DNA of 64,000 nt, taken from positions 123,635,741 to 123,699,740 of the forward strand of contig CM041465.1 of the NCBI GenBank assembly GCA_023213395.1, in the 5' to 3' direction. Each line of letters opens with the position of its first letter. Positions within the stretch are counted from its first letter, which is position 1. The notes beneath the pieces were generated by a model, which made no database searches, had not been told where the DNA came from, and was given only the letters and a program-made list of their open reading frames with translations. Both the position numbers and the translations under genes were made by a program. This document shows positions 1 to 64,000 of this stretch, piece after piece. This DNA is from Cycas panzhihuaensis (taxonomy: Eukaryota; Plantae; Cycadophyta).

Positions 1-79
1 CTACAATAAATAATGATATTCAACAAAAAATAAAGTTGAAACTACTTTTGTAGCTGCCTTAGTTGCTAGTAGTAGAGTA

Positions 80-3000
80 ACTAAAGATTAGTATGTTGAT
101 TTAGGAGCCTCTCACCACATGATCGGAGTTAAGGAATGGTTGGAAATTCTGAAAACATATGATCTTAATAAATGTGTGGAGCTAGAAGATAATTTTCCCT
201 TTCATATAAATGGGATAAGATCGATAGCCATAGAAATTGATAAAAAATTTAGCAAATAGGCAATATTCTTTTTGTACTTGGAATGAAGAAAAATCTCTTG
301 TCTTTGTCTCAGTTAAGCGAGAAGAAGTTAAGAACCATATTTGATGAAAATAGTCATCATTACATTCTAGATATAAAGAAGAATAACATTGTAATAACTA
401 AAAGAGAAAAATGCAACAAACTCTATAAGTTGCTCTCCACCCCTGTACTACCTGATAAGGGCCTACCACACCCATCTCTGATGAAAATTCACTTGTTGTG
501 GCAAGTAATGATGTTAATAAAATATGACATTTGAAATATGAACACATCTCATATGATAGATTAGAAAGTTTGAAACATTCAAATATGGTGAATGGTTTAC
601 CTGGTATCTCTTTTAATTCATTTATATATAAAAGTTGTATGTTGGGTAATCAACACAAAACTCCCTTCACAAAAAACATATGGCAAACACAGAATAAATT
701 GGATTTAGTTCATACCGATCTTTATGGCTCTTTTACGCCAAAATTAACAAATGGTGCACAATACTTTCTAATCTTCAATAATGATTTTTTCAAAAAAACA
801 TGGGTGTATTTTTTGTTTAGCAAATTAGAAGCACTTGATTACTTAAAAAAATTTAAGGTGGAAGTGAAACTAGAAAGTAATCAAAAAATTAAATGTGTTC
901 ATCTTAATGGAGGAGGAGAGTATGTGTCCAAGGAATTCCTCTAGTTTTGTAAACTATATGAAATTCATAGGCAAATTACAATTTTGTACACATCTTAGTC
1001 AAATAGTGTGGTAGAAAAAATGTATAAAACTATTTTAGAAATGGCATGATGTTTGATAAATGACAAGCAAACCGCAAAAAAGTATTGGGTAGAAGCAGCC
1101 AACACAGTTGTTTATCTAATTAATAGGAGTCCAACTCATGCCTTGGACAAAGTAATGCCTGAGGAAGCATGAACGGAACATAAACTAGACATAAGTTATC
1201 TTAAAGTATTTAGTTGTAAAGCATATGTACATATTCCAAATAAAAAAAGAACTAAATTAGATAAAAAAGGCATAGAGTGTACAATGATTGGGTATAGCAA
1301 TCACTCAAAACCGTATATATGTCTTAATTCAAAAATCAATAAACTCTATATAGTAGGGATATGATATTTGATTAAGGCATAAATTGTATCAAGGTTGTGT
1401 GTCAGGAGATGGACACAGGAACCAGTAATAATAGAAAGTTGAATATAGTCCATTCAAATGAAGAATCAGGAATTACCTCAGAAATTGTTGGTACTAAAAG
1501 TGAAATTGTTGAATAAGAGACACCTGACAACAATCAAGCAAATGATCTTAGTACCATAGGGGAAGAAGGGCAGAGACCAAAGCAAGAATAAAGCTCAGAA
1601 AAGATGCTGAAATGGTATCTTAAGACCCTTGAGAAAACAAATGGAGAAGTATTTAAATATAAAACAAGGTCTCATAAACGATAGGTATTAATTTGCTCTA
1701 TCGAACCAAACACATTCAATGAAGCAAGTCAACTTCAACCCTGGAGAATAACAATGGATGCTGAAATGGAAGTAATTTACAAAAATGAAACGTGGGATTT
1801 GGTAGAACCTCCTAAAGACAAATCCATTATAAATTACAAATGGGTATATAAAGTTAGAGAAAAACCAAATGGTGAAGTTGAAAAATATAAAGCAAGGTTG
1901 GTAGCCAAAGGCTATATACAAACAGTCAAAATTGATTATGAAGAAACATTCTCACTAGTGGTAAAACTAAACATTGTAAGAATAGTAGTTGCAATAGCCA
2001 CTCAACAAGGATGAAAAATCTATCAACTAAATGTAAAGAGTGCATTTCTAAATGGATATCTTTAAGAGGAAGTTCACATGCATCAATCAGAATGATACAT
2101 CAATTCAAGGCAAGACAAATTGGTTTATAAAATAAAGAAAGCATTGTATAGGCTTAAGCAAGCAGTAAGAGCCTGGTATATTGAACTGGACAAATATCTT
2201 ATTCAAAATAATTTTCATAAATAAATTAGACCATAGTTTATACATAAAGTTCAGTTAAGGACTAGTCTCCATTACAGTTATGTATGTAGATGACATGTTG
2301 ATTACAGGGAGTGATATAGATTCAATTGCACTCATCAAAAAGTATTTGGCAGGAGTTTTAAAATGACAGACCTTAGAATGTTGCATTATTATTTGGGAAT
2401 AGAAGTTATGCAACAAAATAATTCTACTATCCTATCTTAATCAAAACATAGTAAAAATGTGCCAAAAAAGTTCAACATGGAAATTTGTAATAATGTTGTC
2501 ACCCCCATGGAAATTGGTTGTGTGTTGCATTTTGAACCAAAAGGATAATCAATTAATGGAACTTTATATAGATAACTAATTAGAAGCATGATCTATCTTA
2601 CTACCACTAAACCAAATATTTCTTACTCAGTTGGAGTAGTCTCCAAATTTATGCAAGATCTAAAGGTGTCACACTGGAATGCTGTAAAAATAATTCTCCA
2701 GTATTTGAGAGGAACAACAAATCTAGGGTTAAAGTATACAAAAGACAACGATATGCAATTAAAAGGTTTCTGTGACTTAGATTGGGTAGGAAACAAAGTA
2801 GACAGGAAATCTACATCAAGTTATTACTTCTATCTTAATTTAGCCTTGATTTCTTGGACCAGTAAAAAGTAACACATAGTTGCCTTATCATTAAGAGAAG
2901 CAGAATACAAATCAATAGTGAATGCAACTTGTGAAGCAGTCTAACTCAAGTAGCTCCTAAAATATTTAGGACAAGAACAAATGTCACCTACCCACTTGTT

Positions 3001-3220
3001 TTATAACAACTAAAGCATAATCAAGATCATAAAGAATCAAATATTGCATGCAAGGACAAAACATATTGAAGTTCACCATCATTTTATTAAAGAAAAAATC
3101 CAAAATAAGGACATTGAACTTCTATACTGTTCTTCAAATGATCAAACTGTAGATGTCTTTACAAAACCATTAAGTAAAGATAAGTTTTATTTTTCTAGAG
3201 ATAGGTTAGAAGTAAAATAG
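80..3220 (+). pseudogene. pol: copia pol (PR-INT-RT-RH) pseudogene of C1
   Basis: ORF fragments 283-534, 531-944, 1754-2014, 2588-2872; many stops from TGG/CAA/CGA mutation, plus frameshifts. Confidence 0.93.
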
Positions 3221-3239
3221 ATAAAACATTAAGAGAGGA

Positions 3240-3457
3240 TGTTAGAAATAATGTTTTATCTAAGAACCTTTATGTTCTAGGACATATAACATTTGTTCTT
3301 TCTATTGTAATAATGAGGGTCATGTATCATTCCCTCTTTGATCTCAGAATAACAAGTGGCAGAAACACATTGAGTGATTTCTATAGTATTGTACAAATTG
3401 TAATGTATTTATAAAGGGATCACCCTCATTAATAAATTGACTTGAATTATTCTTACA
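3240..3457 (+). repeat. 3' LTR of C1 (~218 bp)
   Basis: Starts TGTTAG directly after the PPT and ends ..TCTTACA. Shares acaagtggca / ttgagtg motifs and size with C2 LTRs. Right end uncertain by a few bp. Confidence 0.75.
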
Positions 3458-3657
3458 TCATGATAGTTTATTAGTTATGCCATACCACATATCTAAGGGA
3501 GAAGTGGTTATCATCAAAATAATTAATGGTAAGAATGTGAGGTTGAGTGGAGAGAAATATTTTATAGTGGAACTTCCTCAAATAAGCCTAACTACTAAAA
3601 ATTATAACCTATTCTTATTAACATAAAACCTAAATTTCTTTTTAGAAAGTAAAATCT

Positions 3658-4187
3658 TATTAGAATTTAGAATTTAACTTTGATACCATATTATGATGTA
3701 CTCATTATATGGAGCAAGAGTATATCAAACATGTATAATCAACAAATCATATCATGAGAAATGTACATTACTCATGTATGTAAGATCAACATAAAAAGCA
3801 ATAACATGAATTATAAATATGTAAATAGATCAAACATGTAATAATCATTCACCATAAAAAAGACAATATATTTATACATAGAAACCTCAATGTGAAGAAA
3901 AACACAAGAAAATGTTAGAATTAGGAGCTTCTTTTTAGATATCAAATTATTACATTTCTAAATCAATCTCTCTTTCTCAAGTCCTCAAGTGGTGTGTATA
4001 TATTTATAGATATGTCACCTCATAAATATCATATAATATATTTTTAATCATTTCATCATTCAATAAGATGTTTACATGAATAATCATGCATTTTTAATCT
4101 CTCAATATATTTGGTGAGTAGAATTTTGTGTAGGTCCACTACTTTGCAATAAATATTATATATGTAATAATATTACATATTCCAACA
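3658..4187 (-). repeat. 3' LTR of N1
   Basis: Aligns end to end with 11123-11653; minus-strand start TGTTGGA adjacent to the PPT. Confidence 0.9.
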
Positions 4188-5579
4188 CTTCTCTTTAATG
4201 TTTTATGTCTTTAAATATTTAAGTCTTTAATCCTTGGTTTTTATGTCTTCATATCTACTGAAGCTTATAACATGTATCTAATTTGTAACAAATTTATATC
4301 AAGCTATATTAAACATAATAAAATTGCATCACATGTAATATGTAAATCTGTCAATATCATGCTTGACTCATGTAAAGTAAATAACATGTGAAAAATATAA
4401 TCATCTATGATCATTAGTGACCAATTATAAATAACCAGTCCATAAAAACCTATATAGCAATAATCAATCATCCATTAAACATCAACTAATAGATATGATT
4501 CACATTATCATGTTTATATTAAGTGTTTTTTTTAATACCTTCATATCTTCACCTATAAAAGTTATTGTTAATGCTCAACATCTGTAATCTTATCATCTCA
4601 ACAATCTTAAAAACTAAAATGATTATTGATGTCCATATAAAACAATAACCATCTACCAAAATACACAAGTAACTAGTTATTGTAAGCATTAGTTCTCTAG
4701 GATGTGCTTTTTGTATATGGTTCATTAACGAACAAGAGTAACATAAAATATCTTATCTCTTCCATATGAAATTAATAACACAATGTGTGTATTGTACAAG
4801 AATAGCCTCATTCATCTTACCTCTTATATATGAGGAAGTAATTTATGTGTTGCATTTATCGGTGCTTTTGCACACTTGCAACTTTATTTTAGTAACCATT
4901 AATCGCATCATCATCAAATCAAACAAATGTATTGACTCTAGGAACAGGTCATACTACCTGGCCAAGGTAAGTTAGTTGTAACAAGGTCACATAATCTGTG
5001 TTTTCATTTCTCATCATACATGGCTGATCAAATTTCTTACGAATAAACACTTGTCTGTTATTAGTTGGATAACCTCAACAATTGAATTTGATGTCAAGTA
5101 ATCAACATATATGAGACTTCTTTCCCATGTCTCATAAATAGGTGGAAATTACTTAATCATCACATCTACTTATTTCTCCAACAAATAGATAATAATATGG
5201 GTTTTTTATCAATATATCAAGTGGTGTCATCAATCATCAAATAACTGTCTAATATACAAGTGATCATTGCATTTTATAGGGTGAAGCTCTTTACTTCATC
5301 AAACGTATTAAGTACAAAGGAGGATTTGTATGTATAACATTTCAAAAGATTTTTACATTAATATCACATCAAATATGTCCCATGTCATAAACTTTTTATT
5401 TGTTTTGAGCCTTAAATCATCGTAAATGAGCCTTTATATGTTCACTTTTAAATGAAACTTTCTTTTTAATTCATCATCTATCATCAATATCACCATCATC
5501 ATCTTCGGATATTAGATATATGACAACAATTATGAGAAGGCTTTAATTTTTAGGACCTTTATTAGCACAGTTTCCCCAC

Positions 5580-8500
5580 TAATATTTTCTTGGGGGGATC
5601 CAAGGGGGGGCGACAACCCTCCTTACAATTCTACACCATCTAAATTTTTCTATGCTAATAATCTTGGTTAATGAGTCTACAACATTCTCTTGTGTAGCAA
5701 TCTTCTGTAACACCTTATGATCTTGAACCACTTTCCTCACAAAATGGAATTGCACATTAATATGATTTGACTGAGCATGAAAAATAGGATTCTCTACTAG
5801 GTAGATTGTACTTTGACTATCACAATCTATCCTCACAGCATCCTGCTTAAAGCTAATATCTTTACATATTCTCTGTAACTAAACAACTTCCTTGCACATA
5901 TGAGTAGCTGTCATATACTCTCTTTTTGTGTTAGAAAGTGCCACAACTTGCTGTCATTTACTCATCCAGCTGATTGCACCACCATAAAGGGTAAAAACAT
6001 ACCCGCTTGTAGATCTTTTGCTATCAAGATCTCTAACGTAATCAACATTAACAAAACCTCTCAAGTTTACTATTCCACTCTCCATGGGATCTCCTTGATA
6101 GCAAATTCCATAGTCTAATGTACCTCGTAGATACCTGAAAATCCTTTTCACAGTAACCCAATGCTCCTTGCCTGGGTTTGATATATACTTGCTAATTGTT
6201 CCCACTATATGGGTAATGCTTGGTCAAGTGTAAACCATCGCATATATCAAGCTACCAATAGCACTAGCATAAGGGACAAATGCCATGTCTTCAACTTCTT
6301 GGTGAGTCTTTGGGAATTATTCAGCTAATAATTTTAAACCAATAGAAAGAGGAACAATAACTGGTTTACTATCCTTTAACTTAAACCGTTGCAAGAATTG
6401 TCTCAATGTATCATCTTTAGCTAAGCCAAATCTTTCTATTTCTCCTATCCCTTTTAATCTCAATACCCAAAATAAAATGTATAACACTAAAGTCCTTCAT
6501 CTCAAAGTGAGATGCTAGTTGGTCTTTCACAAGTTGGTTTATTTCTTTGTTATTACCAACTAAAAGGATGTCATCAACATATAAAGCCAGAATAACAAAA
6601 TGATCACCAATCTACTTATAATAAACATAATAATATGTTTTGCTATGCACAAAGCCATCTGCCAACATATATGAATCAAACTTCTAATACCACATCCTTG
6701 GTGACTGTTTCAAGCTGTATAATGACTTCTTCAACTTGCACACCATATTTTCCTTTTCAAACCCTTCAGGCTGTAATATATAAATTTCTTCCTCAAGGTC
6801 ACTGTGAAGAAATGTAATCTCCACATCTATTTGATCCACCTCAAGGTCATAAGTAGCTGTTACAACCAATAAAAATCTAATTGAAGCAACTTTTATAATA
6901 GGAGAAAATACCTCACCAAAATCTATTCCCTTGACTTGGGAATAACCCTTTGCTACTGAGCAAGCCTTATACTTTTTCACAGTACCAGAACTTCTTCTTA
7001 AAGATCCATTTGTTATCAACAGGTTTTCTTCCATTAGGCAAATCCACCAAATCCTATATATTATTTTTGTCTAAGGCTACCATTTCTTCTTACATGGCCT
7101 TCATCCAGAGTTGGCTCTCTTTTGACTCTAGAGCCTCCCAAACAGTACCTTGATCATCATCTGTAGTAGATAAAACAAAAGAGGAGCAACGAAAGTCTTT
7201 AGGAATACACCTATCAGGTTGTCCTCTCTCATGAGTTGATCTCCTCAAGATGTGGGGTTTTTGAGGTTGAGCTACCTCTACAACTAGTTCTTCCTCTTCA
7301 GTTGACTCATATTCCGATGTAGAATCTTCATCTCTTATTTCAAATTGTACCTTCTTAGAGTGTTCTTCCTTTGGTTCTTCATCCTACTTTAGGGACTCTA
7401 AAGATAACATCATGGCTATATATAACCTTTTGTGTTTCAAGGTTATAAAACTTATATCCTTTAACACCATCATCATAGCCAATGAAAATAGTCTTTTGTG
7501 CTTTGAAATCAAGCTTAGTCTTCTATTGTTTAGGAACATGCACAAAAGCTTCACAACCAAAAACTCTAAGATGACCAAGATATGGTTTCTTACAGGACCA
7601 CACTTCTTTAGGTGTTTTGTATACTAAGGCAGTTGTCCGTGATCTATTATCAGGTAGCTTTCAGTCATCACAACCTCTGCCTAGAATTTCTTCTTTAATC
7701 TAGTAACACTGAGCATACTCCTCGATCTCTCTAGTAAGGTCCTATTCATCCTTTCAACAACTTCATTCTATTGTGGCATATAAGGAATTATCTTTTGCCT
7801 TGTTGTCCCATACTATTTACAGAACTACTCAAACTCCTTTGAATAAAACTCACCTCCATTATCCGTCCTTAGTACCTTGATCCACCTATCACTCTAATTC
7901 TCAACCAAGGCCTTGAATTCTTTGAATTTACTGAAGACTTCAGATTTCTGCTTGAGAAAGTACAACCATATCTTTCTCAAGAAATCATCTATGAATGAGA
8001 CAAAGTATTTGGACCCACCCAATGAAGGTACATCAACAGGTCCAAAAACATCATTATGCACCAATTACAGAATACTCTTTGCTCTCTTCGAGTTTAAAGG
8101 AAAGCTAAGCCGATTTCATTTGCCATATACACAATGCTCATTAAAATAAAAATCAAAGGAGCCATTAATTCTAAAGATGTCTTTTGTCATACCTTTGGAG
8201 AATAAATCATGGAGGCCATTCTCTCTAATATAGCCTAATCTCTGATGCCACAACATAGTTTTACTAACAAGTGATATTTGAATCATGCCTTCATTATTGC
8301 TACTTTATGTAATAGTTGGACTACAACTTCCAACACACACGGTACTTGCATCAAGCTTGTATAGTATTCCAAATCAGACCCCTCTTGCTAACACCAACAC
8401 TCCTCGAATTATTCTGCAACTGTCCTTATTGAAGATCACTTATATTCTTGCATCACCCAATTGACTGGCAAATAATAGACTCATAGCTAAACTAGGAATA

Positions 8501-9528
8501 TGACTCACATTAGGGATAGTTTTAACCCTTCCATCCCTAAATCGAACCTTCACCCTTTCATGACCCATAATTTTATACTGGTAATGATCCCCAAGAAATA
8601 CTTCACCTCCATCAATCCTTGTGTATTCATAAAACTAGTCCCTATGGGGAGTAACATGAAGTGAAGCACCATAGTCAATTAACCAAGCCTCAACATTTGA
8701 CAACTTCCCTAAGGTTGCCAAATAAATATTGCCATCAGCTTCATCGGAGGCTTTTTCTACCATGGAAGAAGTAGCTTCAGGTGACTTTCCCTTGTCTACT
8801 TTGACTCAACATCGGCTCTTCATATCGCCAGCCTTCTCACATCTCCAACATACCAAAGGTCCCCTACCTGGAGATTTGGATTTTGGCCATTTGTTCTTAG
8901 GCCTTTGTTGATCATGATCCAACGTTCGCCCTCTCACAGCTAATGCTTCTTTCGAATAATCATCATAAGATTTTCACCTTGTCTCTTCGGATAGTAAAGC
9001 AGTAACAACATCAACAAATTTCAATGTAACAATAGTCATGCTGCTAATCGTCATCATGAGATTATCCCTAGAATCAGGAAGCAAACATAATAGGGTAATA
9101 CATTTATTTTCTTCAAACATTGTTACCCCAACTGAAATAAATTATCTCACCACAGTGTTAAATGTAGTGAGATAATCCGCAACTACATCTCCATCACTCA
9201 TCTTGAGTAAATACAGCTTTTTCCAAAGAAATATCTTATTAACCAGGGATTTTATTTGATACAAAGCCTCTAACTTTCTCCACAGATCTTTGGCTATAGA
9301 TTCTATGATAACATTCAACAAAACCATGTCTAAAAGGCATAACCTTATCAATCTGATTGCTTTTCGATCAAGCTTCTTCCAGTCTTCATCACCCATAATC
9401 GCAGGCTTTATTCTTGCTACAGTGATCCACTATTCCTTCCCGATGAGGATATCTTCCATCTTTAGCTTCCATAGCTTAAAGTTCTAGCCATTGAACTTTT
9501 TAATCTTCATATTTGTAGTGCTTGTCAT
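5580..9528 (-). pseudogene. gag-pol: gag-pol pseudogene (Tnt1/Tork-like)
   Basis: MTSTTNMKIKKFNG*NFKLWKLKMEDIL from ATG at 9528; WKKLDRKAI (9142-9396); CCHC ~8820-8860; RT VAKGYSQVKGIDFGEVFSP; RNase H RSTSGYVFTLYGGAISWMSK and RIDCDSQSTI. Confidence 0.93.
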
Positions 9529-9600
9529 GATCCCTGTACTCAAGTTCACTGCACAAGGCTCCCACTTAACCAATGGCTTCCCACAGAACTAAAACCCTTA

Positions 9601-9612
9601 GCTCTGATACCA
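9601..9612 (-). promoter_or_regulatory. Primer-binding site (tRNA-iMet)
   Basis: Exact TGGTATCAGAGC on the minus strand. Confidence 0.92.
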
Positions 9613-11122
9613 AATGAAGAGAAAATATAACTACAGAAGTAATATAATAATAAACTTTAAACCATACAAATAAAAAATAATATAAACAAGCCAAGCACTC
9701 AATAAAAAACATCAAGAGATTCAGGTCTAAGCATGGACCTTTTATTAATATAAGCAACATCTAAAAAATTATAGAGGTAAATAAACTCAAACTCTTCACA
9801 TCGACTCATCCACACAACCACTCTATTACATGTGTTGTTATATAAGAATATATAGACACAACATTACAAGATACCACCTTACAGTTTTACAATACAATAA
9901 GCATAAACAATGGGCCAATAAAGACCCCTCAGACCCCACAAAAGGGCTCGAGTGTAATGCCTATATCCATGTAACACTTCCAAAGCGTTAAACATATCTA
10001 ACATTCATAATAGCTAATAAATAAATATTTGTGATCCTCACATTCTAAACCAGCACATAAGTTTTATTACCACTAAACCTTTGTTTATAATATTAATGAG
10101 TTTATGTCACAAATTTTTATATGAACCCTTATATAGTAATACTGCCACATGTTGCATAAATCTTCTATCATACAATAAATACTTGCAACCTCTATATACT
10201 CTTTATAATAATAACACCCTCATATTTGCCAAAAAATAGGTAATTAAAATTTTGTCTATATATCACCATTTCAACATGCCCTCATATTCTTTGCTTCATA
10301 TGTCGTCACAAGACCATTAAATTTTTATGCAAAATATGTATAACTACTTCAATGTTACCATAATATCATACCAAAATTAAACTTATCATAACTCTTCATA
10401 ACCACATACCTATTTTTTCATCAAATCTACACTTTTTCATATTTGCCACATCCCATCATAATCATCACAAAGTAGATCTTTAAAACCTATCTTTAGTTGC
10501 TATTAAAAATGCCTCATACCCATCTTAATTTGTTGTATACTAACTAGGTATTATCTTACATCTGATGTCTTCTTCATTGTAATTATTTTTGCTTCACTAG
10601 TTGTAAGGTTAGGTGAAGTTACTAGTTTCACAAAACCTCAATCACGTCTACAAGGGGTCAATTTGCGTAGGTAAACTCAATTGGAAATAATATCTCCTCA
10701 TCATTTGGTGGACTTGATTCAAATATCTACATGTTTATAAATATGACATCAACATGCTTAATATAAGTGTCTATATAAATTCAAAAATTAACATTACACA
10801 TCAATTTGTAGTATTCATCGCATGCAACTTCCTCTCCTATATGTGGCTTTATCATTGTATGTTACTTCATCATCATCTATATGTAGTTATAATCACTTGT
10901 ATGTAGATCCCTATATCAACTTTATTTAGCCCTAGAATCTCAGTCATATATCACCGGCATAACTAGCAAGATCAATTTTTGGCTCATCAAAACACACTTC
11001 ATACTGAGCTTATCATTGGCTCTATACTAGTTCAAATGTTGGCTCAATTGACTCATCAATCTAGTTCATATAGGTTTACTACCCACTTTTATAAGATTTT
11101 TTATAACATGGCTCTAATGCCA

Positions 11123-11653
11123 TATTAGAATTTAGAATCTAGCTCTCATACCATATAATGATGTGCTTATTATATGTAAGGGAGGTATATCAAACATGTA
11201 TAATCAACGAATCACATCACAAAGAATGTACACTAATCATATATGTAATATCAACATATAAAGCAATAACATGAATTATAAAGTATAAACAGATCAAACA
11301 TGCAATAATCATTCAATGCAAGAGAGAGAATAGAGTTATGTGTGAAAAACTTAATGGAAGAAAAACCACGAGAAAAGATTGGAGTTGAACGCTTCTCTTT
11401 AAATACCCAATGATTATATTTCTAAGTCAATATTCCTTTTTCAAGTTCTTAATTGGTATATATACATATTTATAAATATGTCACCTCACGAATAGCCTAT
11501 AATATTTTTTAAACCATTTAATCATCCAATAGGATATTTACATGAATAACCATGTATTTCACATCTTTCAATGCATTTGGTAAGTGAGATTTTGTGTGAA
11601 TCCACTGCTTCATATTAAACATTATATATGTATCAATATCATATATTCCAACA
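11123..11653 (-). repeat. 5' LTR of N1
   Basis: Aligns with 3658-4187; followed on the minus strand by PBS tggcattagagc. Confidence 0.9.
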
Positions 11654-11699
11654 AATCCTACACTAGTTTTATGCATAACTCAACTTCTAGTAGGTATGA

Positions 11700-12960
11700 T
11701 TCTTAAGTTAGAGATGCACATATCTCCCTCAAATTCCTTCTAGCTACCCAATACTAAAGTTGTTGATGATATTTTGAAATTCTCAAGCATAAAAAAATTC
11801 TCCAACATAAGAGAGCTTTTCAAAATAACACTACATATATCTCAAAAGCTGCCAATTCCTCCATTCTACACTTGGAATTCCCCATGGAGTTCCAAAATAT
11901 TATGAAATTCTAGTGACCCTTATAATGAATGTAGTGTTTTGTATTTCTTATAGTTTCATAATTCTAATGAGCATTCTTTACATTATGAATTTCTTCTCAA
12001 TGTGTTATTTATATTTTCCTTCATTTTTAATTTCAACCTATTCTTCAAATTACTCCATTTCTGGAGTAATTCCATTACTCAAGGTTCACTAAGTGTGCTT
12101 ATCAACATAATTATAAATGCTATAGATTGGTCTTTAATGCATTTAATCTAGGGTTGTGATACTTCTATTAATCATGAAGAATATTATAACCAGTAGATTA
12201 AGCACATTTAAGGATAGTTTGCAACTATTGTAATCCACCCCTTAACTTAGGACATTGAAAAGTTATTATGAATAATTCATTAGGCTATGTATCATTGAAC
12301 TTCCTCAATCCCAAAGAGGATTTGGCATATTCATGAAACACATGGGAAGGCTTAATAACACATACTTCAAATGTAAGAGAAAGGGATCGAAAATATTTTG
12401 AATGAAATAAGAAAAAGAATTAATCTCAAATGTATTCCACCATGTAACTAAAATGTTCCAATCTTAATGTCACTGATAATAGCAATGATGTGTTGGAGCC
12501 ACTCAAGGTCTACATTAATAGTTTTAATATGCAATGGATACTCTTTAACTTTATATCTCAACTCTACACCAACTTCCTTATTCCATGTATGAATTGGCAT
12601 ATAGACTTACAAACTTTATTATAAGGAGAAGAGTTTCAAGGATAATTATTACCTCGTATGCCTTTCACAATTTTCAAGATTTAAGAGGCATAGCTTTACA
12701 TTTATATCATTTAATCAATTTTAAAACAATATCTAAACTCACCCATAGTGAACACATTTAGGTGTATTACTGTGGAATTGACATTTCTCTTTGGATGTCA
12801 AGTCATTCCATATATTGTAAGTGAATTGAGTGATACAATTTGTTGATGTAAATCTAGGAGCTCTTGCTAATAGTTAGAATCTATGATATTACTCTATCTT
12901 TTACCATATAATAGGATGAGGTAGTATGATAATAAGCTTTAATAACTCCCTCCCAATGAG
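11700..12960 (-). mobile_element. Highly degraded Ty3/gypsy remnant
   Basis: Minus-strand traces NVDLEWLQ (protease-like, ~12500) and SHVFH (INT C-terminal-like, ~12340); PPT-like aaggggtgga at ~12235. No ORF. Confidence 0.4.
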
Positions 12961-13586
12961 ATATTGCACCATGCACATCTTCTCAATACTATAAGAAACA
13001 TTAATTATGTTAGGAAGAATAGAGACTTAACTACTCCAACACCTCATAGTGGAGAAACAACAAATAAATACTAATGTTTCAACCAAATATGCAATGGAAT
13101 CACATCTATTAAATATACCTATAAATAGGTATAGAGTCCAATTAACACTAATAAATGAACACAAATATAATAGGAAATTTATTAATTATCCAAAGACATA
13201 AATGTAATAGGAATGAATGTTATTGAACCTTTTATAAATAGGCATAATATATTCACATGTCTCTCTCACCTTAGACAAGTCTTAATCTATTATAGAGATA
13301 AGTCCTTATAACGTTGTTAAAACCAAACCAACACAGAAGGAAACAAGTTGATTCTTACATAAAATAAAGAAGTAACATTAATTGGAAGACTAAGGAGTCC
13401 ACTTACTTCAATTCATAAATGGAAATATATAGCATCCCTTAATATAATACAATACTTTTATTCCTTAAATGTACTAAAGAGATTAATATAGTCTAGATCC
13501 ATTTAATGAGAAAATGACAAATGTGTTTTCATTATTCTAAATCGTGATTCCCATCTCCACCCAATTAACTTAGAACGTTTAGCTTC

Positions 13587-13730
13587 TACCAAACTATACA
13601 ACTCTAAACTAAATGGTTCCAAACCATTATAATGTGATTTAACCAATTATGCCAAACCAAATGGTTCAAAACCATTATAACTCAATTCAACCAACCATAC
13701 AAACCCAAATGGTTCATAGTTGGTTATAAG
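13587..13730. repeat. Degenerate ~46-bp tandem repeat (about 3 copies)
   Basis: Recurrent aacca..(c/t)aaatggttc..aaccattataa units. Confidence 0.7.
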
Positions 13731-14201
13731 ATAACCTAATCAAACACCTTAGCCCTAAACATCTAATCCCCTTCCAAACCCATATAAGCTTATTTATATG
13801 ATAACAACTCACTATCAATATCTTTTTGGACTACCCCACCACTAACTCCATTTGAAGACAACCCAACCTAAACCCCAAATCTGCCAACCACATCTTTCTC
13901 CCTATTAATAATGTGTTTGGTAATGATGAAGCCATTCTCAACTTGATGTTAAAAAAATATTCCCAAATCATGGCCATAAGCATCACCCCCTATCTTATTC
14001 TTTAATGTAATTGATTGATCTATCCTTAAGTCCACCTATAATGAAAACTCTACCCAAGATGACTTACATATCAACCATGGATAATAATGTCCTACCTTAC
14101 ACATAAGACCCTTAGCTCTATGCTTGTCCCAATACAAGAAGGATGTAAATCTAATCTTGCACATTAAGAATTGATACCATTTATCCAATTTACCATTGAC
14201 T

Positions 14202-14417
14202 TGTAGAAGCTAATGCTTTATCTAGGTTTATGATGTATTCCTAAAGTATTTAATTGAGGGTCCTCAACCCTTCTCCTCTCCTCTCTCAAGGTGACAAGTG
14301 GCACAATCTTGTTGAGTGGTTGTCATTTGTACCTTCTCTATAATTGTATATATACAATCAAATGATTCATCAATAATATAAAGAGCATTCATCAATTGTC
14401 ATATTGAACCTCTGGCA
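14202..14417 (+). repeat. 5' LTR of C2
   Basis: TG...CA; matches 19449-19664. Confidence 0.97.
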
Positions 14418-14945
14418 TGGTATAAGAGCAGGTCATTGGGTCCTCCTATCTGTGAAAGAGTTAAGCCAGGATTTTTCTAAAGAAGAAAGATTGAATTAAG
14501 TCATTATCAAAGAACATTCTCTTCTAAAAGTCAAATTCATTCAAAGCAAATGTTAATCCAGTTTGGAAGGAGATCGTATGATCGTACAGAAGTGTACGAC
14601 CTTATATGGGTGCCAAAATTCAAAGTCCTTAGAATTTGATGAAACTTACCCAGATTGTAGATTAGGCCCTCCTCGACACATTTCTCTTCTGGAATGACAT
14701 CATTTGAAGTCATTTTGGTGCAGTTTTGACTAGTCACAAGGGCACATGAGTTTAAGGCTTCTTCTCTTCAAAAATATTCAAAATTCTTTAAGAAATCGCT
14801 GATTTAAGGTGCCAAAAACTCCTCTCATCTTTGATTGATAGTGTTAAGTTTATATTTCAAGAGATTCAATCTAATTTTTCAAAGATTTTTCTCTATATTC
14901 TCTTAAACCCTTGGGTGTGGGTTTTCACCTTCTTGCCGTCATATC

Positions 14946-15198
14946 TCTTAGACCTGAAATAGTTTTAAGATAATAAACACATTTTTGGATACCCATTTAT
15001 GAGTACTTTAGTTTAGGACCATCATTTTTCTTATCCATATAGTTTGGGTTCTATGCAGATTTTTACCTTCTTATTATCGTATCACTCAGACTTAAGATAG
15101 TTTTAAGATAATAAACACATTTTTGGATACCCATTTTTAAGTAGTTCAATTTGGGGCCATCATTTTTCTTATTCCTACACTTTGGGTTCTATATGGAA
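14946..15198. repeat. ~138-bp-period direct repeat in the C2 leader
   Basis: atagttttaagataataaacacatttttggatacccattt...ccatcatttttcttat...tttgggttctat occurs twice. Confidence 0.85.
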
Positions 15199-15269
15199 TT
15201 CCATACAACCATATGTACACCTGTCCTTGCAGCCTCCTGTCATTAAATCTAACCTTCTGAACAGTCAAC

Positions 15270-18200
15270 TCACAAATAATTATGCTGCCTCTATTGGATC
15301 ACTGCCTAAAAATGATAAATTAACTGAAATGAATTTTAATATTTGGAAGATAAAAATAGAGGGTCTCTTGAGGGCAAAACATACCTCGAAGATTACCACT
15401 GGGAAGAAAAACAACCATCTGACGTTGTAGATTTAATCAACTGGGAAGAAAAGAACAATACAGCAGTCTCTATATTCAAACTCTCAATTTCTGATCCCCT
15501 GTTGGTATATGTGGATGGCTTAGAACATGCTAGTGAAATATGGAAAATAATGTCCTCAATGTTCAGTAGAAAAAATGAAGTAAGAATTGTGGCTATAAGG
15601 GAAGAACTTTATAAATTAAAAATGAGGGAAGGTCAAACCATGTTAGAATTCATAACAAGGCTAACCAATATTTGAATTGCTCTTCTCACTATTGGAGACA
15701 AGTTGACTGACACCGAGTTGATATATCTTGTACTTAACAAACTTCTTAAATCTTTTGATAATATGGTAAACATGCTAACAGGGGGAGGGCAAACTGTCAC
15801 ATTGACTTTTAATATTCTTATAGGTCATATGTTAAGTCAAGAATAGAGAAACCAAAGATATGAAGAAGACTTAGAAGTTGAAGAAGCGTTTATCACCAAA
15901 CTCCACTTAGGAGGCAAAGGACAAGGATAACATAATCCAAGGTTACAAGGAAGAGCACCAACTACTTACAGGGGATGTTGGATTGAAGGAAGAGGACGAG
16001 GAAGAAATCCACCACGAGATGCTAGAGTTTGCTTCAACTGCGACAAACTAGACCATTTTTTGAGTAACTATAGAGCCTTTAAGATCTGCTATCATTGTGA
16101 ACAAACAGGTATTTTCCATACCAGTGGTACCAGAGACGAGCTGAAATTCAGAAAGGAAAATAATAGGTGACTAGAAATTACAACAGAGAAAAAGACACAG
16201 TAGAAGAAGAAGTCAAAACAACCTTCATTGCAGCATTAACCACAAATGCCAAAGCAGCAGAAAATTTGTACATTGATTTAGGAGCTATACATCATATGGC
16301 AGGCATTGAATAATGGTTTAAAGTCATCAAACCCTATGACCTTAATAAATTTGTTGAGTTAGGAGACAATTTTTCTTTGCATATAAAAGGAATAGGACAA
16401 ATTGCTATATGAATTGACGGAAAGTTCAATGCATAGGCAATGTCTTCTTGGTACTAGGAATGATGAAGAATCTTTTGTCAATGTCTCAGTTAAGTGACAA
16501 AAAACTAAGAACAGTATTTGATGAATTTGGTTTTTGTTACAACCTTGATATGAAAAACAATGGCACTGTAATAGCCAAAGGAGAAAAGTGTAATAGGTTG
16601 TATAAACTTCTCTCCACTATTGTACTACCTGATAAAGGTTCTACTAAAATACCTCTGATGTAAAGTTTCTTACTATAACCAATACTAATACTAATACTAA
16701 TGGAATATGGCATTTGACGTATGGTCATATCTCTCATGATAGGTTAGAAAAATTAAAGAAATTCAAGCTGGTGAATGGCTTACTAGATATTTATTTCAAT
16801 TATTTTGTATGCAAAGGTTATATGATGGGAAAACAATACAAGATTCCATTCTAAAAAAGCACGTGACATGCACAAAATAAGTTGGACCTGATACATGCTA
16901 ATATGTGTGGACCGTTCACACCAGTTTCAACAAATGAGGCAAGGTATTTCCTAACCTTTATGGATGATTTTTCAAGGAAAACATAGATATGCTTTCTTTC
17001 CAACAAATCAGAGTCATTTAGCTATTTCAAAGAATTCAAGGCAAAAATTGAATTGAAAAGTAATAAGAAAATTAAATGTATCCGTTTAGATGAAGGGCAG
17101 AATTTACATCTAATGAATTCCTCTATTTTTGCAAAACCCATAGAATTCATAGACAGTTTGTAACTCTTTATACACCTCAATCAAATGGGGTTGTAGAAAT
17201 AATAAATAGAACTATTGTAGAAATGGTTCGATGTATGCTAAACAATAGTGAGATAGCTAATAAATACTGGGTAGAAGTTGTACATACAATTTTATACTTA
17301 ATCAATAGAAGTCCTACTCAGTCACTAGATAATGTAACACCTAAAGAAGCATGGACGAGACATAAGTACAAAATAAGTCATCTGAATATTTTCGGTTGCA
17401 AAGTGTATGCTCACATCTTTGATAAGAAAAGGACTAAGTTGGATAATAAAAGCATAGAATGCATAATGGTTGGGTGCAGTAGCCGTTCAAAAGTATATAG
17501 ATGTCTTGATCCAAAGACAAATAAACTGTACGTAAGTAGGGATATAATCTTTAATAAGAAAAAAGAACTTGATAAAACAGTGCCTCAAGAAATAAATACT
17601 GACGATAAAAAACCACAAACTATTCAATTAGAAGATAAATCAGATATTACCTCTCAGAGTATTAGAATAAAAATGGCACTTCAAAGGAAATGATGTCAAA
17701 TAACCAACAAGCATATGATTTCGACACTCATCTATCCAATATGCAACAAGGCAATGGTTCAGATACTCATACAAAAGACGAAGAAACCAAGTCACCACAA
17801 GAACATTTCTCAAAACAAGTACCAAAATGGTATCTCAAGACCCTTGAGGAAACAAAAGGAGAAATATTTGAACATCGAACCAGATCTTAGAAACCACAAG
17901 CCTTAGTGTGCTCCAACGAAACAAGCTCTTATATAGAAGCAAGTAACTCTCAAGACTAGAAAGCGACAATGGACACAAAGATTGAAGCCATACATAAAAA
18001 TAAAACATGGGACTTAATACCAGCTCCTGAAGATAAACCTATTATAAATTATAAATGGGTGTACAAAATAAAGGAAAAGTTGAATGGGGAAGTTGAGAAA
18101 TACAAGGTGACGCTGGTCGCAAAAGGTGACACACAAACAGATAGAATTGATTATGAAAAAACATTCTCTCCATTAGCAAAGCTAAATACAGTAAGAACTG

Positions 18201-19430
18201 TGATCACAATTGTAGCTCAAAAAGGATGGAAGATCTATCAAATGGATGTTAAAAGTGCATTCTTAAATGGGGATCTATAGGAAGAAGTGTATATGTATCA
18301 GCCTGAAGGATACATAAAATTAGGATAGGAAAATATGGTCTACAAATTCAGAAAAGCATTGTATGGTCTCTAACAAGCACCAAGAGCCTGGTATGGATTC
18401 ATATCTCACTCAAAATAGCTTCCACCGATGTGAATCAAATCACAATCTATACATGAAATCCAATCAAAGCTTAACATCTATCATAGTGGTATATGTAGAT
18501 GACATGCTGATTACTAGAGATCATGAGGATTCAATAACATTTATCAAAAAGTGATTCAAGAAGGTTTTTGAAATGATAGATCTAGGAATGTTGCACTATT
18601 ACCTCGATATAGAAATAGAACAAAACAATCACTCCATTGTTCTTTCATAGTCCAGATATGTCAAAATTTTACTAAGGAAATTTAAAATAGATGGCTATAA
18701 TAGTTCCACCACACCAATGGAAAATGAAATTATAATAAGCATAGAACAATGAGCACACCCTATTGATATAATTATATACAGACAATTGATTAGAAGTCTA
18801 ATTTATCTCACAGCCACATGATCTGACATTTTGTATGCAGTCAGTATAGTCTCTAGGTTTATGGAAAATCCCAAAGTCCATCATTGGAATGCTGCAAAGA
18901 GAATCCTATGATACTTGAAGGGAACAAGAGGTCTTGGATTGGAATATAAAAGAGAGAACAATATGCACCTAACTAGGTTTTGTGACTCAGACTGGGCTGG
19001 AGACAAAATAGATAGGAAATCTACAACAGGGTACTATTTCTTTCTAGGGGAATCATTGATCTTTTAGAGTAGTAAAAAGCAACATACGATTGCATTGTCT
19101 TTAATAGAATTTGAATACAAGGCAACAATTAATGCAGCATGTGAAGAAGTATGAATCAGACAACTCCTGAATGATCTAGGACAGAAGCAAGTGGTGCCTA
19201 CTCAGATATTTTGTGATAATCAAAGCACAATCAAAATGACAAAGAACCTAGTGTTGCATGCAAGAACAAAGCACATAGAAGTGCACCATCACTTCATCAA
19301 AGAAAAAGTGTAGAACAGAGAAATTAAGCTTCAGCATTGTACTTTAGGAGAACAAACAGCTAACGTTCTTACGAAATCTCTTGGCAGGGAAAAATCTTTT
19401 TCTTTAGAAATCAATTAGGATTAAGATAGA
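15270..19430 (+). pseudogene. gag-pol: copia gag-pol pseudogene of C2
   Basis: gag NFNIWKIKIEGLL (15182-15675); two CCHC remnants ~16030-16120; PR YIDLGA ~16270; INT 17223-17693; RT 17969-18554 (YQMDVKSAFLNG, VYVDDM); RNase H ~18980-19380. Confidence 0.94.
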
Positions 19431-19448
19431 TAAAACATTAAGAGGGGG

Positions 19449-19664
19449 TGTAGAAGCTAATGTTTTATTTAGGTTTATGATGTGTTCCTAAAGTATTTAA
19501 TTGAGGGTCTTCAACCCTTCTCCTCTCCTCTCTCAAGGTGACAAGTGGCACAATCATGTTGAGCAGTTGTCATTTGTACCTTCTCCACAATTGTATATAT
19601 ACAATCAAATGATTGACCAATAATATGAAGAGCATTCATCAATTGTCATATTGGACCTCTAACA
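19449..19664 (+). repeat. 3' LTR of C2
   Basis: TG...CA; matches 14202-14417. Confidence 0.97.
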
Positions 19665-20052
19665 TGACTTTTATGGTTTATCACCTCCTACTCTTTTTGA
19701 TCTCAAAGATGATACTCTTATTTATATTAAATATCTTAAAAATCAACACTCTATGAACAAATAGCTCCCTTTATATAAATAAACACCTTCCTTAAAAGGC
19801 CCATTCATGGGTATTTATGACATGTCAGTTCAATTTGAGATCATCATTTGAAATATTTATTAGAGCTATGGCTATTTGGAGGAACCCACAGGCCACAGTG
19901 GAATCCTGGAGGAGCCCTCACCTTAAAGAGGACAAGCATCCGCTATTATCTACTATTTTTTATATTATTTCACTACTTATTTAATATTATTCTTATATTT
20001 ATGATTACTTTGTCATGAAAAATATTATCGAACTTTGGGGGCTTGTAATAGG

Positions 20053-20064
20053 TGGTATTAGAGC
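20053..20064 (+). promoter_or_regulatory. Orphan iMet PBS of an older host LTR element (probable target of C2 and C3 insertions)
   Basis: gtaata-gg-TGGTATTAGAGC, i.e. a decayed LTR end followed by a PBS. No partner LTR found. Confidence 0.55.
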
Positions 20065-20919
20065 ACAATGAGCATCTTTAGAATCACAATCAATACTTCA
20101 AGAAGGTATTGGACAACTATGTACTATCGTGGGCACTAAGTGAAGGTTGTGAGCATTTTAGTTAAATTGTGACCACCTTTTAAACTTCATTGGCCATTAT
20201 TCAGATCATCGCTAGTGCTATTGAGTATAATTATTAGATAATAGGGATAGGAGGAAGGAATAGCTCTACATTAGCATTGACACAGGGCATAAACTCTATT
20301 ATAAGGCCATACCCTAACATGGGTGTTGGTGGGTGTCTCTCATTTAGCACATGGGACTTACTCAACATTTCAGATGTTAGGAAATTCCCAAAAGGCATTT
20401 TCATAGTGTGGCATCCAACAACGAGCCATTCAGAATGTGTGCCTCAGCTTTATCTCCTTCAACATCCAATTTAAACAAACCTACATGAAGAGGAGTTTAC
20501 ATGGTAAGTCGTGTGATGAGTAAATATAGGAAAGAGTCATGGATTTTAGAAAAAAATAAAATTCATTTTTCTAAAATCAAAAGAAATTAAATTCAATTGC
20601 ATTAGAGATTAGAATCTACCTCCTACCAAATAACCTTGGCTACATGAGATATTGCATGTGATTAGATGTTTTTACAAAGAGGGATTAAGCCTATTTCTTA
20701 GTCTTTTATCGTACTCTTGATACCTATTTGTGCTTACATCATGGTATCTTTTAACTGCAAGCTCGAATTATAGTATTTCTTTTTTTTTATTATTAGAACC
20801 TACACTCAAATGCCTTAAAAATAGATATATACATGACCATCTTTAGAGTTCTATAGCCTTAGAATTTTATTCTTGAAATTAAATGAAAGATTTGAAGGGG
20901 CTTTTGTAAGAATTAAAAT

Positions 20920-21116
20920 TGTTAGAGTAGTAACATTTTATCTTTTATTTTTTGAAGTTAGAGGGTTATGTGTCCAACCCCTCTTTCATTCTATCTTAAT
21001 AGTTGGCCTATATGCTTAGGCTCACTTGTATACATAATATATATTTATACCAATATATTTGTTTCTCTTATTAATGCAAGGAAGTAACTTATTCTTTAAT
21101 TCTTATTATTTTGACA
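20920..21116 (+). repeat. 5' LTR of C3
   Basis: TGTTAG...TTGACA; matches 47724-47915. Confidence 0.92.
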
Positions 21117-21934
21117 TGGTATCAGAGCAGGTCTATTAAAAGTCTAAGAGAGATCTGACTAAGATTTTTTTAAAGAAGTTAAGAAGTTCAAAGTATTTAT
21201 AAGAGAGAGCGGACATTTATGCATTTATTATAAGCACATTAATTATTATACAAAATCGTATGGGATTTTACGAATAAAAATTTTCAAGTGCTCAAAATTG
21301 AATGAAATTTCATATGTAGACTCATCTCAGTAAGAAGAATCTACTATTCCAAAGACTCATCTCTAAATTTTACTTCATTCAACAGGGATTGTGAATTTTT
21401 AAAGGTGCGGATTTGATATTTCAAACTCAAATTTCTCTCATTTTACTTCATATCAATGAGTTAAATCTATCCTAAATCTTCATCTGGATATTATCTTTCA
21501 ATTGAATGTCAGTTTATTAGATTTAATCAAGTGTTTAAAAAGAAACGAGTATGTTTTACTTTTAAACCCTAGTTGGTTATATACCTTTTGGGCCTTCTCT
21601 AAGCAAACCAAAAGTTAAATAAATAAATAAATAAAGATTAGAATAGAGTAGATCACAAGCTTCAATTTAAGTCAATTTTATTAAAATTTATGTAATTATA
21701 CTTTTCTATACTATTCTCTATAATTATAGGGTTGTACGGCCAATGACTACTATTTTTTTATCCGTAACATTCGCTCTTAGTTTAGTCTTCAAATTTTCAA
21801 AAAATGGTTTTAGTTTTTTTCTCTTTGTGACTCTAATAAACTCATTAGACAAAACTATAATACTTGGAAGTTAAAAATACTAGGTCTTTTAATGGATAAA
21901 AATGCATAAAATATTATCATTGGAAAATAAACAT

Positions 21935-21993
21935 TATATTTCTATTTCCTACATTTGGTATCAGAGCAGTTTAGCTACATTCTATTTCCTACA
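21935..21993 (+). mobile_element. 59-bp micro-insertion: LTR-end / PBS / LTR-end
   Basis: Direct repeat ttctatttcctaca (21940-21953, 21980-21993) flanks a perfect PBS (21956-21967). TSD-like aacat/aaaat. Removal restores the gag reading frame. Confidence 0.72.
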
Positions 21994-22526
21994 AAAATTA
22001 ATTAATATATTAGATTTAATCAATTAGGAGGAAAGGGATAGGATTGCATATGTTGCCATTATGTTATCTATTGGATATTCATTATTAAGTCACATTAGTG
22101 AAGTCAACACATATGTTGATGCATAGAGAATTCTAGCCTCTCTCTACAACTAGAAGAATGAAAGCTCATATAATCTCTCTTAGAAAACACCTGTACAAGT
22201 TCCATTTAAAGGAAGGAGAATCCACCTCAAATTTTATTACTAAAATAATAGAAGTTAAGGACAATTTGGTCTCAGTAAGAGAAATAGTGTCTAATTTTGA
22301 AATTATTTATCTTACACTAAATAAACTTCTAAAATCCTATGATACTATGGTAAATAATTTTACCATTGGTGGGCATGCTACTAATATGTCTTTTGAAATT
22401 TTAACGAGACATATGTTACAGTAGGAATAAAGAATTAAAAGATATAAAGAAGAGATTAAAATTGAAAAATACTTTATTTTAAAGATGAAAATAGATGGCA
22501 AAGGTTGTTCCAAAAGCATTCCAAGA

Positions 22527-22628
22527 GGAATAGGCAAGTTTGCTATAAGAAAGACATTAAAAGGATGAGGTGGAATTGGAATAGGCAAGTTTGCTATAAG
22601 AAAGATAGTAAAAGGATGAGGTAGAATT
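22527..22628 (+). repeat. 51-bp tandem duplication in the C3 gag R/G-rich linker
   Basis: ggaataggcaagtttgctataagaaaga...aaaaggatgaggt.gaatt occurs twice. Confidence 0.9.
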
Positions 22629-23267
22629 ATATAGTCATCGGAAGGACAAGGCAGGTCCATACCAACAGATTTCTAGCCCTACTATTATTGTGGTAGATAT
22701 GGACATTTTTTTAGTGATCATATATTTTATAATATGCCAACTTACTATCATTGTGGATGAGTAAGACATCATGCTAACCATTCTCCTCAAAGCATGTAAA
22801 AATTTAGAGAGAAAAAAGAGTTGAAGTTATTAAAATATACAATGTTTAATATATTTGTTGTACACATATACTTCCCACCATTGACATACATTGAGATATG
22901 TGAGATGTACACATATCCATGTTATCACTCTATTGGATAATATAAAGGCTCGTAATATATGATAGACTACTCATGAGGTGATCTCACTATGTATATGTAC
23001 ACTCACCACTTAAAAACTTGAGTAAGGAGAGAGGAGAAAGATGTAAACCTTATTATCATAAGCGAAGTCCTAACTCCACTTTCTCTTGTGGTTTTTTCCA
23101 CAATGGATTTTTGACATATACATCTTAGTGTCTACCTTATGGTAATGCTTATACTTGGTGAATGCATGCTTTATATATTTGATATTTGATATTCATTTTG
23201 ATTAATTCATTATATGTAAATTCTCATGAATTCATATTTTTCTATTATTATTGCATCATTTATCTTA

Positions 23268-23425
23268 TGGTATTAGAGCAGCTACAATCATATTTTAACA
23301 TGGGATCATAACTAATCTCGATATTCCTAATATTTTATCATGGTATCAGAGTAACTACAATCATATTTTAACATGGAATCAAAGTTAATCTCAATATTTC
23401 TAATATTTTATCATGGTATCAAAGC
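23268..23425 (+). repeat. Array of five iMet PBS-like 12-mers with alternating 21/28-nt spacers
   Basis: PBS-like copies at 23268, 23301, 23341, 23374, 23414; spacers end in AACA or ATCA. Confidence 0.9.
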
Positions 23426-26400
23426 CTATAGTTTTCAGATATGAGGTATATTTGTTGACCTAGAAGTATGCATATGCCAGTGATATGCACGACTGATAAC
23501 AGGGCAAATAGAGTCAGTCAAAGTCACATACAACAGATGCTAATGGTATGTTGATATGTTGAGTTTATCATGGATATTCATTTATACATATAGGTGCCTA
23601 TATTCTAGAAGCATGGAGGTACTTAAGTAGTATATTAGAATGAAGTATTTAACCCATCAGTGGATCGAGAAAAAGTAAGCATGTACAATAACATGTTGAT
23701 AGATACAGATAGTTTATAATAGCACCAAAAAGGTATGTGACAACTAATAGTTAAGTGGCATGATATGATTTTGTTAAAAGCATTATGATAAGAAAATATA
23801 TTAATCTTGACATATGAAATATATGCAAGGGTAATTTTTTATTACAACGGCATAAAATTTTATTATATGGACAATAACATATATATGAATGAATTTGATG
23901 TATATGGTATGAATTATTTGTGGGAGCATGAAAAAGAATTTTACAGTGACATAAATTTTATATGGGTGTAATTGGAACAAATTGATGAATATGAAAATTA
24001 CATGAGGGCATGATTATTTGTTTATTATGATAGAACGTCAAACCTCATGATGATGACATGCAAAAATAATATAGGCATGAGTAAATTGACAATTATATTA
24101 TATAGGCATTTTATTAAATGAATGGAATTTTTTTTTTATGAGACATTAATATGGATAAAATTATGGTTTTATGGAATAATATTATGGAAAGAAAATATAT
24201 ATTATTATCAACACAATTTGATCCCTATTTGCCAGGCAATAGTAATACACAATTTTCTTGATATTATCTCTGTTGTTGGAACAATAGGAACTACTTCAAT
24301 GCTCTTTGGTGCTAATTATTTGAGGGCATGGAGGAATGATAGTTTGTCCAGTAAATACCCTACTAGATAGAGCACGTAGTTAACAATGATCAAATTTACT
24401 ATACCAACAATTGGAATGTTTATAGGTCTACATGTTTGTTGTTGTAGCTTATCCATAGCCTGTCTGCAAACAATTATTCCCATGTATGGAGGCCCAAACA
24501 GAGTCAACAACCATCACACTTACCATTACAAAGGATCTATAGACACAACGAAGAGATGATCGCCCAAACACATAGGAGACGACGCCCTTATACAACACTC
24601 ACCATCATGCCCACAACTATTAAGATAGGAGAAACCCTTGTGGCCATCCTAGTCATAATTGCCCAAAGACCCAAAGCAAACAGTGCCTGAACTTAGAGAT
24701 CAATTGTCTTCTCCATATAAGAAAGATTACATAACCATCATTATGGAGAAATGAAGAACAATTGGACTATGCCAAGCCACACTAAATTACGCATGCATAT
24801 GCTCATAGATCTAAGCACAAAGAAATAACTATGAAAATTCACCATGCTCGTTGCCATTAAATGCCCATGGCTTTATGAAATTATCAATAGCAAATTTATT
24901 TTTCACACAAATTATCTTTATATGCAAGCAAAATTATTTTATGCAAAGATTTGATTTTTAACATAAAAAAAATTGCATATGGTTTGAAAACTTTAAGTGA
25001 ATTGGATGTTTTTTTCAATTCTACAAAGCTCTTGATAGGTCAATAAGTGGTCACATGGTTAGTTCATATGAGCAGGGGTATGCTCCAAAATGGAGTAAAA
25101 TGAATTGAAAAACTTTTTATTTTTTAAAAAATTTATTTAATATTTGATAATATTTCAATTCTGCCTCCATTTTCTTAAAGATCATATAATTTTTAATGGG
25201 TCACTAGCACATTTTACTATATAACTTCTCACTTGTGTATTAGATTCAGGTGTTGTCAGTTGCGTTGGAAAGTACACTTTGAGACGATCAAAATAAGTGA
25301 TCAAGTAATATGCTTCAAATAGTAGATGATAGAGAAAATCAAGGGTAAATTTGATGTAAATGATCCAAACCTCATATAGGATAAATTCTATACCTATTTT
25401 CAAGAAACTTTTAGCCAGTTCTTATGTTTTCTATGGCTCTAAACATGATGGTAAAGTTATTCTTGAGTAATGGTTGATGAAAAATAAAGTTTAAATTAAA
25501 ATCAAGCATTTTAAGGCCCATTTATGACATTTTGAGGCATATTTCAATTGAAAAAAATCATTAAATAAGAAACATTTGATGGATTTGTAACATAAGATAT
25601 CCTTGATATGATGGTTATTCATTTCCCCCTTGGCAACATCACATTTGGTTTAGTAGATAGCAAACCCTAAACAAACATGCAGATCGCCTAGTTATTAAAA
25701 TAGTTTCTTTTATGACAAGGAGAAACCACTTGTTATTTGGCACACCACATTAGTTATTGATGCTATCCAACTAGATGTTGAGTATAGTTTACCTTATTAT
25801 AGTTAACTTGTCTTAGCCAAATAATTCAACCTATTCCTAAAGTTAGATTGTTCAAGATGTGATCCAGTTGTTCACTTGGTCCACCTAATGCTACACTTAC
25901 ACAACAATCTCAATTATGTTATTCCTACAAATAATTTAGAAGGATGATAAACCATGTATCCAAAGCAATTTCCTAGTGAACTAATGATTACAATGGTTAG
26001 TTACCCATGTATCTTGGCAAATGGTTATTGTTTTATATGGACTCATACATTACTTTACTTGATTCTTGATTTGATAAATGGTTAATAGGATGTTAATCAT
26101 CCAAGTTAATATTGATTAAAAGTATCTATATAGGTGAAGATATGGAGTTGTGCATAAAAGCACTTCATATATATTAGAGTTTTATACATGTTAATGCTTG
26201 ATGAAAATAAGCATATGGTTACAAGTTATAAATGATACTGCATACAGGATACAGGATACAATGATAGGTTATAGGTTCCAACATACAGGTTGAAGACATG
26301 AAAACTTGAGATCAAAATCTAAAGATAATAAACATCAAGGGAGAGTGTTAAAATATGCAATGTTTAATATATTTGTTATACACATATACCTCCTACCATT

Positions 26401-26670
26401 CACATACATCGAGATATATGAGATGCACACATACCTATGTTATTACTCTATTGAATAATGTAAAGACTCGTAATATATGATAGATTGATCATGAGGTAAT
26501 CTCAATATATATATGTACACTCACCACTTGAGAACTTGAGCAAGGAGAAAGCAGAAATATGTAAACTTTATGATCATAAGTAGAGTCCTAACTCCACCTT
26601 CTCTTATGATTTTTTCCATAGTGGATTTTCCACATATACATCTTAGTGTCTATCTTGTAGTGATGCTTAC

Positions 26671-27576
26671 TATTAGGACATATTTTCGCACATAAACTAT
26701 GAGGAAGATAGAATGCAGGCTCATATTGACTAGTGGAATATAAGTACGGACCATACAAAGGTATGCATAGTGAAAAAATATAGAAAATGTGTAATATAGG
26801 TACGTATGATAGGTACGTACCTTTTCATGTACAAAATATAAGGTACATATCATTTTGGATATGCTAGTAAACAAAAACGTACACATGAACAAATCTGACC
26901 CAAAGACACCTAGATATAATGACATCATCCCAAATTAACATATGTATGAACGTATGGATAGAAAAGATACCATTAAGGAGACTTAATCATGTGTTTTAAG
27001 TAAAAAGGTACCTTAGTGATAAAAGGTATGGTTGTGACTTTGAATCATAACCCTTCACTCAAGAGGCATAAAAAGGACATATTTAATGATACTTTGAGGA
27101 TCATTCCAGTGATGAGAGCCAACTATTCAATCCATGAGGTAGTACGATAGCCAAAGTACCAAGGAAGATAGTACAGATTATGGATTCAATAGATGCATTC
27201 CATTATACATTCCATTTTGTAATACATGTGACATAATCTTATATATATGATTGGAACATATGCAGGATACATTCCAAAACTAAATGTATTAGTCCTATTA
27301 TTTAATACAGTGAAGAGTTATGTGAAATATTATGTCTTATGCATGCCATAATGATTATATAATGGAATTTATGCTGATTGGTATACTGTTGTGTGGAATT
27401 TATAATGATATTGTGATGAATTAAGGATGAATGTGTGATAACATTGTGTGCATAAGAACCTTATTGATAGTTAATAGGAAAAGAATCATGTTGATCATAT
27501 TCTAAGCTAGACCAACAACCAATGATCCCTTAACAAGTGTTGGTTTTCATAAGTATAGTGAGTTTTTAAGCCAACA
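26671..27576 (+). repeat. 5' LTR of G1
   Basis: Aligns with 43380-44267; TG start mutated to TA; ends CCAACA. Confidence 0.93.
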
Positions 27577-27749
27577 TTGGTTCTATTGCTTACATCTATT
27601 ATGAAGGCACGGGACTAGGAGTTTCACAAGGGGAGAATGTTTAAAGGACAAGGAACCCTGGCTGTCATTGTAATGGCAGGTTATAACTAAGACTCCGACA
27701 GCTAAGGGACCTTCTAATTCCACCTAAAAGGCCTTCGAAGGTGGGATGG

Positions 27750-30552
27750 CCACAAAAAGATACTTCACCTAAAGGGAAAGAAACAGTAGACAAAGAGAAT
27801 TACGATGATAAAAAAAATTAAAATTGAGAAGGATGAGGAGATTAAACTTATATAATAATGAAACTAAGGGACAATCCATTGAAGAATCTGAGGCAAGTGG
27901 AGCCCAGACACCTCAAGAACAAGTAGAGGAAAGAAATGGCAAGCAAATGCTACTAACATGTGCCCCAATTAAGTATGACCTTTTAAGCCCAGAAAAGGAG
28001 GAAAATTTAGAAGGAAATTTAGAATAAAGTGACACCTTAAGGAAGAAGAAACATATAAATGTGGATGATACCTCAAAGGACCCAAGTGATAACAAGAAGG
28101 CAGTAGAGGAAGGTCCCTTAGTGGACTGGGAGAATAAATTAATAAGATAATTATTTGAAGATTCACCAGACAAGGGATATAAACAATCATATCTAGTAGT
28201 CACACCATCAACGGTACAAGTACCAGGAGTATTCAGACCTATTCATTTAAAAATACCATTTCAAAATCCTTTATTTAGGAGAGACAATACTACACCAAGC
28301 ACACCAAATATATCACCCAAAGTGAAGAGTGAACGAAATGGAACGAAATCTTCAAAGAAATCAAAAGTAGAAAGGTCACCACCACTGGGAAGGACACCAA
28401 TGTAGTTTCTAAGGATGGACAACTCAAGGGATTTTGGAAAACTAATTTTTAATGACACATCATATGTGGCAGAGCATATGTACCTATTCCAAAATTTGAT
28501 TAACATGAAAAAAATTATAGATGAGGATGAGATAAAGGAAAGATTTGCCTATACACTAAGGGGAGTACCATTGGCATGATACAAGGAGTTGGATAAAAAG
28601 GAAACCTATGCAAGCATAAAGAAGTCATTCAAGATGAGATTTTAAAAATTTTAGAGCAATGAGGTTGTTGAGATTGCTCTTAGGAAAATCAGACAAAGAT
28701 TAGATGAATCAGTATTAACCTATATTAGCCAGATGAAAATAATCGCCACCAATATGATCAATGAGACAATTCTAAATCACAATATGAGGATCTACTTTGT
28801 TAGAGAGTTGAATAAGAAATTAAGATCTATGATGCATGACATCCTCTAAAATCATTTAAAAATGATCAAGAGTTGGCATTGGATTTTGAAGCCCAGATGG
28901 ATGCCCAAGCGGGAGGACATGACCCCCTATTACTTAGATTACAAGATGAGATAAGGGAGATAAAACAAAACCACTATAATTGACCCCTCTGTCAAATGGG
29001 AATATCAGAGGAAGAATCAACAATTTAAGCTTTAGGGAAGGAAGTAGCAAGACTAAGAATGAAAAATATGAAAGAAGAAGAAGCTAAGAAAATGAAAGAC
29101 CGAGAATTTAAAATTGAAAGTGGTGTCACATATGTGAACAAAGTTTGCATACAACCAAAGAGTGTAAATTTAACCCAAAGAATAGTGTGATATATAAAAA
29201 AGATAAGTGGTGCCACATATGTGACATGTATAATCACAACACCATGGAGTGTTTCTATAACCTCAGAGGGAGAAGTTATAGAGGATGAGGTTAGGGAAGA
29301 GGAAGCAACCCACCTCAGAACATATACATAATAAAAAGTACACTGAAAACCTTGAAGAAGAAACAACCAATGGGAAGATGTTTAATTTATTTACAATTTG
29401 GGCATTAGAAGTTAGATTTCCCAACCAAACAAGATTATGAGCATAAACCATTCATATGTAACAATTATGGCCCAAGTGAGTATAACACAGAAGAATGCAA
29501 GGGAAAAGCCAAGATAACTAATTTGATGACTATTATCCTCGAGAATAGTAAGAACGTGAAATTTCATAATGAACAGAAAGGAAAAGAAGTAGCGAGTGGA
29601 GAATATCTAAACCCTAAAGTGGAAATTGATCACTTTAAGCAAGCAAAACAAGTGTTGAAAAAATTAGCCTAGCAAACAATCAAAATAATGTTACCAATGG
29701 GCAAATCAAAGACAAAATATGTATACATTAGAAAAAATAAACCTCATGAGAGAGAAACCAAGGAACAAAAGATGTAACCTCAGTTGGTTTAGGCAGAAAA
29801 ATTGTTTAAAGGGTTACCAATGGAGGATATCCCCCAGATGCTATTGCTAATAGAGAATTTGGTAAAACAATTACAATTAACAATCCCTTTATATTAAGTA
29901 ATAGATTATATTAAGGCCATAATACTATAATAATGGGGAATTATAAAAAGCTTGAAAAAGATAATGCCATCCTTTGACTTGGATACTATGGTCATAATCA
30001 TGGTATAGGAGAAAAATTTTTCAAAGGTGATTATAGATGGGGGAGAAGTGGTGAATGTCTTTCCCACCACAACATGGCAGAAGTTAGGGAGTCCTAAGTT
30101 GGAGATTGTGATCTACTTATTAAAATTAGCAAATGAATTATTAGTAAGACCAATTGAAAAGTTGGTAAACATAAAAGTGGACGTGGCAAGAATAGTAGTC
30201 AAAATTGATTTTACCATTGTGGAAATGGAGAAATGGGTAATATCCTATTCAGCCTTGTTGGGTCACCTATGGTTATATAAAACCCAATATCTCCAAAGTT
30301 AGAAGGATGTGACCTTCATATTATCAGATGGAGGAAGTGAAATGGTCCTCCCAATGCTGGGGAATAATTCCATTAAGGTAATACTAGATGATGCATTTAG
30401 TACAACCATCGCAAGCAAAAAAGCATCCTCTTTTAATGAAGGTAACTTGTATCATACAGTCAAAGAACCGACAAAGTTGATAAACTCTTAAGAGATAGAA
30501 TCCACCTACTTCAAAGAAATTTACAACTCTTCCGATGACAAGAATAGGGAAA
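27750..30552 (+). pseudogene. gag-pol: G1 gag-protease pseudogene
   Basis: Capsid-like ERFAYTLRGVPLA*Y...ALRKIRQRLDESV (~28520-28730); aspartyl protease ORF 30027-30302 (IIDGG...ALLGHLWL). Confidence 0.85.
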
Positions 30553-31674
30553 TGATCAAATTTTGGATCCATTAAATCTAAAATTTTCTTCAAAAAAGAG
30601 TATAAAATAATTTGGTGGTACTTATTTTCATATATCCAACCTTCTTTAGGCAGAAAAATGCTATTTGGAATCTTAAAATGTAAAAAAAATGTATTTTGGT
30701 ACAACCAATCTAGTCTTTGGTATGACCAGTCCAATCCATGGTATGACCAGTCCAGTCCCCAATATGACCAGACCTGCCTTAGGTACATCCAGACCAATAG
30801 TCAATGTGACCAAACCTACCTTAGGTACAACTAGACCAGTAGCTAGTGCAACTAGGCTTGCCTTAAATGCAACCCTGTTTTACCAGGGTACGACTAATCT
30901 CATTTTAGGTGTGACCAAAAAATAATAACCCTTACAGAAAACATGATTTAATCAAAAAATTAAACTCTGTTTATCACAAAATTTTAGGAGGACATTTACA
31001 CAAGTGTCCTCTACCAAATAGAAGAAAGAAATCAAAAGTTTTAATCATTTTTTAACAGATCAAATAGAGGGCTAAAAAAGGAAGAGAAAAAAATAGAAAA
31101 ATGGTTTTCAGAAGTTGAATAAGCTTTAGAAAAATAGGAAAACTACCCAGATCTATACAGGAAACATGGAGAAGTGCCCAACAATTATATGCATAATGAG
31201 AGGAGCAAGAAAACTTAGGAAATAACTTAGATTAACATTCCAAACATGAAAATTGCTCCAAAACTAAGTTTGTGTAGGGAACAGAGAAAAACAGAGGCTC
31301 AAAAGTGGAACAGACAGGAAGAAGTGGAGAAAAAGAGCCCAGATCTATTCGTGAGGCACAAGAGGAGTCAAAGAAGGCTCAGACATAGCCAAATAAGGAA
31401 GAAGACAGCTAGAGAAATCTTGGAAAGACGCCTAAGTTGAAAAAGATTTAAGAAGTGGTTTTACGGTTGAATAGAGAACAAAGCCTCACTTCAAAGTCTC
31501 TGAAAAATGTACTAGAAAGTACGCATCAGCTAAAATAGAAAGTGTGCAATAGTGCACTAGAAAATAGAATTTTGTAAGAACAATTACAAATATGAAAATA
31601 TATTATATTGTATATTGATTCTAAATTTGTTGCAATTGGTTTAAGTCTTTACTTTCTCATTCAAATTCAGATCA
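30553..31674 (+). repeat. 5' LTR of G2
   Basis: Aligns with 36412-37588. Confidence 0.94.
30698..30920. repeat. 21-bp minisatellite (about 10 units) in the G2 LTR; second copy at 36558-36775
   Basis: Approximate consensus ggt(g/a)(c/t)gaccag(a/t)cc...; present in both LTRs. Confidence 0.88.
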
Positions 31675-31859
31675 ATATTGTTGGTATCAAAGTTTAATTT
31701 TAAAACCCTTGGGAGTTTTAAAGATTCTTGTAGAAAAAAGAGAGAAAAACCCTCATTGTTTTGTCGTGCGAGAAATTTTATGAAAACTAGGTTTCAGTAT
31801 CAATTAACTGACAAACCTTTGATTAAACCATTTGAAAAAGAGCATAGACAACAAAGGAA

Positions 31860-34800
31860 AATGGTCGAATCAAAACTAGAGATAGAGAAAAGTTTCATGA
31901 AGATGGAGCAAAACCTTGATAGGTTAACTCAACTTGTGGTGCAGTTTGTTTCTTAACAAGGTGCATCCTCTTCAATAACCAAAGGCAAGAAGAAGGAAGA
32001 AGATGAACTCATAAAAGAATAGATAAGTAAATGTACCCATGAAGGACCTGTAGATGACCAATAAGCTGAGGAAGGAGATGACAGTCCTATAATAGCACAT
32101 CCATTCAAGGTAAAAGAAAAGCTTGAATTATCCATCTATGATAGAACCTTAGATGCTGAAACGTTAGATGATTGGTCGGACCACCTAGAAACATACTTTT
32201 CAATTTATAGGTACAAAAACTAGTAGAGAATCACTTTTGCTAGGTTAAAACTATCCAAACTTGCATTAGTTTGGTGGAATGTATACCTCAAATCCCATAA
32301 TGTAACTGAAATTACATGGCAGTGATTTAAAGCCCTTATCAAAGAAGCAATTCTACCCTATTGGGTATGAAGAGTAGTAGAGAATTAGATGGCAATACTA
32401 TAGACAAGAAAGATGCCAAAATATTCAAGAATACACAACAGAATTTTAGAAGTAAGTGATTGTATTGGGCATCTCTTTACTGGGCAAATATATAATGTTG
32501 AAATATGTTGGTGGGCTATACCAACATTCAACAAGAACTTCAATTATTTAAAGTGAAAGCACTAAATGAAGCCAGCAAGAAAGCGGTTGCCATAGGGAAG
32601 AGGAATAAGAAGGTTTTTACAGAGAGGAAAAGACTTGTACCTCAAGAAGGTAGTAACAAACTAACCCAAGGAAAGAAGTTTCCAAGAAAAGTTGGACAAC
32701 AACTAATTGGGGGTTTTGGTGAGAAGAAGCAAGCTAATACCACTCAAATCAAAGCCTCATACACACATTACAAGCGAATAGGACACGACATAGAAGATTG
32801 TTAGTTCTTACATCTAAAGAAGTGGCCCATGAATAAGGAAAAATATAAAACCAAAGTTGAAGGTAAAGCTTTACTTAATTTTGTAGGAGATGAAGATATT
32901 TGTGGCACCAAAGAAGCCAATAAGAAGTTGATGCTCATGGCCAATGTTGAGCCTAAAAGTAGCCATCAACAAGTTGATCTAGAGATTAGAGAGGAGCTCT
33001 TCATAGTGAGAATCCAAGTAAAGCAAAGTATGATTGATGCCATTTTTTTATGAAGAAGCTAAAAGAACAATCTCAAAGGCATTAGTGAAGAAATTGGGAT
33101 TAAAAATGTATGCACATCCGAAACTATATCCTTTTGGATGGCTGCAAAAAACTTATGAACTACAGATTACTAACTAATGTAAGTTTAAATTTATAATTTC
33201 TAAAAAGTTCAATGGAAAAGTTGAATGTGAAGTGGTTCCTTTGGACGTTTGTCAAGTTTTGTTTGGTAGCCTTTATCTTTATGATAGAGATCGAGTCCAT
33301 CACAGGAGGCTGAGGAAGATTTGACTCATCAAGGACGGAAAATCATATTTGATTAATGCATCAAAGCCATAAAAGAATATCTCCCTCATATCCTCCCAAC
33401 AAGCGAAAAGATCGATTAATGCTTACGGAAAATTTGTTCTACTGATGGTGAAGCAGAAGGTGGAAGAAAATGAGCAAGTAGAGTCCTCAACACAGGCACT
33501 GGAGAGGAAATAATTGTAGTAGATTGAAGGCCTAAGGAATAGGTATAATGGCATATTCTAGGAGCCAAAAGGACTGTCCCCTAAGAGAGTAATTGAGCAT
33601 GAAATCGAATTGGTTGTTGATTCGCCTTTGCCCAATCTTAGTCTCTATCAAAACTCTATTATGGAGAATGAAGAGATTAAGAAGTAGATTCAAGAACTCT
33701 TGGGGTAAGAAGTGACCAAGCTGAGTTGTTCTCCTTACGATTCACCTATTGTTTTGGTACCAAAGAAAGATGGAGGATGGAGAATGTGCATTGACTATCA
33801 AACTTTAAACAAAATCACCATAAAGAATTGACATCCCCTACCATAGATTGATGACTTGTTCGACTAGTTGTAGTCTAGAAGATATTTCAGTAAGTTGGAT
33901 CTAAAATTAGGCTACCATCATATTCAAATCTAGGAGGAGGATACTTGGAAGACAGCCTTCAAATCAAAGCAAGGGCTATTCAAATGGATGGTGATGCTTT
34001 TTGGTTTGTGCAACACACCTACCACCTTCATGAAGTTGATGAATGAAGTATTAAGACCTTTCATTGATGATATTGTTATTGGTTATCTAGATGATATTTT
34101 GATTTTTAGTCAGACTTTAAATGCACACTTCCAACATATTGAATAAGTGCTCAAAGTTCTTTAAGGGAAGCAGCTGAAACTTAACCTTAAGAAGTGCAAG
34201 TTTGGGAAGCAATCTCTTGTCTTCTTACTTTTTTAGTTGGAGGAAGATAATTGAAGATTGACCCAACAAAGATTAGAGTTATTCTCAATTGACCCATACC
34301 CAAGATAACCACGAATGTAAGAAGTTTCATTGGTGCTTATCAATATTTAAGAAATTTTATTTTTAAATTCTCTCAAATTGCAACATCTTTACATGCATTA
34401 ACAAAAGGGCATGCAAAGTTCCATTAGGGGAATGAACAAGAAGCTTTTAGGCTTCTAAAGTAGAAGACTTGTGAAGCGCCAGTGTTAGCCTTACTATCGT
34501 TAAAAAAGCTATTCGAGTTGGAGACCGATGCTTCAAGTTATGCCATGGGAGTAGTATTAAACCAAGAAGGAAGATCAATAGCATACCATTCAAAGATTTC
34601 TAATGGAGATGTAATAAACTACCCAACTTACATTAAGGAGCTCTATGCATTGTATTAAGCAGTGAAGTATTGGAAACCTCACTTGTTGGGAAAAGAGCTA
34701 GTCATCTACACTAACCATAAGCCTTTGCAATTCTTATAGATACAGTCTATATTGTAGCAGGCTAGGCACATGAAGTGGATGTCCTATTTACAACAGTTTT

Positions 34801-36372
34801 ACATTGTGGTCAAATACAAGAAAGACACATCAAACAAAATTGTAGACTTGTTATCCAAACCTATCAACAGTAAGGTATTTCTAGCTTGTTAGTAGTTATA
34901 CAATTTCATTTTTTTTGCCATGATGAGTATGCTAATTTGTACTTGGAAGATGAGGCATTCAAGCCTATCTTAGAGCAGCTACAGCAAGGAAAAATAGTTG
35001 CTAATTTTCAATTGAAATATGGTCTACTTTTCAAGCATAATAAGCTTTGTATTCTAAAGCATGCGGACTGAATGAAGTGGATAAGAGAAGCTCACACCTC
35101 TCGATTGGTAGGACACTTTAGAGTAGGAAAAACATTTCTAAATTTGTAGTGATATATGTATTGGCCTAATATGCAACAAGATGTGATTATAGCAATACAA
35201 GAATGTACATTGTGTAGCACATCAAAGCTGGCCAATAGGAAGTTTGGATTGTACACTCCACTTCTTATTCCATCACAACCATGGGAGAGCATCTCCATGG
35301 ATTTCCTCAGAGGCCTACTAAGGACTAAAAATAGTATGGATTATTTGTTTGTAATTGTTGATCAATTTAGTAAAATGGTGGTGTTGATTCCCTGTAGGAA
35401 GACACATACAGGAGAAGAAATAGCTAGATTATTTTTCCAGCATGTTTGGAGGCATTTTTGGCTTCCCAACTCTATCATTTCTTATCAAGATAGTAATTTT
35501 TTTAGCCATTTTTGGCAAACTCTTTGGGAAATAATGGATACAAAGTTAAAGATGAGTATAGCTTTTCATCCTCAAATAAATGACTAGACTGAAGTTATCA
35601 ATAGGACATTGGTGCAGTTGTTATGAGGATATAATGCCAAGCATCCCAAGATTTGAGACAAAAGTCTCCTATACCTGCAATTTACCTTTAATAGAGCAGT
35701 CTATAGCACAACTAAAAAATCACCATTCGAGATATGTTTAGGATTTCTACTTGCAAGTCCATTTGATTTAGAATTTTCAGCCAAACATACTACAGAAATA
35801 AAAAGAAGGAAGAAAGATAAGAGAAGGCACAAAGATTATTGGAAGGAATCAGAAAAATTCATCAACAGGTTGAGAAGCAACTTCAAAAATCTCAACAAAG
35901 ATATAAACAAAGGTATGATGCACATAGAACTAGTAATTCCTTTAAGGAAGGAGATAGAGTTTGATTACATTTTAGTAAGAAAAGATTGCAAGGTCAAGGT
36001 AAAGAGTTGAAGCCTATACGGTATGGTCCTTTTATAATCTTGAAGAAGATTGGAGGAAATACTTTTCAAGTTGAACTTCTAAAATTTATGAAGATGTATT
36101 CAATTGTGAATGTTGAGAATCTGAAAATGTTTGAACCATCCATGTTAGATGAAGATGAAAATGGGGTTTCACTTTTGCCAAATCTAGAGGGAATTGTGAG
36201 TGGAGAAAGAAGAACTAATGCAAAATGATTACATTCTTCAAAAGTAGCATAACATAACCAAAAGAGGTATAATTGATTCCTTTTGGATTAGAGAGAAAAG
36301 ACAACTACCTAGAAAAGCAAAATGGTATAGCAAGGAGAAGAGAATAATCAAATTTCTTCATTTACAATTATA
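31860..36372 (+). pseudogene. gag-pol: G2 gag-pol pseudogene with C-terminal chromodomain-like segment
   Basis: gag 32100-32480; CCHC ~32770-32800; [18 protein letters not shown] and YLDD (~33750-34100); RH ETDASSYAMG; INT 35156-35587; terminal FWIREKRQLPRKAKWY...FLHL. Confidence 0.92.
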
Positions 36373-36411
36373 AGATTCATGAGGCCATGAACTCCTAAAA
36401 AGGAGGAGCTT

Positions 36412-37588
36412 TGATCTAATTTTAAATCTATTAAATCCAAAATACTCTTCAAAAAAGAGTATAAAATAATTTGGTGGTACTTATTTTCATATGTCCAACC
36501 TTCTTTAAACAAAAAAAATGTTATTTGGAATCTTAAAATGTGAAAAAAATGCATTTTAGTACAACCTATCCAGTCTCTGGTACAACCAGTCCAATCTCTG
36601 GTACAACTAGTCCAGTCCTTAGTGTGACCAAACCTGCTTCAGGTATGACCAAACCAGTAGTCGGTGTGACCAGACCTACCTCAAGTATGACCAGACCAGC
36701 ACTAGTGCAACCAAACCTACCTCAGGTGCGACCGTGTTTTACCAGGGCATAACCAGTCCTATTTTAGGTGTGACAAAAAAATAGTAGTCCTCATGGAAAA
36801 TGTGATTTGATAGGGAAAACAAACTTCGTTTATCACAATTTTTTAAAAGGATGTTCGTACAAGTGTCCTCTACCTACTAAAAGAAATAAATCAGAAGTTT
36901 TAGCCAATTTAAATCATTTTTTAATGGATCGAATAGACAGTTTAAAAATAAAGAGAAAAAATGAAAAAATGGTTTTCAAAAGTTGAATGGACTTTGGAAA
37001 AATAGAAAAACTACTCAGATCTATACGGGAAGCATGGTGAAGTTCCCAACAATCATATACGCAATGAGAGAAGTAAGAAAACTTGGGAAATAATTTAGAT
37101 TATCATCCCAAATGTGACAATTGCTCTAAAACTAAGTCTGTGCAAGGAACAAAGAAAAACAAAGGCTAGAAAGTGGAATGGATGAGAAGGAGCAAAGAAA
37201 AAGAGCCCAAATCTATTTATGAGATACGAGAGGAGTCCAAGAAGGCTTAGACACATCCAGAGAAGGAGAAGACAAATGGAGAAATCTTGGGAAGATGCCC
37301 AAGTTGAAAAAGATTCCAAAAGTGGTTTTGCGGATAAATGGAGAGCAAAACCTCACTTCAAAATCTCTGAAAAACATACTAGAAAGTATGCAATAGCCAA
37401 ATTTATGCCCAAAATTTATTAATCCATCCCCAGATTGCTGTAACAACAAAGAAAGTGTGCAACAATGCACTAAAAAATAGAATTTTATAAGAACAATTTC
37501 AAATATGAAAAATATATTATATTGTATATTAATTCTAAATTTGTTTTAATTGGTTTAAGTCTTTACTTTCCCATTCAAATTCAAATCA
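36412..37588 (+). repeat. 3' LTR of G2
   Basis: Aligns with 30553-31674; carries a ~40-bp segment near 37405-37445 that the 5' copy lacks. Confidence 0.94.
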
Positions 37589-40500
37589 AGCAAAGCTTGT
37601 GGATTACTAGTTGCATGATGCATATGAAGTCAACCCTTCATCCTATAGGTGTAATTTACTTTCCAAAAATGTAATTTAATTTTAAATCTTTTGATCATAC
37701 AAGTATTAACGATAACATAAGAAGTAGCATAAAGAATGATGATAGTATAACCCCAACCCTAGACCTAAATCCTCATACCCTAACATAGGCCCTTACCCTA
37801 GTTTACTTTCTAATAAATCTATATTATCTAATACTAACCCTAACCCTAACCCCTCCTCTACATTGGGCGTGGGTCCTAAGGTAGATTGCCCATCCCCATT
37901 CTTATTTCAACCCAAAGGAGGAGATAACAATCCTTCCTCGTCATCTTTAGAGGTATAGCCACCCAACAGGTCCTTTTCAACTATCAGCACCAAATCAAAG
38001 GAAGAAGAAAAGGAACTAGAAGAATGAATCCCTAAAAACTCAAGTCTAGGAAATAAAATTACCATCACAGAGGAAAAGAATCATGAAACCTACATTAGAG
38101 ATTATGTAAAACCTTTTTATGGAGACCAGCTATATGAAACTAACCACCCAATATACTGTATAGAATATTGGTTGGAAGAGGGAATCTTAAATAAAATTCA
38201 ATAGGAATTAGATTTAGTACTAACATTACAAGGGACTATGTGGTATTAGTACTCAGCCCATCAAACCACCTTCAAAAATTGGAAGACATTGCAAATTGCC
38301 TTTAGAGCCTAATTTGACCCTCCTCAGTAATCAAATATCCCATTATTTTATGTAGGAGATTTCCCAATTAAACACATTCATAGATGTAAGCAAGAGTGGA
38401 TATTTTTAAGCTTGCCTAGGAAGACTTGGAGTAATCTTTTCTATTATACCCTAGAGCAAGTGACAAAAAACTAGTTTCTGGGGAAAGAGCAAAACTTGGA
38501 TATAACATGGGGTAACCTTAAGAAATCCTTCATAAAAACATTCTCACATATATCAGACAATATAAAAATTGATAAATTACTCAAATTAATTAAAAAACTA
38601 AGTATGGACTTAGAACAGAAAACTATATCATTAGTACATAAGAAGGAGAGGGAGAATGAAAAGGAAGAAAACCATAACTACCTACGAAATTTGCAAAAGT
38701 TAAATATGGTAAAAGAGAAATTGAAAAAACCCCCACCCATCATGTGGAAAAAGAAGAAGCAAGGAAGATCCAAAACACATATGAATAGGAAATTATTGGG
38801 ATGATCAAACTATGGCATAAGCCTAGCAACTATTTGAGGAATTTCATGATGTTTTCACATAGTCTTATAAGGATCTTAAGGGCATTCCCCCATAAATTGG
38901 AATGTATCACATTAACCTCATCGAAGGAGCTAAATGGTGAAGTAGAGACCTTATCGCATAAACCCAAAATATAAAGAGAGGATAAAAGCAGAACTAGACA
39001 AAATGTTGGAAGTCATGTATATTTACGAGATTGACTACACCAACTAGGTGAGTCCAATAGTAGTAGTCCCGAAGAAGAATGGGAAAATAAGAGTTTATGT
39101 GGATTATAAGCAAATTAACAAAGTAATAAAGAAGGATCCCTTCTCATTACCTTTCACAAAAGATGTTTTGAAAGCTATAGGAGGAAATGAGATGTATTCC
39201 TTCACATATAGGTTCATTGGGTATAACCAAGTTTAGATCACCATAAAAGATCAAGGAAGGTGACTTTTGTGACAGAATGGGGAACATACGCATACAAGGT
39301 AATGCCTTTTGGCCTTACCAATGCCCCAGCCATATTCCAAAGAATCGTGATCAATATTTTTTACAAGATGATTGGATAAAAGTGGCACTTTTTCTAGATG
39401 ATTGGACCTTTAACGAACTCATGAAAAACCATATAGACAATTTAAGAAAAATATTACAAATATGTCAAAAGAACAAACTATGTTTAAATTCAGAAAAATG
39501 TATCTTTTTAGTACCCTTTGGAAATTTGTTAGGGCATATCGTGAGCTGGGAAGGATTATTAACGGATCTGACTAAGGTTTCAATAATTCTACATTTCTCA
39601 GTGTCATTTACAAGAAAACAATTAAAAGGATTCTTGGGATTAATAAGGTATTACAGGAAATTCATTAGCAGGTTTGATAGTATATCAGAATCCTTGGAAA
39701 AATTATTAAAAAAGGACATAGATTGAGAATGGAGCATTGAGCAGCATCACACATTTAAATCATTGAAAAAAATAATCATATCTGCAACCATATTAAGATT
39801 TCTGGATTGGGAAAGAATCTTCTATGTGCATGTTGGCACATCATAATATGCTATCGGATGTGTACTCATATAACCAAACAATGATAAGGTAGATCACTCC
39901 ATTTAATTTGCAAGCCGAAAGTTGACAAAAACTGAGTAGAATTACACCACAACTAAAAGGGAAGCACTTGAAGTGATGTATGCATTACAAGAATTTCATC
40001 ATTAATTACTGTCAAATCCATTTCTATTCTTTGTGGACCACTAAGCTCTTATGTACTTAGTGAACATACCATAATGAAGGGTCAAATTAGCAGGTGGCTT
40101 ATGTCATTTTAAGAGTTTTCATTTAAGATAATGGTAAAACCTAGGAAAGTTCATGTAATACTAGATCAACTATTAAGAATTACCAACGCAGAAAAAGCCA
40201 CAGGAGTGCCTGATGGCTTCCTAGGCACAACCCTATTTAGTGTAGAGATAGTTCCAATGGAGTGGCATGAAGGAATACCAGAATACCTAGGGACAAGTGA
40301 ACTACCACCTAGCATGGATCGAACATAACATTGAAATTTCATACAAAAGGCAAAACCATATTAATTGATCAAAGAGGAACTATATAAATTGGGACCTGAT
40401 AAAGTGTTGTGTCAATACATAAGGCTATATGAAATCAATCAAATTATGGCCCAAGCACATGAGGGAGTGGATGGAGGTTATATGGGGAAGATGGGAACTT

Positions 40501-41510
40501 GGAGAAAAGTGCTAACATCAGGGTTTTGGTGGCCATTAATGTTTGAGGATGTAAGAAAGTGGATACAAACATGTGACTATTGCCAGAGAGTAAAAAAACC
40601 TAACCAACAGGATTTTCAACCCCTCCACCTAATTCTACCCTTGGCACCATTCAAAAAATGGGGACTTGATTTCGTCGGACCAATCAAACTAGCTACTTGA
40701 CGATCCCAAACTTGTTTCATCTTAGTAGCACCAGATTACATAACTAAGTGGGAGGAAGCATGAGCACTTAGAAAAGTCAATTCTAAGAGTACAGGTCTAT
40801 TTCTCTATGAAGTGATCATAACATGTTTTAGACGTCCATTGGAGATTATAAGTGACTAAGAAGTTCATTTCCTAAATCAAACTATTGAAATATTGACATC
40901 GATTTTTATGATTAGTCATTCAAAATCCACACCTTACTACCCAAGAGCCAACAGGCAAGCTAAGAGTTAGAATAAAATCATTAAAAATTATTTGCAAAAA
41001 ATTTGGAACATTAGGAGATCAAACTAGGCCGAAAGTTACCATTAGTATTATGGGCTTTCAAGATAACATACAAGAGATAAACCAGACAAATGCCATTTTA
41101 ACTTGTGTACAGGATCAAAGCCATTCTTCCAACTGAATTTGAAATTTCCAGTTTAAGGGTCACCATGCAATGCCAATTGGATAACTTCCATTTCTTATGG
41201 AAAAGGTTGGAAGAACTAGTATGATTAGAAGAAATTAGACATATGGCGAAAGGATTACAATGCATGGAAAAAAGATGACAAAAGGCATGGCATAATTACC
41301 ACCTATAAATATCACAATTTAAGGAAAGCAATCAAGTCCTGCTCTATGATAGCAAATTCAAAATGCACCCCGAGAAATTAAAGATGTGATGGTTGGGACT
41401 ATACATCACTAAAAGAATATTTGAAAATGATTAAGTACAACTTCATGAGATCAGTGGACCTTTGTTACCAACCCAAATGAATGGCAACCAGTTGAAACCC
41501 TATATCAATT
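37589..41510 (+). pseudogene. pol: G1 pol continuation (linker with capsid-like repeats, RT, RNase H, integrase)
   Basis: DVFT*SYKDLKGIP ~38848; ORFs 39048-39236, 39277-39726, 40131-40328, 40365-40700; C-terminal HPEKLKM*WLGLY and NGNQLKPY. Confidence 0.92.
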
Positions 41511-42189
41511 AGAGTAGGAGCTTACTAGTTGAATCAGTTGGTTGTACCATATTGTGTTGCATAAAATCGAGGCAAATCATATTGCCTTGATATCGAAATG
41601 TAATTTAGTTTGATATGTAATCAAAAAAAAAAAAAAAAGAAATAGAAAAATAACTGTAACTCATATAATACAAATAAGTAATATGGCAATTTACAAAAAG
41701 AAAGATACACTACCATAAGAAAAATTAAAAGAGACAAATAAATCGAGAAAAAATACATCAGAAGAATCAATTTTTTGTGTACATACTAATTAGATACATT
41801 AAATATACCAAGAAAGGTACATTACTAGGTATGCAAAGTGATAATAGTGTAAGTGATTAAAAATACACTATATATACCAAAAAAGTATGATATCAAATAC
41901 ACACAGAGTAAATGGACTAAATGTCAAAGTATACTATGTGTACCTGTAGCCATTCCCACATGGTACACAAATGATAAAGAGAGGAAAACAACCAAAATTT
42001 GATGTCAGCAATAATCTAGCTAGAAGTGCCTTACTTAAGGCAAGAATAAGTACAAATTTAGCATAGAAATTCAAGTAGATCATCAAAGAATAAACATCCA
42101 TTCCTAAAAAGGTACACACATAAGGTTTCATACTATTATTCTCTTGTCAATACTCACATTACTTCTAAATTCCCATAGAATTGCCTGCA

Positions 42190-43330
42190 ATGAAGACAGT
42201 AGGGTGCCAAGAAACATTTCTATGAAAATTAAAGGAGGAGTTTGAAGGATTGTCTACTCAGTTCAAAAGCCAAAGTCAAACAGGCAAGTTGGGAAGAGTA
42301 CATATATCTAAGCCCTCTCTACTAGGATCAAGAACTGATGGAAAATATATTATTAGAGTTTTAAAAGGATTTGAAGAGAATTAAATTGGACATAAAGATG
42401 ATACACATAATTATAGGGATTTCAAAGGAGGGAGAAGTCCCAATTGCCACCAAGAGATTAAAGGTAGACCAAGAAACCTAGCTATGGGAGTTTTGTTAGG
42501 AAAACACTTAGGTACTATTAGGAGGCATTCGTGTAGTAAACATCAAGGACATAACATTACAATGGATAACGAAGGTGGTAAACACAAGGTTTTTATCTAA
42601 AAGGAAATATACATACATTCCAAGGGAAATGATGCTGATACTACCAAGGGTTCGAGATGAGGAGCCACTAAATTGGTCAGAATTTTTGGTCATGAACATA
42701 GTACAGTAGATTAGAGAGATAATAACACAACCATTCATACACCCCTCCTAATTATTAGCTATTTTGATTCTTCAGTGTCTAAGAATAAAACCTCTGCAAT
42801 CACCCATCCACCCACATGAACCCTTAATGAAACAATAAGTGAATGCATTCCCAAAAAACATTCAAGACATGGAGATCAAGAGAAAAGTAAAAAAGGAAAT
42901 GACAAAAATCCTAAAGTGGATTTAACAAACTCTAGGAACTATTATTCCACATTATACCAAACAAGTAATATGAAGAAGTGCTAAGAGGAGACGGCATGAG
43001 GGTGAACCCGAGGGAGAAGTTAAAGCAGAACACTCCCTTAAGGGATGGACATAGTTTCTCCTTGTAATGAAAATAAGGAAGACATCATCACATCCAACCC
43101 AAATAGAAGGAAAAACACAAGAAAGAATTTATTTAATCAAGGAAATGGAGGAGAAATATAAGGCAAAAATAACTATCCTCCAAGAAAAAATCAAGGAAAA
43201 AGATGTTATAAGTGCAACCCTTACCCAAATCAATGAGAAAATTTTGGCAACACAAGACCTAATAATGGAGCAAAGGCAGCAATAGTAGCATTAGAGCAGA
43301 GAGGGGAAATGATACCCCAAAAATTTTAAA
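42190..43330 (+). pseudogene. G1 extra 3' ORF (Athila env-like / Transposase_32-like plus coiled coil), degenerate
   Basis: From 42521: GGIRVVNIKDITLQWITKVVNTRFLSKRKYTYIPREMMLILPRVRDEEPLNWSEFLVMNIVQ*IRE; coiled-coil ORF 43067-43285. Family assignment is by eye. Confidence 0.6.
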
Positions 43331-43379
43331 ATTTTGATGAGCAAGAAGGCTCAACCTAATTTTGTCAATCTAGGATAGA

Positions 43380-44267
43380 TGTTGGGGCATATCTTGGTAC
43401 ATAGAGTATGAGGAAGATGAATCGCAAGCTTGTGTTGACCTGTGGAAAGCATGTACGGACTGTATAGAAGTATGCATAGTGATAAATGACAAAAAACATG
43501 CAATCTAAGTATATATAATAGGTATGTGCCTTTTTTGGTACACAACATAAGGTGCATACCGTTTTGAGTACGTCGGCAGACAAAAAGATATGTATGAACA
43601 GATCTGACTTAAAGGCACCCAAATGTGATGATGTCAACCCAAACAGATGTACATACAGACATATAGATAAAAAAGACACTATTAAGGAGACTTAATCATG
43701 TGTTTAAGTGAAAGGGTACCTTAGTGACAAAAAGGTATGGTTATGACTTTGAGTCATAATCCTTCACTCAAGAAGCACCAAACAGACATATTTAATGATA
43801 CTTTGAGGATCATTCTAGTAGTGAGAGCCAAGTATTCAATCCATGAGGCAGTACGACAACCAAAGTACCAAGGAGGATAGTACGAATTAGGGATTCAACA
43901 TATGCATTCTGTGATACATTCCATTTTGGAATACATATGAGAATATTACACATATGGCTGGAACGTATGCAGGATACATTCTATAATTGAATGTATTAAA
44001 GTGAAAAGTTATATGGAATATTGTATCTTATGCATTCCATAATGATTATATAATGGAATATATGTTGATTGGTATACTGCTGTGTAGAATTTATGATGAT
44101 ATTATGATGAGTTAAGGATGAATATGCGATAGCATTGTGTGCATAAGAACATTAATGATAGTTAATAGGAAAAGAAGCATGTTGACCTTATCTTAAGTTA
44201 GACCAACAACCAGTGATCCCTTGACAAGTGTCAATTTTCACAAGTGTAGTGAATCTTTAAGTCAACA
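43380..44267 (+). repeat. 3' LTR of G1
   Basis: TGTTGG...TCAACA. Confidence 0.93.
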
Positions 44268-44460
44268 CTTATGCTTGGTGAATGTATACTTTATATGTTT
44301 GATATTTGATGTTCATGTTATTTAATTCATTATGTGTACATACTCATGAGTTCATATTTCTCTATTATTATTGCATCATTTATCTTATGGTATTAGAGAA
44401 ACTATAATCATATTTTAACATGGAATTAGAGTTAATCTTAGTATTTCCAATATCTTGTCA

Positions 44461-47400
44461 GAAATGAACTACAAAAATGAACAAACTAGAGAAGGCAAAG
44501 ATCAAACCAACTTTATCACAACCTTAGCCACACTTGCGCATAGTAATGAAGAATGATATACATATTCTAGAGCATCCAATCACATGTCACAGAGAGATGA
44601 TTAGTTCAAGACACTCCAACTACACCTTTTTCAACAAAAAAGTTGAGCTTGGTGATGACTTTTCTTTACACATAAAAGGAAAGGGAACAATTGTACTCCT
44701 AATTAATGATAAAGTTAAAAAAATTGGTGATATATTGTGTGTTCCAAAATTAAATGAAAATCTTTCTTTTGTATCTCAACTACAAAAAAAGAGGCTTCGT
44801 GTTAATTTTGATGAAAATAGAAAATGCTACATCTGTGATATAAAACAAAATAGTGCTATAATAGTAGAAGGAATATAGACTAACAACCTCTATAAGTTAC
44901 TCTCTTCTCTTATCCTACCTTTTGTTGTAAAATACTTTATTGTTAATAGCTCTATTAATAAAATGTGGCATTCAAAATACAAATATATTACAAAAAGATA
45001 GTTAAAATGGTTTTAAAAAATCAAATATAGTAGATGATCTTCCTAATATGTATTTTAATTCATTCATATACAAAAGTTAAATGATTAAAAAACTGCATCA
45101 AATCCTATTTTAAGAAAATACATGGAAATCACAAAAGAGTTAATTCAAACAAATTTGTGTGGTCTAATCACTCCAAATTTATTTAATAGTATAAAGTATT
45201 TTCTTACCTTTGTCAATGACTTCTCAAAAAAAACTTAGGAATATTTCCTCTTCAACAAATCAGAGCTCTTAGATCATTTTAAAGAATTCAAAACTCAAGT
45301 GGAGTTAAAAAGAGAATACAAAATTAAAATTCTCTAGTCAAATGGAGGAGGAGAATATATTTCAAATGATTTCTATATTTTTGTAAACTAAATGAAGTAC
45401 AGAGACAAGTCACTACTCCTTAATACACCTCAATCAAATGGAGTAGCTAAATGAATAAATAGAACAATAATTGAGATGACTCGATGCATGATAAATGAAA
45501 AGAATAACAAAAGTCTATTAAACTGAAGCAATCAACACAACTGTATAACTTATCAATAAGAGTTCTACTCAAGTCCTTGATAAAATCACTCTCGAAAAAG
45601 CCTAGATAAGAAGAAAGCTAGATGTAAGTCATCTCAAAATCTTTATAAGTAAAGCTTGTGTTCATATTTCTAATAAAAGATGAACTAAGTTAGATGACAA
45701 AAGTATAAAATGCATTATGATTAGATATAATAATAAACCTAAAGCATATAGATGCATAAACGTAAAAACAAACAGGATTTATGTTAGTAGATATGTAACA
45801 TTTGATGTAAATGCATCCAAAAATAATTAAGAAGGGAAAATTATTTAAAAATATATTAAAGAAAATACAAAAATACTCACTCCAATAGAGAAAATATCTG
45901 AAGTGACTATTGTAGAAGATACCTAAAAAAGCAAGCTCCAAAGAGAAAATAAATGATATATTACTAAAGGTAAACTTTAAGGAGAAAATCAGTAGAATAT
46001 TTCTAAAAAAGAGTAAGATCCATCTAAGATAGAATACAATCTACAAGAAGAAAGAGTTGGTAGCAGTCAGTCAAAAAAATTACCAAAATGGTATATAAAG
46101 ACAATAAAATAATCAAAAGGTAACGTCTTTAAACATACAACTCAATCTCAAAAAAATCAGAGTTTAAGATGTCTAGTTGAACCATAAAGCTATGCAAAAG
46201 TATGTATTAATCTATAATGGCAAAAAGCCATGGATGCAGAGATCGATGCTATAAACAAAAATAAGTCTTGTGAATTTGTCACTGCACCTAATGATAAAAC
46301 CATTATTGGATATAAATGGGTATAAAAAGTCAAAGAAACATATGATGGTACCATTGAAAATTTTAGGGCCAAGCTTGTAGCAAAAGGGTACACTCAAATT
46401 GCAAGAAAATACTATGAAGAAACCTTCTCTCTAGTAGCAAAATTAATAACTATAAAAACAGTTATCGCCATGGCAGCATAATTTGGATGGAACATCATAC
46501 ATCTTGATGTTAGAAGTGCCTTTCTAAATGGATACCTAAATAAGGAAGTGTATATAGAACAACCCTCTAGACATACAGAGAAAGGTAAAGAACATCTTAT
46601 TTGTAGGCTTTAAAAAGTTTGGTATGGTTTAAAATAGGCACCCAAAGCCCAATACACAAAATTGGATCAACATCTCAAACAAAAAGGCTTTAGTTGATGT
46701 GAATTTGATCCTAGAGTCTATGTCAAAATAAATAAAAATGGTCTAATCATTATTATAATAGTTTATGTAGATAGTATGATAGTTACTAGAAATGATTAAC
46801 ATAATTTGTCAAATAAAAATCTAAATGGAAAATGTATTTGAGATGGCAGGCATGGGATTACTTCATTACTATCTTAGTATTAAAGTAAATCAAAGAAAAT
46901 TTTCTATATTTATGTCCTAAATAAAATATATAAAAAATATCCTTTAAAAAATCAAACTAAAATATTGTAATGCTTGTATAACCCCAATGGAAATAGGATG
47001 TATCCTAACTGCAAATGAATGTAAACAAAAAGTTGAAACTTTATGCAAACAACTAATAAGTAACCTCATTTATCTTATAGCTTCCAGTGCAGACATTTTA
47101 TATTTGGTTCGAATAACCTCTAGGTATATGCAATCTCTAAAAGCTTTTCATTGGGGAATGTTACCAAAAAAATATGGAGGTATATCAAAGAAACCTTAAC
47201 ACTAGGATTCGGTTATACCAAGGCATCAAACTTTCAACTAATATGTTATAATAATTCAGATTAGGCTAGAGATCAACAAAAGAGAAAATCCACATTTAGA
47301 TATTACTTCACTCTTGGGTCTATTATTATATCAAGGAGAAGTAAGAAATAATTCATTATAACTTTATCCTTATCAAAAGCAAAATACAAGGCATTTATAA

Positions 47401-47700
47401 GTGCCACAAGTAAAGTAGTGTGGTTAAGACAATTACTCAAAGACTTAAGACAGGAATAACATCAAGCTACCTCCATTTTTTGTGGTAATCAAAGTGTTAT
47501 CAAGATGACTAAAAATCCTATATTTCATGCAAGAACAAAACACATTGAATTACATCATAATTTTATGAGAAAGAAAGTACAAGTAAAGTAAGTAGATCTA
47601 CAGTATTGTCCCAGTGAAAAATAATTTACAGATATATTCATGAAGCCCTTGTCAAAGGACAAATTCCAATATTTCAAAGAGATGATTGGTGTTAAAAATA
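44461..47700 (+). pseudogene. pol: pol (PR-INT-RT-RH) of C3
   Basis: ORF 44534-44878 (VELGDDFSLHIKGKG); NGGGEYISN ~45340; RAKLVAKGY ~46370; HARTKHIELHH ~47527. Confidence 0.92.
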
Positions 47701-47723
47701 AAAGATAAAACATTAAGAAATGG

Positions 47724-47915
47724 TGTAACAATTTATCTTTTATTTTCTAAAGTTAAGTTGAAGGTTATGTGTCCAACCCCTCTTTTATTATGTCTTAAAA
47801 CTTAATCTACATACATAGGCTCATTTGTATACATAATATGTGTTTATACAAGAGTATTTCTCTCTCTCATTAATGCAAGGAAGTAACCTACTCCTCAATT
47901 CTTATTGTTCTAACA
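47724..47915 (+). repeat. 3' LTR of C3
   Basis: Follows PPT aagaaatgg; short deletion near the 5' end; ends CTAACA. Confidence 0.9.
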
Positions 47916-48789
47916 AAAACTTGATCATATAAAGTCTAATTTCATTATTTCTTTTTTTAATTCTACATAAATTTTTTAGATCTTTACTTCTATGTAAAAA
48001 CTTTTAAAGAAATCAAATACAAAATTAGAATTCTAGAGCTCCATTTAGGTATTAGGACTTAAATGTAAGAGAAAACTCCACTTCAACAAATACATAGTAC
48101 TCCTCCTCCTTGAATAAGCATCAAACAAAAGTATGGTGAACTTGCTAAACAAGTCAAGGAGCTCTAACATAGTTTGTATGTAGTAATATTACTTGAGAAC
48201 ATTGTAAAGACACTATAGGACATAATGAATAAGCTTCTAGCTAACTTAGTTAATTTAGTAAATGGCATAAATAAATCCCTTCACCGTAAAAAAGAAGAAG
48301 GTACATTGGAAAAAGATCATGTTGGAAATCAAAGTGAGAACAACAAAAGTATGGAAGCAAAACAAGAATACATTTATATAATGATATACAAGAATTTAAA
48401 AAATCTTGTATTAGATCACAATATGTACAATGAGCTCTCACCAATCTACTCTCCAAGGCAAACAAATATTAGTCAAGCACTTGAAGATGAATCCTTACAT
48501 GATGATTCAAGACAATAGGATCACCTCTCATAAATCATAAGAGAATGAAAAAAAACAAGCAAAAATAAAGGAAACAAAAGATATAAATCATGCATACTCT
48601 TGCATATAAGAAACTATTAGTTACAAGATGTGCATACCCTTAAATGTGAAATAAAATAATGGATATACAAGTCACAAGAGGACCTACCTAATGTAACTCA
48701 TTAATCAACTTAAAATAAAGAATGAGTATAAATTAGACATTATTTTTAACACCCCCTCCCCCCACAATGTATGATTTATTCTCTCTCAT

Positions 48790-51700
48790 AAATAAGAGTT
48801 TTATAAAACTCTCAAACTTCTCATGACTCAATGCCTTACTGAGAATGTCAATAAGTTAATCCTTAGTTGGATAATAAACCAACTCAACTGCTTTACACTA
48901 CACCTGCTCCTAAGGAAAATTATGATAAACTTCTACAGTTTTTGTCCTACTGTGAAAGATAAGATTTTTTGAAAGCTAGATTATATATTGATTGTCATAA
49001 AATAATAGTGAAGGATCATCTTATATAAGCTCAAAATGACCAAGTATTCTCTTTAACCAGATTACCTCACCAGTAGTTGCAACTATTGTTTTACACTCTA
49101 CTTCTGTAAAAAATAAGGAGATAGTAGCTTGTCTCTTACTACACCAAGAAACCATACCATAACTAAATGCAAACACATATCCTGATGTAGATTTATTACT
49201 ATCAACATCTACAACCCAATCTAAGTTTGTATAGCCATGCACTCTAAACTCATGAACTCTAAAAAATGAGAGTTTAAATTTGATAGTACTCTTGACATAC
49301 ACCTTGTTACCTTTCAATGAGAGATGGATGAATCACTCATAAATCAGGTTATAATGTGAATAGTATAATTGATGCTAGGCCTAGTGTTAGTGAGATAGAT
49401 GAGAATACCTACCAGCTCTCTATATAGAGTACAATTAAGAGTCACATCAATAACTTTCTTAGTCAATTTGAGACCACCTTCCATGGAGGCAACCATTGGT
49501 ATTGAATCCTCAACACGAAAATGTTTCAAAAGGCTATAAGCATACTCAAATTGAGATATAAATTTGTTATTTCCTTTTTCCTAAAATTCCATACTAAGAT
49601 AATAGTGCAAAAGACCTAGATCAAACATCAAGATAGTTGATGTAAGAAGTATTATTACCTATAATGATAAGGCCATTAACATAGATATTTATAATAAGCA
49701 TCTCACCATCCTCATGATTTGTATACAAACTATGATCAGATTCACATCTAGTGAACCCATAATAAATGAAGTATTAATTAATATGTGAATACCACACATT
49801 TAGTACCTACTTAAACCCATATAATACTTCCTTCAACCTGCATATGAGATGTTCATTATTAGCATGTATTAAACCTTCATGTTGTTGCACATAAACCTCC
49901 TCATCAAGAATGCCATAAAGAAACTCACTCTTAATATCCATTATATCTATTTGGTAAAGTTCCCAACTAACATGAGATGCAAGATTAACCAGTATTCGGG
50001 TGGTGGTCATTTTGGCTATAAATACAAAAGACTCCTCAAAGTCTACACCTTCAATTTGCGCATATCCCTTCACTATAAGTTGAGCCTTACATCTATCAAT
50101 AACACCATCATATTAATACTTCACCTTGTATACTCATCTATAGCCAATAACTTTCTTTCTTGAAAGAATCTCAATAAGATTCCTTATGTTATTTTTAAGA
50201 ATAAAGTCATACTCCTCTTGCATAATTCACTGCCAGTGAGATACATCCTTAGTTTCGACAAATAGCTCATATTCATCAGTGTTTAAGATATTTGGCATCA
50301 AGTCAAAATTGATTTTGCTCCATATCTGAACGTTAACACTAATGTTGATATCACCAACATCGACATCTTTGATAGTTTGAATATAACACTTGGGTATCTT
50401 TTCAAGAGATAGATGGAAGATCCTCACTCTTTTTTTTTTTATTTTTTTTATTTTTCATTATTTTTATTATATTTATTTGCCTATAACAATAACAATAAAA
50501 ATATCATACATTAATATAATTAAACATCTAATAATCATCTATAATCTCTTCATCTGGATCTATGATCCCAACTTATTGGATGGATATAATACTTAATCAA
50601 ATATCACTTAAAAATTTTTATCATCAGCTTTTATCAACTTTATTTTTAATAAAATAAAATAAAAAATAAAAAAACCAAACATAATAAAATTACAAACAAC
50701 TACTTTCTAGCTTCTTGAAGCTTTTTGACTTTTGAATAAATAACTACAATTGTACTTATGATATCATATTCTATATATTTTATATTTTAACTATAACTAC
50801 TAAAACTATTATTTTTTTTTTTTTTTTTTTAACTTTAATTTTTTTTTTCTCTCACACAATGGGATTTTTTTTCTCACACCACACATTTTTATTTGCATAG
50901 GATGGATGTGTTGTTTTGTCAAATGTCATGATCCTTAAAAAGTGGTGAATTTAGTTGATAAGTACTAGCCTTCCCTATCACTTCTTAGAAACTTGATCTT
51001 CTTTCCAAAGTATTCAATTTTAACTTTGAAATCCTTAAACTATATAAGTGCCTATAACTCCTTCTTTAGAAAGTAAACCTAAGTCCCCCTAGTAAAGTTA
51101 TTAATGAATGTCATTAAGTATTGTATACCTCCAAGTGGAACTTGTGAAAGTAGTCCATACAAATTGGAATAAACCAATCCCAATTTGTCTTTAGTCTACT
51201 AAGTGGACTTGACAAATTTCCCCCTATGTTATTTTTCTACTGCATATACGTAACATATTTTATCATACTTCTAAACTAAAGAAAGATCGTGTGTCATTTT
51301 TAACATATTTAATAATTGAATTTTGTAATAGTTAAAATAATTGAAGTGGTCATGCCATAAAGTATTAGATGTAGTTGTAACAAAACTATGCTTAGGTGTA
51401 CCAGAGAATTTATTCAAGCCATTCTCTTCATTTCCTTGAGTAATTACTAAATTATCATCTTTTATCATACATTTGATGGCATCAAACTCAACCTTCAATT
51501 TTAGTTTAGCCACATGGCTTACAGAAAGCAAGTTGTGCTTGAATGATGGTACACAAAGTGCATTAGAGGTTTTGATTTTATGGACAAGTTGATTAAGAAT
51601 AATTGTGCCCTGACTGATTATTTTATGTTTACTGTCATCACCAAGAATAATCATTTGATTATGGCCACCTCTAAATTCAATGAACCATTCTTTATAAAAA

Positions 51701-52640
51701 GTGATATAGTTTGAGGCACCAAAATTAATGTACCATATACCATTCATGTCAAAAATAGCACTAAACATGGATTTTTTCATTATCTGCAAATAAAGTGGTA
51801 ATTTTCCTAACTTACTTTTTATTTATTTTTTTCTTCTAGCAATTATTTTTATGGTGACCTTTCTTATTATAATAGGTGCACATGACATCCTTTTTACGCT
51901 GCATGTAGGATTCACTCATACTGTGAAAAGGTGGTAGAGTTTGTTTAAAAATATTCATTTGAAACTTCTTTTTAAATTGAGAAGCCAATACCATGTTGTT
52001 GTTACTACTAATGTAACCTTCTATGTGTTGCTCCTCATGTAAGAGAAGTCTAACTAACTCCTCAAAAGCAAGTGGTTAAGCTCTCTCGACAAGACATAAG
52101 TTAATTACAAAGATGTGATGGCTTTTATGTAAGCTATTGTGTGTAATACTCACATGTTCCTTATCGTCTACTTTCTCAACTATCAAAATTAATTAAACTC
52201 TTCTCTCCTTTAATTTGTATAGATATAGGGAGGTAGAGTCGTCAACAATTATTTTACATGAATAAAGCTAGTTGCTAAGGTACAAAACTATTATCTTATT
52301 CTTTGTTTCATATATATTGTGAAGAGTTTGTTATGCATCCTTTGATGAAATCTTTCCTTGAAAATGAGTGATGAAGTCATCAACGATAGAAAGCTCAATG
52401 ATTACCAACAATTCTCTATCATGATCCTCTAAGTCTTTAACATCTTTGTTATTCATAATTGATGTAGTTGGAATAGATCTGGTTGCGATTGAAGTGAAGA
52501 CAACAATTGGCTTGGACTCCTTCCCTTCAACAAGTTTCATCAATTTTTTAAATGCCAAAATATTAAAAATTTTAAACTTCCAAATTACATAATTCTTGCC
52601 ATTAAGTTTATGTGCATCTTGTAAATGTAAAACGTAACAA
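48790..52640 (-). pseudogene. gag-pol: gag-pol pseudogene of C4
   Basis: ORFs 52331-52702, 51271-51789, 49807-50073, 49344-49529, 49021-49317. Integrase core interrupted by AT-rich DNA at 50420-50900. Confidence 0.88.
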
Positions 52641-53823
52641 ACAATGGTAATACTAGATATTATGAGAAGATATTGGTAAATGTGATGTTCATTACCTAAC
52701 ATTGTCTTTGTGCTATGTGAGCCACCATAGCCTTCATTGTGTAATGGTAAGTTTATTTTATTGCTTATTTTATTATATTTTGAATTTAAAGGTTAAGGCA
52801 AGCTCTAACCTGCCTCTCGAATATATATTTTGGGGCTCAATACCTCCAATGTTTATCAACACCATCTGTCAATGAAAATTTGTTAACTTTCTCAATATGA
52901 CTTGAATATAGATTTGAAGATTTGATATTATTTCTGCTCTGCTCTGTCCTCATACTTTCTTCATTTGATATCAGAGTTAGCTAATTTGTGCAGTTGATTC
53001 AATATCTCTTTAGTTTGATATGGACAACTAGTTGTGCTATGATCATAGTCTGCTCACCAACTTCAAAATCTATCAAGGCATCACATTCACTTGAGTTCAG
53101 ATTTGACTGATTATCTTGTGGAGTTGTGTTTCAAACCTTTGAGAAGGCTGTGTTACATCTTTCTCTCATCTAAGATGTTCCCGTGTTGGGGCATTCTACT
53201 ATAAGAAAGCCTTCGAAAGGGCATATGGAATCTACCTGCTTGGACGTCTCAACATCTGCAACAATTCTTAGAGGGATGTTCCTGTGATGGAAGTTGCATA
53301 CTTGGTGTTTACCCGTGTGAATAGTCCGTCTTCAGTCGGTTGCATTTGAAGATATAGCACGGTGTTTACATTCACCACAGCTCACCTCATCTCAGCAGAC
53401 AATACATTCTTACAAAAACACCAAAATCTGAGGCAAATTTTCAAATTGCAGCAAGGTCAAACAAAGTTTTTAATGTCATTTGTTGACTATTGATCCCTTC
53501 CATGCCTATACGTTTGTTGCTTCGTCTGTATCCTCTGTCTGCATGGCGACGTTACAACCGGCTCCCGCTCTCATACACACTGTGGCCCTTCGAATCATAT
53601 CGACATTTCAACCACGTCGTCATTCGCTGGTCCTCTATATCTGGCAGTTCCAATCCAATAAGTTCGATTCTTATAGCCATTTTTGACAGCTTTCCAACGC
53701 ATGCATCATCATTGCCATTTTATCCTTTAGGTTATTTATTTGACGTGCACGTATTCCAGATCTGTGTCCTTGCTAGCATATTCTAGTCATTGACACCTCT
53801 GAAACAAGATTTAGCTGATATGA

Positions 53824-53958
53824 CTCTATAGCAAAGAAGGTAGCACGATAAGCTCTGTTTTTTTATGTTTTTCTAAAATATATTCATATATTGTAGCGAA
53901 GAAGGCGGCAGTAAGCTCTATAGTTTTTTATATATTTTAAAAAAAATATTCATATATT
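53824..53958. repeat. ~67-bp tandem duplication
   Basis: tagc.aagaagg..gca..taagctct...tatattcatata occurs twice. Confidence 0.75.
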
Positions 53959-54152
53959 AAAATTATATTTACGTATGTGATCTCGGACTGAAAGGGCACG
54001 GTTGGTTTGTATCAAGAATCTTAGAAGGCAAAGGTTTAAAGCAATATTCTTTTTTTTTTTCCAAAGTTTTGAAGAAAAATTCATTTTTAAAACCGTCATA
54101 GCTCACTATTGGTTTGATAAAACTGTGACATATGAGTACTTATTATATTTGC

Positions 54153-54444
54153 ATTTGAGTTCTCTTCTTAACAATGAAGACGGTTTGAGATTTCGTTTCT
54201 TATTTCGCAAAAAATCTCCTCTAAAACCTCAGCCTGTACATAGTTCTATAAAGTCCTTATTGTCGTCTATTATTTGATCATATATTTATTTATTTATTTA
54301 TTTATTATTTATTTTGTTCGTATTTGAGTTCTCTTCTTGACAGCGAAGACAGTTTGAGATTTCATTTCTTCTTTCGCAAGAAATGTCCTCTAGAACCTTA
54401 GCCTGCACGTGGTTCTATAAAATCTCCATTGTCGTCTATTATTT

Positions 54445-54480
<36 letters not shown>

Positions 54481-54612
54481 CAGAGAGAGAGAGAGAGAGA
54501 GAATTCTCTTCTTAACAGTGAAGTCAATTTGAGATTTCTCCTCCTCTAGAATTTCAACCTGTATGTGGTTCTATAAAATCTCCATTCTCATCTATTTTTG
54601 ATAGAGAGAGAG
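54153..54612. repeat. Three ~100-125-bp modules, each followed by a microsatellite: (TTTA)n, (TA)n(GA)n, (GA)n
   Basis: Units 54153-54277, 54322-54446, 54501-54601 share ttctcttctt.aca..gaag...tttgagatttc...cctcta.aa...gttctataaa...tctatt.tttga. Confidence 0.9.
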
Positions 54613-55236
54613 TTTAAATTTAATTTAATTTAATTGTATAATATTTCAAATCTAACCTATGTAGCCCCCTTTAGCCTCCACGTCATATGATTGTAGATAT
54701 AAATTTTAATTTTTAATTAATTATTTTTTATAATTTTAGTTTTAAATGGATTTATGTGCTTTTTATAGAATTTCAAATCCGTCAGTCTCCTTTGAACCCT
54801 AGGAGGTGGTCTTATTAAAGAGGTCCTTATACAATTTTGACCATAACTTTTTATCTAAGAGTTTGTTTTTCGAACATTTGGATCCGTTGGAAAGATAATT
54901 TGATTTTTTACGTATTGAAACTATTTTTACTAAGATTTAAAATTGTTATGAAGGGTTTTAAGACTAGTAAAATCAACCATTTTAATTGACCCTAGTTTGA
55001 CATCTTTTCAACTATTTTGAGCTCTTTTCTAATTCTATCTTAGTATACTTACGTGTTATTGAGATATTAATCTATTATTGACTAATTTTATTTGATTTTA
55101 GAACCTCACATCTAATTTTTTATAGTTTTTAGTCAAATTTGACCTCTTGAATGATGACACCTTTAGATGCCATTCTCACAAACAAGTGCCTTCTAAACCC
55201 TTACTATTTTATTTTAAAGCTGCTACTTTATTTCTT

Positions 55237-55288
55237 AGCTCATATACTTTACTTCAGAGCTCATATACTTTACTTCAGAGCTCATATA
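55237..55288. repeat. Perfect 21-bp tandem repeat (2.5 copies)
   Basis: agctcatatactttacttcag twice plus agctcatata. Confidence 0.92.
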
Positions 55289-58200
55289 AATCATATTTTT
55301 ACTTATTTGACTTGTTTCTTTTAAAGGTATATTTCAAGTGCATTCAAGGCTAAGATAAAAATAGATATTTAAAAGCTAGATTTAAAGCATACTTTACATC
55401 TTTTTGCAACTTGAAAGGGGATCATATATAAAAGTGTATTTATTGCTCATTTATTTTCAATTTATTCATCTATATTGAAGCTCTTTTTTGCTCATTTAAG
55501 AGTTACTTTTGCCTCATTAGTAAAGTATTTTTAAATTTGATTTAAGGCCATCTTTATTGCACTTAAAAGCTCAAATAAGGTGCATTATATTGCATAATTA
55601 TAAACTCATTCATAGGTCTTCACTTTCTTTCTATTTCATATTATTTTAAGATTTACCTGTATTATTTTAGAAGATCATTGATTGTATATTTGCTTCATTT
55701 CAAAAGGAAAACATTTATCTTATATTATTTTATTTAAAAATATATATATTTTTCATCTCATTGTCAGGTTGCTTTCCTTATTTGTTAAGACGAAATCTTG
55801 TTAATATTCATTTGAAAAGATGTTGTATTACATGTCAATCTCAAGTTGTTTTCTTATCAGATGTTAAAAGGAATCTTATGTGAAGTGTTTATAATAGCAT
55901 TTATCTTGATGACATGATAATTCCTATATTTGATGGCACTAATTTTTCACTTTGGAGAAATTTGATGAAATCACTCTTTATCACTAAAAATCTTTAGAAT
56001 TATGTGAATAATGGTTACCATGACTTAAGTGTCAATTCTACTTTAAAGGAAGAACAAACATTTAAAGAAAATATAAAAAAAGATAATGAGGCTTTAGGTT
56101 TAATATTTTGTACATTAAATAATCACACATTCTCTAGTATAAGTGAGATAATCACATTTAAAAATTACATGAAAAACTTTGGAATTGATTTATGGGAGAG
56201 CTATTATAAAATTAGAAGAAACTAATTATGTCGATAATGTTTTACATGTGGGATAGATATTAGAGGAGGTTAAAAATGATGTATTGGATAATGATGTATA
56301 TACCATTGATGACTTCAATAAAATTTAAGATCACATTATTGAATTTGATAATGTTGTGTGTACCATTGACCTAGTTAACTCCAATAAGATAAAAGATGAA
56401 GAAAACAAAGATCTTAATGTAGTCGCACCTACTTGTTCAAATCAAGTTAACCTCATCCTACTAAGACAAGCTTGGAAGCCACATGAGCCACACATTGTTA
56501 AAGAGGACTACATTACAAGGACAATAATGCAAGATGGTGACAAAGCAAGAGAACAAACAACAAATCTCTCTCTTAAAGTTTTTTTAAAGTATAAGTTTTA
56601 CAAATTCAAAGAAAAGCTTGAGTTGTATGTAATGAACATTATGAAGGAAAATGCTAGGTATAATGTTTGTTATCTAACATTGTCTTAGGACCGTCATTAT
56701 GCAATGGTAAGTTTATTTTATTGATTATTTTATTAATATTTTATTATATTTTAAATTTGGAGGTTGAGGCAGACTCTTACCTACCTCCCAAATATATATT
56801 TTGGGGCTCAATATCCTCGTTGTTCATCAACACCGCCTATCAATGAAAATTTGTTAACTTTCTTAATATGGCTTGAATATAGATTGAAGATTTGATATTA
56901 TTCCTACTTTGCTCAGTCCTCATACGTTCTTTAGATATGCATATGACCAAGTGTACAAGCATGGGTTTATAAAGGAACTCGATTGCTACAAGGTCTTATT
57001 ATAATTTTGAAACCTTGAAATAAAAGCACAATAAAAAATATGAATCTAGAAACTAATCACAAAAAATGGATGACAAATAAATGAGTTATGAGGTTTAGCC
57101 CATTTCGAGGGTCTAAAACCCTCATTGCATGTGACCACAACTAAAGTAATGAAAGTGTGAGCTTTAAAAGGATTACAAAATACTTTAATTTCTCTAAAAC
57201 TTTAAAGAATAATAAAATTAAAGCATTTTAATAAACCTATAAAGTGAAATGATTTTTCTCTCTCTACTACTTAAAAGTCACTTATACATGCTCCTACAAT
57301 TAAATTAAGCAATTTTAAGGTAAATTTTCTCATCTAAAAGTTGAATAAACTTGATATCAATCTTATATTGGCATCTACATAAGAAATCAATGGAGAAATA
57401 AGCCAAAATTTATTGTTTAAAAGTAAGAATAGGGTTTGATAAGCCACCCATTTTCATTGAGTTCTTAAGACTGTCTAACACCAAAAAAACTTACTCTAGA
57501 GGTAGAAATCATAACTAAATTGATTTTATATTTATTGAAAATAAACTCACGAGTGAGAAACCTAAAGAAAACAAAGATTTGAAGTGTTAAATAAAGCCGA
57601 AAACACGCTTACAATATAACTTACACTCTTCACACTGAGAAACCCTTTGTGGGTTTGTTGAAAGACTATAAAAATCAATAAAGGATATTACTTCTACAAA
57701 AATATCAAGCTCATAGATTGAAATGCATGATAAAACTTAGAAATTTTCTGTTTAATGAACCATGGGCTCTAATACTATGTTAGAAATATGAGTGAATTAA
57801 AGTAAAAAATAGCAAATAAATAAGAACATTGACATAAACACAATTACACGATAATTTATAAGAAATAATCTTGCATTAGGTCACAAATGAATATAATTGC
57901 TCAATCTACTCTCTTTGCATCAATATTAATCATTTGATCGATTGATTTACATGATGAGAGCAAGGCCACTCCTCATATTAATGAGAATCTGAGCAAAGAA
58001 TAAAATAGTAGAGCAAGAAAATATCAAGGTACAACTAATACATGCCCTTGTATTTAAAAAAATACATATAAAAATGAAACTCTTGAAAGAACCTACCTAA
58101 TGTGGTTCATTGATTAACTCAAACTAAAATTAGACATTATTTTTAACATAATTTACAACAAAATTACTTTCACACTATCAATTATCAACTGTTTCATTTA

Positions 58201-58699
58201 GTAGAATACTAGCAAAAGCTCTTAATTACATTACAAAGAATAAATATTGAGGTAATAATAACTATGATAATACACAATAGACTAAAATAAAGATAAATAT
58301 GATACTTTACAATATAAGAAAATAATATTCAATAGTATAACTTACATATATTACAAAACATCCCATAAGATAATAGAATGTCGACTATAGTTGTTATCCC
58401 TCTTCAAGCCAAAGGAATCTCTAGAAATAACACCTCCCTCTAAAGAAGAAAAAAGAATCATTTCCAAAAGTTAGATTTTTTAAATGATACATTCACATCT
58501 TATATATAGTGCTCACATAATTTATTAATTATTTTAAAGTGAAGTTAATCTCAAACTAATATAATCAATATTCTAATATGAAATTGACATCTAATCATTT
58601 TTATTTATTGCTACAATCTTAAAACTAGATTAACTTTCTTATATGTCATCCTCTTGTGGTCCACAACCTCTCATTTCAAAGACAACAAGAATCTCTACA

Positions 58700-61300
58700 C
58701 CATGATCTATAAGTTTCAATTTTATTTCATTCATTTATGATCATAATTGTAACATAACTAATCTCTTCTTAATTTCAAAAATGCCTTTATTCATTAAGGG
58801 GTCATGCATGTAACAAATTTCCCCCTTCCCCATAAACCTTTAATATGATTTGACCACAAATCATGGATACAACTAGATGTTGTTACCACCATTATTAACC
58901 TTCTACTCAAAGCTTGTGCATATATTTAAGGGTTGAACCCACTTAATCAACTTGGTCATAGGTTGACACTCCATAGTAAAAATAAACTAGAATAATTTCC
59001 CCTTTCTTGATATTTTTTATACTTAAAAGTATTTTCAAACATAAACTTCAACAAATGCCATGGATCATCTCTTATGACTAAGGATTACTTACATCTTTCT
59101 ACTATGCTACATTAATAATTGCATCCTTCTACTTGATATATCTTTGTCTTTATATCAATCTAACTATTAATGATAATGGGATCCTAATTAATCTACTTAT
59201 AAATTAATCCTACTTTCCTTGTCTAAATTGTTTATTGCATTCCTCTTGTAATAGTGATATCTCTTCAATATATTTTAATTCGTTGATACTTCTCAGTGCA
59301 GGCTAATCATATTAGTGTTTGAATTTGATAAGTCGCTTTCATAAGTTCATAAAGGTGGTCCCCAAAGTTTGTAATCTTTTTCACCTTAAGACTACTTGGA
59401 TGCTTTAAATAGGTACAACATAGAAATCTATCTAGAGAAAAACTTTGTCCATGGTTATATTGACCTTATAACACATGGTTCTCTTGGAGAATTCCCTTAT
59501 TAACTAATGTCATTAATAATCCTAATTCGAGCCTTGTAAACAAGGCTAGCCTACTTCTAATCTTTGTATATAACAAATTTCAAGCAACAATAAGGCCAAT
59601 AAAAAGTGGTATTAGCTCATTTTAATTCACCCTCTTATTAGCAAGGTCTTTGATATTTTAAATAATAAAGTGTTTATTGGCCCTTCTAGTATATTGATGT
59701 TGTTGTACCTTAATTTTATTTTCCTAACATATCTTGTTGATACAACATACTTAACCTTTTCTATCTCTTTTAACAAAGTAACCTCCATTAGGAAGAACCT
59801 AATATCCTTCTCCTTCTAGTCTTGCTTTTAGACATTAATAAGCTTATCTAGTAGTAAAAGATGTATGATGTTTGGTTTTCCATCAATGTACTCCCCAATA
59901 TCATATTGTTGGATATTATCAAGTCCTTTTAGCTTGCATTAGGTATGTAATTTGATTCTCTATCATTCATATTTTCATCTTCATTTACAATGATTAGTTC
60001 TCATTTTATTTGATCTTCATTTTCCTTATTAAAGAATTCCTTTAACTAAATATATGTGGTTATTACCTAATTAAAAAAATAAATTAAGCATGAATAAGAA
60101 CCTCCTTAGGATTATTGAAACATTCTTTTGATTCTTGTTTTAGATATTATTTATGGATCACAACCAAATTTGGTTTGTATTATCCTTTATGCTAAAGAAT
60201 GGGTTTAATATTTTCCACCTATCTCTTTTCTTTTTTAACTTTTTTTGTTCCTTAATTCTCTTATTCTCTATTTCTTTGATAATTATTTCAGTATCTTTCT
60301 TAGGTTTAACCCTCTTGTGTGTTTCTTTCTACCATATCTCTTCATACTTGTTAAGGAACCAATGTTTTAAACAAAACTATTTTTTCACAAAACCTTTATG
60401 TTTGATATCTCAATCATCATGCCAACTATGAGCACCCCCTTATAGAAGTCAAGCTACTACTTCTAACCTTTCTAGGTCATACTAAGGAAGGGAACAAACA
60501 TAATTGTCAATCATTTCAATCAAAACCTTGAGATTAAGAGTATTATATCCATTAAGATAGGGAACTACTATTTTCCTTTAATCCTTATTGCCTTTTTTCT
60601 AGCATAAGATTTTCCTCGTTAATTGTTTCTTTTGATTCTCTTAATTTAATTTACAATATGTTTGAAATTTATCCACATATTTTTGTATAAACGTTGTTTC
60701 CTATAAACTAGAAAATAACACTAACTTCCTATCCTATCCTAATATTCATATATAGCTTTTGAAAAAAATATCAAGTTGAAATAGGTCATATGCTTACAAT
60801 TTCATTAAAATGATTTGAACTACATTAGGGCCTTACTACTTAATTAGTAGGGGTGAAAGAGAGACCACCTTAATTGTCAAACATGGATAGATGTTAAAAT
60901 ATGACTCCATCTTTGTAAACAATATTCTCATGTATTTTTCCTTATTAGGGTCAAAATTCTCACAGTGGATCCTCTTACAATTACTCCTCTATTACAAATT
61001 TTCTCTTTACTCTTGATAGAGCCTAGTGTAATATATTCTAACTTTAGTATCTCTTTTCTTGCTATTTATAATGGATGGTGTTACAGGAATGGTCTACTAT
61101 AGTTGGATTAGGATTGGAGTGGAATAGAGTGAAAATAGAAAATGGAATGGGGATGGAAATGAGATAAGAATGGGAACAAGAAATGGGACTAAGAATAGGG
61201 ATAGAAATCTAAACAAGAACAAGCAAGCCAATTATCAAATAATTCTACTCCCATAATAGAAAGAATTGTTCCCACTTAAAAGGTATGGATGCTTTTCTTG
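58700..61300 (-). mobile_element. Highly degraded Ty3/gypsy gag-protease remnant
   Basis: On the minus strand: Pro-rich hexamer repeats 61100-61205, capsid-like traces 60780-60970, zinc-knuckle-like GGAH ~60435, protease-region traces 59340-59800. Confidence 0.45.
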
Positions 61301-61444
61301 AACTATGGTGATCTTCACTAATTATACAAGTAAGGTCTTTTTATCTATTAAGTTAGAAACCATAAGAATTAGATGCCCTTATAACTTTGTTATAGATCAT
61401 GCTATGGGAAAGTCATGCATAAATTGGCATAGGAATGGCGGGGG

Positions 61445-63533
61445 TGTTAGAATTAATATTTATCTTATTAAGTTGTCATTACTAATAGGTTAATGATGAA
61501 CCATTGGTTGGTTTAATAAATAATCATCATTAAATGTGATAATAAATGCCAACGTGGCTATAGGTCATTCATGGACTATTATCAATCTTGCTTATATATA
61601 ATTATATAATGGCTTATACATTATCATCAGAGTATCTCAAATGAATAATAAGAATTAAAAGTAGACTAATTCTACTTCAAAATTTTAGAGTGTTTACTTT
61701 TTTGAATTAGCTCAATTCTAGTGCATTTATTCACAATTAATATCAAATTGGGTATGAAGAGCTAGTTTTGAAAGGTTGCAAGATGCACGTCATGTTCAAG
61801 TTTGAGGAATTCAATTAGCTTTCTTAACCAAGTATTAGTGGCAATAAGTAGTCAAAAAAAAAAAAAAATCTAATTTTTAATATGGATATTTGCAGAGAAT
61901 GTATTGTAAATGATCTATAATTGGTGTTTTTTAGTATTTTAAAATAAATTTTGTTGGGGTGGTTTTGATTTATTATGGACAAAAAAATAACAAATTTTTT
62001 TCTTGTGGACTGTATTAATTTTATGAATCAATGGCATTTAGAAGCACCAGATGACCAATTTGTTGTAAATAAATAGGTTGCAACAATTTGTGCTAGGTAA
62101 GGTACTTGAGCCAAATGAAAAGACAATTACTGCTCTTAAAAAGAAAACATATCCATTAGTAGAGATCTAATGGAAAACATTAAAAAAGCGAAGACACTTA
62201 AGAAAGCATGGGAGGCTATCATGTCTATCTTTGAGATGAAAAATGATGCAAGGATCATAATTTTAAATAGTCAACTTTACACTCTTAAAATGACAAGTTC
62301 ACTGGTTGGGCTTCTCTAAATGGTAAAAGAAATCATAAATTAATTGAAGAATACTAGGGAGACTATCAATGATAAGGACATCATTGTTACAATATTGAGG
62401 AGTTTGTTGAAGAAGTTTCAAAGCTTTATGATGAGTTTTTTATTTTTTTTGTTAGACAAAATGGGAAATATATCTTTTATTATGTTAGAGGCATTTCTAT
62501 TATAACGACTAAATATTAAAGGATAACATTGTTAGTGCATTTTCAACAAAGTGAAAAGGGAAGAAACCTTTAATTTTGAAGAAGGTGGTGACTAAAAAAC
62601 AATAATAGTCTACTTAGAAGGGGCAAACAAAGTTGTGTTATTGCTACAACAAACTAAGCCATTTCAACAAAGATTATAAGAAGTAGTAGGTTGATTAGTA
62701 GGAGAATGGAGATTAGTAGAATCAAAGGAAGAAATTACAGGTAGGGCACATTTCTAAATAGTCAATTGACTCAAGTAACAAGGAAGAAAAGCTCTTCATG
62801 GCAACTTCACTAATAAATCCAAAAGGATACGATGTCCAATACATTGATTCAATAACTTAAAGGCACATGTAGTTTCCATATTCATGCATAAGCCTAAGAT
62901 GAAATAATCAGTAAAAATAATTATCAAGTATCTCAATAGCACTATTAGATATGATCTTCACCACAGGTTATTATATGATCATAGGTTTATTGATTGCATA
63001 GGCTCAGATTAGACAGGATGTATATATAATAAAAAGTCTACTTTAAGATATACTTTTAGTTTGGGTATTGTGGTAGTTACATGGTGGTTAGAAAAACAAT
63101 CAATAATATTTCTTTCCACTGTAGAAACATAATAGAAGATAGCTGTAGTAAAAACCTATGAAATAATTTGGCTTCGAAGGTTACTTTAGGACTTATAAAA
63201 TAAACAAGTTGGTCCCATAGAACTATTTTGTGACAATCAAAGCACCACTCAAATGACTAGAAATTCAAGGTTTCATGGTAGGACTAAGTGTATTGAAACA
63301 CAACATCATTTCATTAGAGAGTTAGTACAACAAGGAGAACTAGAGTTAGTCTACTATAGCATAGAAGAACTACTATAACAATGAGAAACAAGTAGCAAAT
63401 ATATTCGTAAAGATATTAAACGAGGTAAAATTTAATAAATTCATAGACAAACATAGTGTTTCTCTAAATGGGCATTATAGAGGACAAATGTTGGGAAATT
63501 ACCCATCTGAGGATAATACCCAAACCTATTATA
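61445..63533 (+). mobile_element. Internally deleted copia element C5 (gag-PR joined to RNase H)
   Basis: gag MENIKKAKTLKKAWEAIMSIFEMKNDARIIILNSQLYTLKM (~62170); CCHC remnant ~62640; YIDS ~62840; then directly RNase H (FCDNQSTTQMT..HGRTK). 3' LTR starts TGTTGGG at 63489; 5' limit uncertain. Confidence 0.75.
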
Positions 63534-64000
63534 TGTTAAAATTTAAAATTTAACCTTAATACCATATTAAAATGTAGTCATTATGTGCAACAAAAGTATA
63601 TCAAATATATATAATTAATGAATCATATCATGAAGAATTTATATAATCATGTATGTATGTAAGATTAATATATCAAATAATAATATAAATCATAAAGTAT
63701 AAATATATCAAATATGCACCACAAGATAGACAACAAATTTATATGTAAAAAGCCTAATGTGAGAAAAAGTACTGAAGAAAGTTAGAGTTAAAAGCTCCTC
63801 TTTAAATATTAAATAGTTACATCTCCAAATGAGTCATTCCTCTCGATCGTTTTCAAATTCTCAAATGGTGTGTGTATATATTTATATGAATAATTTCCTC
63901 ATGAATTGCCGAAAATATCTTTTGAACCTCTTCATCATTCAATAAGATGTTTACTTGAATAATTGTGTATATCACATCTATTAATACTTTTTGTAAGTAA
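63534..64000 (-). repeat. LTR of the N1 family, inserted in the C5 3' LTR; runs off the window
   Basis: Colinear with 3658-4130 and 11123-11590, including the internal PBS echo (63553-63564) and terminal ...TTTAACA on the minus strand. Confidence 0.85.

What the first reader, a model, noticed from the sequence alone, without database searches (positions are those of the whole stretch)
23268..23425. Repeat-spacer array of tRNA-iMet primer-binding sites, each preceded by an LTR-end-like motif: possible alternative priming and LTR-extension system
Seen: five PBS-like 12-mers (tggtattagagc 23268, tgggatcataac 23301, tggtatcagagt 23341, tggaatcaaagt 23374, tggtatcaaagc 23414). They are separated by alternating 21- and 28-nt spacers ending in AACA/ATCA, the motif that ends copia LTRs. 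The 3' LTR holds only the first two copies (44388, 44421) and ends at 44460. Both LTRs are 513 bp only if the 5' LTR ends at 23340, so PBS #3 was the primer site used. Two copies therefore lie inside the LTR and two more downstream. Established: LTR elements normally have one PBS outside the LTR, the primer position fixes the U5 end, and PBS sequences are targeted by 3' tRNA fragments and by miR845 in Arabidopsis. Inference: each CA+PBS unit may be an alternative priming and integration end, so the LTR can grow or shrink by whole units and record past priming events. The array could also help a non-autonomous element compete for tRNA/RT or decoy PBS-directed small RNAs.
Basis: partly seen in the sequence, partly recalled or inferred. 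Interest (0 to 1): 0.8.

Follow-up and report, generated by a model that had tools for sequence, protein, structure and literature searches.

The report
Retrotransposon ends built from primer sites
A decayed plant jumping gene carries five tandem copies of the site where its copying is primed by a tRNA, two of them inside both terminal repeats, and related and unrelated elements show the same layout with varying copy numbers, likely because the site gets duplicated and priming at a downstream copy pulls the older ones into the repeat; no benefit to the element is shown.

Summary
Five iMet-PBS-like 12-mers lie at the stated places as 2.2 copies of a 73-bp unit. Both LTRs are 513 bp once a nested 17.6-kb element is removed from the 3' LTR; both hold copies 1-2, so copy 3 defined the end. 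Correction: only 4 of 5 copies follow an LTR-end motif, and copies 2/4 share a mismatch, so only 3 and 5 look like complete junctions. The array is not private: three related LTRs in the window carry an inner PBS, and contigs of four public runs show other copies with fewer, equal or different units. A metagenome scan found 109 tandem-PBS loci (61 clusters); 12 of 44 tested have copia domains downstream. Of four with an LTR partner, two ended at the last PBS and two at the first. Best reading: junction duplication plus primer-site shift, likely neutral. The decoy and competition ideas have no support. Ten literature searches found no plant report; this scan noted similar arrays in other genomes. 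Without a genome, no TSD-checked family tally was possible.

The parts
22823..22827 (+). left 5-bp target-site duplication of element A (4/5 match with 44461-44465)
   Evidence: A interrupts the gag zinc-knuckle/protease remnant of element E
22828..23340 (+). 5' LTR of element A, 513 bp, with PBS copies 1 and 2 in its last 73 bp
23268..23279 (+). PBS-like copy 1 (1 mismatch); inside the LTR; not preceded by CA, likely retired
23301..23312 (+). PBS-like copy 2 (type b, 3 mismatches here); inside the LTR; preceded by a 12/12 LTR-end motif
23341..23352 (+). PBS copy 3 (1 mismatch), directly after the 5' LTR end: the inferred primer site of this insertion
23374..23385 (+). PBS-like copy 4 (type b, 3 mismatches here), in the leader
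23414..23425 (+). PBS copy 5 (1 mismatch), preceded by a 10/12 LTR-end motif and followed by the unique leader
23341..26345 (+). internal region of A, 3.0 kb, no Pfam family at E<=0.001 in six frames (one weak DUF4216 at E 0.048); two 3' segments are 65-68% like the 3' internal region of element C
26337..26345 (+). polypurine tract before the 3' LTR
26346..26670 (+). 3' LTR of A, left part (325 bp)
26671..44267 (+). nested element B (LTRs 26671-27576 and 43380-44267) that splits A's 3' LTR
44273..44460 (+). 3' LTR of A, right part (188 bp), with inner PBS-like copies at 44388-44399 and 44421-44432
44461..44465 (+). right target-site duplication of A
11111..11653 (-). related element C: 5' LTR 11653-11123 (about 67-69% like A's LTR), inner PBS at 11153-11142, primer PBS at 11122-11111
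3658..4187 (-). 3' LTR of element C with inner PBS-like copy at 3688-3677, 31 nt before the end
63534..64000 (-). third C-type LTR (cut by the window end, no PBS after it) with a decayed inner PBS-like copy (4 mismatches) at the same place

Best explanation
The array is a run of duplicated 'LTR end + tRNA-iMet primer site' junctions in a likely non-autonomous copia-type retrotransposon, and the LTR likely grew when reverse transcription was primed at a downstream copy, which turned the upstream copies into part of both terminal repeats. Shown: the anatomy, the inner copies in both LTRs, and unit-number variation among related copies. Inferred: (1) the junction is duplicated during replication, most simply when the plus-strand strong-stop DNA, which ends in a PBS copy, anneals to the wrong (upstream) PBS on the minus strand, turning core|a-b-c into core-a-b|a-b-c; (2) any copy with an intact PBS and an intact CA end can prime, and the one used fixes the U5 end; (3) internalised copies are released from selection and decay, as copy 1 (end motif lost) and type b (shared mismatch) suggest; (4) the process is largely neutral.
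For: Both LTRs get U5 from the RNA upstream of the primer site (standard model, passages of PMC7197481), so a PBS inside the 3' LTR requires priming downstream of it, short of LTR-to-LTR conversion. Three-way comparison of the 73-bp unit is star-like: 9, 10 and 15 differences against 9.5 expected from LTR-LTR divergence, as expected if all three were alike at insertion. Element C and the LTR at 63534 carry an inner PBS with a different spacer. Contigs of other copies: core followed directly by type b (19 contigs in X4, and 106-nt skips in X1 and X4); b-a-b bridged by two diverged contigs (X4 record 14, X1 record 7); b-b (a joint going back 41 nt in both runs); a further spacer type after a PBS followed by unlike sequence (15 contigs X4, 7 X1). 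Unrelated families: L097/L098 are two LTRs 3.6 kb apart on one contig, 384/391 identical, with 3 PBS on the 5' side and 2 inside the 3' LTR, while 7 of the 11 loci of that cluster have 2 PBS then leader. L001's partner copy holds 2 of 3; L009 (TSD found) and L063 hold 0 of 2. Decayed copies lie upstream in 7 and downstream in 1 of 42 hand-picked loci.
Against: No cDNA ends or RNA were observed; the mis-registered transfer step is purely inferred, and plain DNA-level duplication in a parent element would give the same array. No TSD-checked tally of family members was possible (no genome). The contig tables are cut (229 loose-end rows and 1372 pieces not shown), come from other species labels, and 73-nt skips are ambiguous in a tandem repeat. 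The two b-a-b contigs may be one locus. All long contigs shown for the core-a-b type end where A ends, so use of copy 5 on a five-copy template is not shown. L001 lacks a TSD and a PPT before its second copy. The 7-versus-1 polarity is from non-independent, hand-picked loci. Alignments disagree on whether C's inner PBS matches copy 1 (2 of 3) or copy 2 (1 of 3).
Confidence: 0.65

Rival explanations
1. One-off history: junction duplications and one or two ancient primer shifts happened in ancestors, and the family now primes at one fixed site; the array records no recurring alternation.
For: Copy 1 has no CA end and type b shares a position-4 mismatch in most laid contigs. The long core-a-b contigs shown (X1 records 1, 2, 3, 5; X4 record 10) stop where A's LTR stops.
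Against: Several unit orders and a further spacer type occur among copies. A young unrelated family has 2- and 3-copy forms side by side. PBS mismatches need not block priming (passages of PMC7472051).
Confidence: 0.15
2. The extra sites are kept by selection: they let a non-autonomous RNA capture primer tRNA and RT better than its helper, or they blunt PBS-directed small RNAs (miR845, 3' tRNA fragments).
For: The layout recurs in many families and A has no coding capacity. PBS-directed silencing is real (passages of PMC7197481 and PMC7472051).
Against: Arrays also sit upstream of gag/pol domains in 12 of 44 loci tested. Upstream copies tend to decay. The PBS positions in methylation-prone context are heavily mutated among copies. 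Extra target sites on the same RNA would be expected to add, not remove, silencing (inference). The array RNA has no special fold (z = +1.1).
Confidence: 0.12
3. The downstream 73-bp unit is a private tandem duplication made after this insertion.
For: It is a simple head-to-tail repeat, and two unit positions where the 5' LTR and downstream copies agree against the 3' LTR are polymorphic in the family, so shared changes are possible.
Against: The downstream unit is as far from the adjacent 5' LTR unit (9 differences) as expected for copies of insertion age (9.5), and b-a-b occurs on diverged contigs (11-14 substitutions plus gaps). It would not explain the two copies inside both LTRs.
Confidence: 0.08

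Closest known systems
Standard Ty1/copia U5-PBS junction with tRNA-iMet primer (PMC6317226, PMC7197481; passages seen)
   Same: 5-bp TSD, PPT, TG...CA-type ends (decayed), iMet-type PBS directly after the 5' LTR
   Different: five PBS-like copies instead of one, two of them inside both LTRs; spacers end in inverted copies of the LTR start
HIV-1 MAL-type 23-nt insertion, a partial PBS duplication downstream of the PBS in 14% of isolates (PMC3185550; passages seen)
   Same: natural duplication of PBS sequence next to the used PBS
   Different: partial and downstream only; the passages seen report no moved LTR end
Engineered HIV vectors with two PBS showing frequent dual initiation (Voronin and Pathak 2004; title only, from reference lists; paper not held)
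   Same: by its title, two PBS on one RNA can both initiate
   Different: artificial constructs; contents not read
Drosophila Gypsy with 5' and 3' PBS (PMC1635307; abstract seen) and an Anopheles copia cluster with two PBS (PMC3212995; one passage seen)
   Same: more than one tRNA-binding site per element
   Different: Gypsy's second site is at the 3' end of the RNA and dispensable; neither text seen describes tandem end+PBS units inside the LTR
Non-autonomous LTR elements (LARD/TRIM type; names recalled)
   Same: LTRs, PBS, PPT and a non-coding interior
   Different: a conserved interior across copies and the helper element were not established here

Membership tests
LTR retrotransposon | two direct terminal repeats | tested here: met
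   513 bp each, about 86% identical, no gaps
LTR retrotransposon | target-site duplication | tested here: met
   5 bp, 4/5 match; host gag-protease remnant continues across it
LTR retrotransposon | PBS after the 5' LTR and PPT before the 3' LTR | tested here: met
   23341-23352 and 26337-26345
Ty1/copia superfamily | own gag-PR-IN-RT-RH coding region | tested here: not met
   no Pfam hit at E<=0.001 in A's interior; tblastn with C's frames hit only the non-coding 3' segment
Ty1/copia superfamily | LTR and 3' region shared with a copia-coding element | tested here: inconclusive
   C's LTRs flank gag_2, Pol_BBD, rve, RVT_2 in copia order and share LTR and 3' segments with A, but that gag starts after a second PBS at 9612, so it may have been captured
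named copia lineage (Gymco I-IV, Tork, Ikeros and others of REXdb) | placement by RT/RH/IN phylogeny | not tested
   no lineage-labelled reference set was used; RT hits are mostly unnamed, best labelled ones PITA_ and Gb_ at 53-62%
LARD/TRIM non-autonomous family | non-coding interior conserved among many copies | tested here: inconclusive
   copy 1 end 4/12; type b with shared mismatch
   contig joints and loose ends and unrelated families; not TSD-verified for the A family
   needs ALE-seq, VLP DNA or degradome data

The most novel reading that the evidence does not exclude
The U5 end of many plant copia LTRs is built by a ratchet: end+PBS junctions duplicate, downstream priming captures them, old ones decay inward, and in some families the array is kept as a multi-primer switch that yields cDNAs of several LTR lengths from one RNA, helps non-autonomous RNAs win primer tRNA, and scatters miR845/tRNA-fragment target sites through solo LTRs.
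Probability: 0.15. Interest if true: 0.75.

Novelty: new variant of a known kind. Interest (0 to 1): 0.45.

Why it matters
It gives a fossil record of primer-site shifts, a simple route by which LTR U5 regions change length and sequence, and it appears to recur in many plant copia families without a report that I could find. Practically, inner PBS copies can mislead LTR-boundary and PBS annotation and PBS-primed methods such as ALE-seq, and they place tRNA-fragment and miR845-type target sites in 3' and solo LTRs. This locus itself is a dead, about 15%-diverged copy, so its value is as a pointer; young families such as L097/L098 make the idea testable.

Tried and rejected
No whole genome is held, so the TSD tally could not be done. 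A tandem-PBS pattern found nothing in viral contigs. No RNA holder was listed for the stretch, which is no evidence on expression. The 73-nt skips in the contig tables were not counted as evidence because they can arise from mapping within the repeat; depth tables were not used as copy numbers. RNA folding of the array showed no special stability (z = +1.1). A partner LTR for the second PBS at 9612 was sought and not found (score 59 against shuffles 56 +/- 8). Using family majority letters to polarise the three units gave mixed signals and is biased by mapping, so I dropped it. Many of the 109 metagenome loci are not retroelements: 6 of the 44 tested hit only bacterial or viral-type genes, others are satellites or coding repeats; 14 such loci were skipped in the partner search; L040 and L043 have gag on the other strand and were not counted. 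60 of 135 long ORFs were scanned. Sequence and place look-ups in earlier findings were blank. Ten literature searches found no paper on tandem or LTR-internal PBS copies in plant elements; the library lacks most subscription journals and I read no supplements, where element tables (for example of PMC6317226) could bear on this.

Full report
1. Observation. The five PBS-like 12-mers are at the stated coordinates with 1, 3, 1, 3 and 1 mismatches to the 12-nt tRNA-iMet PBS motif (motif from the finding and recalled), separated by 21, 28, 21 and 28 nt. They form 2.2 copies of a 73-bp unit made of a 33-bp subunit (a) and a 40-bp subunit (b), closed by a last PBS (c) that runs into unique leader. 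The 3' LTR holds only a and b and ends at 44460. The 513-bp match needs a nested element removed: A's 3' LTR begins at 26346 behind a polypurine tract, is cut at 26670 by element B (26671-44267, own LTR pair and 5-bp duplication) and resumes at 44273; the parts total 513 bp and align to 22828-23340 without gaps. A is flanked by a 4/5 target duplication and interrupts the gag-protease remnant of element E, which continues on the far side. So copy 3 abuts the true 5' LTR end.

One correction. Spacer ends are inverted copies of the LTR start (12/12 for a, 10/12 for b, at most 9/12 elsewhere in the LTR core), but the sequence before copy 1 scores 4/12 and lacks the terminal CA in both LTRs. In contigs of other copies most differences of type b from the PBS motif disappear, except at position 4, which most laid contigs share (6 rows of that table were not shown). 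Only copies 3 and 5 therefore combine a good end with a good PBS. Mismatched PBS can still prime in other systems (passages of PMC7472051), so type b is not proven dead.

2. What it is. A's 3.0-kb interior has no Pfam family at E<=0.001 in six frames: it is non-coding as far as can be seen. Its LTR is 67-69% like the LTRs of element C (minus strand, 11653-3658) and a third LTR at 63534-64000, and two 3' internal segments are shared with C. C encloses a broken copia gag-pol whose RT has mostly unnamed relatives, the best labelled ones with PITA_ and Gb_ ids (I recall these as pine and Ginkgo ids, so a gymnosperm-like host is inferred, not shown). That gag starts 75 nt after a second PBS at 9612 with no partner LTR, so the link between these LTRs and this gag-pol is not certain. 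Both C LTRs and the third LTR carry one inner PBS-like copy 31 nt before their end, with a different spacer, and C's primer PBS follows at 11122. Inner copies occur in 5 of 5 LTRs of the A/C group and 0 of 10 LTRs of the five other pairs.

Is the extra unit private? The downstream unit differs from the 5' LTR unit at 9 and from the 3' LTR unit at 10 of 73 sites; the two LTR units differ at 15; 9.5 is expected from the rest of the LTR. That is star-like, not the pattern of a late local duplication, though it cannot exclude one soon after insertion. No genome is held, so I laid public contigs. In four runs of three species labels 4405-7045 contigs per run lay on 22780-23680. On 23236-23476, 700 (X1) and 630 (X4) contigs lay. 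Shown there: core directly followed by b (19 contigs in X4; 106-nt skips in both runs); b-a-b bridged by two diverged contigs, possibly one locus; b-b (a joint going back 41 nt, both runs); a PBS followed by another spacer type and then unlike sequence (15 contigs in X4, 7 in X1); and five long contigs that follow core-a-b and leave the reference near A's LTR end. The tables are cut (229 loose-end rows, 14 joints, 1372 pieces not shown) and none of these ends is TSD-checked.

Is it general? A scan of metagenome contigs for two PBS motifs 12-42 nt apart returned 109 loci (about 300 estimated for the collection; about 0.7 chance matches per 1e11 bases of uniform sequence). They fall into 61 clusters; 60 of 109 have at least two copies preceded by CA within 3 nt, against 26% of random positions. 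Many are unrelated repeats, but 12 of 44 loci tested have copia domains in sense downstream (one below Pfam's cut-off; 60 of 135 ORFs scanned). Four have an LTR partner. L097/L098 (one contig, 3.6 kb apart, 384/391 identical) have three PBS on the 5' side and two inside the 3' LTR; 7 of the 11 loci of that cluster have two PBS then leader, L103 is another LTR end with two inner copies, and L101 shows a decayed third copy upstream. L001's partner holds 2 of 3, but lacks TSD and PPT. L009 (TSD found; its second PBS has no CA end) and L063 hold 0 of 2. Decayed copies lie upstream in 7 and downstream in 1 of 42 hand-picked, non-independent loci. The frequency relative to single-PBS elements was not measured.

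3. Mechanism. In the standard scheme U5 of both LTRs is copied from the RNA upstream of the PBS used, and plus-strand strong-stop DNA ends in a PBS copy that guides the second transfer (passages of PMC7197481 and PMC7472051). A PBS inside the 3' LTR therefore implies priming downstream of it, barring conversion between LTRs. Choice of primer site moves the LTR end but does not change the number of copies on the 5' side; gains need a duplication. The simplest one is an out-of-register second transfer: a cDNA primed at c whose plus strand anneals to the upstream site a turns core|a-b-c into core-a-b|a-b-c, which is A's layout, with all three units alike at insertion. This step is inferred; ordinary duplication in a parent element fits too. 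Retired junctions then decay. I put this largely neutral model at 0.65, a one-off history with a fixed site at 0.15, a selected function at 0.12 and a private duplication at 0.08. Nothing supports the decoy or competition ideas: arrays also occur in coding elements, upstream copies decay, and the array RNA folds no better than shuffles.

4. Known systems. A meets the structural tests of an LTR retrotransposon and fails the coding test; it behaves as a copia-associated non-autonomous element, lineage not tested. Nearest precedents: the partial PBS duplication of HIV-1 MAL-type isolates (PMC3185550, passages), dual-PBS HIV vectors (Voronin and Pathak 2004, title only; not held), Gypsy's second PBS at the 3' end (PMC1635307, abstract) and an Anopheles copia cluster with two PBS (PMC3212995, one passage). 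The plant survey PMC6317226 (12 of 13 passages) looked for PBS in 50 bp after the LTR and the passages seen mention no arrays. PMC1785368 (one passage) was not relevant. Ten searches found no plant report; subscription journals and supplements were not seen.

5. Novelty. A new variant of a known kind. Earlier unchecked notes of this scan describe the same layout in other genomes; I reached the reading before seeing them and did not check their loci.

6. Verdict. Real, family-level and apparently recurrent across plant copia elements; most likely a fossil record of junction duplication and primer-site shifts rather than a dedicated system. Interest 0.45.

Noticed in passing
window 21942-21994 (+): A perfect iMet PBS at 21956 sits inside the gag remnant of element E, between two copies of a 14-nt LTR-end-like motif ending in CA: a free-standing end-PBS-spacer-end piece of about 53 bp from another family; related element D lacks it.
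   Followed up: partly
window 9601-9612 (-): Element C has a second perfect PBS 1.5 kb downstream of its primer PBS and 75 nt before gag, preceded by a CA-type end but with no partner LTR found; C may be a chimera that kept a donor's junction.
   Followed up: partly
window 26671-27576 / 43380-44267: Nested element B has more diverged LTRs (K2P about 0.215) than element A into which it inserted (about 0.16), so LTR-divergence dating gives the wrong order here.
   Followed up: no
window 27577-27590: B's 5' LTR is not followed by an iMet-type PBS; its primer type was not determined.
   Followed up: no
L004, L006, L008, L010, L053, L063, L076, L087: In this copia cluster each spacer holds a short palindrome that looks like both LTR ends back to back (TG-start and CA-end motifs).
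   Followed up: no
L030, L095, L037: Long satellite-like arrays of 30-39-bp units that each contain the PBS-like motif, with no LTR context seen.
   Followed up: no
window 20053-20064 (+) and 57766-57777 (-): Two further single PBS-like sites whose LTR partners were not found in the window.
   Followed up: no
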